From an uncultured Acidobacteriota bacterium (GTDB lineage Bacteria > Acidobacteriota > Vicinamibacteria > Vicinamibacterales > UBA2999): a stretch of 64,000 nt of DNA. The number at the start of each line of letters is the position of its first letter. Position 1 is the first letter of the stretch. The position numbers and the translations under genes are program-made. Positions 1-64,000 of this stretch are shown here, one piece after another. The stretch is from the NCBI GenBank assembly GCA_963784065.1, contig CAWAQA010000004.1, forward strand, positions 341,087 through 405,086, read 5' to 3'. Under the pieces are notes generated by a model, which was given only the letters and a program-made list of their open reading frames with translations, was not told the origin of the DNA and did not search any database.

Positions 1-1673
1 GACGAGCTGCGTCTTGGCCTGCCATGCAAGCTGGAACAGCGTGGGATAAAACGCGAGCGCCGGCACGACGAGGCCGAGCGTCATCATCGTCAGCCGGAAG
101 GCCTGCGAGCCGTGACGATACCGCCCCTTCAGCCGGCCGCCGTACATGGCGAGCACGACGGCCGCCGTCAACGCCAGCATCAGCGGAAGCTGTGCGGGAG
201 CCGGGGTGCCCGCCACCAGCTGCCACGCCACCAGCGGTGACGCCCACAGGACGATAGCGACCGCGCGGAGTTGCCAGTTGCGGCGCGGCACGATCCACGG
301 GATTGCCGCGAGCCGGATGATGAGGACGGCGCAGGCCAGCACCGTCGCATGCCAGACGATGAATCCAACCTGCAGAGCGATGCGAGGCGTGTCCCAGGGA
401 TGCAGGGAGAAGTGCAGCAGGTCGAGCGTCGTGTTGGCGATCGTGTCGCGGACGAGCGCCTGGTGGCCGAGCAGAAGGAGGGCGAGGCTGATGCCGGCGA
501 TCAGCTGCGTTGCAAAGTAGGCGATGACCCGCCCGGCCGTCGTCAGCGGGCGGCGGGCGTGCCAGAGAACCACGCGCGCCCCTTCGACGACGAAAAAGCC
601 GAGCGCGACCAGCCCGCCCGCCGTGACGGCGGTGAGCAGGAAGTCGAATGGCGACGTGAGGAGCGGCCGCAGCAGCGACGAGGCATAGGCCACGCTCGAA
701 AAGAGAGGAGAGCTGGACCAGTCGGCCGGCGAGGCGAGCAGGAGCACGAGACGGGTGCCGATGATAGCGAGCGCCGTCAGGATGACGGCCGTTGCGTAAC
801 GTGGCCGGGCGTCATGACGCCGGGCGGACCGGCTGCCGGCTGCATTGCGCCAGTCGAGAAGCGGTCCGACCATGACCACCAGCGTCAGGGCTATCGCGAC
901 CAGCGTGAGGGAGAGCGTGGCCCGGCGCCAGCGGTCGCGTGCGCGGGCGAGCTCCGCGGGATCCAGACGGGCGCGTCAGCAGCGGCTGGCCGGACGGGGC
1001 CGTGACTTCGAAGGCAGAGGCATCGGGTGTCGTCCGGACCGCCCTCGAACGGCAGGTCGATCGAAACAGGGGCAATGCGGGTGGGAAAGGAGGTCCCAAT
1101 CGCCCGCTCGGCGGCGATCGTACCGACCCGCCGCTCGGCGTCATCGGTGACCGGGGTGACATAGACCAGGCGCAGGCCCAGGGCTCCAGGGGCGAAGAAC
1201 CAGGCCTCGTCCCCGCCCACCCGGTCGGCCGGCAGCTCCGAGGGCCGCCCCGCCCAGGCCAGGGGCGCGCCGTCGGCGGTGTGGGCGGTGACCGCCAGCT
1301 CCCCCTCGTCTTCCCGGGTCAGGACCGCGGCCGCGGCGTCAAAAAGCCGGCGGGCTGCGGCCGAATCGCCCTCGCTGGCCGCGAGCAGCGTCGTGGCGTC
1401 GGCCACGCCTCCTGCGGCGTCACGCAGTTCGCGAGACATCGCATCCAGGTCCCGCCGCACGGCGGCTTCGACGCGTGAGCGTGCGGCGGCGTCGTCCCGG
1501 CCCAGCATCGCCCACTCGAGCACACGGCCGGCCGCGAACACGACGAGGGCGCAGAGCAGCGCCCGCCGCCGCCATTCGCGCCAGCCGGCGGCTCGGGAAA
1601 GTATCGGATCCGCCAGGCGCTCCGGGCAATCGCACGACTTCAAGAATACAATTGCCGTATCCCCATGTCGCAT
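1..1673 (-). pseudogene. polytopic membrane protein of unknown function (possibly sensor-type). This is the 5' part of a gene that runs off the left edge. The frame changes twice, near 1030 and 970.
   Basis: ORF 891..1673 gives a plausible N-terminus: one TM segment (ALLCALVVFAAG) followed by a ~200-aa soluble region. A short stretch in ORF 812..1162 (DASAFEVTAPSGQPLLT) links it to a third frame. My own translation of that frame on the minus strand is stop-free from about 966 to 1. It encodes several hydrophobic helices (LTLVAIALTLVVMVGPLL, AVILTALAIIGTRLVLLL, FLLTAVTAGGLVALGFFVV, IAYFATQLIAGISLALLLLG, VGFIVWHATVLACAVLIIRL). The ORF track omits it because no stop lies inside the window. Confidence 0.5.
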
Positions 1674-2667
1674 CGCGAGCTGCTGAAATCCGCATTGAAG
1701 CGGGGCGCGCTGATTGCCGCCGCCAACTGGCAGGTCACCCTTGTCCAGGCCACCAGCGATTCGCTGTTCAAGGTGCTGGTGGCGGTGCCGATCGTCGGGG
1801 GCGTGTTCCTTGTGGCGCTGGTGCTCGGCACCGAACCCGATGCCCTGATGTCGCTCGAGTGGCGCGACATGGCTGCGACGACTGTGGCCGCGCTGTTCTC
1901 ACACCCCGTGGTGCTCGCTGCCTTCCTCCTCGCCGTCGGCGTGGTCGGCGTCGGGGGCTCCCTGTTCGTCTTTCTCGTGAAGGCGGGCACTGTCGCGGTC
2001 CTCGTCAGGAGCGAGCGCGAAGCCGGGCCCATCGAAGATGCGCCGGTGCACATCGAGAGCCTGATGCGCGCGGCCCGCTTCTCGGTGGACTTCTTCATCG
2101 ACTCGTGCGGACGCTCTCTTCTCGCGATTCGCGCGCCTCGGGCTGATCCTGATGGCCGTGTATGCCGCTTCGGCGACGACGTACCTTGGCCTCGTGATGG
2201 CCAGCCGCTCGGCGGGAGAAAGCTGGGGCGTGACGGCGCTGTTCACAGCCGGTTTCGTGGCGTGGATCACGGTCGTCAACCTGCTGTACCTGCTGACGCA
2301 GATCGTCGTCGCCGCCGAGGATTGCAGCGTGGCCGCCGCGGCGCCGCGCGTCGTCGCGTTCCTTCGGCACGAGCGGGCCATGGTAATTCGCGTGTTCGTC
2401 GTGATTCTGGCGCTCGTGGTCGGCGCGACGGGGGCGTCCGTCGTCGCCGCTGGGCTGCTCAGCCTGATCTCATTCGTGCCGTTCGTGGGCCTGGCCGTCC
2501 TGCCGCTGCAACTGGTGGCGTGGGTGCTGCGCGCGCTGGTGTTCCAGTACATCGGGCTCACGTCGGTCGGCACGTATGTGAAGCTCTATCGTTCGTTTGC
2601 CGGCCAGGTTGTCGAGGGGCGGGTGAAGCCGGCCCCGGCGTACGGAGCGATTGTCAGGGCCGGCTGA
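1665..2667 (+). pseudogene. polytopic membrane protein, function unknown. One frame break near 2105.
   Basis: ORF 1665..2738 is hydrophobic and protein-like up to ...SVDFFIDSC. The sequence then continues in the frame of ORF 2152..2667 (DALFSRFARLGLILMAVYAASATTYLGLV... through four more TM helices). The remainder of the first ORF is Arg/Gly-rich noise. Confidence 0.5.
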
Positions 2668-2688
2668 CGGCTATCCCCGGTAACCACC

Positions 2689-3930
2689 ATGCCCGACTAC
2701 AGCAGTTTTCTCTCGCCCATGGGGCGCCAGCTCCATGAATCCGCCATCCGCCGCATGGGCACCGTCGTGGCGAAGACTCACGATCTCGTGTCGTTCGCGG
2801 CCGGTTACCCCGACTCGAAGGTGTTTCCGTGGGACGACCTGCGGGCAATCGCAAGTGAGCTGCTGACCGGGACGGACGGCACCGTCCTTCAGTACGGGCC
2901 GACGCGCGGCCATCGTCCGCTGCTCGAGGCCATCCTCGGAGTCCTCGATGGGCGCGGGATCAAGGCCGACCTCGATGAATTGATGATCACCAGCGGCTCG
3001 CAGCAGGGGCTGGACCTCGTCGCGCGCGTCCTCATCAGCCCGGGCGACGTCGTGCTCGTGGAGTTGCCAACCTACACTGGCGCGATCGCGGCGTTCAAGA
3101 ACATGCAGGCCAACCTTGTCGGCGTCAAGCAGGACGAGGATGGCATCAACCTCGACGACCTCGACGCCGTGCTGCAGCATCAGCGTGCGGCGGGCCGGAC
3201 GGTGAAGCTGCTGTACCTGGTGCCAAACTTTCAGAACCCCACGGGCCTCCTGCTCAGCCTCGTCAAGCGTCAGCGTCTCATTGAGTGGGCCGAGAAGCGG
3301 GACGTGCTGATCCTCGAAGACGATCCCTACGGCGTTCTGTATTTCGACGACGTGGCGGCCGAGGCGGAGACGCGGCCGATTCGTGCAGACGACGACCGCG
3401 GGCGCGTGATCTACCTGAGCACGTTCTCCAAGACGCTCGCCCCGGGGTTCCGGGTCGGCTGGGTGGCGGCGCCGCCGGCGCTCATCGAGCGGTTCGATAC
3501 GGCCAAGCAGTCGATCGATCTCACGTCGGGCATTCTCGACCAGCGCATCATCCTCGAGGCCGTGCGCCGCGGCGTGCCCGGGCGGATCGCCCCGCAGCTT
3601 CGCGAGCTCTATCGACGGAAGCGCGACGTCATGGAGCAGGCGCTTCGGGCCGAGCTCGGCGATCGCCTCACGTGGCCTGCGCCGAAGGGCGGGTTCTTCC
3701 TCTGGGCGACGCTGCCGGCGGGGCAGGACGACCTGTCGCTGCTCGAGCGCGCTCTGGAGCAGCGGCTGGTGTTCGTGATCGGCAGTGCGTTCTACGTGGA
3801 CGGCTCGGGGCACGACAAGATCCGGCTCTCATTCTCGGCGCCCCCGGCGGAGCGCCTCGTCGAGGGCGCGCGGCGGCTGGCCGCAGTCCTGCAGCCGGCG
3901 GTTGGTGCAGTGGGGGTCAGACCCCGGTGA
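2689..3930 (+). CDS. PLP-dependent aminotransferase, fold type I (class I/II, 2-aminoadipate/aromatic transaminase-like)
   Basis: Intact 413-aa ORF with family hallmarks: ITSGSQQGLDL, LVELPTYTGA, LLYLVPNFQNPTG, DVLILEDDPYG, and YLSTFSKTLAPGFRVGW (PLP-lysine context). Confidence 0.85.
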   Translation: MPDYSSFLSPMGRQLHESAIRRMGTVVAKTHDLVSFAAGYPDSKVFPWDDLRAIASELLTGTDGTVLQYGPTRGHRPLLEAILGVLDGRGIKADLDELMITSGSQQGLDLVARVLISPGDVVLVELPTYTGAIAAFKNMQANLVGVKQDEDGINLDDLDAVLQHQRAAGRTVKLLYLVPNFQNPTGLLLSLVKRQRLIEWAEKRDVLILEDDPYGVLYFDDVAAEAETRPIRADDDRGRVIYLSTFSKTLAPGFRVGWVAAPPALIERFDTAKQSIDLTSGILDQRIILEAVRRGVPGRIAPQLRELYRRKRDVMEQALRAELGDRLTWPAPKGGFFLWATLPAGQDDLSLLERALEQRLVFVIGSAFYVDGSGHDKIRLSFSAPPAERLVEGARRLAAVLQPAVGAVGVRPR

Positions 3931-3959
3931 TGAACGTGGCAATGGGTTGAGTCGCCCCA

Positions 3960-5069
3960 CTACAGGGGCCTGACCCCAAGGATCCCCGCCAGAAGCAGGA
4001 CCGTGGCCAATGCCCCGGCCACCTGCCACGCCAGCTGCGTGCGCTTGCGGAGCGTGAGCGTGCCGAGGCACAGGACCAGGGCGGCGGCCATCAGCGCCCG
4101 GCGATACAGCTCCTCGAAGGTCGCGACTTCTTGTGTGAGGTCCGATCGCCGGGTCACCCGATCGAGAATCCTGAACGCCACAACCCGGTCGGGCTCGGTG
4201 CCGACCTCGAAATACTCGCCTCCGCCCGCTGCGGCGATCCGCGCGAGCGACGGCCGGTCGAGCGCCGAGCGGACGAGCGGCGGCGGACGTGTGCCGTCGG
4301 CGCGCGCCGGCTCCGGGATCATTCCGCCGCTGGTCGTGCCGATGCCCACCACGAAGACGGGGATATTGCGCACGCGCGCGGCCTCGAGCGCCGTCGCCAC
4401 GGTACCGCTCCACGCCTGGCCGTCGGAGATCACGACGAACGCCTTGGGATTGCCGCTGGCGCCGAACAGCTGTTCGTCCTGCTCCACGATCCGGAGTCCC
4501 CAGCGGATCCCTTCCTCGATGTTCGTATCCCACGTCGGCACGCTTTCGAGCGGGAAGGGCGAACGATCGCCGAGGTGATCGAGGAAGAAGAAGAGCGCGT
4601 TGGGATCGGTCGTGAGCCGTACCTGAGGCGCCGCGAGCTGCGCGAACAGGGCGAGCGCCACCCGGTCGCCCTGCCAGCTCAGTGCCTCCGCGAACGTGCG
4701 AAGGAACTGGATCGATCGCCGCCAGCGGTCGGGACGGACATCGGCGACATACATCGACGCCGAGCCATCCTGAAGGATGACGATGTCCGTGTTCGCTTTC
4801 CGCAACGCCGACACGCGCGCCTGCGGCCGCGCGAGCGCCGCGATGCCGAGGCTGGCCGCGACGATCACCGACAACCAGAAGGCGAGGTCGCCTGCGACCG
4901 CATAGCGTTCGCGAACCGGCACGATGCGACGCGCCACGAGGCGGCGGACGTCGGCGCGCCGGCGGAGGAGACGCCAGCCGAGGAGCAGCAGCAACGCTGC
5001 CGGAACCGTCAGCAGCCACAGCCAGACAGGCTCGGCGAAGCGGAAGGTGTCCAATTCGACTCGCGGCAC
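3960..5069 (-). CDS. VWA domain-containing membrane protein (BatA/BatB-like)
   Basis: Two N-terminal TM helices (VWLWLLTVPAALLLLLGW; LAFWLSVIVAASLGIAALA). MIDAS-type start DIVILQDGSASM. FVVISDGQAW and VFVVGIGT. A C-terminal TM helix. Last gene of the MoxR/DUF58 operon. Confidence 0.8.
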   Translation of the reverse strand: MPRVELDTFRFAEPVWLWLLTVPAALLLLLGWRLLRRRADVRRLVARRIVPVRERYAVAGDLAFWLSVIVAASLGIAALARPQARVSALRKANTDIVILQDGSASMYVADVRPDRWRRSIQFLRTFAEALSWQGDRVALALFAQLAAPQVRLTTDPNALFFFLDHLGDRSPFPLESVPTWDTNIEEGIRWGLRIVEQDEQLFGASGNPKAFVVISDGQAWSGTVATALEAARVRNIPVFVVGIGTTSGGMIPEPARADGTRPPPLVRSALDRPSLARIAAAGGGEYFEVGTEPDRVVAFRILDRVTRRSDLTQEVATFEELYRRALMAAALVLCLGTLTLRKRTQLAWQVAGALATVLLLAGILGVRPL

Positions 5070-5078
5070 ATGGACGCC

Positions 5079-5766
5079 TCAGCCCTTGCGCGTACCGGGA
5101 GGGGCCTTTGCCGCGTCGCCGCCGGTCGGCCTGCTGTCCCCGCTGTCCAGCGGGATGTAGAGCTCGAACCGTTCCTTCGTCGCCGCCGTTGGCGCGCCCT
5201 GCTCACCAAGATCGACGTCCGCGCCTTTCTCTGGAACCGCCGCCCGGCGCCCCTTGGCCACGTCATCGCGGAACCTGGCCGTGTACTCGTAGTTGTAAGC
5301 CGCGTCGCGCAGCCACGTGTCGGCCCGGAGGACCGTCCCGTAGCGGGCGACGGCGGCGTCGAGCGCCTGTTGCGTCGCGGCCCGGTCCTTCGCCTGCGCC
5401 AGGCCGGCGCGATACCCGGCGTTCGCCACCACCAGTTGCAGGTCGGCGGGAGGCTCGTCTTCCGCGGCGGCGGCGTCCGCCTGGCCCGGCGCGAGGCTGT
5501 CGAACTCGTCCTGCCAGTACCGGAGGGCGGCCTGCCGGACACGCATCTCGTCCCGGAAAGCCGCTTCCGAGCATCGGCACCCAGTCGGCATACCCCGCGT
5601 AACCGGCGGCCGCATCGAGGCTTTGTTGCGCCCTGTCGAACTGGAGCGTGGCCGTCTGCTCGTGTACGTCTGCGAGATGTCCTTCGATCCGCGAGACGGC
5701 CACGCAGAGGGCGCCCGCCGCGGCAAGGATCAACGCGGCCAGCACGAATGCGGAAAACCTCTTCAT
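5079..5766 (-). pseudogene. small membrane-anchored protein of the Bat-like operon, function unknown. One frame break near 5572.
   Basis: Starts MKRFSAFVLAALILAAAGALCVAV in ORF 5263..5784. It reads sensibly to ...YAGYADWVPM, then continues in ORF 5079..5726 (SEAAFRDEMRVRQAALRYWQDEF...YNYEYTARF...). It sits between the two VWA genes, where BatC-like proteins are found. Confidence 0.45.
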
Positions 5767-5805
5767 ATCGTCACCTCGGCACAATCCCCTGCGAGCTGAG
5801 ACACA

Positions 5806-6903
5806 TCATGGAAACGTTCGAAACGTCCGGACGCCAAGTGTCAGCAGTGCCGCCGACAGCCACAACGCCACCGCGGCAAGGAGGTACGCGGCGAACCGCG
5901 GACGCTCCACGCTGTATTCACGCACCTCAATCCGTCCGGGAGACAACCGATCGATGTCCGCAAGCGCACGCGTGATGGAGGCGTCGTCGTACGCGGCGTA
6001 AAAACGGCCGCCGGTCCGCTCGACCGCGTCCTTCCACAGCTTGTCCTCGCGGATCTCGCCTTCCTTGAGATTGAAGGCGGTGCGAACCATGTAGACCGGA
6101 ATACGGAACGCACGCGCATCCGCGATCAGCCGTTCGAGCGGGCGGCCCTCCTGGTTGAGTTCCGAGTCGCGACCGTCCGTGAAGAGAATCATCAGGTTTC
6201 CCGACGCGTTGACGAAGTCGAACGTCCGGAAGAGCCGCATGCCCTGGTCGATACCTTCGACAATCGTGGTCCCGAAATCATTGAACCGCCCCCATTCGCG
6301 CGGATCGCTGATGAGACGGATGCTCAACCGGACGCTCTGATAGTCGGTCGTGAACGGCGTGACGACGTATGCCTGGTTGCCGAACTGGATGAGGGCCACG
6401 AGATCGCGATAGGGACCGTCGATGCGGCGCTGGATGAAGTACTCGGCCGCGGCGACAGCCGTGAAAAAGGTCGACTCTCCGCGCGTGCGGAGGCTGGTGG
6501 CGCCGTATTTCATCACCATGCTCCCCGATGCATCGACGAGCAGGGCGACGCGGCGACCCGGGTACGACACCTCTTCCTGCGTGAAGCCGGTATGCGGATC
6601 GGCGAGCGCGATGGCGAAGAGCGGCAACCCGGCGAGGAACAGCAGCATCGGCAGGTGCCGCAGCCCGGCGAGCGGCGCCCGGCGAATGACGGGCAGAAGG
6701 GCGGGGAAGACGACGTGCGTGCGGCCTGCGCGGCTCGTCCGCGCCACGCTGACGATGAGCGCCAGCGCCGCAATCGCGAGCAGTATGACGAAGACCAGCA
6801 GCGCCGCGCGCGGTTCGGCGAACCGGAGCTCGCTCCAGCGCGTGCGCAGCCCTTCATCGGCAACGGCGCGGACCGCGATCAGCAGGCTCTGGAGCTGGTC
6901 CAC
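5806..6903 (-). CDS. VWA domain-containing membrane protein (BatA-like)
   Basis: Only the C-terminal 366 codons of ORF 5806..7572 look like protein. The likely GTG start at 6903 lies right after the upstream stop (6905-6907). TM helices LLVFVILLAIAALALIV and LPMLLFLAGLPLFAIAL. MIDAS motif LLVDASGSM. ILFTDGRDSE. C-terminal TM AAYLLAAVALWLSAALL. Confidence 0.8.
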   Translation of the reverse strand: MDQLQSLLIAVRAVADEGLRTRWSELRFAEPRAALLVFVILLAIAALALIVSVARTSRAGRTHVVFPALLPVIRRAPLAGLRHLPMLLFLAGLPLFAIALADPHTGFTQEEVSYPGRRVALLVDASGSMVMKYGATSLRTRGESTFFTAVAAAEYFIQRRIDGPYRDLVALIQFGNQAYVVTPFTTDYQSVRLSIRLISDPREWGRFNDFGTTIVEGIDQGMRLFRTFDFVNASGNLMILFTDGRDSELNQEGRPLERLIADARAFRIPVYMVRTAFNLKEGEIREDKLWKDAVERTGGRFYAAYDDASITRALADIDRLSPGRIEVREYSVERPRFAAYLLAAVALWLSAALLTLGVRTFRTFP

Positions 6904-6904
6904 A

Positions 6905-8077
6905 TCAGAACCCCGTGAACGACCGCGCGATCGACTGCACGGCGCGCATCGGCCAGCGCGTGTACACGCGCAGCCGCCGTACGGCGCTGGAGCCGTCCTC
7001 GAGCGCGGCATCGAGCGCAGCCTTGTCAACGAGCCCATTGCGACTGTAACGAGCCGCACTGAAGGTCTGAAGCGCATCGCCAAGCTGACCGAGCGAGAGG
7101 CGCATGCGCGATCCCGACGTGTAGCCGTGTCCAAGGTGCGCGGCAAGCACCTTCGGCGTGGTCGGCGCCGACAGCACCGCACGCCGGCGGCGGACGAGGC
7201 CGGTGCGGATGACAAGCTGGCCGTCACGCTCCGCCACGTCGCGGGCCACGAAATCCTGCGAGACGCGCCGCCCGGCTGCGACGGCCGCCGCAATCCTGAA
7301 CACAGCCAGCGCCCGCCGGACGAGCGCCGGCGTCCAGCCGCCCCGCGCCTCGGTCCTGACGTCGGACAGGGCCCCCAGACATCCACGCAGCAGCGACGGC
7401 ACCGGGAGCGGCAGCGGCACGTCTTCCTTGCGGCGCAACCGCCGCGCGCCGCGCGCCACGGCCAGGCCGGCGAACAGCGCGGCGAAGGCGAAGCAGATGC
7501 CGGCGGCGACGAGCGCCGCGGATGAGCGGAAGCGGCGTGACGCGCTCGCCGCAAAAGTGTCGGCCGAGGCATCGCGGATGTCAGTCGCGTTGCGCGGGAC
7601 GAGCGAGAGGATGCGCATGGGGAGCGGCGGCAGCACGTATCCCAGATCGCGGCCCTGTGCGCCGCCGCCCGGCGCCTGCACGTTGTACGTGACGGTCAGC
7701 GCGGGAATCGTCACGTCCTGCCCGAAGAACCCTTCGCTGAGCAGGCGGACGTCGTAGGCGAACTGGACGTACCGCCACGGAGCTGCCACCACATCCTCGA
7801 GCCGCTGGCCGCTGACCACCTCGAACGGCGCTATCGACAGCGCGCCGGGCTCGAGCTGGTTGACCGCCGGGACGACGGTGATGCCGTTGGTTTCGATGAC
7901 GCCGCACGTGAGCAGGAGCATGAACCGCTCGCCCACGCCGACCGCGCTGGTATCGGTCTTCCACCAGCAGCGGATTGGATCGGACCGGACGCCGGCCTCA
8001 CCTTGGGCAGACGCGATCGGCGTCCCGATCGCGAGCATCGACGCCACCGCCGCCCCCGTGATCCAGTGTTTGTCCAT
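6905..8077 (-). CDS. BatD-like secreted/membrane protein (hypothetical)
   Basis: Intact 390-aa ORF. Signal peptide MDKHWITGAAVASMLAIGTPIASAQ. Central TM AALVAAGICFAFAALFAGLAV. It lies between the DUF58 and VWA genes. I see no diagnostic motif, so the call rests on context. Confidence 0.5.
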   Translation of the reverse strand: MDKHWITGAAVASMLAIGTPIASAQGEAGVRSDPIRCWWKTDTSAVGVGERFMLLLTCGVIETNGITVVPAVNQLEPGALSIAPFEVVSGQRLEDVVAAPWRYVQFAYDVRLLSEGFFGQDVTIPALTVTYNVQAPGGGAQGRDLGYVLPPLPMRILSLVPRNATDIRDASADTFAASASRRFRSSAALVAAGICFAFAALFAGLAVARGARRLRRKEDVPLPLPVPSLLRGCLGALSDVRTEARGGWTPALVRRALAVFRIAAAVAAGRRVSQDFVARDVAERDGQLVIRTGLVRRRRAVLSAPTTPKVLAAHLGHGYTSGSRMRLSLGQLGDALQTFSAARYSRNGLVDKAALDAALEDGSSAVRRLRVYTRWPMRAVQSIARSFTGF

Positions 8078-8080
8078 CGC

Positions 8081-9052
8081 TCACATCTTCCGAAGGCGCC
8101 GCTCCGCGGCAAACGCCGCCAGCGCCGTTTCCATTTCCCACCGATCGAGCCCGACGCGCACGACGTCCAGGCCGGCGCCGCGCGCCATCCGGATGACGTC
8201 CTCCTGCCAGGCGCCGACCCGATCGCCAAGGCGGTGCAGTTCGCGCCGGGACAGGACGCGCGTTTCCCCGGTCTCCACGTCGAACGCCTCGATCCAGCCG
8301 GCGGACACGTCTGGCAGCTCGTATGCGAACCGCACGTCGGCCATCAGGAGGAACACGTCGTGCACGGCATTCAACGACGAGAGCTCGGCGATGAGCTGCG
8401 CCGCGCCGGAAAAGAGGAAATCGGAGATGACCGGGATCATCGCCGATTTCCGGAGCTGGCTCTCGATGGCGGTCGCGATCGCCGAACTTCCGTGGCCCGG
8501 GCCTTCGGGATGCGCTCCGGCAACGGGCAGGGCGCGCGCCGTGTGTCCATCGTGGCCGATCGTGACGCGGTTCGCAACGGCGTCACGGTAGAGGTCCAGG
8601 CAATACAGCAGGTGCGAGCGCCCGATCCGGGGACGCGCCGCGGCGACCGGCTGCAGCGCGCCATCGAAGGCGACGAAGCCGAACATGTCCTGGAAGAACG
8701 TGGCGGAGAGTCCCACTGCGGCCACGCCGCGTGCGATGGCGGTGGCGATGGTCAGGCCGTCGAGGCCGCAGCGCGTCGAGAGCGACGCGTCGGCGACGGC
8801 GACGATCGTCGCGGTGCTGTCCTGCTCGAGCTCGCGCGTGACGAGCGGACTGAAGTTCGTGATCGACGACTGCGCCCAGTCGATCGACGTCACGCGGTCG
8901 CCGGGCTGCCAGTCGCGCAGGCCGACGAAGTTGAAGCCGCCACCCTTGAACACGCTGGCATGATCGCCGAGCGTGAACTCCTTCATTCGCTTGAGGATGA
9001 ACAGCTCGATCTCGGCGATCTCGCTCAACGTGACGAGCGTGTCTCCGGTCAC
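8081..9052 (-). CDS. DUF58 domain-containing protein (MoxR-associated)
   Basis: Intact 323-aa ORF with the DUF58 core FKGGGFNFVGLRDWQPGDRVTSIDW. It overlaps the moxR stop by 4 nt. Confidence 0.8.
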   Translation of the reverse strand: MTGDTLVTLSEIAEIELFILKRMKEFTLGDHASVFKGGGFNFVGLRDWQPGDRVTSIDWAQSSITNFSPLVTRELEQDSTATIVAVADASLSTRCGLDGLTIATAIARGVAAVGLSATFFQDMFGFVAFDGALQPVAAARPRIGRSHLLYCLDLYRDAVANRVTIGHDGHTARALPVAGAHPEGPGHGSSAIATAIESQLRKSAMIPVISDFLFSGAAQLIAELSSLNAVHDVFLLMADVRFAYELPDVSAGWIEAFDVETGETRVLSRRELHRLGDRVGAWQEDVIRMARGAGLDVVRVGLDRWEMETALAAFAAERRLRKM

Positions 9053-10107
9053 GGCACCGGCACCCTGTCTATGACGTCGTCAATGACCATGTCTACCGTC
9101 ACACCGTGGCTCGCCGCGTGCGGCCCGAGCCAGACGCGGTGGCTGAGCACGTACTTCGCCAGGTCCTGCACGTCCTCCGGATACACTTCCGAGCGGCCAC
9201 CCAGCAGCAGCGCCCACACCTTCACCAGCCGGCCCCAGCAGATCGTGGCGCGCGGCGACGCGCCGAGGTCCACGCACTGTTCGACCAGCGCCGCCGGCGA
9301 TCGATGATGCCATGCGCTCTCGGCGTTGTACGGACGCGTGGCGCCGACCAGCCGCCGGATGTACTTCGCGAGCGCCCCGTGCAGGAACACCTCGCGCGTG
9401 ATGGCGCCGCGCAGCTCGATGATCCGTTCCTTGCGCACGAGCGGGTTGAGGTGCACGCGCTTGAAGTCGAAGCTGACCAGCTTCTCCTCCTCCGCCGGCG
9501 TCAGGTAAGGGATGTTGAGCATGATCGCGAACCGGTCGGTCGCCGCCTCGGACAGGGGAAACGTGCCCTGCCCGAGCTCCACCGGGTTCATCGTGGCGAT
9601 CGCGAAACTGAACGGCTGCAGCTCGTAGGTCGTCTTGCCCACGGTGATGGTGCGGTCCTGCAGCCCCTCGAGGAACGCACTCTGGGACTTCAGCGGGATG
9701 CGGTTGATTTCGTCGAGCAGGATGATTTCGCCCGAGGCAAGCGGACCGAACTCCGTCACGAGCTCCCCGGTCGCCGGATTGATCATCTGGAAGCCGACGA
9801 TCTCGGTCGGCTGCAGGTCCGCCCGGCCCTGCAGGCGTGCGAACTTCGCGTTGCTGATGGCGGCGAGGATGACGCCGAAGAACGTCTTCCCCACGCCCGG
9901 AACCCCGCGCAGCAGCAGGTTCCCGGCGTTGACCTGGCGGTTCTGGTTCTTGTCGTAGGTCGTCGGAATCTCCGAGAGCAGGACCACGTTGGCGAGCGCC
10001 TTCTCGGTCTCGTAGCCAACCAGCGCGTTGCTGGCTTCAGCAAGGATTTGTCTGTGCAGATCGATCGCTTCCTGAAGCTCCGGATGCATGGAGCCCGAAT
10101 CATACAA
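9049..10107 (-). CDS. MoxR-family AAA+ ATPase
   Basis: Intact 352-aa ORF. Walker A LLRGVPGVGKTF. Walker B IILLDEINR. It also carries FSFAIATMNPVELGQGTFPLSEAATDRF, which is typical of MoxR. Confidence 0.9.
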   Translation of the reverse strand: MYDSGSMHPELQEAIDLHRQILAEASNALVGYETEKALANVVLLSEIPTTYDKNQNRQVNAGNLLLRGVPGVGKTFFGVILAAISNAKFARLQGRADLQPTEIVGFQMINPATGELVTEFGPLASGEIILLDEINRIPLKSQSAFLEGLQDRTITVGKTTYELQPFSFAIATMNPVELGQGTFPLSEAATDRFAIMLNIPYLTPAEEEKLVSFDFKRVHLNPLVRKERIIELRGAITREVFLHGALAKYIRRLVGATRPYNAESAWHHRSPAALVEQCVDLGASPRATICWGRLVKVWALLLGGRSEVYPEDVQDLAKYVLSHRVWLGPHAASHGVTVDMVIDDVIDRVPVP

Positions 10108-10121
10108 GAGGGGAGGGCACA

Positions 10122-10139
10122 GGCACGACGGCTCGTGCC
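10122..10139 (-). terminator. hairpin ggcacga-cggc-tcgtgcc downstream of the beta-propeller gene
   Basis: A 7-bp perfect stem seen in the sequence, 47 nt after the stop at 10186. A weak pyrimidine-rich tail follows on the minus strand. No clear U-tract. Confidence 0.35.
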
Positions 10140-10185
10140 GGCGCAGCCGACGGAAACGTCATACCGCGGTCCCGAGTGAGTCAGC

Positions 10186-11427
10186 TCAGGGCTTCAGCGA
10201 GCCGGTCGAACGGGCAGGCGGGAATGTCGGTGCTGGCGGTTCGGCCGTGGACGTCGAAGCTTGGGGCCGGCGAATAGGCGATTGCTCGCGCGGCACGGGT
10301 CGTCCGAGAGGCGTCGTGAACGGCACCAGCGGCTGATCGCGGAGCAGCATCGCGACGGGATACAGGCCCGCCACACGCCCGTCGCGCAGCACGACGGCGG
10401 CGGCGACGCGATATGGCTTCAGCACCGGGTCGATGAGCGGCGGTCCCTGCAAATCGCCGGGCGCGAGGTAGGTGCCGGCCGGCAGGCCGCTGTGCGCCGC
10501 GAACGCCGTGAGCGTATTCGAGATCCCGGTCACGACGGCGACGCCGTTGAACGCGAGCGGCGGCGGCACCGGCCGTGAACCCGTGTCCTTCCTCCAGCGC
10601 TGGTTGCCGTTTCCGCGGTTGACCGCGCGGATGATGTTGTCGAGCGACGTGATGAACACCAGGTCGTCGTCGGTCGAGGCGCCGATCACGTCGCCGCCCG
10701 AACGCCACTTCCAGGCGAGCGCGCCGGTATCGGCACGGAGCGCGTAGAAGAAGTTGTCGGTCGAGCCGACGAACACGCGTTCCTCGGCCCACGACGGTTC
10801 GCTCAACATGCCGGGAAGTTGCTGCTCCCATCGTGTTGAGCCGTCCGGCAGGTTGAGCGACACGACCCGGCCGTTGGCGAGGGTGAAATAGATCGCGTCG
10901 TCCTCGCCGGCGACTGCGGGCGACCGTGGCGGCGCGCCGAGCGATCGGTTCCAGAGGCGTTGCCCGTCGGCGGCGCGAAACGCCACGACCTCCCCAGGCT
11001 CGCTCACCGCGAACAGCCATCCCGTGTCGAAGACGAGCGGAACGGCCAACGTCCCCGGCAGCGGCACCCGCCAGATCGACGTGCCGGTCGCGGCGTCGAG
11101 GGCATGCAGTTCGTCGCTTGCCGCGAGATAGACGACACCGTCGTGAACGACTGGCGGCCACTCGCTCTCGATGCCGCGGACCCAGAGGACCTGGCCGGTC
11201 TGGCGGTCGAGCGCCGTCAATTCCTCGCTCTGCAGCGGGACATAGACGCGCTGATCGTCCATCGCGCCACCCGCCGAGGTCGGTGAGGCGAGGACGACGA
11301 GCCACGCTTGTTCGGCTGGAAGGATCGGCAGCGGATCAGTGGGATTTGGTTGTTGGCCCGAAGCTATGTCTAGCGTCAGAAGGAGGGCCAGGACGCTACA
11401 TATCGTGGCCCGCAGCGTGAACACCAC
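10186..11427 (-). CDS. PQQ-like beta-propeller repeat protein (BamB-like), secreted
   Basis: Intact 413-aa ORF with a signal peptide. It has repeated G-x-x-x-W blades: TGQVLWV, TGTSIWR, DGQRLWN, DGSTRWE, TGALAWKW, GNQRWR. Confidence 0.75.
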   Translation of the reverse strand: MVFTLRATICSVLALLLTLDIASGQQPNPTDPLPILPAEQAWLVVLASPTSAGGAMDDQRVYVPLQSEELTALDRQTGQVLWVRGIESEWPPVVHDGVVYLAASDELHALDAATGTSIWRVPLPGTLAVPLVFDTGWLFAVSEPGEVVAFRAADGQRLWNRSLGAPPRSPAVAGEDDAIYFTLANGRVVSLNLPDGSTRWEQQLPGMLSEPSWAEERVFVGSTDNFFYALRADTGALAWKWRSGGDVIGASTDDDLVFITSLDNIIRAVNRGNGNQRWRKDTGSRPVPPPLAFNGVAVVTGISNTLTAFAAHSGLPAGTYLAPGDLQGPPLIDPVLKPYRVAAAVVLRDGRVAGLYPVAMLLRDQPLVPFTTPLGRPVPREQSPIRRPQASTSTAEPPAPTFPPARSTGSLKP

Positions 11428-11453
11428 AGTATAATAGCGCGTCCTTACGGCCT

Positions 11454-11502
11454 CCTGAGCCTTGTTCCTGAGCCCTGATGCCTGATCCCCGGGCCCTTTG
11501 AT
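11454..11502 (+). repeat. degenerate heptanucleotide array (CTGAGCC-type), 7 units, running into the guaA start
   Basis: Reads cctgagc cttgttc ctgagcc ctgatgc ctgatcc ccgggcc ctttgat when cut every 7 nt. Confidence 0.7.
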
Positions 11503-13051
11503 TGTGGCGCATCAAACCATACTCGTCCTGGATTTCGGCTCGCAGTACACCCAGTTGATTGCCCGGCGTCTGCGCGAGCTGTCGGTCTACTCCGAAATCG
11601 TTCCGTTCAACACACCGCTCAGCGCCCTCCGGGCGAAGAACGCGGTCGGCATCATCCTGTCAGGCGGACCGAAGAGCGTTTCCGAAGCCGGCGCGCCCCG
11701 CTGCGACACGGGCCTGTTCGAGCTCGGCGTGCCCGTCCTCGGCATCTGCTACGGCATGCAGCTGATGACCGACGTGTTGGGCGGTGAGGTCCGGCGGTCG
11801 GGTCACCGGGAGTTCGGCCACGCCCTCGTAAAGGTCAGCCGCAACGGCGACGCGCCGCAGCTGTTTCGCGAGATCCCCGCCGAGCTCCGCGTGTGGGCGA
11901 GCCACGGCGACGACGTGGCGGCCGTGCCGCCTGGATTCGCCGTCGCCGCCACCAGTGCCACGGCGCCGATCGCCGCGATGGAAGCGCCCGACCGCTCGCT
12001 CTACGCGCTGCTGTTCCACCCCGAAGTGGCACACACCGATCATGGCCTCGAGATCCTGAAGAACTTCGCGTTCCACGTGTGCGGTTGCACGGGAGACTGG
12101 ACGATTGCCTCGTTCATCGAAGAAGCCACCGAAGGGATCCGGGCACGGGTGGGCAGCGGCAGGGCCGTGTGCGGGCTGTCGGGCGGAGTGGACTCCACCG
12201 TCGCGGCCATGCTCATTCACCGTGCGATTGGCGATCGTCTGACCTGCATCTTCGTGGACAACGGGCTGCTGCGTCACGAGGAAGCCAGCCAGATCAGGAA
12301 GCGATTCGCGGGGAAGCTGCACCTGCCGCTCGACTTCGTGGACGCCAGCCACCTCTTTCTCGAGCGGCTGGCGGGTGTCACCGATCCCGAGCAGAAGCGG
12401 AAGATCATCGGCGCGACGTTCATCGACGTCTTCGAGACGCGCGCGAAGGAGCTGGGCGGGTTCGACTTCCTCGGGCAGGGCACCCTCTATCCCGATGTGA
12501 TCGAATCGGCCGGCGTCCACGGCCCGGCCGTCGTCATCAAGAGTCATCACAACGTCGGCGGGCTGCCGGAGCGGATGAATTTCAGGCTGGTGGAGCCGCT
12601 GCGCGATCTCTTCAAGGACGAAGTGCGGCGCGTCGGGCGCGACCTCGGGCTCGACAAGGAGTTCGTGGTGCGGCAGCCTTTCCCTGGCCCCGGGCTCGCC
12701 GTGCGGATCCTCGGCGAGCTCACGAAGGAGCGCCTCGAGCTGTTGCGGCTGGCGGACAGGATCGTGGCGGAGGAGATCCGCAAGGCAGGGTGGTACGAGC
12801 GGCTCTGGCAGAGCTTCGCGGTGCTGCTGCCGGTCCAGAGCGTGGGCGTGATGGGCGACGCGCGGACCTACGAGTACACGGCCGCGATCCGGGCGGTGGA
12901 GAGCCTCGACGGCATGACGGCCGACTGGGCGCGCCTGCCGCACGAGCTGCTGGCCACCATGTCGTCGCGCATCGTCAATGAGGTGCGCGGGATTAACCGC
13001 GTGGTGTACGACATCTCGTCGAAGCCGCCGTCGACGATCGAGTGGGAATAG
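11498..13051 (+). CDS. guaA: glutamine-hydrolysing GMP synthase
   Basis: Intact 517-aa ORF. GATase part [17 protein letters not shown] and GICYGMQ. ATP-PPase motif [11 protein letters not shown]-terminal end KPPSTIEWE. The start is TTG 11498 or GTG 11504. Confidence 0.95.
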
Positions 13052-13054
13052 CAA

Positions 13055-13217
13055 TCATTGTTGATTGATGATCTGTGATTGATGATTCTGTGTTGAACGC
13101 GGATTGTCGAATGTTGATTGATATGCGGCGGAGCACGCCATTGCCACTCTCAGACAATCAGCAATCGAGAATCGCCAATCAACAACCAATCATCAATCAT
13201 CAGTCGGCAATCAGGAA
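13055..13217 (+). repeat. inverted pair of heptanucleotide arrays: about 10 units of TGATTGA-type, a 30-nt GC-rich core, then about 9 units of TCAATCA-type ending at the dnaE ATG
   Basis: Left array 13055-13124: tcattgt tgattga tgatctg tgattga tgattct gtgttga acgcgga ttgtcga atgttga ttgatat. Right array 13155-13217: caatcag caatcga gaatcgc caatcaa caaccaa tcatcaa tcatcag tcggcaa tcaggaa. The right word is the reverse complement of the left word. Confidence 0.8.
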
Positions 13218-16200
13218 TGTCTGAGTTCGTCCACCTCCACCTCCACACCGAGTTCTCGCTCCTCGACGGCGCCTGCCGGATCGACGAACTGCTCGACGAG
13301 GCGGTGAAGCTGAAGATGCCGGCGCTCGCGGTGACCGAGCATGGCAACATGTTCTCGTCGGTCGTGTTCCACGATCATGCGCGCGCGCGCGGACTCAAGC
13401 CGATCCTGGGGTGCGAGGTCTACGTCGCGCCAGGCGACCGGTTCGACAAGAGCGGGCCGCAGACCGAGACCAATCACCTCGTGCTGCTCGCGGAGACCGA
13501 CGAAGGCTACAAGAACCTGATCAAGCTGGTGTCCGCCGGCTACACCGAGGGGTTCTACTACCGGCCGCGGATCGACAAGGCGCTGCTCGAGCGGCATGCG
13601 AAGGGCCTCATCGGCCTGAGCAGCTGCCTCAAGGGTGAGGTCGCCAGCGCGCTCAGGATCGAGCAGGCGCGCCCGGCGCTCGAGGCGGCGGCACGGCTGC
13701 GGGACATCCTCGGCCAGGACAACTTCTTTCTCGAGATGCAGTATCAGGGCATCGAGGAGCAGCGGATCGTCAACAAGGGCCTGCTGCCGATCGCCAGTGA
13801 CCTCAACCTGCCGATCGTCGCGACCAACGACGTGCACTATCTGCGGCAGGGCGACCACCAGCCGCACGACATCCTGCTCTGCATCGGCACCGGCAAGACG
13901 GTCAACGACGCCCAGCGCCTCCGCTACACCGGCGACCAGTTTTTCCTCAAGACCGCCGCGCAGATGGCGGAGGTGTTCAAGGACCACCTCGACGCGCTGA
14001 AGAACACACTGGTCGTCGCCGAGCGCTGCAACGTCACGATCCCGACGGGGGCGAACCACCTGCCGTCCTTTGGCGTGCCCGAGGGCTATACGCTCGATCA
14101 GTACTTCGAGCACGTGGTGCGTGAAGGGTTCACCCAGCGGCTGACGCGCCTCCGGCAACTCGCCGCGACGGGCCACCTCCGCCACAGCGTCGACGAGTAC
14201 GAGCGTCGTCTCGAGTACGAGATCGAGATGATCAAGAAGATGGGGTACGTCGGGTACTTCCTCATCGTCTGGGACTTCATCCGCTACGCGCGCGAAGAAG
14301 GCATCCCCGTGGGCCCGGGCCGCGGCTCGGCGGCCGGGTCGCTGGTGGCGTGGTGCATGCGCATCACGGACGTGGATCCGATTGACTTCGGCCTCATCTT
14401 CGAGCGCTTTCTCAACCCCGAGCGCGTGTCGCTGCCCGACATCGATGTCGATTTCTGCGAACGCCGCCGCGGCGAGGTGATCGACTACGTCACGCGGAAA
14501 TACGGCCGCGAGAACGTCGCCCAGATCATCACGTTCGGCACGATGAAGGCGAAGGCGGTGGTGCGTGACGTCGGTCGCGCCCTCGACATGCCCTACGCCG
14601 ACGTCAACAACATCGCGAAGCAGATCCCGCCCGCGCTCGACATGACGCTGGACAAGGCGCTGGCGGAGAATCCGATCCTCAAGGACATGGCGGCGAAGGA
14701 CCCCCGGGTCAAGGAGGTGCTCGACATCGGGCGCCGTCTCGAAGGGATGTCACGCCACGCGTCGGTACACGCGGCCGGCGTGGTCATCGCGCCCGGACCG
14801 ATCACCGACTACGCGCCGCTCTACAAGGGGCAGCGCGACGAAATCACGACGCAGTGGAACATGAAGGAGGTGGAGCGCGTCGGCCTCCTGAAGATGGACT
14901 TCCTGGGGCTGAGCACGCTCACGCTCATCCAGGACTGTCTCGCCGAGATCAAGCGCACCGAGGGCGTCGAGCTCGACATCGACACGGTGCCGCTCGACGA
15001 TCCGAAGACCTACAAGGTGTTCGGCGACGGAGCGGCCTATGGCATCTTCCAGTTCGAGAGCTCCGGCATGCGCGAGCTGCTGCGGAAGGCGAAGCCGGAG
15101 CGGCTCGACGACCTGATCGCGCTCAACGCCCTGTACCGGCCGGGACCGCTCAAGTCGGGCATGGTGGACGACTTCATCGCGCGCAAGCAGGGCCTCAAGG
15201 AGATCAAGTACGAGCTCCCGCAGCTCGAGCCGATCCTGTCCGACACCTACGGGGTCATCGCGTATCAGGAGCAGGTCATGCGCATCGCGCAGTCGCTGGC
15301 CGGCTTCAGCCTCGGGCAGGCGGACGTGCTGCGCAAGGCCATGGGCAAGAAGGATCCCAAGGTCATGGCCATGCAGCGCGAGGCGTTCATGGCGGGCGCC
15401 AGGACGCTCAACGTCAACGAGAAGAAGGCGACCAAGATTTTCGACCTGATGGAGTACTTCGCCGGCTACGGCTTCAACAAGTCGCATTCCACGGCGTATG
15501 CCTTCCTCGCGTACCAGACCGCCTACCTCAAGGCGAACTATCCATGGCACTTCGCGGCGGCGCTGCTGACCATCGAGGCGCAGAACACGGACAAGCTGGC
15601 GATGTACCTGGCCGAATGCCGGGACCGCGGCATTCCGGTGCTGGCGCCCGATGTCAACGAGAGCCAGCTCAATTTCTCGGTGGAGCCCGGGCGCGGGGTG
15701 CGCTTCGGGCTGACGGCGATCAAGGGCCTCGGCGAAGGGGCGATCCGGTCGATTCTCGACGCCCGAACGCGGCTTGGCGGGCGCATCGCGTCGCTGCACG
15801 CGCTCTGCGAGATTCTCGACATGCGCCTGGCGAACAAGCGCGTGTTCGAAGCGCTCGTGAAGGCCGGCGCCTGCGATTCGCTGGCGCACGGCGCGGCCGA
15901 CATCGCCGCGCTGATGTCGACGCGGGCGCGGCTGTTCGCCGCGATCGAAGGCGCGTGCGAGCAGGGGGCCCGCACGCAGCGCGACAAGGAGCTGGGTCAG
16001 ACGGATCTGTTCGGCGGGAGCGACGAGCATGCGCCAGCCTCGGTCCAGCTGCCCGGCGTCCCGGCCTGGACCGAGGTCGAGCTGCTCAACTACGAACGCG
16101 ACACGCTCGGCCTGTTCCTCACCGGCCACCCGATCGATCGATGGGCCGATGATCTTCGCGAGTACGGCGCCAGGTCGATCGCCGACCTCGGCCTCAAGAA

Positions 16201-16789
16201 GGAGCCCGAGGCGGCCGCCGACGCGCCGGCCGATGAGGAGGCTGCAGCGGCCGGGTTCGCCCGGCCCGAAGCCGGTAACGGCCGCGTTGCCGACGACATC
16301 AGCATCGGCGGGATCGTCTCCGGCCTGCGGCCGCTGAAGACACGCAAGGGCGATCGCATGTGCGTCTTCATGCTCGACGACAAGGACGGTGGCCTCGAGG
16401 TCATCGTCTTTCCGGAGGCGTTCAAGCAGTACGGCCACCTCGGCGAGAACGGCAACGTCGTTGTCGTCAAGGGAAAGTTCGAGAAGGACGAGGAGTCGGC
16501 GCGCCTCATCGCGTCCGAGATCATGCCGATCGAGCTCGTGCGCGAAAAGCTGGCGAAGTCAGTGGCAATCCGGTTGACGACGCCGCCGCACGACCGCGCG
16601 ACGTTCGAGCGGCTCTGGGACCTGTTCGCGCAGCACAAGGGCGACCGCCGCGTGGCGTTCGTCATCGAGGAACGCGATCGGAAGGTCCGCGTCACGGCCG
16701 ACGTGAGCGGGATTCGCGTGCGTCCCTCGGAACGGCTCGTCTCGGAGGTCGAAAAAATCTGTGGTGCCGGTTCGGTGAGCCTGAGATGA
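13217..16789 (+). CDS. dnaE: DNA polymerase III subunit alpha
   Basis: The PHP N-terminus MSEFVHLHLHTEFSLLDGA starts at ATG 13217. The 33 upstream codons of ORF 13118 merely translate the heptad array. The sequence is conserved throughout (GRGSAAGSLVAWC, PDIDVDF, YGIFQFES, LYRPGP, FNKSHS). No frame break in 3.6 kb. Confidence 0.95.
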   Translation: MSEFVHLHLHTEFSLLDGACRIDELLDEAVKLKMPALAVTEHGNMFSSVVFHDHARARGLKPILGCEVYVAPGDRFDKSGPQTETNHLVLLAETDEGYKNLIKLVSAGYTEGFYYRPRIDKALLERHAKGLIGLSSCLKGEVASALRIEQARPALEAAARLRDILGQDNFFLEMQYQGIEEQRIVNKGLLPIASDLNLPIVATNDVHYLRQGDHQPHDILLCIGTGKTVNDAQRLRYTGDQFFLKTAAQMAEVFKDHLDALKNTLVVAERCNVTIPTGANHLPSFGVPEGYTLDQYFEHVVREGFTQRLTRLRQLAATGHLRHSVDEYERRLEYEIEMIKKMGYVGYFLIVWDFIRYAREEGIPVGPGRGSAAGSLVAWCMRITDVDPIDFGLIFERFLNPERVSLPDIDVDFCERRRGEVIDYVTRKYGRENVAQIITFGTMKAKAVVRDVGRALDMPYADVNNIAKQIPPALDMTLDKALAENPILKDMAAKDPRVKEVLDIGRRLEGMSRHASVHAAGVVIAPGPITDYAPLYKGQRDEITTQWNMKEVERVGLLKMDFLGLSTLTLIQDCLAEIKRTEGVELDIDTVPLDDPKTYKVFGDGAAYGIFQFESSGMRELLRKAKPERLDDLIALNALYRPGPLKSGMVDDFIARKQGLKEIKYELPQLEPILSDTYGVIAYQEQVMRIAQSLAGFSLGQADVLRKAMGKKDPKVMAMQREAFMAGARTLNVNEKKATKIFDLMEYFAGYGFNKSHSTAYAFLAYQTAYLKANYPWHFAAALLTIEAQNTDKLAMYLAECRDRGIPVLAPDVNESQLNFSVEPGRGVRFGLTAIKGLGEGAIRSILDARTRLGGRIASLHALCEILDMRLANKRVFEALVKAGACDSLAHGAADIAALMSTRARLFAAIEGACEQGARTQRDKELGQTDLFGGSDEHAPASVQLPGVPAWTEVELLNYERDTLGLFLTGHPIDRWADDLREYGARSIADLGLKKEPEAAADAPADEEAAAAGFARPEAGNGRVADDISIGGIVSGLRPLKTRKGDRMCVFMLDDKDGGLEVIVFPEAFKQYGHLGENGNVVVVKGKFEKDEESARLIASEIMPIELVREKLAKSVAIRLTTPPHDRATFERLWDLFAQHKGDRRVAFVIEERDRKVRVTADVSGIRVRPSERLVSEVEKICGAGSVSLR

Positions 16790-16797
16790 CCGGCTTC

Positions 16798-16909
16798 AAC
16801 TCCGATATGTTCCGGCGCCGACATCCAGCTTCCAGAGAGGTGGCGCCGGGACGGGAGTTGGAGCACGCATCAGATTGGAGTTGGGCGTTGAGTGTGACCT
16901 ACCCTGTCC
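16798..16909 (+). repeat. dnaE-accA spacer: imperfect hairpin (caactcc..ccggcgcc / ggcgccgg..ggagttg) plus heptad words running into the accA ATG
   Basis: ccggcgcc (16812-16819) pairs with ggcgccgg (16842-16849). caactcc (16798-16804) pairs with ggagttg (16854-16860). Cut every 7 nt back from ATG 16910, the sequence reads ggagttg gagcacg catcaga ttggagt tgggcgt tgagtgt gacctac cctgtcc. Confidence 0.55.
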
Positions 16910-17875
16910 ATGCCTGCTGACACACTGGAATTCGAAGAGCCGGTAGCGGTCCTGCTGAAGGAGATCGAGGCGCTCTCGATGCTCCCGCAGACACCCGAGC
17001 GCCAGCGATCGATTGAGAGCCTGCGTCGCCGCGTCGAGGAGGTCCGGGCGGATATCTACTCACGGTTGACGCCGTGGCAGCGCGTTCTGGTGGCACGGCA
17101 CAGCAACCGGCCGACGGTGCTGGACTACGTGAACCGCCTGTTCACGGAGTTCACCGAGCTCAGCGGGGACCGCCGGTTCGCGGACGACCACGCGATCGTC
17201 ACCGGGTTCGCGCGATACAAGGACGAGCCCGTGCTGGTGGTGGGCCACCACAAGGGGAGCGGCGGGGACACGAAGGATCGCGTCTACCGGAACTTCGGCT
17301 ACGCGAAGCCGGAAGGCTACCGGAAGGCGTTGCGCGCGATGAAGCTGGCGGAAAAGTTCCAGCGGCCGGTGATCGCGTTCATCGACACGCCGGCGGCGTA
17401 CCCGGGGGTGGAGTCGGAGGAGCGCGGGATCTCGGAAGCCATCGCGCTCAATCTGCGCGAGATGGCGGCGCTCGATACGCCGATCATCGTGCTGGTCCAC
17501 GGCGAGGGCGGCAGCGGCGGCGCGCTCGGCATCGCGGTGGGGGACCGGATCCTGATGCACGAGTTCGCGATCTACAGCGTGATTCCGCCGGAAGGCTGCG
17601 CGGCGATCCTGTGGCGCGACTCGAACCGGAAGGTCGAGGCGGCCGACGCGTTGAAGCTGACGGCGCCCGACCTGCTCGGGTTCGGTGTCATCGACGAGAT
17701 CGTGCGGGAGCCGACAGGCGGGGCACACACCGACCATGAGCTCGCGGCGTCGCTGCTCGATTCCGCGCTCGAACGGTCCCTCAATGCCGTGTCGGCGATG
17801 GATTCGCAAACCCGGCTCGATGCGCGCTACGACAAGTTCCGCGCCATGGGCAACGTCGGAATAACCGAAGCATGA
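16910..17875 (+). CDS. accA: acetyl-CoA carboxylase carboxyltransferase subunit alpha
   Basis: Intact 321-aa ORF with the typical AccA sequence: RPTVLDYV, FIDTPAAYPGVESEERG, VHGEGGSGGALGIAVGD, YSVIPPEGCAAILWRD. Confidence 0.95.
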   Translation: MPADTLEFEEPVAVLLKEIEALSMLPQTPERQRSIESLRRRVEEVRADIYSRLTPWQRVLVARHSNRPTVLDYVNRLFTEFTELSGDRRFADDHAIVTGFARYKDEPVLVVGHHKGSGGDTKDRVYRNFGYAKPEGYRKALRAMKLAEKFQRPVIAFIDTPAAYPGVESEERGISEAIALNLREMAALDTPIIVLVHGEGGSGGALGIAVGDRILMHEFAIYSVIPPEGCAAILWRDSNRKVEAADALKLTAPDLLGFGVIDEIVREPTGGAHTDHELAASLLDSALERSLNAVSAMDSQTRLDARYDKFRAMGNVGITEA

Positions 17876-19599
17876 AGGCGCCATTGATCTGGGCGGAGAA
17901 GCCATGTGACGACCACGCGGTGGCGCGGCTCGCGGCCGAGCTGCAGGTGTCGCCCGTCACGGCGCGTCTCCTGTGCATCCGCGGACTCGGCGACATCGAT
18001 CAGGCGCGGCGGTTCCTTGCGCCATCGCTCGACGACCTGCACGATCCGTTCGGCCTGGCCGACATGTCCGTGGCGGTGGATCGCATCCTCGGCGCGATCG
18101 CGCGCAAGGAGCGCATCGCCATCCACGGCGACTACGACGTGGACGGCGTCACCTCCACCGTGATCCTGCGCCGCGCTCTCGAGCTGCTCGGCGCCGACGT
18201 CATCCACTTCCTTCCCGAGCGCTTCCGCGACGGTTACGGGCTTCAGCCGGCCGCACTCGACCGGCTGCACGCCGACGGTGTGCTCCTCGTCATCTCAGTG
18301 GACTGCGGGATCCGCGCCGCCGACGCGGCGCTGCGGGCGCGCGCGCTTGGCCTCGACCTGATCATCACGGATCACCACGAGCCTGATACGGAGCTGCCGA
18401 AGGCGCTGGCGGTGATCAACCCGAAGCGTCACGACTGCACGTACGCCGACAAGAACCTCGCCGGTGTTGGCGTCGCCCTGAAGCTCGTGCAGGCGCTGTG
18501 CATGAAGACGGGCCGCACCGGCTGGATTCCCGCGTTCGTCAAGATCGCGGCGATCGGCACGCTGGCCGACGTGGTGCCCCTCCGGGGCGAGAACCGCGTC
18601 ATCGCCAAGCTTGGCCTGGGGATGCTTTCCGCCGGGCCGCACAAGGTCGGCGTCCGATCACTGCTCGACGCCTGTGGACTCACAGGCAGGGAGATTGACA
18701 GCTATCACATCGGCTTCGTGGTGGCGCCACGGATCAACGCCGCCGGACGCATGAGCACGCCGGACATCGCCGCGCGTCTGCTGCTGGCGTCGGACGAAGG
18801 GATGGCCGCCGAAGCGCGCGAGCTTGCCGGGCAGCTCAACGCCGAGAACATCCGGCGCCAGCAGGAAGAGGCCGAGATTGTCACGCAGGCGAAGACGGCC
18901 GTCGAGACAGACCTCGAGATCGGCTCCCGCACCGTCATCGTGGTCGCCGGCGAGGGATGGCACCGCGGCGTGATTGGCATCGTGGCCTCCAAGCTGGTCG
19001 ACGCATTCCACCGGCCGGCGATCGTGCTGTCGGTGGACGGTGACGTCGCGCACGGATCGTGCCGAAGCATCCCTTCGTTCAACATGCTCGGCGCCCTCGA
19101 GTCGTGCGGCGAGTTGATGACGAAGTTCGGCGGCCACAAGCAGGCCGCGGGCCTCACGATTGCCGCGTCGCGAATCCGGGATCTGCGCGCCGGGGTCAAC
19201 GCCTACGCGGATGCGTGTCTCGGCCCCGACGACCTGCGCCCGCGCCTGTGGATCGACGGCGCGCTGGCATTCCGATCCATCAGCGCGCAGGTCGCGTCGG
19301 AACTGGTCTCGCTGGCCCCGTTCGGAGCGGGCAATCCCAGCCCGATGTTTGGTACGAGTGGCGTGGAGATCGTGGATGGGCCACGCCTGATCAAGGACCG
19401 TCATCTCAAGATGGCGTTCAAGCAGGACGGCCGGATCCTGCGCGGCATCGCCTGGCGCGCCTCGGAACGCGAAGGGTTCGTCACCGAGCACCGCGCCGCC
19501 ATCGACCTCGCCTTTTCGCTCGAGCAGGACACCTGGAACGGGGAACGGTACCTGCAGCTCTCGGTGGCGGACTTCAGGGCGCCAACATCTTCCGGCTGA
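17872..19599 (+). CDS. recJ: single-stranded-DNA-specific exonuclease RecJ
   Basis: Intact 575-aa ORF with DHH motifs: IAIHGDYDVDGVTS, VDCGI, LIITDHHEP, and the DHHA1-like GGHKQAAG. The start overlaps the accA stop by 4 nt. Confidence 0.9.
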   Translation: MKAPLIWAEKPCDDHAVARLAAELQVSPVTARLLCIRGLGDIDQARRFLAPSLDDLHDPFGLADMSVAVDRILGAIARKERIAIHGDYDVDGVTSTVILRRALELLGADVIHFLPERFRDGYGLQPAALDRLHADGVLLVISVDCGIRAADAALRARALGLDLIITDHHEPDTELPKALAVINPKRHDCTYADKNLAGVGVALKLVQALCMKTGRTGWIPAFVKIAAIGTLADVVPLRGENRVIAKLGLGMLSAGPHKVGVRSLLDACGLTGREIDSYHIGFVVAPRINAAGRMSTPDIAARLLLASDEGMAAEARELAGQLNAENIRRQQEEAEIVTQAKTAVETDLEIGSRTVIVVAGEGWHRGVIGIVASKLVDAFHRPAIVLSVDGDVAHGSCRSIPSFNMLGALESCGELMTKFGGHKQAAGLTIAASRIRDLRAGVNAYADACLGPDDLRPRLWIDGALAFRSISAQVASELVSLAPFGAGNPSPMFGTSGVEIVDGPRLIKDRHLKMAFKQDGRILRGIAWRASEREGFVTEHRAAIDLAFSLEQDTWNGERYLQLSVADFRAPTSSG

Positions 19600-19663
19600 A
19601 GCAGCGACCCGCACCTCCGGTCGATGGTCCTCGATTGAGGTTCTTCAACCGAATGCACCTGTC

Positions 19664-19770
19664 GCAGGGGCCGGCTTCAGCACGGAACAGAGCTCTCGTA
19701 GGGGCCGGCTTCAGCCGGCCCTTGGCGCAACCGATCGAGACGCAGGTCGGGCGCTAAAGCCGGCCCTCCG
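19664..19770. repeat. cluster of three REP-like hairpin units (GGGCCGGC-TTCA-GCCGGCCC type)
   Basis: 19698-19721 is gtag gggccggc ttca gccggccc, a perfect 8-bp stem with a GTAG head. 19664-19685 is a degenerate forward copy (gcag gggccggc ttca gcacgg). 19747-19770 is a degenerate inverted copy (reverse complement ggagggccggc ttta gcgcccg). Confidence 0.7.
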
Positions 19771-20105
19771 ATCGATTGACTGCGGGAGACAGTAGACTGG
19801 AGGCAGGATCGGGGGGAGAACAGATGAGCGCACAGAAGGACCTGGAGGGCCTGGGCAGTTACGAGGCTTCGTGCAGGTTCCGCGAGATCGCCGAAGCGCT
19901 CGATCGTGCCCGACGCCACGATCGCACGGGAGGCGGAGGCGAAGGACACGTCTCGGGATTCGTTGCAGCGTGAGCGCACGCGAGAAGCCGGCGACGCCGA
20001 CCCGGGCGATTCGTAATTCGCGATGGTGATCGCCGGATTCAGGCCTCTAAATCGCGCTTCGCGAACCGCAGATCACGATCCTCCCTGTTATCCTGTAACT
20101 CACCG

Positions 20106-22433
20106 ATGAGATGGCAGAAAAGGGCTCGCTTCGGCGTGGCGGTCTTCGGGATCGCGTGCGCGATTGCCGTATACGCGGCCATCGGCGAGCGTGCGGCCGG
20201 GACACCCCCGGCCGCGCCTGCGCGCATCGATCCGAAGGCCATCATCGAGAGCGAGGGCGCACAGCTCCAGCAGGAACGCGGCGCCGAGCGTGACTTCGAC
20301 ATCAAGTCCGACCGCCAGCTCGCCTACGAGGACGGCTCCACCAAGCTCATCGGAGTCGAGATCCACGTCCGCGGCCGCCGCGGGCGTGATTTCGTCCTCA
20401 CCGGACGTGAAGCGCAGGCTGGCCAGAACCAGGACGACCTGCAGCTCGCCGGCGCCGTCAAGCTCGCGGCGAGCGACGGCTTCGTGCTCACCGCCGAAAG
20501 TGCGTCCTTCAGCCGCGGCGACGGCATCGTGCGCGCTCCGGGACCGATCGCGTTCGAGAAGGGACGGATGTCCGGCTCTGGCGTCGGGATGTCCTACGAC
20601 CAGGAGAACGACGTCGTGTCGCTGCTCGAGCAGGCGCGGGTGAAGACGGCAAACGAGAACGGCACCACCCAGATGGAGTTCACAGCCGGCTCCGCGGTGT
20701 TGAATCGTCTCCAGGACTACCTGACGCTCGAGGGCAGCGTGCACGCCCTGCGCGGGGAACAGGTGTTCGACGCTGACCGCGGCACGGCGCGTCTGACAAC
20801 GGGCGAAGACGCCGTCACCTTCATCGAGCTCCGCGGCAACGCCCGCGTGGCCGGGGGAAGCGGGACGCTCGATGCGATGAGTGCCCGCGACATCGATCTC
20901 GACTACACCGACGACGGCCAGACGCTCGAGCGCGTGCTGCTGACCGGCAGTGCGGCGCTGGCGATGACCGGGCAGAACGGCGGCAGCGGCCGCCAGATGA
21001 TCGGCGAGACGCTCGACGTCGTGCTCGCCCCCGACGGTGCGGTGACGAAAGCCACGGGCCGCGAGAAGGTGCAGCTCGACATGCCGGCCTCCGATGGCGT
21101 CGCCGCTCGAACGGTCAAGTCGAGGTTGCTCGATGCCGACGGCGAGCCGGGCAAGGGCCTGACGGCGGCACGCTTCACCGACAACGTGGAGTATCGGGAG
21201 GAAGCGCGTCAGGGGGCGGCGCCGCGCGCGGCGCGCTCGAACGCGCTGCAGGTGACCTTCGAGGACGATGCGATCGACAGCGCCGTGTTCACCGGCAGCG
21301 TGCGATTCGCCGAGGAGGGGCTGCAGGCGTCCGGCGCCGAGGCTCGCTACGACCCGAACGAGGGTCGCCTGCGTATCACCGGCATCGATGCGGGGGGGCC
21401 GCCGCGCGTCGCGGATGAGCAGATCACGATCGAGGCGCAGAAGAGCATCGACGTGACGCTCGAGGATCGCGGCATGAGCGCCGTCGGCGTCGTGAAGACA
21501 TCGCTGCGCTCAGGTGGCCGCACACTTGCGGGACGCGGCCGCGGCGCCGGCTCGGCCCGCGCGTCGCGCCTCCCGGGCCTGCTCAAGAACGAGGAGCCCG
21601 CCAACGTCTGGGCCGACGCCCTCCAGTACGAAGGTGGCGCCGGCAAGGCGGTCTACAGCGGCGACGCGAGGCTCTGGCAGGGCGAAACGGCCATCCGGGC
21701 AGACGTCATCACCATCGACCAGAACAACGGCGACCTCGCCGCGGTCGGCTCGGCGCGCTCGACCCTCGTGTTCGATAACGGCATCTCGCAGGGCCGCGCC
21801 GCTGAAATCCGCTACGACGACGCGAAGCGCGTCATCGGTTATTCGAACCCCATCCTGTCCTCGCTGCCGGCAGCGGCTGGCGGACGAGGAGCCGCACCGG
21901 CAAGCCCGTCTCCCGCAGCGCCGGCAATTCCGCCCACCGGTGCACCGGCTCTCCCGCCGACCGCGTTACCGGCAAGCCCGCCCACCGTTGCACCGGCAAG
22001 CCCGCCCACCGTTGCACCGGCAGGCCCGTCCACCGTTGCACCGGCAGGCCCGCCCGGCGTCGCACCGGTTGTCCCGCTCGTCACCTCGGCCCTGTTGAGT
22101 GGACCGCAGGGCGATCTGCGCGCGAATCGGATCGAGGTGATCCTCGCGCGGAACGGCAGCCGCGTGGAGCGGCTCGAGGCGTACACCGATGTCAGCGCCC
22201 GCGTCGATACGCGGCTCGCCACCGGCGGGCGCCTCACGTACTACGCCGAGGACGAGCGTTACGTGCTGGTCGGCGCGTCGCCGGTGCCGGTGAAGGTCGT
22301 GGACATCTGCCGCTCGACGAGCGGCAAGACGGTGACGTTCTTCAAGACGGCCGATCGGATCATCGTCGACGGCAACGAGGAGATTCGCACGCAGACGAAG
22401 AGCGGCGGACCGTGCTCCGCGCCCGCGCGCTGA
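20106..22433 (+). CDS. large LptC/LptA-like (OstA-family) periplasmic LPS-transport protein with an N-terminal membrane anchor and a Pro-rich repeat insert
   Basis: Intact 775-aa ORF immediately upstream of lptB. TM anchor [19 protein letters not shown]. It carries several LptA-like beta-jellyroll segments ([46 protein letters not shown]; [26 protein letters not shown]; [19 protein letters not shown]). The call rests on pattern and synteny, not on a search. Confidence 0.6.
21893..22078 (+). repeat. 24-nt (8-codon) tandem repeat, about 7.5 degenerate units, encoding PPTVAPAS-type Pro-rich linker
   Basis: Best units are caccgttgcaccggcaagcccgcc (21983-22006), caccgttgcaccggcaggcccgtc (22007-22030) and caccgttgcaccggcaggcccgcc (22031-22054). 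Flanking units are progressively more degenerate. Confidence 0.8.
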
Positions 22434-23172
22434 ATGTCCACCCACACGTCGACGCTCTGCACCCAGGCGCTCACGAAGTCGTACAGCGGACGCACCGTCT
22501 GTACGGGGCGTGAGCCTGGACGTGGCATCCGGGGAGGTGGTCGGCCTGCTCGGGCCGAATGGCGCGGGCAAGACCACGACGTTCTACATGACGGTCGGGC
22601 TCACGGTGCCCGATTCGGGACGCGTGATCCTCGACGGCGAGGATGTCACCGATGACCCGATGTATGTGCGCGCGCGAAAGGGTATCGGCTACCTGCCGCA
22701 GGAGCCGTCGATCTTCCGTGGCCTCTCCGTGGAACAGAACATCATGGCCATCCTCGAGACCCTCGATCTCGACGCCGCCGGACGGCGCGAGCGGCTGCGC
22801 GAGCTGCTCGCCGAGCTGAACCTGACGCCTCTCGCCAAGGCACCGGCTTACACACTCTCGGGTGGCGAACGCCGGCGCGCCGAGATCACGCGCGCGCTCG
22901 TCATCTCGCCGCGGTTCATCCTGCTCGACGAGCCGTTCGCGGGCATCGATCCGATCGCCGTGACGGATATCCAGAAGATCATCTTCCACCTGAAGGAGCG
23001 CGGGATCGGCGTGCTGATCACCGATCACAACGTCCGCGAGACGCTCCGCATCACGGACCGGGCATACATCGTGCACGACGGCGTAATCTTTCGGAGCGGC
23101 ACGCCCGATTCACTCGCCGCTGACGAAGAAGTGCGCCGGATTTATTTGGGAGCCGACTTCCGGCTGGACTAA
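22434..23172 (+). pseudogene. lptB: LPS export ABC transporter ATP-binding protein LptB. The frame is broken by one extra base at 22500.
   Basis: The N-terminus ...[10 protein letters not shown] lies in the frame of ORF 22434. It continues [30 protein letters not shown] in the frame of ORF 22510. Deleting t22500 joins them. Signature [15 protein letters not shown] and Walker [13 protein letters not shown] are present. Confidence 0.9.
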
Positions 23173-23199
23173 GATGACCTCTGGTAGACGACGCTAGAC

Positions 23200-24621
23200 A
23201 TGGCGATTTCGCAGAAACTGCACACAAAGCTCGTCCAGAAGCTGATTCTGACGCCGTCGCTTCAGCAGGCGATCAAGCTCCTTCCGATGTCCACGCTCGA
23301 GCTCTCCGAACTTCTCAACCAGGAGATGGTCGAGAACCCGATGCTCGAGGAAGTTCCCACGGAAGAGCTTCAGCCGGTCGAAGCGGCGCAGGAAAAACAG
23401 GAAGAGAAGAAACCCGAGAACAAGGACACCTGGGACGATCAGGATTACGAGTACTTCTTCGGCGACTATCTCGACGACGGCTACCGCCCGCGCACGCCGA
23501 CCGAGGTCAAGGAGCTGCCGCCGATCGAGAACACGCTCTCGAGTACCGCCTCGCTCTCGGACCACCTCCTCTGGCAGCTCTCGATGCAGACCGACGATGC
23601 GGCCATGCGCGAAATCGGCGAGGCGATCATCGGCAACCTCGATGACGACGGTTATCTCGTCGCCACGGTCGACGAGCTCGCGGGCATGGGCCCGTGGCCG
23701 ACCGAAGTGGTCGAGCGCGCGCTCAAGCTGGTTCAGGGCTTCGACCCGATCGGCGTCGCCAGCCGCGACCTGCAGGAATGCCTGCTGCTCCAATTACGTC
23801 ATCTCGGCATGTCCGGTACGCCGTCCGAGCGGATCGTCACGGAGCACATGCGGCTCCTGCAGAACCACCAGGTGCCCGAGCTCGCGCGCAAGCTCGGGAT
23901 GTCGATCGACGATCTCAAACAGCACATCGAGCTGATCCGCCACCTCGATCCGAAACCCGGCAGCCGGCTGAACCCGTCGCAGTCCCAGTACGTGATCCCC
24001 GACGTCTACATCGTGAAGGTCGAGGATCAGTACGTGGCCGTGCTCAACGAGGAAGGCCTGCCGCAGCTCAGGATCAGTCCGGTGTACCGGCGCCTGCTCG
24101 ACAAGAGCGCGGTGGAGAACACGGACGAGACACGCGCCTACGTGAAGGACAAGTTCCGCTCGGCGCTGTGGCTGATCAAGTCGGTGGAGCAGCGGCAGAA
24201 GACGATTCACAAGGTCGCCAGCAGCATCATCAACTTCCAGCGCGACTTCCTCGACCACGGCATCGAGTATCTGCGTCCGCTCGTCCTGCGCGACGTCGCC
24301 AACGACATCGGGATGCACGAGTCCACGGTGAGCCGCGTCGTCACCAACAAGTACATGCACACGCCGCAAGGCGTGTTCGAGATGAAGTACTTCTTCCACA
24401 GCGGCATTGCCAGCTCGTACGGCGAGGCGGTCTCGTCCGTGACGATCAAGCAGCGCATCCGGAAGATCATCGAACAGGAGGATCCGCGCAAGCCGCTGAG
24501 CGACTCGAAGATCGTCAGCATCCTCCAGCGCGAGGGCCTCGAGCTGGCGCGGCGCACGATCGCCAAGTACCGGGAGGAACTGAAGATCCCCACCTCCAAC
24601 CAGCGCAAAGTCCTCTATTAG
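23200..24621 (+). CDS. rpoN: RNA polymerase sigma-54 factor
   Basis: Intact 473-aa ORF. The N-terminus MAISQKLHTKLVQKLILTPSLQQAIKLL is region I. HTH region RDVANDIGMHESTVSRV. RpoN box ARRTIAKYREELKIP. Confidence 0.95.
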   Translation: MAISQKLHTKLVQKLILTPSLQQAIKLLPMSTLELSELLNQEMVENPMLEEVPTEELQPVEAAQEKQEEKKPENKDTWDDQDYEYFFGDYLDDGYRPRTPTEVKELPPIENTLSSTASLSDHLLWQLSMQTDDAAMREIGEAIIGNLDDDGYLVATVDELAGMGPWPTEVVERALKLVQGFDPIGVASRDLQECLLLQLRHLGMSGTPSERIVTEHMRLLQNHQVPELARKLGMSIDDLKQHIELIRHLDPKPGSRLNPSQSQYVIPDVYIVKVEDQYVAVLNEEGLPQLRISPVYRRLLDKSAVENTDETRAYVKDKFRSALWLIKSVEQRQKTIHKVASSIINFQRDFLDHGIEYLRPLVLRDVANDIGMHESTVSRVVTNKYMHTPQGVFEMKYFFHSGIASSYGEAVSSVTIKQRIRKIIEQEDPRKPLSDSKIVSILQREGLELARRTIAKYREELKIPTSNQRKVLY

Positions 24622-24662
24622 CCGTGAGCCGTGGGCCTTGTGCCCTTGATTCCGATTGACTC
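24621..24662 (+). repeat. degenerate heptanucleotide array (GCCGTGN-type), 6 units, between rpoN stop and hpf start
   Basis: Reads gccgtga gccgtgg gccttgt gcccttg attccga ttgactc, then gcc ATG (24666). Confidence 0.7.
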
Positions 24663-24665
24663 GCC

Positions 24666-25233
24666 ATGCGTCTCGAACTGACTGGACGACACGTCACCAT
24701 CACCCCCAACATCCGTAAGCTGGTCGATCAGCAGCTGAAGCACGTGCAGCGCCTGCTCAACGATCACGCGGTCTCGGGGCAGATCGTGCTCACCAAGGAG
24801 AAATCGCGCGTGCACTGCGACGCGACCATCCACGCCCGCGGCGACAAGTTCCTGCACGGGGAGGCCTCGGGCAAGGACGTCGAGTCGGCCGTCGCCGGGG
24901 CGGTCGACAAGATCGATCGCCAGGCGCAGAAGATCAAGGGGAAATGGACCGAGAGCAAGCGCCGCGGCATCTCGGCGGCCAAGGCGGCGTCCGCCGCCCC
25001 CCGTCCCGAACGCGGCGGCAGGGCGTTTGGCGATCAGCCTCGCAGGCGGCGGAGAGGACGAGCTGCGGATCATCCGCGCCCGTCGCGCCGTGAAGCCGAT
25101 GACCATCGACGAAGCCGCCATGGAAGTAGGGGACGACAACAACGCGTTCGTCGTCTTCCGCAACGCGGACAACGACGAGATCACGGTGCTGTTCCGCCGG
25201 GCCGATGGCAACCTCGGGATAATCGAACCGTAA
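24666..25233 (+). pseudogene. hpf: ribosome hibernation-promoting factor, long form. One frame break near 25000.
   Basis: The N-terminal S30AE domain (MRLELTGRHVTITPNIRKLVDQQL...ARGDKFLHGEASGKDVESAVAGAVDKIDRQ) lies in ORF 24666. The C-terminal dimerisation domain (ELRIIRARRAVKPMTIDEAAMEVGDDNNAFVVFRNADNDEITVLFRRADGNLGIIEP) lies in ORF 25027..25233. The junction is in the Pro/Ala-rich linker around the C-run at 24997-25002. Confidence 0.85.
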
Positions 25234-25246
25234 GCGTAGCGGCCTG

Positions 25247-25324
25247 ATGCAAGTGCGAAATGCACGATGACAAACCGGACGTTTGGCATTCGGCATGGGG
25301 CATTTGGCATTGAGCATTGACATG
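25247..25324 (+). repeat. inverted heptanucleotide arrays: ATGCNNN-type (4 units) then NNGGCAT-type (6 units), ending on the hprK ATG
   Basis: Left array 25247-25274: atgcaag tgcgaaa tgcacga tgacaaa. Right array 25283-25324: ttggcat tcggcat ggggcat ttggcat tgagcat tgacatg. Confidence 0.75.
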
Positions 25325-26320
25325 GTCCCAGTCGTCACCGTCGCCGGCCTGCTGCACAGCCGGCCCGAAGCGATCGGCCTGCCGCTCGAACTGCTCAGCG
25401 GCGAGGGTGGCCTCGAGCGCGGAATCGCCAGCCCCCATATCCAGAAGACCGGTCTCGCGCTGACCGGTTTCGACGAGTATCTCCGTCCGGCCCGCATCCT
25501 CGTCTTCGGCGAGAGCGAGGTGCGGTATCTGGAAAGCCTGCCCGCCGAGCGACGGCTCAACACGCTCGCGTCGGTGTTCAGCCACGACATCCCGTGCGTG
25601 CTCATCACGGGCGGGTGGGTTCCCCCGATCGAGTTGCTCCTGGCGGCGGGGCGCTATCACGTGCCGTTGCTGCGGACCAACGTGGCGACGCCGCTCGCGA
25701 TCGCCAAGATCACGGCGCTGCTCGACGACCGGCTGGCGGTCCGCGAGGTGATCCATGGCGTGCTGATGGACATCCTCGGGCTCGGCGTGCTGATCGTGGG
25801 CGAGAGCGGCATCGGGAAGAGCGAGTGCGCCCTCGACCTCGTCGTGCGCGGACACCGGCTGGTCGCGGACGACACGGTGGAGGTCCGCCGGCGCGGTGAG
25901 ACCGTCGTCGTCGGCACATGTCCAGAGCTGACGCGGCATCACATGGAGGTCCGCGGCCTCGGCGTCATCAACATCCGCGACCTGTTCGGCGTCGCTTCGA
26001 CGCGCACGACGAAGCGCGTGGAGCTCGTGGTGCAGCTCGAACGGTGGGATCCGGCTCGTGAGTACGACCGCCTGGGCCTCGACGAGAACGTCTACGACCT
26101 CCTCGGCTTGAAGGTCCCGCTCATCCGCATGCCTGTCGCCCCGGGCCGCAGCCTGGCCATCCTGGTCGAGGTCGCGGCGCGGAACCAGCTGCTGCGGACG
26201 CGCGGCCTGAACGCCGCGAAGGAGCTCGTGTCGCGCCTCGAGCAGCAGTTGCGTGACGAGGACAGCGACCCGGACGCGGACGCGGATGCGGACGAGCTGG
26301 ACCCGGGGGACCGGCTGTGA
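25322..26320 (+). CDS. hprK: HPr kinase/phosphorylase
   Basis: Walker A GESGIGKSECALDLV. RGHRLVADD. HMEVRGLGVINIRDLFG. PGRSLAILVEVAARN. I prefer ATG 25322 (MVPVVTVAGLL) because the codons from 25283 only translate the heptad array. Confidence 0.9.
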   Translation: MVPVVTVAGLLHSRPEAIGLPLELLSGEGGLERGIASPHIQKTGLALTGFDEYLRPARILVFGESEVRYLESLPAERRLNTLASVFSHDIPCVLITGGWVPPIELLLAAGRYHVPLLRTNVATPLAIAKITALLDDRLAVREVIHGVLMDILGLGVLIVGESGIGKSECALDLVVRGHRLVADDTVEVRRRGETVVVGTCPELTRHHMEVRGLGVINIRDLFGVASTRTTKRVELVVQLERWDPAREYDRLGLDENVYDLLGLKVPLIRMPVAPGRSLAILVEVAARNQLLRTRGLNAAKELVSRLEQQLRDEDSDPDADADADELDPGDRL

Positions 26321-26403
26321 CGAAAGCGCGAACGTCGGTGTCAAATCGGACGCCACAACAGAAGGGCATCGTGAGGTCCGGCCTGGCCCGGAAAACGTCG
26401 GCC

Positions 26404-27315
26404 ATGCGCCGGAAGACGGCGAGCCTCAGCTGGAAGTCGCCGGCGCGCCGGGGAACGAGGCGCTTCGTCATCCTGACCGGGTTGTCGGGGTCGGGCAAGA
26501 CACACGCGGTGCGCGCGCTCGAGGACCTCGGCTACTTCTGCGTCGACAACCTGCCGACGCAGCTCATTCCGACGATGGCGGAGCTGACGAAGCGGGAGGA
26601 TGCCGGCCTCGACAAGGTGGCGATCGTCGTCGACGTGCGGGAGCGCGAGTTCTCGGCCAGGTTTCCCCGGATGTACCGGCGGCTGCGGGCGACGCCGGGC
26701 GTGGAGCCGATGCTGATCTTCCTCGAGGCGAGCGACGCGGCGCTGATGCGCCGCTTCAGCGAGACGCGCCGGCCGCATCCGCTCGCGCCCGATCGATCGG
26801 TGAGCGAAGGCATCGCCGAGGAGCGCGAGCACCTGAAGGCGATCCGCAAGATGGCGGATCTCATCCTCGACACGTCGAACCTGACCGTGCACGAGCTGCG
26901 CGACATCTTCATGCGCATGTCCCGCGAAAGCGGCGGCGCACGCGCCGAGATGGTCGTCAACCTGGTGAGCTTCGGCTATAAACAGGGCGTGCCGATGGAT
27001 GCGGACCTCGTGTTCGACGTGCGCTGCCTGCCGAATCCGCATTTCGTGGACAACCTGCGCAAGCTCACCGGGCGGGATGCCGCTGTCGTCCGCTACATGC
27101 GGACGCACGAGGCGACGCAGGATTTCATCGAGAGGCTGACATCGTTCCTGAAGTTCGCGTTGCCGCACTACGTGCGCGAGGGGAAGAGTTACTTGACGGT
27201 GGCGATCGGCTGCACCGGCGGGCAGCACCGCTCGGTGATGATTGCCGAGGCGCTGAAGAACGCGCTGGCGGACGTCAAGGGCGTGCGCCTCCGGGTGAAG
27301 CACCGCGACAGCTGA
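26404..27315 (+). CDS. rapZ: RNase adapter / nucleotide-binding protein RapZ (YvcJ family)
   Basis: FVILTGLSGSGKTHAVRALEDLGYFCVDNLP, RFSETRRPHPL, FGYKQGVPMDADLVFDVRCLPNPH, and VAIGCTGGQHRSV. The start is uncertain: the ORF opens at 26317, and ATG 26404 gives a family-typical length. Confidence 0.85.
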   Translation: MRRKTASLSWKSPARRGTRRFVILTGLSGSGKTHAVRALEDLGYFCVDNLPTQLIPTMAELTKREDAGLDKVAIVVDVREREFSARFPRMYRRLRATPGVEPMLIFLEASDAALMRRFSETRRPHPLAPDRSVSEGIAEEREHLKAIRKMADLILDTSNLTVHELRDIFMRMSRESGGARAEMVVNLVSFGYKQGVPMDADLVFDVRCLPNPHFVDNLRKLTGRDAAVVRYMRTHEATQDFIERLTSFLKFALPHYVREGKSYLTVAIGCTGGQHRSVMIAEALKNALADVKGVRLRVKHRDS

Positions 27316-27374
27316 GGAACCATGTCTCGAGGCTTGTCGCGGCAAGGTGGAGAGGGCCGGAAGACCCGGCAACG

Positions 27375-27785
27375 ATGATCGGGATCGTCGTCGTCACCCA
27401 TGGACAGCTGGCGACCGAGCTGCTGAATGCCGCCGAGACGATCGTCGGCGACCTGCCGCGCTTCACGGCCGTGTCGATCGGCTGGCACGAGGATACGCAG
27501 GATGCGCGCGACGAGATCGCGGCGGCCATCGGCCGCGTGCAGCAGGGTCAGGGCGTGGTGATCCTGACCGACATGTTTGGCGGGACGCCGTCGAACCTGG
27601 CGATGTCGTTTCTCGGGCAGCAGGACGTTGAAGTGATCACCGGCGTGAACCTGCCGATGTTGATCAAGCTGGCCGGCCTGAAGGAGCAGGACAGCCTGCT
27701 GACGGTCGCGCGCGAGATGCGCGAACATGGACGCAACGCGATCTGGGTGGCATCGGACCTGTTGCGGGGCGAGAAGGCTCAATGA
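27375..27785 (+). CDS. PTS EIIA component, mannose/fructose family
   Basis: Intact 136-aa ORF. MIGIVVVTHGQLATELL carries the phospho-His context. ILTDMFGGTPSN. No EIIB, EIIC or EIID gene lies nearby. Confidence 0.85.
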   Translation: MIGIVVVTHGQLATELLNAAETIVGDLPRFTAVSIGWHEDTQDARDEIAAAIGRVQQGQGVVILTDMFGGTPSNLAMSFLGQQDVEVITGVNLPMLIKLAGLKEQDSLLTVAREMREHGRNAIWVASDLLRGEKAQ

Positions 27786-27801
27786 TGGTCGGTGTGCGAG
27801 C

Positions 27802-27890
27802 CTGCCGCCTGTATTGCAGTCTGTACGCAGCCGTCTGCAGTGTTTCGATCGACGGTCACGGTGAAGATCGAGGATTGTAGATAGAGATGA
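27802..27890 (+). repeat. EIIA-ptsH spacer built of heptad words (CTGCNGN/GCAGTNT-type, then GAGGATN-type ending on the ptsH ATG)
   Basis: 27802-27843 reads ctgccgc ctgtatt gcagtct gtacgca gccgtct gcagtgt. 27863-27890 reads gaagatc gaggatt gtagata gagatga, with the ATG at 27887. Confidence 0.65.
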
Positions 27891-28165
27891 CCAGCAAAGC
27901 GGTCGTCGTGAGCAACCCGCTCGGGCTCCATGCCCGCGCGGCGGCGCGGTTCGTGCACCTGGCGACGCGGTTCGCGTCGCAGATTCGCGTCGCGCGGGAG
28001 TCGAAGGTGATGGACGGGAAGAGCATCATGGGTATCCTGCTGCTGGCCGCCGCGCGCGGCACGACCATCACGATTAGCGCCGAGGGCCTCGACGAGGCTG
28101 ATGCCGTCGCGGCGCTGGTGCGGCTGGTCGAATCCGGCTTTGGTGAGGAGTCGTGGAACGCCTGA
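27887..28165 (+). CDS. ptsH: phosphocarrier protein HPr
   Basis: Intact 92-aa ORF. His-15 context NPLGLHARAAARFV. Ser-46 context DGKSIMGILLL. Confidence 0.85.
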   Translation: MTSKAVVVSNPLGLHARAAARFVHLATRFASQIRVARESKVMDGKSIMGILLLAAARGTTITISAEGLDEADAVAALVRLVESGFGEESWNA

Positions 28166-29944
28166 AGGGAATCGGAGTCTCGGGCGGCCTGGCCGCCGGC
28201 CCCGCACTGGTCGCTATCCAGCGGACGCAGGTCATCCGCTTTCCGATCGCGCCGGACCGCGTCGCGCGCGAGCTGTCGGCGCTCGAGCGGGCGCGCCTGC
28301 GTTCGCACGACCAGCTGAAGCAGATCCGCGGGAGGATCGCCGAGTTGCAGGGCACGGATCTCGCGGCGATCTTCGACGCGCAGCTGCTGATGCTCGACGA
28401 CCCGATGCTCGTCGGCCGCGCGGCGACCATCGTCCTCGAGGAGCGCGTCAACGCCGAGTGGGCGGTGCAGCGCGCGCTCGACGAGCTCGCGGCGGTCTTC
28501 AACGACGTCGAGGATCCCGTACCTGCGCGAACGCAAGGGCGACCTGCACGACGTCGCCGGACGCCTGCGCATGAACATGCGGAGCGAGAAGGGCGGCCCG
28601 CGCGATCTGCTGCAGGATCTCGACACACCCTGCGTCCTCGTCGCCGACGAGCTCACGCCGTCGGTGGTCGCGCAGCTCGACTGGACGCGCATCCGCGGCT
28701 TCGTCACCGACGCCGGCAGCCGCACCTACCACACGGCCATCCTCGCCCGATCGCTCGGCGTCCCGGCCGTCGTCGGCCTGCACGACGTCACGACGCGAAT
28801 TCCGCCCGGCGCCTCGGTCATCGTCGACGGCGATACCGGCGACGTCATCATCAGCCCGTCACCGCAGATGCGACAGGAGGCGGAGGCGCGTACACGGCTC
28901 GCCAGGCTGCAGGTGACGCCGCCGCGTCATTGGGAGGGGCCGACCGAAACGCGCGACGGTGTCCGCATCCAGCTCCAGGCCAACATCGAGCGGTCCGACG
29001 ACGTGTCGTCGGCGCTGGCGTCGGGCGCAGAGGGAATCGGCCTCTACCGATCCGAGTTCCTGCTGGTCGGCGGGCCGCCGGACATGGCGGCCGAGGAGGA
29101 GCAATACCACGTCTACCGCCAGGTCGTGGAGCGCATGGCGCCGAGGCCGGTGACGATCCGGACGTTCGACATCGACGAGCGGCAGCTCGCGCGGCCGCTC
29201 GTGGACGCGGCGCTCGACGCGCGATGGTTCCCCGATGCCGAGCGCGCGGAGCGCGCGGGCCATGGCGGTCTGCGCGGCATCCGCTTCGGCCTGGCGCAGC
29301 CGGCCATCTTCAAGACGCAGCTGCGCGCGCTGCTGCGCGCGGCGGCCTACGGGCCGCTGCGGATCATGTTCCCGTTCGTGTCGTCGGTGCAGGAGGTGCG
29401 CGCGGCGCGGGCCCTGCTCGCGGAGGCGCGGGCCGAGCTCGGTGAGCGCGGGACCACGACGCCCGACGTCTCGGTCGGGATCATGATCGAGGTGCCGTCG
29501 GCCGCGTTCACCGCGTCGCTGCTGGCGCGCGAGGTGGACTTCTTCACCATCGGCACGAACGATCTGATTCAGTACACGCTGGCGGTGGATCGCACCGACG
29601 AGCGCGTGTCCGATCGCTACGAGCCGCTGCATCCAGCCGTGCTGCGGCTGCTGCGCCAGGTGCGGCGCGGCGCGGTGCGGCGCGGCATTCCGGTGTCGGT
29701 GTGCGGTGAGATGGCGTCGGACCCGCTGCTGCTGCGGCTGCTGATCGGCTGCGGGCTGACCGAGTTCAGCATGACGCCCGGCGCGATTGAGATGGCGCGG
29801 CGCGTCGTCCAGGAGACCAGCGCCGGGGAGATGGCGCGCATCGCCGCCCGCGTGCTCACGCTCGGGACTGTGGACGAGATCGAGCAGTTCCTGCGGGATT
29901 CCTTCAAGCATCCGGGTCAGCGCGAAAAGGTGAACACCGAATGA
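28153..29944 (+). pseudogene. ptsI: phosphoenolpyruvate-protein phosphotransferase (PTS enzyme I). The frame is broken by one extra base at 28519.
   Basis: The N-terminus MERLKGIGVSGGLAAGPA...FNDVEDP lies in ORF 28153. It continues YLRERKGDLHDVAGRLRMNMR... in ORF 28571..29944. Deleting g28519 joins them. Active-site His context GSRTYHTAILARSLGVPAVVG. TIM-barrel part FFTIGTNDLIQY and CGEMASDP. Confidence 0.9.
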
Positions 29945-30309
29945 GCAACGGCATCGAGAACGTCGTCACGCGCGTGGACAAGCCCTGGGGGCACGAGCTG
30001 CACTGGGCGAAAACGGATCGGTACGTCGGGAAGGTGCTGCACGTGAAGGCCGGCCATGCGCTCAGCCTCCAGTACCACAACCGGAAAGACGAGACGATGT
30101 ACCTGTACTCGGGAAAAATGGTGTTGGAGACGGAGCAGCAGGGCCAGCTCGTGAAGCGCGAAATGCGGCCCGGCGATTCGGTGCACATCACGCCGAAGAC
30201 GGTCCACCGCATCACGGCAGTGGAGGACTGCGACGTCCTCGAAGTATCGACGCCCGAACTGGATGACGTGGTGAGGCTGGAAGATCGGTACGGAAGGAAA
30301 GGGACGTAG
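29941..30309 (+). CDS. cupin domain protein (type II mannose-6-phosphate isomerase C-terminal-like)
   Basis: Intact 122-aa ORF with cupin motifs: KPWGHELHW, HALSLQYHNRKDETMY, and GDSVHITPKTVHRI. Confidence 0.7.
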   Translation: MSNGIENVVTRVDKPWGHELHWAKTDRYVGKVLHVKAGHALSLQYHNRKDETMYLYSGKMVLETEQQGQLVKREMRPGDSVHITPKTVHRITAVEDCDVLEVSTPELDDVVRLEDRYGRKGT

Positions 30310-30348
30310 CGTAGCAGGCAGCCGGCAGCGTGCAGTCCGCGGGCAGGC
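30306..30348 (+). repeat. heptad-word array (GCNGGCA-type) directly after the cupin stop
   Basis: A gtagc gtagc duplication is followed by gcaggca gccggca gcgtgca gtccgcg ggcaggc when cut every 7 nt. Confidence 0.55.
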
Positions 30349-30412
30349 GAAGCCCGCCTCGACGAACGCGATTGTCTGTTCAGCGTCGTCGAGGCGGACC
30401 TTCAGGTCCGCC
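30341..30412. repeat. head-to-head pair of REP-like hairpins (REPIN-like doublet)
   Basis: 30388-30412 is gtcga ggcggacc ttca ggtccgcc, a perfect 8-bp stem. 30341-30363 is gggcaggc gaa gcccgcct cgac, an imperfect stem in inverted orientation with head GTCG. The two are separated by 24 nt. Confidence 0.7.
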
Positions 30413-30419
30413 TGTCACT

Positions 30420-30436
30420 GCCAGCTGCCGGCTGGC
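30420..30436 (-). terminator. hairpin gccagc-tgccg-gctggc one nt downstream of the ssb stop
   Basis: A 6-bp perfect stem seen in the sequence. No clear U-tract. Confidence 0.35.
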
Positions 30437-30437
30437 C

Positions 30438-30878
30438 TTAGAACGGAATATCGTCGTCGGTGATCGGCTCCATCGGCGGCTCGTCCATCCCGCCGCCTGT
30501 GCACCTGCGAGCTGCCGCCGGCTCGACGCCGCGGCCGCCCCCGCCACCACCGCCGCCGAGCAGCGTGATGCGGTCGGCCTTGATCTCCGTCGTGTAGCGC
30601 TTGTTGCCGTCCTTGTCGTCCCACTGGCGGGTCTGCAGACGCCCTTCGACGTAGATCTGCTTGCCCTTCGTCAGGTACTCCTGCAGGCTTTCGGCCTGCT
30701 TGCCCCAGAGCACCACGCGGTGCCATTCGGTCTTTTCCTGGCGCTGCTGCTGCTTGTCGTTCCACACCTCGGTGGTCGCGAGGTTGAGGGTGGCCACGGC
30801 GGCGCCGCCGGGCGTGTAGCGAAGCTCCGCGTCGCGCCCGAGGTTGCCGACCAGAATGACCTTGTTCACACTGCCCAT
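30438..30878 (-). CDS. ssb: single-stranded DNA-binding protein
   Basis: Intact 146-aa [53 protein letters not shown] Gly-rich tail and the acidic tip DDDIPF. Confidence 0.95.
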
Positions 30879-30890
30879 CGAGATCCTTTC

Positions 30891-30989
30891 GGCGGACCTT
30901 CAGGTCCCCCTCTACGCATTCGCCCGCAGGCGGACTGGCGGTCCACCTCTACGCATCCGCTTCAGGCGGACCTGTGAGTCCGCCGCTAC
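30891..30989 (-). repeat. three tandem REP-like hairpin units (GTAG-head, GGCGGACC stem) between ssb and cpoB
   Basis: Plus strand: ggcggacc ttca ggtccccc tctac (30891-30915); ggcggac tggcg gtccacc tctac (30929-30952); ggcggacc tgtga gtccgcc gctac (30965-30989). Read on the minus strand, each starts GTAG(A/C). The linker ctctacgcat(t/c)cgc is also repeated. Confidence 0.75.
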
Positions 30990-31036
30990 CTGTTCACATG
31001 GACACTACCGTGGTGGTGTGACAGACGAGGTCACGA

Positions 31037-31932
31037 CTACGGCGTCGGCGGGCGCTGCTGGCGCGCGAGGCGGTCGAGGCCCTGCTTGGCGAGCCGGGCG
31101 CCGTCGCTCTCCGGGAAGGTCTTGACCACGGTTTCCCACGACGCGCGTGCCGCATCGATCTGCCCCATTCGCTCCTGCGCGATGCCGCGCTTGTAGTACG
31201 TCTCGGGGACGATGCTCGACATCGGGTAGTTCTGAATCACCGCATTGTATGCGGCAACGGCGTCTTCGAAGCGGCTTCTGTGACGCGTACGACTCGCCGA
31301 TCAGGTGTTGCGCCTCGCCGGCCGACTCCGATCGCGGAAAGGCCTTGAGGAACGCGTCGAACCCGTTGATCGCCAGCGAATACTGCCCGGCGAAGTAGTC
31401 GCCGCGCGCGGTTTCGAACATCCGCGTCGGCGAGAGCCCGAGGGTCGAGGGCAGCGGGGCCGGGACGGGCGGCGGCACCGCCGCCGGCGCGTTCGGATCG
31501 ATCGGCGCGTTGGGATCGACGACGGGCGGCAGGCGCCAGCGTTGTCTGCTGTTGCTGCTGCATGGCGAGCATCGAGCTGCGCAGCGCCTCGAGCTCCTCA
31601 CGCAGCGTCGCGATCCGCAGGTTGGTGTCGTCGGTCCGCTCGCGGATCACGCGCACGTCGTTCGCCATGTTGTCGATGATCAGCTTCTGATCGGCGAAGC
31701 CCTTGCGGTTGGCGTTGTTCGTGTCGTCGATGCGCGTGTTGATCGCCTTGACCGCCTGGTCGAGGTTTCGCTGAGCGCGGCCACCGCGATCGCGAGCTGC
31801 TGCGTCTGCTCCTGCAGCATGCGCACCTCGGCGGCCAGCTGCTGGTGCTCGCGGTTCTGCGCCGCGGCCGGCGACGCCACGGCGCGTCCAACCGGCAGCG
31901 CCACCGCGCCGCATCGAACAAAGCTTCTTCAT
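31037..31932 (-). pseudogene. cpoB: Tol-Pal system protein CpoB/YbgF. About four frame breaks.
   Basis: The sequence is assembled from four ORF fragments. MKKL... lies in ORF 31237..31932. ALPVGRAVASPAAAQNREHQQLAAEVRMLQEQTQQLAIAV lies in ORF 31680..31904. NLDQAVKAINTRIDDTNNANRKGFADQKLIIDNMANDVRVIRERTDDTNLRIATLREELEALR is back in ORF 31237..31932. TRMFETARGDYFAGQYSLAINGFDAFLKAFPRSESAGEAQHLIGESY lies in ORF 31005..31601. FEDAVAAYNAVIQNYPMSSIVPETYYKRGIAQERMGQIDAARASWETVVKTFPES lies in ORF 31037..31240. The coiled-coil plus TPR architecture and the position after pal support the call. Confidence 0.75.
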
Positions 31933-31942
31933 AGTCAGAGCC

Positions 31943-32533
31943 TCATTTCGACGTGATCACGAAGTGCGCGCGCCGGTTCTTCGCCCACGCGTCCTCATTG
32001 TGACCCGGATCGAAGGGGAACTCCTTCCCGTAGCTCACCGTGCGGATGCGGTCGGGCGGGATGCCGAGCGACACGAGGTAGGTCTTCACCGCCACCGCCC
32101 GGCGCTCGCCGAGCGCCAGGTTGTATTCGGCGGTGCCGCGCTCGTCGCAGTGGCCCTCGAGGGTGACGACCCACGTCGGGTACTTCTTCAGCAGCTCCGC
32201 GTTCGACTGCGCGATCGCCGCGGCCGGCGTCGTCGAGGTCCGCGCTGTCGAGCGCGAAGAACACCGGCCGGAACGGGGAGTCGCGGTTGAGATCGTCGAG
32301 CGAGCGATTGGCGATCGGAGTCCTCGCGCCAGCGGCTGCGGCGGCACCGGCAACGACTCTTCCACGCGCTGCGGCGGGGGCGGGGGCGGGGCGGTCGTCA
32401 CGGCCGGCGGCGTGGCGACCGGCGGCGGCGGCGGCGCCGCGACGGCGGCTGCCGGCGCGAGCACGACGCGGCGAGCGACGCCGATCAGGATGAGGAGCAC
32501 TCCGACTGCACTGAACCTGCGCATCTCTTGCAT
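31943..32533 (-). pseudogene. pal: peptidoglycan-associated lipoprotein Pal (OmpA family). Two frame breaks.
   Basis: The N-terminus and Pro-rich linker, and the C-terminus [56 protein letters not shown], lie in ORF 31943..32533. The middle part [28 protein letters not shown] is found only in the frame of ORF 31995..33716. Confidence 0.85.
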
Positions 32534-32569
32534 CGGTCCTCGTCGGACGATTCAGACAGGTACATGCTA

Positions 32570-33928
32570 CTAGTTCGACCACGCCGGCGTCTGGTTGTTG
32601 CCGTCCCGCGTGACCTGCTTCACGCCGCGCCCGTCGCGGCCGATCGTGAAAATCTGGATGCGGCCCGCGCGCGTGGACGTGAACGCGATGTGCCGGCCGT
32701 TCGGCGAATAGGCCGGGCTCTCGTTCGAGCCTTCGCCGAATGTGATCTGTCGCGTCATGCCCGTCGCCAGGTCGTAGACCTTGATGTCGTAGCCGGGCCC
32801 GGTACGCGCCGCATAGGCGATCTCGTTGAACGGCGCCGGCGACCAGGTCGGCCGGTCCGCGTACGACTCGGTCGTCGTGATCCGCCGGAGGTTCAGGCCG
32901 TCGGCGCCGGCGACGTAGATCTGCGGCGTGCCGGCGCGGTCGGACGTGAACGCGATCTGCGTGCCGGTCGGCGACCAGGTCGGCGTCACGTCGATCGCCG
33001 GATGGTTGGTGAGGCGCCGCACGGCCGAGCCGTCGCGGTTCATCACGTAGATCTCGGGGTTGCCGTCGCGATTCGACATGAAGGCGATCCGCGTCCCGTC
33101 CGGCGAGAACACCGGCAGGAAGTTCTGCGTCCCGCGCGGCGTCGGCTCCTCCTGCACGCCCTGGTAGATCTGCGCCATGAAGATGTCCGGATAGCCGCGG
33201 CGGTACGACGTGTAGGCCATCGTCCGCGCGTCCGGCGACCACGACGGCGTGATGTTCAGCTGCCGGTTGGTCGTGATGCGCCGCTGGTTGGCGCCGTCGT
33301 AGTCGGAGATGTAGATCTCCTTCACGTCGCGGTTCTCGATCGGTCCGGCCACGCGCTCGCGGTTGCGATCCGAGGCGAACGCCAGCTTCGTGCGCGCCAC
33401 GCCGCGCAGCGCGCGCTGCTGCTGGTGGATCTCGTCGGCGATGGTGTGCGCGTAGAGGCGCGGATTGGTGATCGTCCCGGTGTATTCCTTGGCGAACACC
33501 GACTGGCGCGTGCGCACGTTGAACAGCCGCACCTGCGACGCGTGACGTTGTTCGCCGATGCGCTGCACGCGTGCCGAAGACCACGGCGTCGGCGCCGAGC
33601 TCGCGCCACGCGCTGAACGGCACGTCCTCGGGCGTGCGCGCCGGCGGCACGGTGGCGTAGGTGTCGCGCGGGATCAGGTAGAACTCGCGCTCGAACTCCA
33701 GGTCGTCCCACAGCACCTGGCCATTGTCTTGGCGACCTCGGCGGCGTCGGGCGTGAGCGCCACGAAGTCGGGCACCGCATAACGCGGCGGCGTGCCGGGA
33801 TCGCCGCTGATCACCAGCTCGATCTCCGAGGCTGCTGGCTGCTGCGGCGGCGGCCTGCGCCGACGAGCACGAGCGCGACGGCCGCGACGAACGGCAAGAA
33901 CACGGCGGCAGAGAATCGGTCTTTTCAT
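32570..33928 (-). pseudogene. tolB: Tol-Pal system beta-propeller protein TolB. At least two to four frame breaks.
   Basis: ATG 33928 (MKRPIL...) overlaps the upstream stop as TGATG. EIELVISGDPGTPPRYAVPDFVALTPDAAEVAKT lies in frame 1. VLWDDLEFEREFYLIPRDTY...DAVVFGT lies in ORF 31995..33716. The propeller lies in ORF 32570..33568 (repeated SPDG/SPNG blades: WSPDARTMAY, FSPDGTRIAF, WSPTGTQIAF, YSPNGRHIAF). The signal peptide is unreadable in any single frame. Confidence 0.9.
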
Positions 33929-34701
33929 CACCGGGAATACTCGAATCTCATATGAACGGTGAGCGTCGGGTTGGAGAACTGCGCCGGCAACTCGGGCAGC
34001 CGCGTCAGCAGCAGCGCCCGCTGCGCCGCGAGGTCGAGCGCGTAGAAGCCGCTCGGCAGCTCGACCTGCACCTGTTCGATCGCGCCGCCGCGCGTGATCG
34101 TGAACTTCATCGTCGTGGTGCCGGCCACGCCGTGCTTGGACTGCCAGTTCCGCTGGATGAGCGCCATCATCTGCTCGAGGTACTCCGGGCAGCAGAAGTT
34201 GCCGACGTCGAGCTGCACGCCGGTGCCGCCGCCACCTCCGGTCGTCAGGCCGAACCCCTGGCCGCGCGCGCCGGTCTCGGCCCGCGCGGTGCCTTCCTGC
34301 GGCTCGGGCCCCGTCGTCGGCGTGCGGCCGGTCGCGTCGGCGGGGCTCGTTCGCGGGCGCGGGCGCGGCCGCACGTTTGGCGAGGGCAGCGCCATCTCCG
34401 GCGGCTTCGCCGCCGGCGGCGTTTCGGCGCGACGCACCGGTTCGGGCGGCGTCGGCGCCTGCACCGCGCGTCCGCCCATCGGCGTCATCCCGCCGGCGCG
34501 CGGCCCGGGCGCGCCGCCGAGGCTGATCGTCATGACGGTCCGTGGCGACTCGTTGACCTGCCCGCGCCAGCTGTCCGGCATTAGAGGACGAACAGCACGA
34601 TCGCCCACGTGCGCGGCGATCGACCACGCCACCATCTTCCTGAGCCCCTCGGGCTCGCGGTGGCGCGCGATCAACAGATGACTCGATGGCTGCTCGTTCA
34701 T
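33928..34701 (-). CDS. TolA/TonB-like energy-transducer protein (TonB C-terminal domain). It probably carries a compensated indel pair in its TM segment.
   Basis: ATG 34701 overlaps the tolR stop as ATGA. A Pro-rich spacer (PTPPEPVRRAETPPAAKPPEMALPSP) is followed by a TonB-C-like end (CPEYLEQMMALIQRNW...FTITRGGAIEQVQVELPSG...). The expected membrane anchor reads MVAWSIAAHVGDRAVRPLMP in frame, but WSIAAHVG-IVLFVLLMP if one base is removed and one is added about 22 nt apart. Confidence 0.7.
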   Translation of the reverse strand: MNEQPSSHLLIARHREPEGLRKMVAWSIAAHVGDRAVRPLMPDSWRGQVNESPRTVMTISLGGAPGPRAGGMTPMGGRAVQAPTPPEPVRRAETPPAAKPPEMALPSPNVRPRPRPRTSPADATGRTPTTGPEPQEGTARAETGARGQGFGLTTGGGGGTGVQLDVGNFCCPEYLEQMMALIQRNWQSKHGVAGTTTMKFTITRGGAIEQVQVELPSGFYALDLAAQRALLLTRLPELPAQFSNPTLTVHMRFEYSR

Positions 34702-35166
34702 TGCTCGCCGGGCAGCTTCGATACGATGCCGACGTTCTGCGACGCCGCCTTCCTTGAGGCGGTCGAGCATGTCCATCAGCTCCTGCAGGTTCACGGCGCC
34801 GTCGCCGCGGAGGAAGACCTGCTTGTCCGTCTCGCGTGAGCAGCATCTGCCGCACGCGCTCGGCGAGGACGTCGATCCGGATCGGCTCCTTGCCGAGGAA
34901 GACGCGTCGATCCTCACGGAACTCGAGCGGCACGTCCACGAACAGGCGCTCGCTCGCGATCTCCTGCGAACGGCTGGCCACCGGCAGGTTCACCTCGATC
35001 GCCGCGCTGCAGCATCGGCGCCGCGACCATGAAGATGATGAGCAGCACGAGCATCACGTCCACGAGCGGGATGATGTTGATCTCCGCCAGCGTAGGACGG
35101 CACGCGGCGGCCGCGTCCGGCGCGGCCGCCGTGGGCCGAGGTCGAAGGAATGACCTTGCACGGCAT
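34698..35166 (-). pseudogene. tolR: biopolymer transport protein TolR/ExbD. About four frame breaks.
   Basis: The ATG at 35166 lies 1 nt after the tolQ stop. The TM part [28 protein letters not shown] lies in ORF 34914..36017. [12 protein letters not shown]...RVFLGKEPIRIDVLAERV lies in ORF 33674..34993. TDKQVFLRGDGAVNLQELMDMLDRLKEGGV lies in ORF 33928..34917. The end QNVGIVSKLPGEQ-stop lies in a further frame, and removing the base at 34740 joins it. Confidence 0.85.
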
Positions 35167-35167
35167 C

Positions 35168-35862
35168 CTACGTGAAGTTCCGCTCCGCGATGTTCAGGAA
35201 CTCGAGCGAGAAGTCGTCCATCTCCGTCGCGAAGCTCTTCACCTTCGTGGTGAGGTGGTTGTAGAAGTACACCGCCGGGATGGCGGCGAACAGCCCGGCC
35301 GCGGTGGCGATGAGCGCTTCGGAGATGCCGGCGCCGACGATGGCCAGGTTCGTCGATCCGGTGGCGCCGATCCGGTTGAACGCGATGATGATGCCCCACG
35401 ACCGTGCCGAAGAGCCCGATGAACGGCGTGATGCTCGCGGTCGTCGCGAGAAACGTGATCCGGTGCTCGAGCTTGTTGACTTCGGCCGTGGCCGCGCGCA
35501 GCAGCGCGCGATCGACCGCCGCCAGGCTCTTGAGAGTTGGACGTCCGGCGGACGCTGGCTGGATGGGCCGTTTCTGCCGCGGGATGACCGTAGCCGGAAC
35601 TGCGCGTTGATCTCGGCGTAGCCGGCCTGGAACACCCCGACGAGCGGACTGGCGGGCAGCGACGGGCAGACGGCCTGCACTTCCGAGAACTTGCTGCTCC
35701 GGCGGAAGACGTCGAGGAAGCGTGCGTGTCCTGACCGTCAGCGGTGCGGAACGTCCAGGCTTTGTAGAGGATGATCGCCCACGACGCGATCGAGAACAGC
35801 ACCAGTACCGCGAGGACGGCCTGGTTGATCGGTCCGGTTTCCCTGAGAAGGTCGAACTACAT
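35168..35862 (-). pseudogene. tolQ: Tol-Pal system protein TolQ (MotA/TolQ/ExbB family). At least three frame breaks, and an in-frame TAG as codon 2.
   Basis: ATG 35862 is preceded by gggacga. It is followed by TAG and then [74 protein letters not shown] lies in a second frame. [45 protein letters not shown] lies in a third. [12 protein letters not shown]...[17 protein letters not shown]...NFT lies in ORF 35168..35680. Confidence 0.85.
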
Positions 35863-36046
35863 CTGTCGTCCCAGCCACTGGGGCAGCACCGTCCTGCACC
35901 TGCAGTGCAAGGACGAGAGAGCCAAGCGTGTGCAACGAAGCCTCCGATGCATCGGCAAACGCGCCGCTGGGACAGCGCAGACAGCGGCAGGGTAGCACGC
36001 GACCAAAGGGCTGTCAAACATCTGATACGATGGGAGTTCCGCCCAC

Positions 36047-37758
36047 ATGCTGCGCTTCCTCCGCATCCGCAACCTTGCGGTGATCGAGGCCGTCGAGGTC
36101 GAATTCGAGCCCGGCTTCAACGTCCTGACCGGCGAGACCGGCGCGGGGAAGTCGATCCTCGTCGAGGCCGTCGGCCTGCTGCTCGGCGCCCGCGCCTCGT
36201 CCGACCTGGTGCGCACCGGCGAGGCCCAGGCGGCCATCGAGGCGATCTTCGAAGAACCGGGCGGCCGCGAGCTGATCGTGCGGCGCGAGATCACCAGCCA
36301 GGGCCGCAGCCGCTCGTTCATCAACGGCGCGCTCGCCACCGCGGCGGCGCTGCGCGACATCTCGGCGCGCCTCGTCGAACTGCACGGCCAGCACGAGCAC
36401 CAGGCGCTGCTCGATCCGCTCACGCACCTGCCGCTGCTCGATCACTACGCCAGTCTCGAGGAGCTGTCGGGGCGCGTGGGGGCCGCCTGGGGCGAGGTGC
36501 GGACGCTGCGCGAGCAGCTCGAGCGATCGCGCATGGACGCCCGCGAGAAGGCGGCGCGCCTCGACCTGATTGCGTTCCAGCTCGGCGAGATCGAGAAGGC
36601 GGCCCCGAAGCCCGGCGAGGACGAGGAGCTCGCAGCCACGAAGCAGGTGCTGGCCAGCGCCGAGCGCATCCAGCGGCTCTGCGAGGAAGGCTACGCCGCG
36701 CTCTACGAGCGAGACGACGCGGTGCTCGCCGGACTGGGCGGCGTCTGGAAGCGGGTCGGCGAGCTGGCGTCGATCGAGCCGCAGTTCGCGCCGTACCTCG
36801 ACGCGCGCGACGGCATCAAGTCGCAGCTCGAGGATCTCGCCTTCTTCCTGCGCAGCTACGCGGAGGGCGTCGACGCGTCGCCGGCGCGCCTGCAGCAGGT
36901 CGAGGACCGGCTGGCGCTGCTCGAGCGGCTGAAGCGCAAGTATGGACCGACGCTCCAGGACGTGATCGACGCGGGTGACACGCTCGCGCGCGAGCGCGCG
37001 CTGCTTGCCGGGGGAGGAGAGCGAGCCGAGGATCTGCAGCAGGCGCTCGCTGCCGCCAGCGATCGGTATCTCGCGGCGGCGCGCGCGCTCTCAGGCCAGC
37101 GGCGGAAGGCGGCCGTCCGCGGTTTGCGCGCCAGCTCGAAGCCCTGCTCGCGGAACTGGCGATGGCGCGCACCCGCTTCGAGGTCCGTTTCAACGAGGGC
37201 GAGCTGTCCGAGGCGTCGTGGAGCGAGCGCGGGATCGACCAGGCCGAGTTCTTCGTCTCGCCCAATCCGGGCGAGGACCTGCGCCCGCTCGCACGCATCG
37301 TCTCGGGCGGCGAGCTGTCGCGCGTGATGCTGGCGTTGAAGACGCTGGCGGCGTCCGACGCGGCGGGGAAGACGCTGATCTTCGACGAGGTGGATGCGGG
37401 CATCGGCGGCCGGGTGGCTGACGTCGTCGGGGCGAAGCTGCGGACGCTCGGAGGCCGCTTTCAGGTGCTGTGCATCACCCACCTCCCGCAGATTGCCGCG
37501 CGGGGCACGACCCAGTTCCTGATCGAGAAGCGCGTCCGCGGCAATCGCACGGTGACCTCGGTCGAGCGCCTCGACCATGCCGGGCGGGTGGAGGAGATTG
37601 CGCGCATGATCGGCGGCGCCGCCGTCACGGAGCCGTGCGCGCCAGCGCCCGGGAATTGCTGGGCGCGGCGGCCGGAGGCGAAAGCGAAAGTGCCGAAAGG
37701 CGAAAGCGAAAGTCCCAAAGGGCCCGCTCTGAAAGCGCGACGCTCAGACCGTCGATGA
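36047..37758 (+). pseudogene. recN: DNA repair protein RecN. Two frame breaks (about 37120 and about 37640). The 3' end is uncertain.
   Basis: [47 protein letters not shown] carries the Walker A. ELHGQHEHQ. After ...RRKAAVR the sequence continues FARQLEALLAELAMARTRFEV...SGGELSRVMLALK...LIFDEVDAGIGG...CITHLPQIAA in ORF 37162. The family-typical tail VRASARELL is in a third frame. Stops are available at 37732, 37758 or 37814, depending on the frame. Confidence 0.88.
37677..37720 (+). repeat. 22-nt direct tandem repeat (2 units) built from CGAAAG hexamers
   Basis: ggcgaaagcgaaagtgccgaaa (37677-37698) is followed by ggcgaaagcgaaagtcccaaag (37699-37720). Confidence 0.8.
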
Positions 37759-37795
37759 CGGCGCAGGCACGGCCCCGCAGGCCTTTGGATATGTT

Positions 37796-39199
37796 GTGGC
37801 GAAGAAATACCTGATCGAGACGTTCGGCTGCCAGATGAACGTCCACGACTCGGAGCGTATGGCGGGCCTGCTGGACCAGGCCGGCTACGAGCCGACCGCC
37901 GACGACGCTGACGCCGACGTCATCGTCATCAACACCTGCAGCGTGCGCGAGCACGCCGAGGAGAAGCTCTATACGCGTCTCGGCGAACTGCGCGTGCTTC
38001 ACGAAGAGACCGGGCGCAAGCCGCTCGTCGCGGTCGCCGGCTGCGTCGCGCAGCAGGAAGGCGGCCTGCTGCTGAAGCGGACGCAACGGCCACGTGATCG
38101 ACGTCGTCATCGGCACGCAGCGGCTGAAGATGCTGCCGGTCCTGGTCGAGAAGGCGGCGCGGTCGGCGTTCGGCCGAGGTCGACATCAACCCGTGGGACG
38201 ACGTGACGTTTCCGCTCGGGATCACGCGGCGCGGCGATCCGGTCAAGGCCTACGTGACGATCATCGAGGGGTGCAACGACTACTGCGCGTTCTGCGTCGT
38301 ACCGTATACGCGCGGGCACGAGCGGATGCGCGCGAAGGCCGACATCCTCGCCGACGTGCGCGAGGCGGTGGCCTCAGGCCGCAGGGAGGTCCAGCTTCTC
38401 GGGCAGATCGTGAATCACTACCAGGCGCCCGACGATCCGGCCTGCGACTTCGCGCAGCTGCTCGCCGAGGTCAACGATGTCCCGGGGGTGGAGCGGATCC
38501 GGTTCGCGAGCCCGCATCCGCGGCACACCGGCGCACGTCTGATCGAGGCGGTCCGCGATCTGCCGAAGGTGTGCAAGCACCTGCACCTGCCGGTGCAGTC
38601 CGGATCGTCGCGGGTGCTGGCGGCGATGCGGCGCCGGCACACGCGCGAGGAGTATCTGGATCTCGTGGGGCGCATCCGCGAGGCGATCCCGGGCGTGACG
38701 CTCTCGACCGACATGATTGTCGGCTTCCCCGGAGAGACGCGCGGAAGACTTCGGGGAGACGCTGTCGCTCACCGCCGCCGCGCAATACCACAGCATGTTC
38801 TCGTTCAAGTACTCGGTGCGGCCGAACACGCTCGCGTCGAAGCGGATGCCGGACGACGTGCCCGAGGACGAGAAGACGGCGCGCATCGTCGCGCTGCAAT
38901 CGCTGCAGCGGGACATACAGACGCGGCTGCACGAGGCGGCGGTCGGCACGATGGTCGACGTCCTGGTCGATCAGGCGAGCCGGCGGCGCGACGGCGAGAT
39001 ATCGGGCAGGACGTCGGGGAACACCGTGGTGAGTTTCCCGGTCCCCGCCGATGGCCGGGACAGCAAGCCCGCCGACTGGATCGGGCGGACGGTGCCGGTG
39101 ATGATTACGCGGGCCGGCCCTCACAGCCTGACGGGGAAGGCAGCCATTGACGCGGGCAGGCATCGTTCCTGCAACGCCGAGCACGCCCATGCTGATTGA
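37796..39199 (+). pseudogene. miaB: tRNA (N6-isopentenyl adenosine(37)-C2)-methylthiotransferase MiaB. Three frame breaks.
   Basis: MAKKYLIETFGCQMNVHDSERM...VIVINTCSVRE...AVAGCVAQQEG lies in ORF 37796. IDVVIGTQRLKMLPVLVEKAA lies in ORF 38094. The radical-SAM part VTIIEGCNDYCAFCVVPYTRGHERMR...LHLPVQSGSSRVL...TDMIVGFPGET lies in ORF 38203. The TRAM end FGETLSL...MFSFKYSVRPNT...GRTSGNTVVSF...VMITRAGPHSLTG lies in ORF 38717..39199. Confidence 0.9.
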
Positions 39200-39674
39200 G
39201 ATGACGATCAAAGGGTTGATGGTGGATCCGATCACCAACATGCCCATCGTGATCCTGAAGGACAAGGAGGGCGAGCGCGTCCTCCCGATCTGGGTCGGCA
39301 TCTTCGAGGCGAACGCCATCGCGCTGCAGATCGAGAACATCGCGACGCCGCGGCCGATGACGCACGACCTGCTGCGCAACGTCATCACCGATCTCGACGG
39401 TCAGGTCGATCGCGTCGTCGTCTGCGACCTCAAGGACAACACCTTCTACGCCATCATTCACCTGACCGTCCGGGGCGAGCGCGTGGCCGTCGACGCGCGG
39501 CCGAGCGACGCGATCGCCCTGGCGCTGCGCACGCGGTCGCCCATCCTGGTGGAGGAGACGGTCATCGACAACGCCAAGACCGTCGACTTCGCATCCGAAC
39601 GGGCGGACAGCGATCGCCTCCAGAAGTGGCTCGAGAGCCTCGACCCCGACGAGCTCGGCAAGTACAAGATGTAA
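39189..39674 (+). CDS. bifunctional nuclease family protein (BFN/DUF151)
   Basis: MLIEMTIKGLMVDPITNMPIVILKDKEGERVLPIWVGIFEANAIA...RPMTHDLL...VVVCDLKDNTFYAIIHL...DARPSDAIALALR. ATG 39189 overlaps the miaB end by 11 nt. The ORF opens at 39147. Confidence 0.8.
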   Translation: MLIEMTIKGLMVDPITNMPIVILKDKEGERVLPIWVGIFEANAIALQIENIATPRPMTHDLLRNVITDLDGQVDRVVVCDLKDNTFYAIIHLTVRGERVAVDARPSDAIALALRTRSPILVEETVIDNAKTVDFASERADSDRLQKWLESLDPDELGKYKM

Positions 39675-39686
39675 GGACACGCGCGA

Positions 39687-39706
39687 ATTGTCGGCCGGCC
39701 GACAAT
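39687..39706 (+). terminator. perfect 20-nt palindrome attgtcggcc/ggccgacaat, 13 nt after the nuclease stop
   Basis: Seen in the sequence. It would form an 8-bp stem with a ccgg loop. No U-tract follows, so its terminator function is inferred only. Confidence 0.4.
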
Positions 39707-39830
39707 GGAACATGGCGTTCCCCAGCCGCCCGTTCTCGTCCGTCATTCTCCAACTCTTCAATCACCACGGCGCTGCCTTCAATGTCTTGGGGGTGCCGCT
39801 TTGGGACATGGCCTATTTGGTGGTTTGCAG

Positions 39831-39859
39831 TTGACGCCCGCATGGCTCGTCCCTACAAT
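39831..39859 (+). promoter_or_regulatory. sigma-70-type promoter upstream of parA
   Basis: TTGACG (39831-39836), a 17-nt spacer, then TACAAT (39854-39859), 37 nt upstream of the parA ATG. Confidence 0.6.
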
Positions 39860-39895
39860 GGCCACCAACCCTCCTGCACAGTTTTTCAATACCTG

Positions 39896-40663
39896 ATGAT
39901 CGTTGCCATCGCGAACCAGAAAGGCGGAGTCGGCAAGACCACAACAGCCGTGAACCTTGCCGCCGCCTTGGCGATGCGCGGCAAGAAGACGCTGCTCATC
40001 GATCTCGATCCTCAGGCCAACAGCAGCATCTCGTTCCTCGACCTCGCCCTGGTCGCGCGCAGCACCTACGATGCGATGGGCGACCGCACGCGGCTGGCGG
40101 AGATCATTCTGCCGACGCCGCTCCCGAACCTGTTCATCGCTCCGGCGCGCATCGCGCTCGCGAAGCTCGAGGCGCGCCTGGTGGGTGAGCTCGACGCGCA
40201 CTTCAAACTGAAGGACAAGATCGCGGAGCTCGATGGGCAGTATCCGCACATCGTGATCGACTGCCCGCCGGCGCTCGGCCTGCTGACGGTCAACGCGCTG
40301 GTCGCGGCGACACACCTGCTCATCCCGATCCAGTCGTCGTACTTCGCGCTCGAGGGCACGGACGACCTGCTCGAGACGATCGAGAAGGTTCGCCAGCGGC
40401 CGAACCCGGGGCTCCGCATCCTCGGCGTCGTCATCACGATGCACGACAAGCGGACGGCGCTGGCGCGCGACATCCGCGAACAGATCCAGAAGGTCTTCGG
40501 CGGCAAGGTCTTCAAGACGGTGATCAGCAAGAGCGTCCGGCTCGAGGAAAGCCCTGCCTACAAGGAATCGATCTTCACCTTCGCGCCGGAGTCCAGCGGC
40601 GCCACCGACTACTACAGTCTTTGCGAGGAGGTCATCGAACGTGCCGAAGCGCGGACTGCCTGA
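39896..40663 (+). CDS. parA: chromosome partitioning ATPase ParA (Soj)
   Basis: MIVAIANQKGGVGKTTTAVNLAAALA carries the deviant Walker A. LLIDLDPQANSS. VIDCPPALGLLTVNAL. The ORF opens at 39626, but the protein-like sequence starts at ATG 39896, downstream of the promoter. Confidence 0.9.
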   Translation: MIVAIANQKGGVGKTTTAVNLAAALAMRGKKTLLIDLDPQANSSISFLDLALVARSTYDAMGDRTRLAEIILPTPLPNLFIAPARIALAKLEARLVGELDAHFKLKDKIAELDGQYPHIVIDCPPALGLLTVNALVAATHLLIPIQSSYFALEGTDDLLETIEKVRQRPNPGLRILGVVITMHDKRTALARDIREQIQKVFGGKVFKTVISKSVRLEESPAYKESIFTFAPESSGATDYYSLCEEVIERAEARTA

Positions 40664-41462
40664 GACGCTGCGGATGCGACACGACGAGCACTACGTCGAG
40701 GCGCTCGCCGCGTCCGCGGGGTCGCCGGTCGGCCGGCTCGTCCCGATCGACATGCTGGACCCGAACCCGGGGCAGCCGCGGCAGGTGATGGGCGACCTGT
40801 CGGAGCTCATGGCGTCGGTCGCCGAGAAAGGCGTCATCGAGCCGCTCGTCGTGCGCCAGCGCGGCGGCCGCTATCAGATCATCGCTGGCGAGCGGCGCTA
40901 TCACGCCGCGGTCCAGGTCGGGCTTCGCGAGCTCCCGGTCGTCATCCGCGAGGCCGACGACGTGGAGGTCATGGAGCTGGCGCTGGTCGAGAACCTCCAG
41001 CGGAAGGACCTCACGGCGTTCGAGGAAGCGGAGGCGCTTGCAGCAGCTCGCGCAACGTGCCGCTATACGCACGAGGACATGGCGCGGAAGCTGGGCAAGT
41101 CGCGGACGACGATCACCGAATCGCTGTCGTTGAACAACATGCCGGAGGAGGTCCGCAACCTTTGTCGGCTGGCCGACATTTCGTCGAAGTCGACCTTGCT
41201 TCAGATCGTGCGGCAGTCGGATCCGGCGAAGATGCTCGCGCTCGTCGAGAAGCTCGCCGGCCAGGGCGTGGCGACCCGCGAGCAGGTCCGCAAAGAGACG
41301 GCCAAGCCGACGCCCGGCCGCCCGAAGTCGTTCGTCTTTGCGTTCCGCCCGCCGACGAAGACCTTCAACCTGCGTATGAGTTTCAACAAGGGGAAGGTCG
41401 ACAAGTCGGAGATCATCGCCGCGCTGGAGAACATCATCAAGGAACTGCGGACGGGGCAGTAA
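40641..41462 (+). CDS. parB: chromosome partitioning protein ParB (Spo0J)
   Basis: Intact 273-aa ORF. LDPNPGQPRQ. GVIEPLVVRQRGGRYQIIAGERRYHAA carries the ParB box. LVENLQRKDL. HTH region MARKLGKSRTTITESLSL. Confidence 0.9.
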   Translation: MPKRGLPETLRMRHDEHYVEALAASAGSPVGRLVPIDMLDPNPGQPRQVMGDLSELMASVAEKGVIEPLVVRQRGGRYQIIAGERRYHAAVQVGLRELPVVIREADDVEVMELALVENLQRKDLTAFEEAEALAAARATCRYTHEDMARKLGKSRTTITESLSLNNMPEEVRNLCRLADISSKSTLLQIVRQSDPAKMLALVEKLAGQGVATREQVRKETAKPTPGRPKSFVFAFRPPTKTFNLRMSFNKGKVDKSEIIAALENIIKELRTGQ

Positions 41463-41657
41463 GCCAGAGGAAGTCCGGGCCCGCCGCCGCTATCCTCCTG
41501 CGGCGTTAGTTAACATAACGCCTATTATGCGACCTTAGGGAAACGGCCCGGAAAAGGGGCCTGTGGATGAATTGTGGATGGTCCGGGCCCGCCGTTCCGC
41601 GCCGAAGGACTCGGCGCCTCCCGGCTTCCACCGAAGATCCGGCTGACTCGATGCCGT

Positions 41658-43865
41658 TCAGGCGGTCCAGTTCAGCGCCGCGAAATGCCGGTCCGGAACG
41701 TCCAGCTCAATCGGCCGATGCCGCGGATGATGCTCGATTTCGGTGCCGTTGCTGTTGAGCGCGACGAGGAAGGCCACCGGATCGTGCGTCTGGACCTGGA
41801 GGCACTGGAACGGCACGGCGAGCTCCACCACCGATCGAACGGCCACCTCGAGTCCGGCGCATTCGCCGTCGGCCCAGCTCCCGCCCTTGCTCCGCTCCAT
41901 CAGCCGCGCTGACGCCTTGCCGTCGGACCCGATCGAGACCAGGACCCGTACGCCCGACGGCTTCAGGAAGTTGATGGTCAGCTCCAGGCCGTGGCCGACG
42001 ACATCGCGCATCGGCCGCGGGCCATCCACTCGAATGAACAGGCGCTCGAGGTCGAACCCGAACTCGATCAACGCGACACTGGCCTCGCGCGCCGCCACCT
42101 GGTGCATCGCGCCGGCCGCGCCGCCGTCGTCCACGCAGCCGGCGCCGACCCATTCGAAGTAGCTGGTGACCTCGCCGTCGATCGACGGCGCAATGAAGCC
42201 CGTGGGCCGCTGGATCTCGACGCCTGCCGCCTGCGTCGTGATGTTGGTGACGAACAGCTCCTCGGGAATCGGCTTGTCCAGCGCGCGATAGACGTTGCGC
42301 ACGTGGCGGCGGAAGAGCTCGTCGAACTCCAGGTCGTGGTCGGAGGAATGGTCGTCGCCGTACCACCAGAACCAGTCGCTGCCTTCGGCGATGAGCATCT
42401 CCTCACGCGCCTGGGCCAGCGATTCCTGCGGCAGACCCGGAGCGGGGGCATCGAGCGCGCGCCGCGCATCGGCCAGCTGCGCCCAGGCACGGTGGTCGTC
42501 GGCGTGGCCGATCCAGATGTAGAAGTCGCTGTTGATCCACGAGCCTGGGAAGATCGACGGCAGGAACTCGTGGCGCATCGGCGCACGCCTCGGCCATCGT
42601 CACGGTGTGCAGCTCGGGATGCGAGGCGAGCCGCTGATAGAGCGCCCGCAGGAACGGCCGCCCCTGCCGGTCGTAGTGCTCCCAGGCGTTCTCGCCGTCG
42701 AGGATGACGAAGATGGTGGCGTCTTCCCCGCCAGGTTTGCTGGGAAAGCGGCGGCCCGCCTCGACAAGGCGGCGCACGAAGTCGTCCGCGGCCCCATCCG
42801 CGGACCATGACGCGTAGGTGAACCCGATGAGATCGGACAGCGTGTGGTCGCGAAACCCGACGGCGACCGACTGCGCCGACTCCGACGCGGTACGGCGCGA
42901 TAGAGCAACTCCGGCAGATCGACGTGGCCGTCCGCGGTCCGCGTGAACGCGCGGCCGAGGGTCCGCGACAGGATCTCTTCGTCCGTCGCCATCCACCGGA
43001 ACCCGGCCTTGGCGACGAGCGGCACCATCGCGTCCGAGACCGACCCTTCGGACGGCCACAGCCCATCGGGCCTGCGGCCGAACAGCCGCTCGTGCAGGGC
43101 GACCGCGCGGGCGAGTTGTTCGGCGGCGTCTTCGGGATGCCGGAAGCGCTCGCGCGGCATTCGCGAATGCGGGTGGGTCCGCAGGTAGATGTCGGTGTCG
43201 CACAGCAACGGCAGGATCGGGTGGTAGAACGGCGAGGTCGACAGCTCCACCTGGCCGCGGTCCGAGGCGGCCGCGGTACTCGGGCACGACCTGCCGGAGG
43301 ATTTCGAGCTCGACGCCCGCAGGACGAGCTTGTCCTCCTCGGTGAAGCCGCGCCCCTTGGCGACCAGCGCGCGCACCCGGTCGTCGCGCTCGAAGTAGAA
43401 CGGGTCGATCCACACGAGCTTGTGCCAGACCTGCAGGTCGCGCAGGTCGTCGGCGGTGAACTGCGGCGGACTGCGCCCGCGCGCTCAACCCGACGCCGTT
43501 GCGGCCTCGCTTCGCCAGCAGCTCCGCGTATCGCGGGTACGGGTCGATCATGTGGTGCCGGTGGGCGTGGAAGAAGTTCTCGACGCAGAAGGCGCGCTCC
43601 TCCTCCGTCAGCGCGGCGGCCGGCTTGAGCCCGAGCTCGAGGTGCCGGTCCCGGCGCGCCCCGCCGCAAACGCCTCGAGCTGCACGAGCAGCGACGGCAC
43701 CAGGTTGAACGTCATCTTGACCGAGGGGAACTCGCGCAGCAGCGCCACCATGCCCCAGTAGTCCTTCAGGGCGTGCAGGCGGACCCAGGGGAGGATGTGC
43801 TCGCCGGTCACCAGGTCCTGGTAGAACGGCTGATGCATGTGCCAGAGCAGCGCGACGCGCGTCAT
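41658..43865 (-). pseudogene. glycoside hydrolase family 57 protein (alpha-glucan-active, about 735 aa). About seven frame breaks.
   Basis: GH57 hallmarks are spread over four ORF fragments. [17 protein letters not shown] lies in ORF 43608..43928. ELSTSPFYHPILPLLCD and GLWPSEGSVS lie in ORF 42600..43415. IFVILDGENAWEHY lies in ORF 42403..43938. INSDFYIWIGH and IAEGSDWFWWYGDDH lie in ORF 41658..42578. Confidence 0.85.
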
Positions 43866-43927
43866 AATCAACACCAGGCTTCGAGGCCCGGGGCCCGGCA
43901 CCCGGGCAGCTCGAGGCCGCAGCAGCA

Positions 43928-45157
43928 ATGCGAATCATCGACCGCTACGTGATCCGTGAAGTGCTGTGGCCGTTCTGTCATCGGCCTGCTCGTGTTCACG
44001 TTCCTCTTCATTATTCCCTACCTGATCAAGCTTGCCGAAGACCTGATCGCGAAGGGGGTGTCGGCCACGGTCATCGCTGCAGCTGATGATCATGCTGCTG
44101 CCGTCCGGCGCTCGCGCTGACCATCCCGATGTCGCTGCTGCTCGGGCTGCTGGTCGCCTTCGGCCGGCTCTCCGCTGACCGCGAGTTCGTGGCGATGCAG
44201 GCGTGCGGCGTCAGCCTGACGCGGCTGCTGCGGCCGGTCGGCCTGCTGTCGATGACCGGCTGCGCGGCCACGATCGTACGTCCTGATCGTCGCGCTGCCC
44301 AACACCAATCAGGCGTTCCGCGAGATCATGTTCGACGTCGTCGCCGCGCGCGCCGAAGGCGAGGTCAGGCCGCGCGTCTTCTTCGAGGACTTCCCCGACC
44401 TCATGCTCTACGTCCGCGAGGTGTCGCCCTCCGGCGGCGGCTGGAACGACGTGTTCATGGCCGACACCCGCAACGGGTCGCACGGCCGTCTACCTGGCCC
44501 GGCACGGGCGCGTGCTCATCGACCGCGAGAAGGCGACGGTCGAAATGGTGCTCGAAGACGGCTCGCGCCACACCGCGGATACGGACGGGAAGTACGAGGT
44601 GTTCACGTTCGATCGCATGCTGCCTCAGCCTGAACCCGGAGTCGGTGTTCCCGAGCAGGGCGCCGCCGAGAGGCGACAACGAGATGACCATCGCCGAGCT
44701 GCGGGCGCGGGCGGCGGAGCTCGCAGGGAGGGACTGTCGACGCACAACCAGCTGATGGCGATCCACCAGAAGTTCTCGATCCCGGTGGCGTGCCTGGTGT
44801 TCGGCCTGATCGGCCTGGCGCTCGGCGCCACCAACCGCCGCGACGGCAAGCTGGCCAGCTTCGTCATCGGCATCGGCGTCATCTTCGTCTACTACGTCGT
44901 GCTCTGGTGGGCCAGGCGATGGCCAAGGGCCACATCTGCCGCCGTGGCTCGCCGTCTGGCTGCCGAACATCGTTCTCGGCGCGCTCGGCGTGCTGCTGTT
45001 CGTCTGGCGCAAGCGCGCCGCGGACCAGCCGCTGCGGCTCGCCCTGCCGGCGCGCTGGCGGCGTCCGGCGACTCCATCAACCGCCGAGGCGGCGCCGGTC
45101 GGGCACGGTGAGCCGCATGGCGCCCCGGGTTCGCGTCGCGGCTGTCCGCGGCGCTGA
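43928..45157 (+). pseudogene. lptF: LPS export ABC transporter permease LptF. About six frame breaks.
   Basis: ATG 43928 opens [16 protein letters not shown], too short to appear in the ORF track. IGLLVFTFLFIIPYLIKLAEDLIAKGV. MSLLLGLLVAFGRLSADREFVAMQACGVSLTRLL lies in ORF 44129. FDVVAARAEGEVRPRVFFEDFPDLMLYVREV lies in ORF 44328. MAIHQKFSIPVACLVFGLIGLALG lies in ORF 44512. LAVWLPNIVLGALGVLLFVW is from my own translation. The stop at 45155-45157 overlaps the lptG ATG. Confidence 0.8.
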
Positions 45158-46274
45158 TGCCGATGCCGGGCATCCTCGATCGCTACGTGGCCACGAGCTA
45201 CCTGCGCGTGCTCGGCGCTGGCGGCGCTCGGCATGGCCGGCATCTTCTACATCTCGACCTTCCTCGACCTCGCGGACGAAGTGTTCAAGGGACAGGCGAC
45301 GTGGGCCATGCTCGGCGAGTACTTCTGGTACACGACGCCGCAGTACATCTACTACATCCTGCCGCTGGCCGTGCTGCTCGCCACGCTGGTCACCATCGGC
45401 CTGCTGACCAAGAACAGCGAGCTGATCGTGATGAAGGCGTGCGGCATCAGCCTGTATCGCGTGGCGCTGCCGATGCTCGTCGGCGGGCTGCTCGCGGGCG
45501 GCGTCCTGTTCCTCCTCGAGGAGAGCGTGCTCGGGCCGTCCAATCGCCGCGCCGAAGCGATCCGCCACGTCATGCGCGGCGGGTCGCCGCAGACCTTCGA
45601 TGTCCTCAACCGTCGCTGGATCGTCGGCAGCGACGGCGAAATCTACAACTACAACTATTTCGATCCGCGCGTCACGCCAGCTCGCAGGGCTGTCGATTTA
45701 CGAGTTCGATCGCGGCATGAACACGCTGCGGCGCCGCGTCTACGCCGAGCGTGCCGTCGTACGTCGGCGGCGGCGACGGCGAAGAACGCGCCGACGTCTG
45801 GCACGCGGAGCAGGGCTGGATGCGCGAATTCGACGAAGCGGGCGAGCCGAGCCGCTTCAACGCGTTCGCGGAATCACGCGCTGACGATCGAACCGGCGAG
45901 CTACTTCGCCACGCAGCAGCCGGATCCGCGGCTACATGAGCTATTCGCAGCTGCGCGGCTACATCGTGCGGCTGCGCGAAAGCGGCTTCGACGTGATCGC
46001 GCAGCAGGTCGCGCTCGAGCGGAAGATTTCGTTCCCGTTCGTCACGCTGATCATGACGCTGATCGCCGTTCCGTTCGCCGTGACCACGGGGCGGCGGGGC
46101 GCGATGTACGGCATCGGCATCGGCATCGTGCTCGCGATCTGGTACTGGGTTACATTCAGCGTGTTCGCCGCGCTCGGCACGGGCGGGTTGCTGACGCCGC
46201 TGCTGGCGGCATGGGCGCCGAACCTGCTCTTCGGCGCGGGCGCCGCGTATCTCCTCTTGACGGTTCGCACCTGA
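45157..46274 (+). pseudogene. lptG: LPS export ABC transporter permease LptG. About four frame breaks.
   Basis: MPMPGILDRYVATSYLRVL lies in ORF 45157. MAGIFYISTFLDLADEVF...TKNSELIVMKACGISLYRVALPML lies in ORF 45233. The C-terminus YIVRLRESGFDVIAQQVALERKISFPFVTLIMTLIAVPFAV...LLLTVRT lies in ORF 45936..46274. Confidence 0.8.
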
Positions 46275-46303
46275 TGCTGCGGGATCGTTCGTTAATGTCG
46301 CAG

Positions 46304-46325
46304 GCCGGGTCCTTCCGGACCCGGC
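46304..46325 (+). terminator. hairpin gccgggtcc-ttcc-ggacccggc after lptG
   Basis: A perfect 9-bp GC-rich stem with a 4-nt loop, 30 nt after the lptG stop. No U-tract. Confidence 0.45.
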
Positions 46326-46339
46326 GCATGGAGGCGTTC

Positions 46340-47541
46340 ATGCGCCGCATCCTGTTCGCGGTTCTCGCGTTGTCCGTGGTGGCGTCCGGCGTCGGCCGCG
46401 AGGACCAGGCCAGCGCGCAATCCACTCCCTACTACCCTGCCGCGTCCGAGTGGCAGCGGCGGACTGCCGATCAGGCTGGCATGGATGCCGCGAAGATCGA
46501 CGCCGCCATCAAGTACGCCGTCGCCAACGAGAATCCCGGCTTCAAGGACCTCGCCCTCGATCAGGCGACGACCTTCGGCGCGCGCGAACCGTTCGATACG
46601 ATCATCGGGCCGATGAAGGAACGGGGCGCGTTGAACGGGTTGATCGTAAGAACGGCTACATCGTCGCCGAATGGGGCGAGACCGTCTCGCGTTGACGTCA
46701 CGCACAGCGTGACGAAGACGTTCCTCACGACGGTCGCCGGGCTCGCCGTGCAGAAGGGCCTCATCCGCAGCGTCGACGACTATCCGCGCGACTACATGCC
46801 GGCCGGCATCGATCTGTTCGAAGCGCCAAAGAACCAGACCGATCACGTGGGATCACCTGCTGCGCCAGACGAGCGACTGGCAGGGCACGCTGTGGGGCAA
46901 GCCCGACTGGGCGGACCGGCCCGAGGGCGAGCCGGCCACCTGGCCGAACCGCAAGGTGTACGAGCCGGGCACGCGCTGGAAGTACAACGACGTCCGCGTG
47001 AACGTGCTCGGCGCTCGCGCTGCTGCACGTCTGGCGCCGGCCGCTGCCCGATGTCCTGCGTGAGGAGATCATGGAGCCAATCGGCGCCTCGTCGACATGG
47101 CGATGGCACGGCTACGAGAACTCGTGGATCGACCTCGACGGCCGGCGAGTGCAGTCGGTCGCCGGCGGCGGCCACTGGGGCGGCGGCATGTTCATCAACG
47201 CGCACGACATGGCGCGCTTCGGGTATCTGTTCCTGCGCAACGGCCGGTGGAACGGCCGGCAAATCGTCTCCGAGCAGTGGATCAAGCAGGCGCGCACGCC
47301 GACGCAGCCCAATCCCGAGTACGGCTACGCGAACTGGTACCTGAATACCGGGCGGAAGCCGCTGCCCGCCGCGCCCGAGTCGAGCGTCACCTTCCGTGGC
47401 AATGGCGCGAACATCATCTACATCGACTGGGAGAACGACCTGGTCGTCGTGGTGCGCTGGATCCGCGGAGGCGAGGCGCTCAACGAGTTCCTGAAGGGCG
47501 TCCTGGAGTCGATCAAGCCGACGGCCACGGCGCGCAATTGA
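46340..47541 (+). pseudogene. secreted serine hydrolase, beta-lactamase (class C/esterase) family. About four frame breaks.
   Basis: Signal peptide MRRILFAVLALSVVASG. SxxK motif THSVTKTFLTTVAGLAV. Then WDHLLRQTSDWQGTLWGKPDW (my own translation). MEPIGASSTWRWHGYENSW...GGGMFINAHDMARFGYLFLRNGRWNG lies in ORF 47071..47541. Confidence 0.7.
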
Positions 47542-47544
47542 TCG

Positions 47545-47598
47545 TCCGGCTGAAGCCGGAAGCCGCAAGGCCTGGCCGATCTGAAGGCCGGCCTCTAC
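47545..47598. repeat. two REP-like hairpins with TGAA loops
   Basis: tccggc tgaa gccgga (47545-47560) is a perfect 6-bp stem. cctggccgat ctgaa ggccggcc tctac (47571-47598) has the reverse complement GTAG AGGCCGGCC TTCAG ATCGGCCAGG. Confidence 0.65.
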
Positions 47599-47608
47599 CG
47601 ACACCGTT

Positions 47609-49283
47609 CTACCTCGCGTACCTGACGTCATCGATCATGAATTGCCCGTTCGTGCCGACGTCCGCGTTCGCCGTATCGATCACGAAAAGGACGGACTGCA
47701 CCGCGGCAAGGACGGGACGACGCGCCGTGGTGACGCCGCGCGGGACGCATGTCGTCGAAGAAAATCGTGATCTCCCGCGGCGCTGGATCGAGGACGACCG
47801 AGCGGTGCCATCGCTCCCCCGCGGCCCCGCCCGGCGCGCGGAGCTGCACCGACACGCGCATCGGCCGGCTCGCGCGCGCGGTGAAGATGAGGCGATCGTA
47901 GTTGGCGATGTCGGGGCCGGCCGGCATCACCATGCGCCGCGAAACGGGCTGTCCGATCGCGCGCCGCCCACCGCGAAGCGGAAGCCGAGCTGGCTTCCGC
48001 CTCCGGCGGCCGGCAGCCTGTCGATGACGCCGGCCGACTGCCCGCCCTGCTCTACGACCCAGTCCGCCGCCGCCGCCGTTGTCGTACTGGACCTTGAACT
48101 CCTTCGGCGTGCCGCGGTGGATCGCGGCGGCACGTCCGTCGTGGCGGAACGCCCGACGTACATCGCATTCGTGATGATCCAGGGCACGGGCGGCTGTCCG
48201 GGAGCGCCCGGCAGTCGCACCTCGACGCGATAGACGCCGGGCTCCCCCGCCGTGTCGTGCTCGAGCACGCCGCCGCCGGCCGATGCTCCCGGTCGCAGGC
48301 CGATCGTGTTTCAGCGAGCACCAGTCACGGCATCCGGAGGCACCTGCGCCACGACTCGAAGCGTCTTGCCATCGCCGGCCGTGAACGACAGGGCGGCCGG
48401 GCCGGCGAGGGCATCGACGGTGGAGTACACGCGTCCCTGTTCGATGGCATCGAGCACCGCGTTCGCGTCGGCGGACGCGCTGCCGGTCAGCGTCACGTCC
48501 GGTAGCGCGATGGAGAACGTGCGAAACAGGTCCTCATACGACGGCAGCGGGAGCAACGCCCTGCTGTCGTATGGCTCTCCCAGACTCCGCAAGCCGATGC
48601 GCGCGTGGGCATCGGCCCCGGCGACGGCGACGACGCGCCGGCGGGCGCTGAGGGCATCCCAGCGTTCCATGAGCTCTTCGGGCTGGTCGAGCAGCGTTGC
48701 CAGCGACTCCGGCGATCGCGCCGGATACGCGAAGAGCGCGCGGGTCAGCGCGAACGCGGATTCATCGCGCCACTCGCTGTCGCCGTTGAGCCATTCGAGC
48801 CCGCCGACCGGCACCGACCAGTCGGTCCATCGCAGTTCCGGCTTTGCGGACGCGGGATGGGCGGCAATCGCAAACCCTCCGAAGCGGCTGATGTCGTCGA
48901 CGACGTCGCGCGCCTCGCCGCCGAGCGGGATACGGGGTGGCGGCCGGCAGGCCGAGCGCCAGGACGTGACCGCCGTCGGTGCTGATCTCGACGGCATCGA
49001 TGCAGAGCACGCGACCGTGATACGCCGGCGGCTCGGGCGGCACGTGTCCCGTCGCCATGGTCGGTGAGGACGACGAAGCTGAGGCCGGCGCGTGCGGCCG
49101 CGGCGGCGACCTCGTCGACCGTGCCGGTGCCGTCGGATCGGCTGCGTGTGAATGTGGATCGGCGCCGCGGACGGGTGGTGTTGACACCTGCAGGCAGCGC
49201 CGGCAACGGGCGCGGCCGGCGCGGCAGCGCAAGAGACCAGGCCGACGGCAAGCGCGAACGAGGACGAAGACGAGGCGCTTCAC
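47609..49283 (-). pseudogene. PHP-domain (CehA/McbA-like) metallohydrolase with a C-terminal beta-sandwich-like domain, secreted. About five frame breaks.
   Basis: MKRLVFVLV... opens ORF 48762..49283. SDGTGTVDEVAAAAARAGLSFVVLTDHGDGT lies in ORF 48745..49251. YHGRVLCIDAVEISTDGGHVLALGL lies in ORF 48762..49283. GGEARDVVDDISRFGGFAIAAHPAS lies in ORF 48311..48997. GVYRVEVRLPGAPGQPPVPWIITNAMYVG lies in ORF 47927..48268. The end GVTTARRPVLAAVQSVLFVIDTANADVGTNGQFMIDDVRYAR-stop is from my own translation, with TAG at 47609-47611. Confidence 0.6.
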
Positions 49284-49295
49284 GAGCTGAACGAA

Positions 49296-50205
49296 CTACT
49301 GCCGCGGGTGGAACTGGTCATAGATCGTGCGCATCCGCTGCTCGAGCACGTGCGTGTAGATCTGCGTCGTCGAGAGATCGGCGTGGCCGAGCATCATCTG
49401 GATCGCGCGCAGGTCGGCGCCGCGCTCGAGCAGGTGCGTCGCGAACGAATGCCGCAGCATGTGCGGGCTGAGTGAGGCCGTAAGACCGGCCTGCCGCGCG
49501 TAGCCCTTCAGGATCTTCCAGAAGCCGACGCGCGTGAGCCCGGGTCCGCCGCCGCGCGCGTTGACGAACAGCCGCGGGCTCGTTCCGCTTGCCGAGCAGC
49601 GCCGGCCGCGCCTCGCGCAGATATGCGCCGCACCCATCGCGTGGCCTCGTCGCCAATCGGCACGACCCGCTGCTTGTCGCCCTTTCCGGTGCACGTCAGG
49701 TACGACGCCTCGAGGTTGACGTCGGCCGGGCGCAGCCCGATGAGCTCGGAGACGCGCATCCCGGTGGCGTATAGCAGCTCAATCAGCGCGCGATCGCGCA
49801 AGCCCGCGCGGCGTGGCGACATCCGGCTGCGCCATCAGCCGGTCGACCTCCTCGACCGACGAGGTAGCGCGGCAGCGCCTTCCATGCCCGCGGTGGCCGG
49901 AGATCGTCCGCCGGGCTGGCCGTGAGGTGGCCGTCGACGACGAGGAAGCGGTAGAAGCCGCGGTAACAGGCGATGGCGCGCGCGACAGAGCGAGGTGAGC
50001 GCCCTTCCGACATCAGCGTGCGCACCAGCTCCTCCAGGTCGGGACGCGCCAGCGCGTCAGGGAGCGCGTCCCGCCCGGCCGCGAATTGCGCCAGCAGCAC
50101 GAGGTCGCGGGCGTAGCTCTCGACCGAGTTCGCCGCCAGACGGCGCTCGACCGTCAGATGCGTGAGGTAGGCGTCTACCGCGGAAGCGGCTCTGGAGGAC
50201 ACCAC
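49296..50205 (-). pseudogene. xerD: site-specific tyrosine recombinase XerD/XerC. Three frame breaks.
   Basis: VDAYLTHLTVERRLAANSVESYARDL lies in ORF 49783..50205. [31 protein letters not shown] lies in ORF 49508..49822. The catalytic end [39 protein letters not shown] lies in ORF 49296..49694. No phage or IS genes flank it. Confidence 0.8.
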
Positions 50206-50401
50206 TGGACGTACTAGTCTAGTGGAACGTATCGACTGATTGAGTAGTCGTCACAACAAGCCTTGAAGCGCGGTTTCCGCGGGCGCCGGCAACACCGCGA
50301 CCCCGCCGCGCACGCTTGCGCGGTGGATTGGAACGGTGCGCCCCGCTACCGACTTGGGTGATACCTGCCAGTAGTAGGTAGAATTGTAGCGAGGATCCCG
50401 A

Positions 50402-51374
50402 ATGCCCGTTCGTTCGAAGTGGCAGTCTCTCCCGACCGAAGCGATCAATCCTTCGACGCTCGACATCGACAAGCTGGCCGCCGACGACATTGTCGAGCTC
50501 ATGATCAGCGAGGACCGCAAGATGCTGGCGGCCGTTCAACGCGAGCGCGAGCGGATCGCCCTCGGCGTCGAAATGATCTCCGTCGCGCTGCGCAAGGGCG
50601 GACGCGTCGTCTTCGTCGGCGCCGGCACCAGCGGCCGGCTCGGGGTGCTCGAGTCGGCGGAGATGCCGCCGACCTTCAGCACCGACCCGGAGCTGGTGCA
50701 GGCGGTGATGGCCGGCGGCCGCGAAGCGATCTTCGCCGCGAAGGAAGGCGTCGAGGACGACTACGAGGAAGGCGCGCGCACGATGACGCGGCTGAAGACG
50801 GGCAAGAAGGACGTCGTCATCGGCGTCTCGGCGAGCGGCATGACACAGTTCGTCCGCGGCGCACTGACCCGCGCGCGCAAGGCCGGCTCGCGCATCATCT
50901 TCGTCACCTGCGACCCGGGCACCGAGCTGCAGACGTTCGTCGATCTCACGATCGCGCCGGGCGTAGGCGCCGAAGTGATCGCGGGATCGACGCGGTTGAA
51001 GGCGGGCACGGCGACGAAGCTCGTGCTCAACATGCTGACGACCGGCGCGATGATCCGGATCGGCAAGACCTACGGCAACCTGATGGTCGACGTGCAGACG
51101 GGATCGGAAAAGCTGAAGGACCGCGCCCGCCGCATCGTCAACATCGTCACCGGCCTGGAGTACGACGAGGCCGACAAGCTGCTGAAGAAGGCGCACTGGA
51201 ACGTCAAAGCCGCCATCGTCATGCAGAAGACCGGCCTCGCGTATCCCAAGGCGTTGTCGCGGCTGCGCAAGGCGCACGACTCGATGCGCGAAGCGCTCAA
51301 CGAGGACATCGAGCCGCGGCTGCGCGGCATGCTGCAGGGCGCCGCCGAGGCCGGCACGCGCGACGGGCATGTAA
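50402..51374 (+). CDS. murQ: N-acetylmuramic acid 6-phosphate etherase MurQ. The 3' end is uncertain, because the ORF reads on to 51778, antisense to nagB.
   Basis: SIS-domain sequence: TEAINPSTLDIDKL, VVFVGAGTSGRLGVLESAEMPPTF, VIGVSASGMT, EVIAGSTRLKAGTATKLVLNMLTTG and KTYGNLMVDVQ. The family-like end ...AHDSMREALNE comes at about codon 300. Everything after about 51370 is Arg/Ser-rich noise. Confidence 0.8.
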
Positions 51375-51375
51375 G

Positions 51376-52176
51376 TCAGCGCACTGACCGCGTCGTCAGC
51401 ACCGAAGCCGCATCGCGATCGAGGTACAACTCGGCGCGGCGGTGCAGCTGCAGGAACGACGCAGGCAGGTGCGGCGTCAACGGGCCATTGATCGTCCGCT
51501 CGATGCAGCGCGCCTTCCGTTCTCCCATCGCGACGAGAATGAGCGTCGCCGCTTTCAGGATCGTTCCCATCCCCATCGACAGCGCCTCGCGCGGCACTCG
51601 GGACGGATCGCCGCCGAACAGCGCCGCGTTGTCGCGGCGCGTCGTTTCCGCCAGGGTCACGCGGTGCGTGCGCGACACGAGCTCGTCGCCAGGCTCGTTG
51701 AAGCCGATGTGTCCGTTCGCTCCGATGCCGAGAATCTGGAGGTCGATCCCGCCCGTCGCTTCGATCTCCTGCTCGTAGCGTCGTGCACTCCGCGTCGAGG
51801 TCGGCGGCAGCGCCGTTGAGAAAATGAATGCGCTGCGGCGCCAGATTGACGGCTGCGAACAGATGCTGTCTCCATGAACCGGCGGAAGCTGCCGGCATGC
51901 GACGGCGTCCACGCCGGCGAACTCGTCGAGGTTGAACGTCACCGCGCGCCCGAAGTCGGCTTCTCCCGCGGCATGGAGGCGCCGCAACTCCGCATACATC
52001 GCCACGGGCGTACGGCCGGTGGGCAGGCCGAGGACGACGTCGGGCTTCTCGCGTAACGCATCGGCGACACGCCGCGCGAGCGCGGCGGCGACCTGGGCGG
52101 GAGTGTCGAAGATCTTGACGTTCACCAGAGTCGATGCAGCCGGCAGCTGGGAGCAGGCAGCCAGCAGCGAATGCAC
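51376..52176 (-). pseudogene. nagB: glucosamine-6-phosphate deaminase NagB. Two frame breaks in the middle.
   Basis: VNVKIFDTPAQVAAALARRVADALREKPDVVLGLPTGRTPVAMY and GGIDLQILGIGANGHIGFNEPG lie in ORF 51376..52176. The intervening HLFAAVNLAPQRIHFLNGAAADLDAEC is found only in the frame of ORF 50219..51898. The start is ATG 52176 or GTG 52125. Confidence 0.85.
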
Positions 52177-52249
52177 TTACGGCTCAATGAGGTGAACGAT
52201 ACGGCCTTCAGCATCTTGTTGCGCGGAAGGTCACTGCCGGCTGCCGGCC

Positions 52250-53185
52250 TCATATGTACGACGGCACCGTGGCCCGTCCCTGTGCGGTCGCGATGGCGAG
52301 GCGCACGGCACCGATCGCAGGTTCGACGTCCAGGAGGCGAACCTCGCTTCGCGGAGCGACCTCGGAGATCCTTCTGGTCACGTCGGCCGCGAGCCACGGC
52401 ACACCGCGGAAGATGCCACCGGCCAGGATGGTCGGGAAGACATCGCCGCGCATTTCCAGCCGCGAGATGACCGACGACGCGGCGGAGGCCAGTTCGGTGC
52501 CGGCGCGCGTGAGAATGTCGGCCGCGACCGCGTCGCGCCGTTCCATCGCGGTCTGCACCAGCGAGGCCAGCGCCGTGATGGTGCGCCGGTGCACATCGCG
52601 GTCGTAGATCTCGCGGATGAGCGCGGTTGGGCTGGCGAGGTTCAAATGGTCCAGTACGAGCTCGGTCAGCAGCGTCGCAGGGCCGCGGCCGTCGTACTGC
52701 CGAACGACCGCCGACAGCGCCGCGCGGCCGATCCAGTAGCCGCCGCCTTCGTCGCCGAGCAGATAACCCCAGCCGCCGGCGCGCGCCGCGTGTCCGCTCG
52801 CGTCCTTCCCGTACGCGATCGATCCGGTGCCGGCGACGAGGACTACGCCCGGGTTCTCGCCGGCGCCGGCGACGAGGGCGACCAGCGCGTCGTTCACGAC
52901 AAGGGTGGGCGTCTTGAAGCCGATGCGCCGCATGATGCCGCGAACGGCGTCGGCGTCTCCAGGCCGATCGACGCCCGCAATGCCGAGGCAGATCGCCGCC
53001 GGCAGCCCCTCGCGCTCCGCAAGCACGGCCTCCATGACGTGGTGGAGCACCTTCTCGACTTCCAGCTCCCCCGCGGCCTGCAGGTTCGCACCGCTGCCGC
53101 GCGCCTCGGCAATGACGCGGCCCTCCGCGTCCGCGAGGATGCACACCGTCTTGGTGCCGCCGGCGTCGATGCCGAGAACGTGCAT
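52250..53185 (-). CDS. N-acetylglucosamine kinase, BadF/BadG/BcrA/BcrD ATPase family
   Basis: MHVLGIDAGGTKTVCILAD carries the phosphate-1 motif. GIAGVD. LVAGTGSIAYG. GWGYLLGDEGGGYWIG. The start is ATG 53185; the ORF opens at 53269. Confidence 0.8.
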   Translation of the reverse strand: MHVLGIDAGGTKTVCILADAEGRVIAEARGSGANLQAAGELEVEKVLHHVMEAVLAEREGLPAAICLGIAGVDRPGDADAVRGIMRRIGFKTPTLVVNDALVALVAGAGENPGVVLVAGTGSIAYGKDASGHAARAGGWGYLLGDEGGGYWIGRAALSAVVRQYDGRGPATLLTELVLDHLNLASPTALIREIYDRDVHRRTITALASLVQTAMERRDAVAADILTRAGTELASAASSVISRLEMRGDVFPTILAGGIFRGVPWLAADVTRRISEVAPRSEVRLLDVEPAIGAVRLAIATAQGRATVPSYI

Positions 53186-53213
53186 GGCAAATATGGTACA
53201 TTGCGCCGACTCC

Positions 53214-54210
53214 ATGACACTCCGCCTCTCTGCCGCGTTCGTCGTGTGCGCGGTGATCCTCGGTTTCACGGCGTCTGCTCAGGAGGTCGAGGTACGCGCG
53301 CAGTGGATCCAGGCGACCACCCTGCAGTCGCCAGAGTCGATCAGGCGGATGGTCGCCACGGCGGCCAGCAACGGCATCAACACGCTGTTCGTTCCCGTGA
53401 GACCGCAGAGTTCTGGCTTCGACTCGCTGGCCGAGACGATTGCGGCGGCGCAGCGTCCGCGGGATGCGCGTGCACGCGTGGCTCGACGTGAACCGTGCCG
53501 CGAGTGCCAGTGAACTGCCTCCGTCCCGCGACCACCTCATCTACCAGCATCCTGAATGGTTGATGGTCCCGCGGGAGCTGGCTCCGGACCTGCTGGCCGT
53601 TGACGTCAGAAGTCCCGAGTACCTCGGCCGCCTCGCGCGTTGGACGCGCGCCAATGCGGCGCGCCTCGAGGGGTTGTACGTGTCGCCCCTGCACACCGGG
53701 GCGCACCTGCAGATCGCCGCAACGGTCAAGGACCTCGTCACGCGTTATGCGATAGACGGGCTCCACCTCGATCACATTCGCTTCCCAGGCCCCGACTTCG
53801 ACTACAGCCGTGCGGCGATCGATGCGTTCCGCACCGAAATCCGCGGGCGCCTCACGGCGGCCGAGCGTGCGCGCATCGACAGCGTCGAGGCGATCGACCC
53901 CTTCGCCTACCCCGAGGAGCTGTCGGAGGCATGGCGGTTGTTCCGCCAGACCCAGCTCACCGCGCTCGTCACGCGGCTTCGAAGCACGGCGAAAGCCATC
54001 CGTGCCAGCGTCGTGGTCAGCGCCGCCGTCGTGGCGGACCCGTTGCTCGCCGCCCGTGACGGCTTCCAGGATTGGCGGACCTGGCTGGACAACGGGTTCA
54101 TCGACGCGTTGTGCCCGGTGCCGGACAACTCGCCGCATGCGCCGTCGGAGGCGATCATCGCGGACGTCCGGGCCCTCGCCGGCTCCAAGCCGGTCTGGAT
54201 CCGCAACTAG
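53214..54210 (+). pseudogene. secreted glycosyl-hydrolase-like family 10 (GHL10/DUF187-type) protein. One frame break near 53455.
   Basis: The signal peptide MTLRLSAAFVVCAVILGFTASAQ and RAQWIQATTL...NGINTLFVPVR lie in ORF 52827..53513. GMRVHAWLDVN...HPEWLMV...YVSP...VKDLVTRYAIDGLHLDHIRFP lies in ORF 53440..54210. The family call is from memory of the motif pattern and is unverified. Confidence 0.55.
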
Positions 54211-54213
54211 GGA

Positions 54214-55266
54214 GTGAGCCGATTCGCGAGCGCGCGTGAGATCCTCCGAAACGCGGTCGCCCGCCACGCGTTTCCCGCCGCCGTTGTCGAGGCCGGCGAC
54301 GCCACTGCTCCGCTCTGGCGCGAGCCGTTCGGCAGCCTGACCTTTGACGCCGGTGCGGCCCCGGCGTCGAACGACACCATCTTCGATCTCGCCTCGCTGA
54401 CGAAGGTCCTTTCGACCACGCCGCTGGCGATGCAGCAGATCGAGCGCGGCGCGATGGCCCTGGACGACCCGGTGTCACAGTACCTGGACACGTGGCAAGG
54501 CGCCGATCGCGCCGGGGTGACCGTCCGCGATCTGCTGGCGCACGCCTCGGGCCTGCCCGCGTGGCTTCCGTTCTTCCGCGATCACCGCGGCCGCGACGCG
54601 TTCGAGCGCGCGATTGCTGCCACGGCACTCGAGTACCCGCCGCGGTCGCAATCGATCTACAGCGACCTCGGCTTCATGCTCCTAGGGTTCATCCTGGAAG
54701 GCGGGGTATCACTCGCGACACGCTTCGACACGATGTTCGCGCAGATGGGCATCGTGCAGGAAGTGCAGTTCAACCCGCCGGCCCTGTGGCACCGGCGGAC
54801 GGCGCCCACCGAACAGGATCCGTGGCGCGGCCGACTGCTCGTCGGCGAGGTTCACGACGAGAACGCACACGCGCTCGGCGGCGCCGCCGGTCACGCCGGC
54901 CTCTTCGGCACGGCCGCAGCCGTTGGCGACTACGCCCGCCACCTGCTCCAGATTCTGGACGGACGCACCGGCGCGTTCCGGCGCGAGACGCTCGAGACGT
55001 TCGTGACGCGCCGGCCCGATGTGCCCGGCAGCTCCCGTGCACTGGGCTGGGACACGATGCTGCGCACCTCGTCCTGCGGCACGCGGATGTCCCCGCGCGC
55101 CTTCGGGCACACGGGATTCACGGGCACATCGTTGTGGATCGATCCTGACGCGGGCGTGTACGTCGTCCTGCTGACGAACCGGGTGCATCCGACACGCGAG
55201 AATGACGCGATGAAACTGGTGCGGCCGGCCGTCCACGACGCCGTGATGGAGGACCTGAGGGTGTAG
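54214..55266 (+). CDS. serine hydrolase, beta-lactamase family
   Basis: Intact 350-aa ORF. SxxK motif FDLASLTKVLSTTPLAM. YSDLGFMLLG. A HTGFTGTSLWIDP end that is typical of the family. Confidence 0.8.
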   Translation: MSRFASAREILRNAVARHAFPAAVVEAGDATAPLWREPFGSLTFDAGAAPASNDTIFDLASLTKVLSTTPLAMQQIERGAMALDDPVSQYLDTWQGADRAGVTVRDLLAHASGLPAWLPFFRDHRGRDAFERAIAATALEYPPRSQSIYSDLGFMLLGFILEGGVSLATRFDTMFAQMGIVQEVQFNPPALWHRRTAPTEQDPWRGRLLVGEVHDENAHALGGAAGHAGLFGTAAAVGDYARHLLQILDGRTGAFRRETLETFVTRRPDVPGSSRALGWDTMLRTSSCGTRMSPRAFGHTGFTGTSLWIDPDAGVYVVLLTNRVHPTRENDAMKLVRPAVHDAVMEDLRV

Positions 55267-55328
55267 TGGGCAGTGGGCACGACCCACGCGAGGCGCTGCC
55301 AACTGCTGACTGCGGAGTGCCGACTACT
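55266..55328. repeat. convergent-gene spacer made of 9 heptad words (GTGGGCA-type then NACTGCN-type)
   Basis: Reads gtgggca gtgggca cgaccca cgcgagg cgctgcc aactgct gactgcg gagtgcc gactact. The spacer lies exactly between the two stop codons (55264-55266 and 55328-55330). Confidence 0.7.
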
Positions 55329-56278
55329 TACGGGACCGTGAACGGGGAACCGCCGCGGCCGCGGCCGCCTGGCAATTGGAGCGGTGATGCGCCGCTGCCC
55401 TGCGGCAATCCGCGTCCGCCGCCACCCAGGCCAGGCGTCGGCAGACCTCTCCCTCGTCCTTCCATGCCTGGCAACTGCGTGCCCCGTCCGCCCGGCGTCG
55501 CCGTGCCGGGGACGCCGCCGCCCGCCTGCTGGTTGGCTTCGGTCGCGACGAACGCCCACTCGTTGTATTTGTTGCGGCCGTTGAAGAGGCGCAGTGAGGT
55601 CTGCTCGCTCTTGCTGACGACACCCAGGACAGGTCCCGTTGTCCCCCCGGTACCTGGGCGCGTCACGCGATTGAAGCCAGACGCGGCCGGGCCCGTTCCG
55701 CCGCCGGCGCCCAATCCGAGGGTCGCGCCCGTGCCACGCCCACCGGTCGGATCCGTGCCCTGGCCGGTGCCAAGTCCCGTCCCGCGGCCTGCGCCGGCCC
55801 CCAATCCCCCGCCGCTCCCCAATCCCCCGCCGCTCCCCAATCCTCCGCCGCCCCCCAATCCTGCTCCTGCCCCTAACCCCGCGCCGCCCCCTAACCCTGC
55901 TCCTGCTCCGCGGCCGGGGACCACCGGCGCAGTCATCTGGCCTGGCACTGGCGTGCCGACCGAGATGATCTGGAACTCGCCGTCCGCCGTCATCGGGTCC
56001 TTGTACTTTTTCCGGAGGAACTTCTCGTTGACGAGGACGTCAACGCTCGGCGGGAACGCGCCGCGACTGCGCTGGTAGAGCGCGACGGCGCGCGAGTACT
56101 GCAGTCCGCGGAATACGAGCTCTTCTTCGCGCTCGCGCCGGGCGAGCGTCCCCCACGCGGGCAGCAGCATGCTGAGCGCGATGGACATCACGCTCAGCAT
56201 GATGAGCAGCGCAGCCATCGCGAAGCCGCGCTCGCTACTAGAGAACGATCGTCGTGGTGCCGGTTCCCGTGCGCCCAT
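55328..56278 (-). CDS. Gly-rich pseudopilin-like protein with a hydrophobic N-terminal helix (last gene of the pilus/T2SS-like operon)
   Basis: Intact 316-aa ORF. ...SSERGFAMAALLIMLSVMSIALSMLLPAW resembles a prepilin leader plus helix, but has Ala where the conserved Glu5 would be. Then LVFRGLQYSRAVALYQ and FLRKKYKDPMT, and long GLGxGG and GGRG tracts. The start at 56278 overlaps the upstream gene by 41 nt. Confidence 0.55.
   Translation of the reverse strand: MGAREPAPRRSFSSSERGFAMAALLIMLSVMSIALSMLLPAWGTLARREREEELVFRGLQYSRAVALYQRSRGAFPPSVDVLVNEKFLRKKYKDPMTADGEFQIISVGTPVPGQMTAPVVPGRGAGAGLGGGAGLGAGAGLGGGGGLGSGGGLGSGGGLGAGAGRGTGLGTGQGTDPTGGRGTGATLGLGAGGGTGPAASGFNRVTRPGTGGTTGPVLGVVSKSEQTSLRLFNGRNKYNEWAFVATEANQQAGGGVPGTATPGGRGTQLPGMEGRGRGLPTPGLGGGGRGLPQGSGASPLQLPGGRGRGGSPFTVP
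55799..55906 (-). repeat. 18-nt tandem repeat, 6 units, encoding (G-A/G-G-L-G-x) hexapeptides
   Basis: Plus-strand units: ccccaatcccccgccgct (twice), ccccaatcctccgccgcc, ccccaatcctgctcctgc, ccctaaccccgcgccgcc, ccctaaccctgctcctgc. Confidence 0.85.
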
Positions 56279-57552
56279 CCCGCAGTATCACTCTCACCGA
56301 GACAGTCTTTGAGCCGGTGCTCGAATAGGTGAAGGTCGCCGAGTTCGTGCTGGTGACCACGTTCGGGCTAGTGCCCTCGAACGTCCACTCATAACTGATC
56401 ACATCGCCGGACGCGGCGCCGCTGACCGATGCCGTCGCGGTGACGGTGAGTCCCGAACCGTTCGCCGTGACGGCGACTCCGACCACGCCGCGAACCTGGA
56501 CAAGCTGATCCGCCGTCGTCGTCTCGCCGTTGATGTCTGTTGCGACGAGGCGCGCCGAGAAGGTTCCCGTTGTGCCATACGCGTGCGTCACCGTGGCGGC
56601 GCTGGACAGGTTCCCGAGGTTGATGGTTTCGCCGTCACCGAAGTCGAGGCGCGCCGACGTCAGATTGCTGCCCGTGGCGACCCGGGTTGCCGTGAACGTC
56701 ACCAGTTGGCCGATACCAACATTGGAGCAGGCGGCGGTTCCCACGGCACACGTCAGCGTTACCGACGGGCCTGTACCGCACGGTGACCGTGAATGTGCCC
56801 GTAATCGCACCGACACGCGCCGTCACCTCGCTCTGGGCGGTCGTCGCCAGCGTCGTCCGCGCCTCACCAATGTCGCTCGTAATGGCGGTCGTGGCGCCGA
56901 GTGTGCCCTGGGTTGCGCTGAACACAACGGGAATGCCGGGCAACGCCCGGCCGCCTTCGCCGATCACCGTGGCCAACAGTTCCACGGTCCCCCCGGTAGA
57001 CGGCACGCTTGCCGGCGTGGCGCGGAGCGCGACGACGCCCGTCGTGCCGATCGCGGCCGTGCCGACGGCGATCGTGACGACATTCGTTCCCGTCGCAGGA
57101 GCGGGCGTGCCGTTCGGCGGAGGCGTCGTCGTGCCGCCAGCTCCGGTGGTACCCGATGTGGCGCGGATTTCCGCGGTCCCGGATGTGGTTCCGGTGAACA
57201 TCGTGACGGCCACGCCGTTCCGGGTCTGGGTCTCGACCGGGTTGACGGTACCGAGGTTCGTCGAGAAGCGAACCGTCGTACCGTTCTGCACCGGCGTGCC
57301 GCTCGACTCGGCGACAAATGCCTGGATCTCCGTCGAACCGCCGATGGGCAGGACGCTGATCGGCGCGCTCACCGAAATCGTGGAGCTTGTCGGGGCAAGC
57401 AACGGCACCGAGTCGCACGCGCCGGCCGCGATCGCCGAAGACACGACTGCGACGAGCACTGCGGCACGCCGCTTCCATGCGCCGGCCCGGCGAACACCGT
57501 CGGTCATGACCATCGAGGTACCTGCGATCACCACACTACCCTTGAGTTTCAT
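56238..57552 (-). pseudogene. surface lipoprotein with bacterial Ig-like (Big) and PKD-like domains. One frame break near 56790.
   Basis: The lipobox ...VAVVSSAIAAGAC and Ig-like repeats (TEIQAFVAESSGTPVQNGTTVRFSTNLGTV; TVELLATVIGEGGRALPGIPVVFSATQGTLG) lie in ORF 56635..57552. ...GTFTVTV continues as TGPSVTLTC..., followed by PKD-like repeats (FDFGDGE-type LDFGDGETINLG...THAYGTTGTF; YEWTFEG...TFTYSSTGSKTVSVRV) in ORF 56238..56816. Confidence 0.7.
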
Positions 57553-57555
57553 CTC

Positions 57556-57960
57556 TTACCAATCCGCGTATCGCGATCCGTCAATCGCCGTGTCCTCCGC
57601 ACCGCTCTTCACGTCGAAGATCCCCGACTCGGCAAGCGCATTCCCAGGCTGGGGATCCGACATCGTCGTCTGCCAGGTTTCGGCGGAGTTGGTAATCGGG
57701 TCAACAGGGACCGCACGGAGGTACTTCTCCGACACCAGCGACTCGAGCGATGGCGGGTACTTGTTCTTGTCGGCGTAGTACTGGTCGATCGCGTCGCGCA
57801 TCCGGAAGAGATCGGATTTCAGCACCGCCTCTTTCGATCGCTGGATGCTGTTGACGTACAGCGCCGTGGCGATGCCGGCGAGGATGACGATGATGGCCAT
57901 CACGATCATCAACTCGATGAGCGTGAACCCATCGGCTCGCGTTCGGCGCATCCTGACCAT
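57556..57960 (-). CDS. GspG-like type II secretion pseudopilin / type IV pilin-like protein
   Basis: Prepilin N-terminus RADGFTLIELMIVMAIIVILAGIATALY. GspG-like body LFRMRDAIDQYYADKNKYPPSLESLVSEKYLRAVPVDPIT. ATG 57960 overlaps the upstream stop as TGATG; the ORF opens at 58083. Confidence 0.8.
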   Translation of the reverse strand: MVRMRRTRADGFTLIELMIVMAIIVILAGIATALYVNSIQRSKEAVLKSDLFRMRDAIDQYYADKNKYPPSLESLVSEKYLRAVPVDPITNSAETWQTTMSDPQPGNALAESGIFDVKSGAEDTAIDGSRYADW

Positions 57961-58460
57961 CACCATTCGTTGTACTTGGTTCCGTCGAGAGCCGTACCCG
58001 TGTTCGTCGTGTAGATGTCGAACACGTTCTGTCCTCCCCAGGACGACGAGTCGGGCCGATCCTGATAGGACCGCATGCCCCACTCCATGCTGTTGGTCAT
58101 CGGGTCGAGCGGCACGCGCCGCAGGTACTTCAGCTTCCGCCCTGACGCGTCGCCGGCGGCACTGACGCCCTCCACGAGCGTCTCGAGGTCCGGCGGATAC
58201 CCCTCGCTGCCGGGCTCGAGCTCGGTCTGCGGAATCTGGCCGGCGTCCACGGCATCCTTGAACTTGTCGATCGCGTTCCGCACCTCGCGCAGCGTCCGGC
58301 GCAGCTCCGCTTCGCGCTGGCGCTGCGATGTCACCTGGGCCAGCGGCATCACCGCCGACGCGAGGATCATCAGGATGGCGGTGACGATCACGAGCTCGAC
58401 GAAGGTGTAGCCGCGTTCGCCGCCGGGCAAGGTCCGCGCCGCAGCTATCAGGCGTCTCAT
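57960..58460 (-). CDS. GspG-like type II secretion pseudopilin / type IV pilin-like protein (second copy)
   Basis: Intact 166-aa ORF. GERGYTFVELVIVTAILMILASAVMPLA. LREVRNAIDKFKD. YPPDLETLVEG. YLRRVPLDPMT. Confidence 0.8.
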   Translation of the reverse strand: MRRLIAAARTLPGGERGYTFVELVIVTAILMILASAVMPLAQVTSQRQREAELRRTLREVRNAIDKFKDAVDAGQIPQTELEPGSEGYPPDLETLVEGVSAAGDASGRKLKYLRRVPLDPMTNSMEWGMRSYQDRPDSSSWGGQNVFDIYTTNTGTALDGTKYNEW

Positions 58461-60943
58461 CGGACCACGACCATCGGAACAGGCGCGAACACGAGCGGGA
58501 CCGGTGTGCCGCGCGGCCCGGTGCCGGCGCCGGTCAGCGTCAGATTGCCGGAGCCACCACCCACTGCGTCGAACAGGATGGCGGCCAGCAAGCCGGTCCC
58601 GGACACACCCGTGGCATCCCCCGCACGCACGATGGCGATGTCGATCCGTCCCGCTGCCGCGTCCACCTGCTGCGTGAATGTGGCGTTCACGCCGCCGGAG
58701 CGCATGAAGCTGCCCTCCTGGATGGCGCGCACGCGCAGCGCCGACGGATTGAACGTGATCGTCAGCGTCGCTCCGGACACCATCGATGCGCCGGTGATCG
58801 AGACGGGTACCGTGTATGGACCGCCGCCGACGCGGAAGTCGGTGCCCGGCGGCGAGAGGAAGATCTGGCCCCCTCCGGCCGCGGTCGCACCAACGTTCGA
58901 TGCGGGCGTCCCTGCGGCCTGGGGCGTCGAGCCTGGCGGTGTCAGCGCAGAACCTGGCTGCTCAGTGGGCGCCGGCACCGGCGGAACGGTTGGTGTCGGC
59001 GTACCCTGCCCAGGGGTGGCGGGAGCAGTCGTCGTGCCGGGAATGGGCGAGCTGCCCGGCGGAACCTGCGGGACGGGGCCACTTCCCGTGGGCAGCACAG
59101 GCTGACCGGCTACCGGCGCGGCGCGGTGCGCCAGCCGCAGGAGCCGGAGGAGAAGCCGGCGGAGGAGCGATGTCAGGCTGCGCGGCGATCAGCGGCGGCG
59201 GACCCCCGAGGCCCAGCGCCTGCTGTGTGCCGATAAAGATCGGGCTCACATCGGTCTGGGTCAGCTCGTGCGTCCGTACGATCCGCGGCGTGAGCAGCAT
59301 GATGATATCAGTCTGATCAACCTCCGTGATCTCCGTACCAAACAGCGAGCGCAGGATCGGGATGCGCATGAGACCCGGAAATCCCCGCATCGTTTTTCGC
59401 TCGTTGTCGTCCAGCAGTCCTGCCATCAGGTTGGACTCGCCGTCACGCAGCCGCAGCCGCGTGTTCACGCGTCGGGCGTTGAATGACGGTAACGCTTGAC
59501 CGCCGACCGTGGTGTTAGGACCGAGCGAACTGCTCTCGACCAGGACGTCGAGGATGATCTCGTTCTCGAACGTCACACGCGGTGTCATCTCGATGATCAC
59601 GCCCACGGTCCGGTAGTTGAACGAGGTCAGCGGGTTGAAGCTTGCCCCGCCCTGGGCCACCGGTGTGAAGACCGTCGAAGGGACCGGGACTTCCCGCCCG
59701 AGATTGAGCGTGATCTTCTGCCCTTCGGCGCCTCGAAGTTGCGGCTTGGCGATCTGCCTGGTGCCGATATCGGTCTCGAGGAAACGCAGAACGGCGGACG
59801 GCACCGCCATGTAGAAGTCGGCGGTCGAGACGCCGCGGGTGATGGTATTCAGGTTGAACGGCGTCGACGTCACACCCGCGGCGGTGGGGGGATCGGTGTC
59901 GTTGCCGGGCGTGGCGCCCGTGATCCCTCGCTGCTCGGGCGAGAACGCGAGGTTGACGGCGTACTCCGACAGGTTGATGCCGAATTCCTTGACCCTGCCC
60001 CGGTTCACCTCGAGGATCTGGACGTCGATGATGATTTCCGAGCGCGGATTGTCGTTCGCCTCGATCATCTTTTCGATGATCGACACGACGTTCGCGGTCC
60101 CGCGCACGGTGATCGTGTTCGCCGTCTTGTTCGCGGCCAGCACCGGCTGCACGGCGATCGCCGGGATGCGGATGACCTGGTTGAGCGTCTGCACCAGCTC
60201 CGTCGCGTCGGCGTGCGAGATGAAGAAGGTGCGGATCACCTGCTCCTCGTACGCCGCGCGCTTCTGCGCGTTGTCCGGGATGATCATGATGGTGCGCGGG
60301 TTGATCACCTTGTAGAACAGCGTGTTCGCGCCCAGGATCTGCGTCAGCGCTTCCTCGAACGTGACGCCGCGCAGGTTCACCGTGTACATCCGGTCCTGGA
60401 AGTCGCGCTCGTAGCTGATGTTGATCCCGGCCGCCATGCCGATGGAGTTGAGGATGTCGCGCAGGCTGGAATTGTTGAAGATGACGTCGATCGGCTCGCG
60501 CGACGCCGGGTTCAGCAGCGGCTGCGACTGTCTCGCGACGTCGCGCATCTGCTGGATCGACGGTTGCGGCCGCGAGGCTTCCACCAGGTCGCGGATGCGC
60601 CGCTCCATCTCCAGTACCTTCGCCGACACGAGGCGGTTCGACGGGTCGAACTCGCTGGCGCGGCGGTATTCGCGCAGCGCCTCCTCGAGCTGCCCGCGCG
60701 CCTCGAGGACACGCGCCTGATCCAGGTGCAGGTTGGCGGCATTGATCATCGCGCGCTCGAGCGCGATCTGGTAGTCGGCGCGTTCGGGGTCTTCCTGGAC
60801 GGCACGGCGATAGAAATCCACTGCCGTGTCCCAGTCACCCGCGCGCGCCGCGCTCTCGCCGCTGCCGAACGCGCGGCTCGCCGCGCACCCTGCCCCCAAG
60901 GCGGCATCACGATCACGATCACAATGGCTAGTCGATGCATCAT
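58457..60943 (-). pseudogene. secretin (GspD/PilQ family) with N-terminal TPR region and C-terminal cohesin-like domain. Two frame breaks (about 60895 and about 59100).
   Basis: The lipoprotein-like start MMHRLAIVIVIV lies in ORF 60746..60943. ORF 58962..60899 carries the rest of the N-terminus and the core. It has a TPR-like part (DWDTAVDFYRRAVQEDPERADYQIALE...) and N-domains (IDVIFNNSSLRDILNSIG; VIRTFFISHADATELVQTLNQV). Its secretin core is IIIDVQILEVNR, SFNYRTVGVIIEMTPRV, ESNLMAGLL and GFPGLMRIPILRSLFG. After a Pro-rich linker there is an about 150-aa domain (PYTVPVSITGASMVSGATLTITFNPSALRV...GRIDIAIVRAGDATGVSGTGLLAAILFDAVGGGSGNLTL) in ORF 58457..59098. Confidence 0.85.
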
Positions 60944-61520
60944 TGCCCTGAGAGCCGGATCACCTGCCGTCCGCGGCCGTCGGTGTAGGCCATCTCGACG
61001 TTGTCTGCGCCAATCCTCAACAGACGATATCGGCCTTCGATGATATCGCCTTCCCTTCCCGTCAAGACGGTCCCGCGGCCGTCACTCAGGATGGCGACGC
61101 GGCCCGCCTGAGCCGGAGCGTTCAGCAGGCCGATGAACCGCAGCGGGATCGGCGGCGGCGGCGGCGGCCCCTGCGGCACCGGCGGTCCCGTGGGGACGAC
61201 CCGCGGGGCGGGCGCGGCGCCGGCGCCGGGGCCCGGAGGCGCGGGGGGCGGCGCCTTCACCTCGAAGCGGAACAGGTTGCGCTCCGCCACGGGAGCGTCT
61301 TTCGCGGGCCGCGTTCAGCGCCTCGAGCTGGATGTCCGTCACCGGCGCCTGGCCGCCCCTTCCCGGCTGCTGCCGGGTTCCGGTCGTGCCGGATACTGGA
61401 TTGGACGGTGCGGCCGAGGTTCCGGCCGGGGTGTCGCCTCCCCGCAGCGTGATGACGAGAACCAGGCCGCACCACGAGCGCGCCGAGGACGGCGAGCTGC
61501 TTCTGCGTCTTCGACGCCAT
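60940..61520 (-). pseudogene. PilP-like / GspC-like pilus assembly protein. Two frame breaks.
   Basis: MASKTQKQLAVLGALVV is the membrane anchor in ORF 61257..61520. APVTDIQLEALNAA lies in ORF 61082..61342. ERNLFRFEVKAPPP...IPLRFIGLLNAPAQAGRVAILSDGRGTVLTGREGDIIEGRYRLLRIGADNVEM lies in ORF 60940..61290. Its position between pilO and the secretin supports the call. Confidence 0.5.
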
Positions 61521-62104
61521 CAGGCCGCGTCCCGGAAGTAGGTGGACATCTCCAGCGTCACCACTTGGGCGCCGGTGTTCTCCGCGCCCGCCGCGAGCTC
61601 GACGTTGTCGATGACCACGAACTCCGGGGACGCTTCGAGCTGGTGGATGAAGGTGCGCATGTCCTCGTAGGCGCCGCTCAGAACCATCCTGATTCTCAGA
61701 CGGCGGAGCGTGCTCTCGCGGATTTCGACTTCCTCGTACTGATCGCGATCGAACGTGAGGTCCGATTCGCGGGCGAGCTGCCGCAGCCGCAGCTGCGTCA
61801 GCCGCCGCGCCCCCGACAGGTCCGGCGGCAGCACGTCCTTGTAAAAGGTAGCGAGCTCGGTGGAGGCGCGGTCTTTACCGGTCAGCGTGCCATTGGCCTG
61901 CGCGAAATCCGCCTGCGCCGCCGTCAGTGCCTGCCCCGCAGCGTCGTTGCGTTGCTCGACGTTGGCGACGCGCTGCGCCAGCGGATACACGAACAACGCG
62001 TACACCAGCGCGTTCGCCACGAGAGCGACGACCAGCGGCACCACGACCCGCCGGTGCTCGGCGAGCACGCGCCGCCCCAGAGACGTGCCGTGAGGGCTGC
62101 TCAT
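61520..62104 (-). CDS. pilO: type IV pilus/T2SS inner-membrane assembly protein PilO-like
   Basis: Intact 194-aa ORF. One TM (VVVPLVVALVANALVYALFVY), a coiled-coil region, then the ferredoxin-like end LRIRMVLSGAYEDMRTFIHQLEASPEFVVIDNVEL. The gene is start/stop-coupled on both sides. Confidence 0.65.
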   Translation of the reverse strand: MSSPHGTSLGRRVLAEHRRVVVPLVVALVANALVYALFVYPLAQRVANVEQRNDAAGQALTAAQADFAQANGTLTGKDRASTELATFYKDVLPPDLSGARRLTQLRLRQLARESDLTFDRDQYEEVEIRESTLRRLRIRMVLSGAYEDMRTFIHQLEASPEFVVIDNVELAAGAENTGAQVVTLEMSTYFRDAA

Positions 62105-62685
62105 GGCTGGGGTGCCTCCTGCTGGGCTGTGCGCGACGGCGGCTGGTAGACGCCTTCGATGATCGCCTCGAGCAGCCCCTCCTCGTTGGTCTGCGTCTCG
62201 GTGGCGAGCACGTTGTGGAACGCGCCGGTCGTCTCGAGCGCGTCGATGAACGCCTCGAGGTCCTCGGCGCGCCGCGCGTCCACGGCGATGCCGATGATGA
62301 ACACGCCCTTCTCGAGGCGCGGCTGCACCGCCGTGATGCGGACGTCGTCCGGGAGCGTCGCCTCGAACTGCGTGAAGAGCTCCGTCCAGGAGAAGGAGCG
62401 CTGATCGATGAGGTCGTTCGCCTCGCGCGCCGCGCTCGCCACCGTCTCCAGCTCCGTCGGGTTGATCTGCGCGCGAATGCGTGACGCTTCCGACCGCAGC
62501 CGCGCCGCCTCGCGCTCGGCTTCATCCGCGTTGGCGCCCAGCGTCTGCTGACTGGTCATCAGCGTGAGGATCCTGATGCCGTTGAACAGCGTGATCCCGA
62601 TGACGACGGCGGCGAGCGTGGACAGCGCGACCTGGACGGCGCGGACGTTGTAGAACGGCTTCGTCGCGAGATTGGTCCGGATCAT
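62101..62685 (-). CDS. pilN: PilN-like (fimbrial assembly) protein
   Basis: MIRTNLATKPFYN is the typical PilN N-terminus. TM ALSTLAAVVIGITLFNGI. WTELFTQFEATLPDDVRITAVQP. ATG 62685 overlaps the pilM stop. Confidence 0.75.
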   Translation of the reverse strand: MIRTNLATKPFYNVRAVQVALSTLAAVVIGITLFNGIRILTLMTSQQTLGANADEAEREAARLRSEASRIRAQINPTELETVASAAREANDLIDQRSFSWTELFTQFEATLPDDVRITAVQPRLEKGVFIIGIAVDARRAEDLEAFIDALETTGAFHNVLATETQTNEEGLLEAIIEGVYQPPSRTAQQEAPQP

Positions 62686-63651
62686 CAGGCCGCCACCGCC
62701 TCCCGGCGCGTCCGCAGCAGCATGCCGACGAGCGGCGCGAGCAGATCCATCAGCTCCGGCGTGACGCCGATGCGGTCGCGCAGCGACGCGGCGCGCGTCG
62801 GATCGATCGGTTCCACGCGTCACGCCGAGGCGCTCCTCGAGGCTGCGCCGCGCCGCGTCGACGACGCCCGGCACACGGCCGGTGCCGCCGAGCAGCACGC
62901 GCGTGAACCCCTGTCCCGTCAAGCCGGTCCTGGTAGTACATCGCCGTCTGGTGCACGAGGTCGGCGAGGATGTCGTCGCCTCGCCCTGCGGCCGGCTGCG
63001 GAAGAAGATGACGTGCTCGCCGCGCATGATGGCGAGCGAGGTGTACTCGGGCTGCATGTGGACGACGAGCCAGTCGCCCGCGGGGGCGTCTGTCGAGGCC
63101 AGGAACAGGTTGATGACGCTGAGCGTCGCGAGGTCCACGAGCCCGGCATAGGCGCCGGCTTCGTCGCAGACGCCTTCGTACTCGCGCACGACGTCGCGGC
63201 GGGCCATGGCGACGACGAACTCGGCGCCGGCGGCGCCGCGCGCGCCCGGGCTATACGTCACGCACGCATCGTCGATCGGGAACGGCGCCGACTTCTTCAG
63301 CTGCCAGCGTACGAGCTGGTCGAGGTCCTCGCGGCGGGCGGGAACCTGGTCGAACCGCAACAACGAGACGCGGGCGGCGACGTCGGGGATGACCAGCGCG
63401 ACGCGGCGCGGCCGGCTGCCCAGGCGCTCGAACACCGCCTGCAGCGCCGCCACGACACGCGGCCGATCGGCGAGGTTGTGCGCGGTGAGCGACGGTACCA
63501 CCGCCCCGGCGGGGAGCGGCTCGCTCGCATAGCCCTGCACGACGAGGTCGCGCCCGCGCGCGCTCATCGTGGCCACGGCGACGCGCTCGGGCGAGATCTC
63601 GACCGCCGCGTCAGGAGGCGGACTGGCGAGCCAGGAGGCGAGCAGGCTCAT
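62685..63651 (-). pseudogene. pilM: PilM-like actin-fold pilus assembly ATPase. Three frame breaks.
   Basis: MSLLASWLASPPPDAAVEISPERVAVATM...VALVIPDVAARVSLLRFDQVPARREDLDQLVRWQLKK...LVDLATLSVINLF...YTSLAIMRGEHVIFFRSRP lies in the main frame. LVHQTAMYYQDRL lies in ORF 62750..62956. GFTRVLLGGTG is back in the main frame. The end VEPIDPTRAASLRDRIGVTPELMDLLAPLVGMLLR lies in a third frame (my own translation). Confidence 0.8.
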
Positions 63652-64000
63652 TCGACGAAGGTCACCTTGTTGATTTCGCGCAGGGTCGATCTGGCCCAGC
63701 AGCACCTTCTCGACCGCGGACTCGCGGAGGAACCGCATGCCTTCTTCGTGTGCCGCCTTCTTGATTTCGGACGCCGGGCGGCGATCGAGGATCATCTCAC
63801 GGATGCGATCGGAGAGATCCAGGAGCTCGCAGATGGCCGTGCGTCCCTTGAAGCCGGTGCCGCCGCATTCGATGCAGCCCGCGCCCTCGTAGAACGGTGT
63901 GCGACTGGGCCAGCGACGGCTCGAGCGCGGACTCCTCCAGCAGCTTCGGATCGACGCGGACCGCGCGCTTGCAGTGCGAGCAGATCAGGCGCACGAGCCG
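63648..64000 (-). pseudogene. GspE/PilB-family secretion ATPase, C-terminal end only (the gene continues beyond the right edge). Two frame breaks.
   Basis: VRLICSHCKRAVRVDPKLLEE lies in ORF 63797..63994. FYEGAGCIECGGTGFKGRTAICELLDLSDRIREMILDRRPASEIKKAAHEEGMRFLRESAVEKVLLGQ lies in the frame of ORF 62101..63795 and carries the tetracysteine Zn motif. The end STLREINKVTFVE-stop lies in a third frame, overlapping the pilM ATG as ATGA. Confidence 0.8.

Follow-up and report, generated by a model that had tools for sequence, protein, structure and literature searches.

Distal genes of a type IV filament machine

The window, the 64,000-nucleotide stretch of DNA analysed here, ends in ten genes of a real and conserved T2SS / type IV pilus-like machine of soil Acidobacteria (Vicinamibacterales). 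Although machines of this kind are well known, the present variant is uncharacterised; its cluster also encodes an Ig-like lipoprotein and an unusual glycine-rich pilin. With moderate confidence, we read these genes as the distal ten of a single-locus type IV filament machine on a Vicinamibacterales (Acidobacteriota) chromosome, one that would be T2SS-like and present the lipoprotein encoded with it at the cell surface, as happens with PulA and InvL.

Between 55328 and 64000 the minus strand carries all ten genes (Table 1), and their Pfam content comprises T2SSE, PilM_2, PilN (borderline), PilO/T2SSM_b, Secretin with Secretin_N and STN, two N_methyl domains, and Big_1 with PKD. The preliminary description of this DNA had given this order and strand and proposed that start/stop coupling links the genes in a pilus/T2SS-like operon whose last two members are unusual. 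Its proposal is borne out, as the same genes occur in the same order in eleven related Vicinamibacterales/Acidobacteriota loci, each gene in a single frame, with secretin identities of 51-86%. The platform gene was guessed to lie beyond 64000, and in all eleven loci GspF is encoded immediately upstream of the ATPase. The operon is therefore longer than ten genes, and the full cluster runs GspF, ATPase, PilM, PilN, PilO/GspM, PilP/GspC-like protein, secretin, the pseudopilins PP1 and PP2, Big/PKD lipoprotein and Gly-rich pilin.

Adjacent genes are joined by ATGA (63648-63651, 62101-62104, 60940-60943 and 58457-58460) or TGATG (62683-62687, 61518-61522 and 57958-57962). All seven junctions are where they had been placed ("61520-62522 region" was a typing slip for 61518-61522), and at each one the upstream gene stops in the frame that homology supports, while the ATG opens the downstream gene. 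An additional tight junction separates PP2 from the Big/PKD gene by 3 nt (TAA GAG ATG, about 57552-57558), and the Gly-rich ORF overlaps the end of the Big/PKD gene by 41 nt, provided that translation begins with the ATG at 56278 (no other start precedes the pilin motif in this ORF). L013, an intact relative, shows the same overlaps, so they are not due to chance. Coupling applies only to the frame-corrected genes.

Table 1. Genes, repeat and frame-disrupting indels at the end of the window
Feature	Position	Strand	Evidence or detail
GspE/PilB-family assembly ATPase, 3' end (last ~116 codons)	63648..64000	-	Pfam T2SSE 33 bits; cut by window end
PilM, actin-like cytoplasmic alignment protein, ~321 codons	62685..63651	-	Pfam PilM_2 53 bits (cut-off 27)
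PilN-like bitopic inner-membrane protein, 194 aa, intact	62101..62685	-	Pfam PilN 22.4 bits (cut-off 22.8; borderline)
PilO/GspM-like bitopic inner-membrane protein, 194 aa, intact	61520..62104	-	Pfam T2SSM_b 28.7 (cut-off 21.7), PilO 20.4 (cut-off 22)
PilP/GspC-HR-like protein	60940..61520	-	Foldseek fold match
Lipo-secretin, ~825 codons	58457..60943	-	Pfam Secretin 113, TPR_2 37, Secretin_N 30, Cohesin 27.7 bits (cut-off 24.1)
Pseudopilin PP1, 166 aa, intact	57960..58460	-	Pfam N_methyl 23.8 bits (cut-off 21.2)
Pseudopilin PP2, 134 aa, intact	57556..57960	-	Pfam N_methyl 35 bits; T2SSG 17.4 (cut-off 21)
Big_1/PKD lipoprotein, ~437 codons	56238..57552	-	Pfam Big_1 45.9, PKD_4 60.5, PKD 58.9 bits
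Glycine-rich third pseudopilin paralogue, 316 aa, intact	55328..56278	-	hhalign vs PP2 family prob 97.9%, E 4e-13
18-nt tandem repeat, 5.6 copies	55792..55891	-	Tandem Repeats Finder; encodes GLGxGG run of Gly-rich protein
ATPase indels	about 63897 (+1), about 63690 (+1)
PilM indels	about 62980 (+2), about 62922 (+1), about 62818 (+1)
PilP-like indels	about 61469 (+1), about 61304 (+1)
Secretin indels	about 60906 (-1); about 59120-59170 (net +1)		second within Pro-rich linker
Big/PKD indel	about 56777 (+1)

Frame disruptions

Not all of the ten genes are intact ORFs in the window. Ten indels in 8.7 kb, which the preliminary description did not mention, disrupt the frames of five genes (ATPase, PilM, PilP-like, secretin and Big/PKD), leaving PilN, PilO, PP1, PP2 and the Gly-rich gene intact. 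From sequence comparison, these breaks are most likely long-read assembly errors, because the indels at 61469, 61304 and 60906 are missing from two short-read contigs of 96% nucleotide identity (L014 and L015), other, unrelated genes of the window carry similar frameshifts, and the broken ORF itself was deposited (a truncated 645-aa secretin, on a 445-kb contig). That the frameshifts are genuine, and that this strain carries the operon as a decaying pseudogene array, is highly improbable. The density of lesions and their presence in the deposited assembly would suit such decay, but the stitched proteins align with relatives end to end, free of stops or other lesions and with 79-93% identity in every segment. 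Nine of the ten events are insertions, flanking genes unrelated to the machine show the same type of break, the two close contigs are intact at three sites, and P0174, another long-contig homologue, likewise has an out-of-frame tail. As the breaks are almost certainly assembly indels, the genes should be functional in the organism.

ATPase, inner-membrane components and secretin

The ATPase fragment carries a CxxC...CxxC zinc motif and, with three frames stitched, is 93% identical over 116 aa to that of L001; the full-length protein of relatives has 541 aa (MshEN+T2SSE). The ATPase scores almost equally on GspE and PilB models (536 versus 530); among solved structures, its closest relatives are Geobacter and Myxococcus PilB and Thermus PilF. 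Stitched PilM aligns end to end in one frame with relatives (82-83% identity), and the PilN-like protein is 84% identical to that of L013. The PilO/GspM orthologue of L010 scores 54.3 on NCBIfam GspM_XpsM (cut-off 60). The PilP-like protein consists of an N-terminal membrane anchor that lacks Cys, a Pro-rich linker and a C-terminal beta domain of ~65 aa, and has no sequence match in Pfam, NCBIfam or PDB. Its earlier assignment is backed by fold: in an AF2 model of the residues from 60943-61314 the beta domain has pLDDT 85-91, and the top nine Foldseek PDB matches are to PilP (2y4y, 3jc8_P, 2lc4, 2ivw) and the GspC/PulC HR domain (3oss_C, 6hcg_e), with prob 0.99-1.00.

The secretin begins with a signal peptide with a lipobox (…ALGAGC; the residue after the lipobox Cys is Ala), followed by a TPR region, STN/N0, Secretin_N, the core, a ~100-aa Pro/Thr/Ala linker and a C-terminal cohesin-like domain (about 58460-58810). 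The preliminary description did not mention the TPR, lipobox and cohesin features. In relatives the secretin is a single ORF of 803-856 aa, and homologues combine TPR and Secretin domains, with Cohesin flagged in about 40%. It scores higher on GspD than on PilQ (148 versus 127; 74 versus 69 bits in PDB), both weak, and no AMIN domains were detected.

Three pilin-like proteins

PP1 (cleavage motif ERG|YTFVE) and PP2 (DG|FTLIE) both have Glu5 and no Cys, and they are paralogues (hhalign 99.8%). The PP1 family alignment (A3) is highly conserved, and an identical PP1 protein occurs on two independent soil contigs. A PDB profile search with PP2 returned pilin N-termini and GspG 5wda (positions 7-83). 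The two had been called T2SS-type major pseudopilins, a label that is weakly supported, GspG models scoring far below cut-offs (the PP1 orthologue of L010 has 28.7 on TIGR01710, cut-off 88.85).

The Gly-rich protein has the motif ERG|FAMAA, with G-1 and F+1 and with Ala in place of Glu at +5. An alignment of 14 homologues and one of 78 both show conserved G-1 and Ala+5, so the missing Glu5 is a family trait, and the protein is a paralogue of the other two pilins by hhalign, as expected of the Glu5-less pseudopilin-like protein first described. It had been allowed that the last two genes might be unrelated to the machinery and separately transcribed; within the window this is not what we find. 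A Gly-rich insertion (aa ~122-211) and a Gly/Arg/Pro-rich tail (aa ~247-316) are disordered in the AF2 model, which otherwise has a long N-terminal helix and a small sheet. The protein has at least 691 homologues, named PulG by JGI.

GspK is the tip pseudopilin of the T2SS, the only pilin-like subunit there that lacks Glu5, and has a large insertion in its pilin fold. The Gly-rich protein is similarly the only pilin-like subunit of its set with no Glu5, and also has a large insertion. Unlike GspK, its insertion is a disordered Gly-rich repeat rather than a helical domain, there are no GspI/GspJ partners, and it has neither a sequence nor a detectable fold match to GspK.

Secretion system or pilus?

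The locus resembles the Klebsiella Pul and Acinetobacter baumannii T2SS in gathering a GspE/GspF/secretin/GspG-like machine in one place. In Abby et al. 2016 (PMC4793230), 96.5% of T2SS were single-locus, whereas 99% of T4P were multi-locus. The short pilins without Cys, whose best full-domain match is GspG, also favour a T2SS-like machine, and no PilT-like second ATPase is encoded in the window or within ±10 kb of the eleven loci. Unlike those T2SS, the locus lacks PDZ-domain GspC, GspL, GspH-K and GspN; PilM, PilN and the PilP-like protein stand in, and scores fall below every Gsp equivalog cut-off. Indeed, no component reaches a curated family (equivalog) cut-off for either T2SS or T4aP. 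Also counting against a T2SS-like machine are the ATPase, which scores alike on GspE and PilB and is closest to solved PilB proteins, separate PilM and PilN (a T4aP layout, not GspL), and the failure to detect GspH/I/J/K-like minor pseudopilins.

T4P secretins are accompanied by the TPR-module pilotins PilF, PilW and Tgl. A possible but rather unlikely reading is that the machine builds a type IV pilus proper, extracellular and used for adhesion (T4aP-like or MSH-like), with PP1 and/or PP2 as fibre subunits, the Gly-rich pilin as tip or priming subunit, and the Big/PKD protein as an accessory outer-membrane or adhesin component instead of cargo. As in the T4aP of Pseudomonas, Myxococcus and Thermus (PilBCMNOPQ), the alignment set of PilM, PilN, PilO and a PilP-fold protein comes immediately before the secretin, the ATPase is PilB-like (with an MshEN domain in relatives), the best matches of the pilin profiles are N-termini of type IV pilins, and a TPR module goes with the secretin. 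However, this module is fused to the secretin, versus a separate lipoprotein in T4aP, the secretin scores higher, though weakly, on GspD and has no detected AMIN domain, the disulphide-bonded C-terminal region that T4a pilins have is missing from these pilins, and PilT (within ±10 kb) and the minor-pilin/PilY1 set are absent from what is a single locus.

The lipobox recalls the self-piloted liposecretin HxcQ of the Pseudomonas aeruginosa Hxc T2SS, cited as the known exception (PMC12475490); the secretin here may likewise reach the outer membrane with no separate pilotin. Unlike in Hxc, it adds an N-terminal TPR and a C-terminal cohesin-like domain, and the platform is of PilMNOP type. 'Generic' or atypical type IV filament systems found outside the Proteobacteria (Denise et al. 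2019), such as the Chlamydia and Bacteroidetes 'T2SS', share the ATPase, platform protein, pilin and secretin, and similarly fit neither the strict T2SS nor the T4aP model, with component scores between types. Conserved extras set the present cluster apart: the lipo-TPR-secretin-cohesin fusion, the Glu5-less glycine-rich pilin and the embedded lipoprotein, for which our literature search found no description.

The embedded lipoprotein

The Big/PKD protein has a lipobox (…AAGAC, then DSVPLLAPT), an invasin-type Ig domain (Big_1) and two PKD domains, and is a single ORF in L002, L003, L010 and L013. Its gene is present in 10 of the 10 clusters that reach this position, always in the slot flanked by the genes for PP2 and the Gly-rich pilin. 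In nine orthologues the contig includes the N-terminus, and every one of them shows the lipobox and then C-[D/E]-x-V-P-L-L-A-P, the acidic residue contrasting with the Ala of the secretin. The protein diverges faster than the machinery (60% versus 79-86% identity). In five of the ten clusters, from the more distant relatives, the gene is inverted precisely at its boundaries, and thus co-transcription is not conserved, though linkage is.

That the lipoprotein is a mere conserved neighbour of a T2SS-like or pilus machine, with substrates encoded elsewhere, is improbable. The inversion, by which the gene is no obligate member of the transcript and which also counts against the cargo reading, would suit a mere neighbour, as would the widespread occurrence of Big and PKD domains in unrelated surface proteins and the export by T2SS of often many unlinked substrates (PMC4793230). 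Yet a constant slot, kept across 51-86% secretin identity, and a boundary-exact inversion are hard to explain without selection for linkage, and in the window, as in L013, translational coupling ties the gene to both of its neighbours.

In Klebsiella, the gene of the cargo PulA adjoins the machine genes. Like the Big/PKD protein, PulA has an acidic residue right after its lipid-modified Cys. PulA is exported to the surface by its machine; without an Asp at P2' it does not evade the Lol pathway and arrive at the T2SS (PMC12802150). InvL, similarly machine-exported to the surface, is a T2SS-displayed lipoprotein with invasin-type Ig domains (PMC9245377). Unlike for these two, the cargo link of the Big/PKD protein is one we infer here.

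Proposed function

If the machine is T2SS-like with a lipoprotein cargo, the ATPase and GspF, held by a PilMNO(P) alignment complex, would polymerise the Glu5-bearing, GspG-like PP1 and PP2 into a short periplasmic endopilus, growing beneath a self-piloting lipo-secretin with its N-terminal TPR module. The Glu5-less glycine-rich paralogue may sit at the tip, GspK-like; in that position no N-terminus of a preceding subunit is there for Glu5 to neutralise. The machine would act as a T2SS-like piston with the Big_1/PKD lipoprotein as its dedicated cargo. The conserved acidic +2 residue would retain this lipoprotein in the inner membrane, although the +2 Asp sorting rule is enterobacterial, varies among phyla (PMC12802150) and may differ in Acidobacteriota. 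The machine would then export the lipoprotein by way of the secretin, much as with Klebsiella PulA and Acinetobacter InvL, and on the cell surface the protein may serve as a lipid-anchored Ig-like adhesin or binding protein.

Gene set and reading frames

The ten genes that the preliminary description had read as a pilus/T2SS-like operon, all on the minus strand and spanning 64000 to 55328, are present in the order proposed, and Pfam agrees with their assignments. That interpretation was essentially right; what had gone unreported is that several of the reading frames are broken. All seven overlapping stop/start junctions previously listed occur where they had been placed, with the stop codon closing the homology-supported frame of the upstream gene and the ATG opening the downstream gene. 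A further tight junction, a gap of 3 nt, separates the second GspG-like pilin (PP2) from the Big_1/PKD lipoprotein gene (Big/PKD), and the Gly-rich ORF, whose only plausible start is at 56278, shares 41 nt with the 3' end of Big/PKD. Scanning 54900-64000 for promoters and terminators gave no more signal than in shuffled sequences, a result without bearing on internal promoters.

Features of the cluster and of its surroundings, in window coordinates
Feature	Position	Strand	Observation
ATPase, GspE/PilB-type	window end at 64000	minus	last ~116 codons only; Pfam T2SSE
PilM	after ATPase	minus	Pfam PilM_2, 53 bits, above cut-off
PilN	after PilM	minus	Pfam PilN, 22.4 vs cut-off 22.8, borderline
PilO/GspM-like	after PilN	minus	T2SSM_b above Pfam cut-off; PilO 20.4 vs 22, borderline
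Small Pro-rich, PilP-like protein	after PilO/GspM-like	minus	assigned by fold, without sequence match
Secretin	after Pro-rich protein	minus	Pfam Secretin, 113 bits, with Secretin_N, STN and TPR repeats
PP1 and PP2, small pilins	after secretin	minus	class III signal peptides; N_methyl above cut-off for both
Big_1 + PKD protein	after PP2	minus	Pfam Big_1 and two PKD domains
Gly-rich protein, 316 aa	last gene, down to 55328	minus	
ATPase indels	about 63897, 63690	minus	DNA alignment to L001/L013
PilM indels	about 62980, 62922, 62818	minus	DNA alignment to L001/L013
PilP-like indels	about 61469, 61304	minus	DNA alignment to L001/L013
Secretin indels	about 60906, about 59120-59170	minus	DNA alignment to L001/L013
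Big/PKD indel	about 56777	minus	DNA alignment to L001/L013
Lipo-secretin N-terminus	60880-60943		Ala after the Cys
Big/PKD motif after lipobox	57400-57430		C-[D/E]-[KS]-V-P-L-L-A-P-[TS]
Tandem repeat in Gly-rich insertion	55792-55891		18-nt unit, 5.6 copies; encodes GLGxGG run
Genes split between frames	44343-46271, 47612-49215, 49299-50205, 53262-54198		orthologues in related loci in a single frame
Amino-sugar-type set	50390-55266		SIS, NagB-like Glucosamine_iso, BadF/BadG-type kinase, GHL10, beta-lactamase-fold; syntenic in other relatives too
Chromosomal genes	11486-29941		GuaA, DnaE (1223 aa), RecJ, LptC/LptA-domain protein, RpoN (sigma-54), PEP-utilising enzyme
Polytopic membrane ORF	1-975	minus	8 hydrophobic segments; no Pfam match
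Polytopic membrane ORF	2065-2664	plus	5 hydrophobic segments; no Pfam match

The genes are not intact as written. In three-frame translation the ATPase, PilM, Pro-rich protein, secretin and Big/PKD each switch frame, and DNA alignment to two related loci (L001 and L013, the latter intact) placed ten frame-disrupting indels, nine of them insertions and none at a homopolymer site. Once stitched, the proteins align end to end with single-frame orthologues and contain no stops, at 79-86% identity to L013 (93% to L001 for the ATPase fragment). Unrelated genes of the window are also frame-broken (44.3-46.3, 47.6-49.2, 49.9 and 53.4 kb), and indels occur across the whole window at roughly one per kb, as is usual for long-read contigs that have not been polished. 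The cut-short 645-aa secretin ORF, including its out-of-frame tail, is deposited as an exact protein in NCBI/ENA from a 445,382-bp contig. Searches for the exact sequences of PilO, PilN, PP2 and this ORF recovered no contig. Two independent short-read contigs with 96% DNA identity to the window, L014 (Logan) and L015 (JGI), are without the inserted bases at 61469 and 61304, contain the base missing from the window at 60906, and encode intact proteins. Given the clean alignment of the stitched proteins, the broken unrelated genes, the deposited ORF and the intact near-identical contigs, the breaks are very probably long-read assembly errors and not gene decay. Programmed frameshifting was rejected, as the indels are scattered, do not fall at slippery or homopolymer sites, affect unrelated genes and are absent from the near-identical contigs. 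An 80%-identical secretin homologue (P0174, on a 228-kb ENA contig) also has an out-of-frame tail, located inside its Pro-rich linker; this linker, a low-complexity stretch, seems to be error-prone in long-read assemblies. A 564-aa ‘PilM-PilN’ ORF was likewise set aside as an artefact of assembly errors. With a frameshift about every kb in long-read MAG contigs of this kind, gene-level calls like a truncated secretin or a ‘fused’ PilM-PilN need correction before interpretation.

Conservation and genomic context

A pattern scan, with each species represented by one genome, recovered ten loci with secretins 51-78% identical to that of the window, labelled as Vicinamibacterales or other Acidobacteriota MAGs, with two labelled Bifidobacteriaceae/Bifidobacterium. 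The additional locus L013 lies on a 1.28-Mb contig, and its secretin is 86% identical after frame correction (82% by local alignment). Gene content and order are identical in all loci. In L013, all genes are intact and overlapping, eight junctions having the motif ATGA or TGATG/TAATG and the last one an overlap of 47 nt. The earlier suggestion that a platform protein lies beyond 64000 is well supported by the relatives, in which a GspF/PilC gene occurs directly upstream of the ATPase in 11 of 11 loci. The window ends inside the ATPase and contains no copy of GspF (tblastn with the GspF of L010, another relative). Neither the window nor the ±10 kb around any locus yielded a prepilin peptidase, and the called genes of L013 include no Peptidase_A24 match; the two polytopic membrane ORFs near the start of the window are not prepilin peptidases by Pfam.

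Upstream of GspF, 11 of 11 relatives encode a lipoprotein of 303-348 aa without a Pfam match (3229-4140 in L013, 3203-4249 in L010), which may belong to the system as well. Its first ~55 codons match in another frame than the remainder in several loci. Just upstream of the L013 cluster, on the opposite strand (1057-3172), are one gene for a BMC-domain (microcompartment shell) protein and one for an aldehyde dehydrogenase.

The convergent downstream neighbours (beta-lactamase-fold protein, GHL10, BadF/G kinase, NagB and SIS protein) are syntenic in L013, and elsewhere the window consists of core chromosomal genes (GuaA, DnaE, RecJ, Lpt, RpoN, PtsI). The operon is thus chromosomally resident and not part of a mobile element. 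The location of RpoN near the operon is probably coincidental.

Relationship to known type IV filament systems

Component scores against the curated NCBIfam equivalog models are intermediate between the T2SS and type IVa pilus (T4aP) families, and none reaches its cut-off: the ATPase scores 536 for GspE (cut-off 630) and 530 for PilB, the platform 358 for GspF (cut-off 424) and 311 for PilC, the secretin 148 for GspD (cut-off 351) and 127 for PilQ (TIGR02515, cut-off 284), and the pilins 28.7 and 40.8 for GspG (TIGR01710, cut-off 88.85). Among solved structures, PilB proteins are the nearest to the ATPase, and GspD is marginally nearer than PilQ to the secretin. Structure and NCBIfam scores together are thus indecisive as to the class of these two proteins, with GspE≈PilB and GspD≈PilQ. 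Of the generic type IV filament definition, in which secretin and peptidase are optional, the three required components are represented, by the ATPase (Pfam T2SSE on the fragment; 433 bits with MshEN in full-length relatives), the platform (GspF in 11 related loci) and the pilins (N_methyl in PP1 and PP2). Comparison with the MSH pilus, which has an MshL secretin and an MshE ATPase, gives an MshEN domain in the ATPase of relatives and a score of 95 for MshL (TIGR02519, cut-off 250). The msh gene order differs from that of this cluster.

Where a canonical T2SS would have GspM and GspL, the latter a fusion of an actin-like cytoplasmic domain with a periplasmic one, there are separate PilM and PilN genes and a PilO-like protein that scores 54.3 on GspM_XpsM (cut-off 60). 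Instead of the five pseudopilins GspG-K there are only three pilin-like genes, and the sole match to GspH/I/J/K is one of 26.8 bits to GspH (cut-off 80) at the N-terminus of PP2. The main rival to a secretion role is that the cluster builds a true adhesive pilus, a possible but unlikely reading. The inner-membrane platform is of T4aP type, comprising split PilM/PilN, PilO and a PilP-fold protein encoded upstream of the secretin as in T4aP. However, Pfam finds no PilQ-type AMIN domain, PP1 and PP2 are without the cysteines of a disulphide-bonded major pilin, the locus has no further pilin genes that could form a minor-pilin/PilY1 set, and no second, PilT-like retraction ATPase turned up across the 64 kb of the window or in the ±10 kb around each of 11 loci, although it could be encoded elsewhere in the genome. 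The short Cys-free pilins and the absence of PilT and of a minor-pilin/PilY1 set from the locus are T2SS-like, as is the single locus, with GspF through the Gly-rich pilin gene contiguous in 11 loci: T2SSs are encoded at a single locus in 96.5% of cases, and type IV pili at multiple loci in 99% (Abby et al., PMC4793230). Given this mixture of components, and the fit to the generic/atypical type IV filament systems named by Denise et al., we file the cluster under neither T2SS nor T4aP and regard it as a variant of the type IV filament superfamily that is both distinct and conserved. We found no description of this cluster in the literature.

The Pro-rich protein and the secretin

The Pro-rich protein has no match in Pfam, NCBIfam or a PDB sequence search, and comparison of its family profile with the PDB was uninformative. 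An AF2 model built for the C-terminal half has a confident six-stranded domain, and its best nine Foldseek matches come from PilP (P. aeruginosa, M. xanthus, N. meningitidis) and from the GspC/PulC HR domain. As in GspC, the membrane anchor contains no lipobox Cys; of the PDZ or coiled-coil domain that GspC has besides HR, a PDZ domain was not detected.

After correction, the secretin is ~825 aa and consists of a signal peptide with lipobox, TPR, N0/N1 and the secretin core, followed by a ~100-aa Pro/Thr/Ala linker and a C-terminal cohesin-like domain (27.7 bits vs a cut-off of 24.1). This architecture is common to all relatives and the top 120 database homologues, of which all but one have TPR plus Secretin and about 40% are flagged for Cohesin. 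The TPR region matches only designed consensus TPRs and, weakly, the Myxococcus TraC lipoprotein, so ‘pilotin-like’ describes an analogy and not homology. Among the operon products, Pfam reveals nothing dockerin-like that could partner the cohesin-like domain.

Pilins and the Big/PKD lipoprotein

PP1 and PP2 are paralogues (hhalign 99.8%) with the signal G|Y/F-x-x-x-E and a conserved C-terminal LDGT-x-Y-x-[DE]-W. The Gly-rich protein is a third paralogue (97.9% in hhalign against the PP2 family, E 4e-13, 101 columns). As had been claimed from the sequence alone, it lacks Glu5: G-1 and the aromatic +1 residue are retained, and in alignments of 14 and 78 homologues position +5 is always Ala. Its AF2 model has a long helix as in pilins, a small sheet, and a disordered insertion (122-211) and tail (247-316). 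Foldseek of this model, dominated by the helix and disordered loops, against the PDB gave no match, and the family profile against PDB sequences gave nothing useful. The insertion varies widely in length among homologues.

Big/PKD is a lipoprotein in all nine orthologues whose N-terminus is on the contig, and the motif following the lipobox is conserved in the orthologues from L002-L013, with Asp after the Cys in eight and Glu in L009. The acidic +2 residue contrasts with the Ala of the lipo-secretin, and by the enterobacterial rule, which may not be that of the host, the two would be sorted to different membranes. Big/PKD is the fastest-evolving product of the cluster (60% vs 79-86%) and has a constant position in all ten clusters that extend far enough. 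In five more distant relatives (L005-L009, at about 13300-15800) it is inverted exactly at its boundaries and is head to head with the Gly-rich gene. The start codons of the two are then ~0-20 nt apart or overlapping (e.g., 14703-14711 in L009), and the stop of Big/PKD is 85-104 nt from that of PP2 (816 in L008). Promoters in this arrangement must therefore lie inside neighbouring coding regions.

A possible lipoprotein secretion machine

How might these components work together? In the likeliest scheme, the ATPase and GspF would polymerise PP1 and PP2, with the Gly-rich Glu5-less paralogue as the first subunit and hence the filament tip, as argued for GspK. The filament would grow under the lipo-secretin, which is probably self-piloting; its lipobox is a feature shared with HxcQ, the self-piloted liposecretin of the Hxc T2SS (PMC12475490).

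Big/PKD is the best candidate for a cargo, based on its constant slot in ten clusters, the acidic +2 residue versus the Ala of the secretin, its fast evolution and its invasin-type Ig domains. There are precedents in PulA, which depends on Asp at P2' to evade the Lol pathway and to be recruited by the T2SS (PMC12802150), and in InvL, an invasin-like lipoprotein displayed by a T2SS (PMC9245377). A lipobox and a Lol-avoidance-type residue of the PulA/InvL kind are found in all nine N-terminus-bearing orthologues, although the rule may not hold in Acidobacteriota. Against this reading stand the inversion of Big/PKD in the five more distant relatives and the origin of the sorting rule in enterobacteria, from which it may not extend to this phylum.

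The fullest form of the secretion reading is improbable and is offered tentatively: a dedicated, minimal ‘lipoprotein display’ machine of Vicinamibacterales, of T2SS type but on a PilMNOP platform and without GspC/L/H-K or GspN, with two Glu5 pilins and a Gly-rich cap. The cohesin-like domain of the TPR lipo-secretin would dock the Ig-like lipoprotein or the Gly-rich tip, and Cys-Asp-x-Val-Pro-Leu-Leu-Ala-Pro would be the sorting signal.

Acidobacteriota, and Vicinamibacterales especially, are among the most abundant soil bacteria, and their envelope machines are almost unstudied. The cluster is common: its metagenomic homologues number in the thousands, their automatic annotation being just GspD or PulG. 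The system is an uncharacterised variant, widespread in Acidobacteriota, of a well-known machine and has some specific oddities. Should it prove to be a minimal T2SS-like system with a single, co-encoded lipoprotein as cargo, it would provide a simple natural model for T2SS recognition and surface delivery of lipidated proteins, and would also show how few pseudopilins such systems need.

Follow-up and report, generated by a model that had tools for sequence, protein, structure and literature searches.

Once its reading frame is restored, the gene at 58457-60943 on the minus strand of the window (the whole 64,000-nucleotide stretch of DNA analysed here, from an uncultured Acidobacteriota bacterium) encodes a secretin that ends in a cohesin module. 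On balance, we favor the interpretation that this is one lipoprotein-secretin gene, broken in the window by two assembly errors, and that its product would be self-piloting and would carry tethered cohesin docking sites in the periplasm. From N- to C-terminus, the predicted plan consists of a signal peptide with lipobox, a TPR module, a helical connector, an N0 domain, one Secretin_N domain, the barrel, a conserved segment, a disordered tether and the cohesin.

Organization of the gene

The features of the gene in the window are as follows, in the order of translation:

60908..60943, minus strand: start of the signal peptide in frame A, with ATG at 60943 and hydrophobic part MMHRLAIVIVIV
60906..60907, minus strand: N-terminal frame break relative to orthologs, two leftover bases, a probable assembly indel
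60885..60905, minus strand: lipobox AALGAGC in frame B, the putatively lipidated Cys being residue 20 of the reconstruction (Cys in 49/49 full-length members)
60627..60869, minus strand: TPR module, approximately two repeats with flanking helices (Pfam TPR_2, 2.1e-9; also TPR_14 and TPR_11)
60486..60626, minus strand: helical connector from the TPR module to N0 (helices H101-121 and H127-136 in an ortholog model)
60276..60485, minus strand: N0 (STN-like) domain (many orthologs have PF07660 in their precomputed domain lists)
60039..60233, minus strand: Secretin_N domain (Pfam PF03958, 4.2e-7, 30.5 bits versus a cut-off of 28.2)
59274..60032, minus strand: secretin core, beta-barrel and gate (Pfam PF00263, envelope 59274-59780)
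59175..59273, minus strand: conserved post-secretin segment THELTQTDVSPIFIGTQQALGLGGPPPLIAAQP at the S-domain position, 33 residues, mean identity 79%
58877..59174, minus strand: disordered Pro/Ala/Thr/Gly-rich linker of about 99 residues, identified by composition and model, which holds the C-terminal frame break
58460..58876, minus strand: cohesin module of 139 residues, followed by the stop codon (Pfam PF00963, AF2, Foldseek)

The initial annotation described 58457-60943 as one ORF. Both of its ends are true, the ATG at 60943 and the stop codon of the repaired gene at 58457-58459, but the region between them consists of three frame segments, and there is no single ORF in the window. Orthologs of the gene start with M(M)QRLxLVIVIASLxAGC, and an intact ortholog used as a tblastn query aligns in frame -3 only from residue 12 onward; two bases are left over at 60906-60907, and therefore one base is missing relative to the orthologs. 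Frame B (60905-59124) encodes the lipobox together with the entire secretin body, beyond which it runs into off-frame, Arg-rich junk and stops at 58962. Frame A resumes at 59122-58460 with what is left of the linker and with the C-terminal domain, so that the second break is one surplus base located within ~59105-59128 and modelled at 59123. The repaired protein is 828 aa long, and the four peptide strings quoted in the initial annotation all lie on the minus strand and correspond to residues 37, 87, 712 and 767 of the reconstruction.

The two single-base breaks are very probably assembly indels, judging from a comparison of assembled sequences, because at least seven genes across 49-64 kb of the window are similarly broken when compared with an intact syntenic locus (L001). 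It is extremely unlikely that the breaks are real and that they leave either a pseudogene or a 645-aa secretin devoid of a signal peptide together with a separate 213-aa cohesin protein. The breaks are indeed present in the window sequence as given, and the public annotation of the gene is a 645-aa product (P0013); however, that product would have no signal peptide, its last residues would be Arg-rich junk read out of frame, the other broken genes lie within the same 15 kb, and third-position GC switches at the same points as the frame and retains a coding-like character in each of the three segments. In addition, the splits seen in other long contigs are absent from short-read assemblies or from members of the same 90% cluster. 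For example, the gene is split in one long-read contig (L003), whereas a short-read contig with identical cohesin sequence (L004) is uninterrupted at that point, and a homolog that is out of frame on a 228-kb contig (P0049) nonetheless falls in the same 90% cluster as an intact 822-aa protein. With at least seven broken genes in the window and the splits elsewhere gone in short-read data, a programmed frameshift, a split gene and a true pseudogene were each judged unlikely.

Domains of the repaired protein

The Sec signal peptide and lipobox are intact in 49/49 orthologs, and in the window copy a one-base gap precedes the body of the protein. A TPR-like segment had been noted upstream of the N-domains, and the TPR_2 match, which is above its gathering score, bears this out; the region is helical in an ortholog model, with pLDDT of 92-96, and its sequence resembles only generic or consensus TPR proteins. 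The helical connector has a mean identity of 66% across the family. In the window copy, the Pfam matches of the N0 region to STN (19.2 versus 28.4 bits) and to FecR_C are both below threshold. The assignment of the protein as a secretin was upheld by the HMM search, in which Secretin (E 1e-32, 113.5 bits versus a cut-off of 27.5) and Secretin_N both exceed their gathering scores. Together with TPR_2 and Cohesin, these matches far exceed what chance would give. The secretin model matches PilQ, GspD, InvG, PulD and BfpB, with solved secretins at E-values down to 1.2e-18, and in a phmmer search the match to GspD 5zdh_A covers residues 266-592 of the query, beyond the end of the Pfam Secretin match.

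The linker proved longer than the 60-aa Pro/Thr-rich stretch first described, and the domain that follows it is slightly shorter than the earlier figure of about 150 aa. In the window copy the linker consists of 29% P, 19% A, 13% T and 12% G; it is predicted to be disordered (pLDDT 33-42 in the ortholog model), and a full-length AF2 model has a pTM of 0.37 and no confident inter-domain contact. As a side observation, indels often fall in the GC-rich linker in long-read metagenome assemblies, where the gene then appears as a "secretin" plus an orphan "cohesin domain protein".

The C-terminal module is a cohesin

A cohesin fold had been proposed for the C-terminal domain, and the absence of a cohesin or related fold would have spoken against it; profile search and structure prediction both give a cohesin. 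In the window copy, Pfam Cohesin (PF00963) scores 27.7-29.1 bits versus a gathering score of 24.1 (E 1.3e-6 to 3.4e-6), and it matches 62/63 family members at E <= 0.01, the best at 1.4e-9. The AF2 model of the last 139 residues has a pLDDT of 95.1 and a pTM of 0.88, and all 50 of the 50 PDB matches listed by Foldseek are cohesins, with TMq of 0.60-0.84. The further proposal that the module is of type I does not stand. The best structural match is the non-cellulosomal archaeal cohesin 2XDH (E 2.6e-10, TM 0.74/0.75, 23% identity), which is also the best match by sequence profile (E 0.0097), and among the 50 Foldseek matches listed, type II modules reach TMq of 0.76-0.84 versus 0.67-0.75 for type I.

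This cohesin subfamily is found almost solely on TPR-secretins of the kind described here. All ten mid-length representatives that were scanned are truncated secretins or read-throughs of the secretin-cohesin gene, and two further representatives are likewise Secretin plus Cohesin. The nearest relatives outside secretins are surface proteins that have several cohesins as well as T9SS sorting tails. We considered these multi-cohesin proteins as scaffoldins of the same system and rejected them, given their T9SS sorting tails and scores that are due to summed repeats.

Conservation across the family

Over 100 relatives of the repaired protein are encoded by single ORFs (786-864 aa, 96-100% coverage), and secretin and cohesin lie in one frame in 75 of 83 related loci, mostly from Vicinamibacterales MAGs. 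Members of this order are abundant in soils. Several apparent exceptions were set aside: two stand-alone cohesin genes on long contigs (P0219 and P0237) are in reality pieces of frameshifted secretins, and at a locus that seemed to have a cohesin without a secretin (L031), a full 788-aa ORF was found.

Judging from sequence conservation, the secretin-tethered cohesin is under selection and has some role, because it matches the secretin N-domains in conservation (mean identity 73% for both) and occurs in essentially all of the Vicinamibacterales loci examined. The secretin core has a mean identity of 66% and the linker 36%, and the 33-residue segment after the barrel is the most conserved part of the protein. 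The linker is variable in length as well, with 62-130 residues of Pro, Ala, Gly and Thr across the family. The TPR module and the cohesin occur together in 49/49 aligned proteins. Searches of the literature on secretins with cohesins, non-cellulosomal cohesins, liposecretins and Vicinamibacter found no description of a secretin-cohesin fusion.

Genomic context and search for a partner

The flanking genes, identified by tblastn with proteins of the intact syntenic locus and by Pfam and NCBIfam, are:

60940..64000, minus strand: upstream cluster genes, namely the end of a GspE/PilB-type ATPase, then PilM, PilN-like, PilO/GspM-like and PilP/GspC-like genes
57960-58460 and 57556-57957, minus strand: two downstream GspG-like pseudopilins
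56271-57552, minus strand: downstream Big_1/PKD lipoprotein
55328-56278, minus strand: downstream Gly-rich protein of 316 aa with a pseudopilin-like N-terminus

Several of the upstream genes carry frame breaks of their own. The upstream genes are kept in 71-80 loci and the downstream cluster (55328..58460) in 67-81 loci; the secretin gene lies beside GspF, GspE, PilM/N/O, the PilP/GspC-like gene and the pseudopilins, in conserved order. By its gene content, the cluster is T2SS/T4P-like. The secretin is below the curated cut-offs of both NCBIfam GspD (TIGR02517, 145.5 versus 351.35 bits) and NCBIfam PilQ (TIGR02515, 125.3 versus 284.35 bits), and therefore it may serve either a secretion machine or a pilus machine.

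Regular expressions for the dockerin-type calcium loop, applied to six-frame translations, gave no match in the window, and none in the 10 kb on either side of the gene at 84 loci (1.49 Mb). Pfam Dockerin likewise had no match at E <= 1 in the proteins of the conserved cluster. Because no binding partner was found in the cluster or in the loci searched, it is from the fold alone that a docking role is inferred.

Discussion

The protein combines features of several known systems. With the T2SS and T4P secretins (GspD/PulD and PilQ) it shares the N0 (STN-like) domain, Secretin_N and the barrel, as well as neighboring genes of the GspE/F, PilM/N/O and pseudopilin types, but it has a single Secretin_N, an N-terminal lipobox with TPR, and a disordered tail of ~100 residues that ends in a cohesin. 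Among the solved secretin chains listed as matches to the model, none covers the tail and cohesin region or has a comparable C-terminal extension. An analog of this tail is the S-domain of T2SS and T3SS secretins, also a C-terminal extension after the barrel, which is the binding site of periplasmic pilotins (PMC6532946); the S-domain, however, consists of a short helix-turn-helix that packs against the barrel, whereas here there is a folded 139-residue beta-sandwich, a putative binding module, on a long flexible tether. The same beta-sandwich occurs outside any cellulosome in the cohesins of Archaeoglobus fulgidus (2XDH) and Clostridium perfringens (2JH2 and 2VO8). In the present case, by contrast, it is fused to a Gram-negative outer-membrane channel and is probably periplasmic, and no dockerin was found within the loci searched.

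At the N-terminus there are two points of comparison. HxcQ of Pseudomonas aeruginosa is likewise a lipoprotein secretin, thought to be targeted to the outer membrane without a pilotin and cited as the known secretin that needs none (Viarre et al. 2009, as cited in PMC12475490). The family described here has an invariant lipobox Cys after a hydrophobic signal sequence (49/49), and self-piloting is putative. To our knowledge, both the TPR module and the C-terminal cohesin are absent from HxcQ. Lipid-anchored TPR proteins that associate with secretins are known as pilotins (PilF/PilW/Tgl for PilQ and TadD for RcpA), and PDB 8ODN, which is among the matches listed for the secretin model, is TadD bound to RcpA; here, however, the TPR is the N-terminus of the secretin polypeptide itself and not a separate protein. 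In the interpretation favored here, the lipid anchor and fused TPR would stand in for a separate TPR lipoprotein pilotin, and the secretin would pilot itself.

The initial annotation suggested that, depending on topology, the cohesin could dock other proteins at the pore. Solved secretins have the chain that follows the barrel on the periplasmic side, and only the rim of the beta-lip enters the membrane (PMC6532946). Because secretin C-termini are periplasmic, the cohesins would be as well, and by this analogy they probably form a tethered docking ring in the periplasm. With one cohesin per subunit, a stoichiometry assumed from the 12-15 subunits per channel in solved secretins, the modules would hang on tethers whose length would let them reach the channel base or the peptidoglycan. 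They may act in docking and so recruit a partner protein, presumably one other than a canonical dockerin encoded nearby. A more specific possibility, which we consider quite unlikely, is that the ring captures proteins with a divergent and as yet unrecognized cohesin-binding tag and hands them to the secretin vestibule. Each channel would then have a dozen or more flexible periplasmic arms, and candidates for the cargo would be the Big/PKD lipoprotein of the cluster or unlinked exoproteins.

Two other roles for the cohesin must be weighed. It is rather unlikely that the cohesin has no external partner and acts within the secretin complex, either by binding the TPR or a neighboring subunit in piloting or multimerization, or by attachment to peptidoglycan or the envelope. 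The lack of a dockerin in the cluster would fit such a role, as would the near exclusivity of the cohesin subfamily to these secretins and the constant pairing of the cohesin with a TPR, which is a protein-binding surface. There are also precedents for attachment of secretins to the wall or envelope in the AMIN domains of PilQ and in GspB for OutD. That secretins are anchored to the wall through accessory contacts is an established theme (PMC9239104). On the other hand, the full-length model places the cohesin confidently against no other domain, a variable tether of 62-130 residues exceeds the needs of an intramolecular clasp, and we know of no cohesin that binds peptidoglycan.

It is very unlikely that the cohesin is on the cell surface, where it would act like a minimal scaffoldin and dock, at the pore, extracellular enzymes or adhesins that bear a dockerin. 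Its fold is that of cellulosomal cohesins, the multi-cohesin relatives with T9SS tails are surface proteins, and the Big/PKD lipoprotein of the cluster could be surface-exposed. However, the topology of solved secretins places the tail on the other side of the membrane, the sequence suggests no route by which a folded domain of 139 residues could cross the outer membrane, and the dockerin motif is absent from both the window and the related loci.

Finally, we note what such an arrangement would mean. Secretins are among the best-studied outer-membrane machines, and no solved secretin matched by the model has a long tether with a folded module at its C-terminus. From the sequences compared, a lipoprotein secretin with a tethered cohesin appears to be a design conserved across a major soil order of Acidobacteria, with no earlier description in the literature searched. 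The fused lipobox and TPR provide a natural experiment in the fusion of pilotin and secretin. If the periplasmic placement is true, cohesin biology would be widened from Gram-positive surfaces to the Gram-negative periplasm, and if the cohesin recruits a partner, it would give an entry point, defined by sequence, into how other proteins are selected or positioned by a type II-like system. The type II secretion signal has long been hard to define. Should the partners prove to be cargo, the family would represent modular substrate selection in the style of cohesin and dockerin within a type II-like system.

Reading frames of the secretin gene

The initial annotation described TPR, secretin, linker and type I-like cohesin parts as one gene. 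Its end points, 58457-60943, hold, but the interval is not a single open reading frame, as shown by frame shifts and by phase switches in third-position GC.

Landmarks of the secretin gene
60943, minus strand: ATG of the first frame, which starts MMHRLAIVIVIV
60907-60906, minus strand: two leftover bases, beyond which the sensible reading lies in another frame
58962, minus strand: stop of the second frame
58457-58459, minus strand: stop of the first frame

The second frame contains an AALGAGC lipobox, the TPR strings given in the initial annotation, N-domains and the secretin core, and then runs into Arg-rich junk before its stop. The Pro/Thr-rich linker and C-terminal domain are again in the first frame, and third-position GC changes phase at the same places as the reading frame. 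We infer one missing base near 60906 and one extra base within ~59105-59128; the three segments join into 828 residues. The public gene call for this copy, P0013, is a truncated 645-aa product that includes the junk tail.

There are two explanations for the breaks: the gene is truly split, or the assembly contains indels. Frame changes were located by tblastn of proteins from the syntenic locus L001 on a 1.28-Mb contig, where the gene order is the same and the 856-aa secretin is intact.

Frame changes in the window relative to L001
~63885: GspE-type ATPase
~62800: PilM
~61305: PilP/GspC-like gene
Two changes: secretin
~56770: Big/PKD gene
~53455: GHL10 gene
~49860: integrase

Two Flye-style long contigs also have a divided secretin gene, in pieces of 650 + 134 aa in L003 and in four pieces in L002. 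Because the window's genes are broken relative to L001, the SPAdes contig L004 has the same cohesin sequence as L003 with an uninterrupted linker, and P0049, a related protein out of frame on a 228-kb contig, belongs to a 90% cluster that also holds an intact 822-aa protein, sequence comparison indicates that the frame breaks are very probably assembly indels. The error pattern speaks against a truly split gene, which we do not favor. In this respect the window resembles a long-read assembly that has not been polished, and its ORF at 62101..63795 (564 aa) is chimeric, reading through the ATPase end, PilM and PilN.

Family, domains and conservation

More than 100 single-ORF relatives of the repaired protein (786-864 aa) share 60-85% identity with it over 96-100% coverage, and the precomputed domain lists of many include Pfam Cohesin. 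At least 543 related stretches turned up when species-representative genomes were scanned; the best 80 loci are from Vicinamibacterales or Acidobacteriota MAGs, a few with implausible bin labels. Some species-representative MAGs with this Vicinamibacterales-type locus (L021, L061, L083, L084, L074 and L068; 51-69% identity) are labeled Bifidobacteriaceae/Bifidobacterium, Cyanobacteriota or Acidimicrobiia, and are probably mislabeled or contaminated bins. Secretin and cohesin share one frame in 75 of 83 loci, the exceptions being long-read contigs (L002, L003, L050, L065), contig ends (L020, L052) and one MAG from short reads in which the gene is broken close to its end (L018). L031 falls outside the 75 as well, but has a complete 788-aa ORF.

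The TPR, secretin and N-domain calls of the initial annotation are borne out by Pfam matches to TPR_2 (E 2.1e-9), Secretin (E 1e-32) and Secretin_N (E 4.2e-7); STN is below threshold. The C-terminal piece matches Cohesin at 27.7-29.1 bits (gathering score 24.1). All 49 aligned full-length proteins, among them representatives of only 41-53% identity, retain the lipobox cysteine. Compared with the reference, identity averages 70% for the TPR, 73% for the N0 and Secretin_N domains, 66% for the secretin core, 79% for the 33 residues after the barrel, 73% for the cohesin and 36% for the linker, which across the family is 62-130 residues long (31% Pro, 22% Ala, 12% Gly, 10% Thr). When the intact ortholog P0001 is modeled at full length, its TPR helices are confident (pLDDT 92-96); N0, one Secretin_N domain and the barrel follow, then comes a linker that is disordered (residues 566-696, pLDDT 33-42), and the cohesin at the end is again confident. 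Secretins of every class match this model and, separately, so do cohesins; none of the solved secretin chains listed as matches covers the cohesin part.

The cohesin module

The C-terminal domain is confirmed as a cohesin fold. Pfam Cohesin matches 62 of 63 aligned copies, and the best solved relative by sequence profile is the Archaeoglobus cohesin 2XDH (E 0.0097). An AlphaFold2 model of 139 residues (pLDDT 95.1, pTM 0.88) was compared with the PDB by Foldseek; the best 50 matches listed are all cohesins, including 2XDH (E 2.6e-10, TM 0.74/0.75). The proposed type I assignment is not supported, as TMq is higher for type II modules (0.76-0.84) than for type I modules (0.67-0.75).

An exhaustive profile search with the domain gave 83 clusters at E <= 1e-30. 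Because the scanned representatives, with one kind of exception, are C-terminal pieces of these secretins or gene read-throughs, the subfamily is essentially specific to these secretins and is under purifying selection. The exceptions are surface proteins that have several cohesins and a T9SS tail, and their scores add up over the repeats. In the representative library, the top-scoring non-secretin relatives (P0241, P0256, P0305) have 3-5 tandem cohesins, CarboxypepD_reg and a T9SS C-terminal sorting domain, and are scaffoldin-like surface proteins from T9SS-using organisms. Another library entry, P0354 (459 aa), has a secretin-type cohesin (141-268) and then a prepilin N-terminal methylation motif (302-327); it looks like another assembly's read-through from the secretin end into the downstream pseudopilin gene.

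The gene cluster

The secretin scores well below the curated NCBIfam cut-offs for GspD (145 bits versus 351) and PilQ (125 versus 284). Its neighbors encode a GspF-type platform protein, a GspE/PilB-type ATPase, PilM, and PilN-like, PilO/GspM-like and PilP/GspC-like proteins; downstream are two GspG-like pseudopilins, a Big_1/PKD protein with a lipobox and a Gly-rich protein of ~318 aa. Among loci extending far enough, this order is conserved in 60-81. The cluster belongs to the type IV filament family and is T2SS-like in its composition; secretion and fiber building are both possible functions.

Downstream genes in the window
56271-57552, minus strand: Big_1/PKD-domain protein inside the cluster, with signal peptide, lipobox AAGAC and its own frame break
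55328-56278, minus strand: Gly-rich protein, 316 aa, with a pseudopilin-like N-terminal hydrophobic helix

Given this N-terminal signal peptide and lipobox, the Big_1/PKD protein is a candidate surface lipoprotein or a possible cargo of the system. The Gly-rich protein has a long low-complexity stretch (GLGGGAGLGAGAGLGGGGG...) and no Pfam or NCBIfam match, and 67 loci keep it downstream of the cluster. The GspF-type gene of L001 has, directly upstream (1057-3172), genes for a bacterial microcompartment shell protein (BMC) and an aldehyde dehydrogenase; this pair, past the window's 64000 end, is kept in 58 loci. Elsewhere the window has the look of ordinary chromosome, with guaA-, dnaE-, accA-, rpoN-, ssb- and tolB/pal-like ORFs, recognized from sequence alone, at 11486-24618 and 30441-33673.

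Possible roles of the cohesin

The full-text literature covered, which excludes the main review of non-cellulosomal cohesins, describes no secretin-cohesin fusion and no such system in Vicinamibacteria. The architecture is visible in databases, because automatic annotation already labels the domains, and as far as we could find it is uncharacterized.

Lipoprotein pilotins bind the C-terminal S-domain of secretins (PMC6532946). Here, the N-terminal lipid anchor and TPR would take the place of a separate TPR pilotin, in contrast to RcpA-TadD (8ODN). Such self-piloting through the anchor would resemble HxcQ, which PMC12475490 cites as a self-piloted liposecretin.

Because solved secretins are periplasmic save for the beta-lip rim, which alone enters the outer membrane (PMC6532946), the cohesins, one on each subunit, would by analogy be periplasmic, with tethers of sufficient length to reach the channel base or cell wall. 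Surface display is disfavored, since this topology speaks against it. All frames of the window and of 84 loci (1.49 Mb) lack a dockerin-type calcium loop, and no conserved cluster protein matches Dockerin at E <= 1. An alternative is that the cohesin has an internal structural or anchoring role. We suggest, as the best reading, that the cohesins form a putative periplasmic docking ring for a partner protein.
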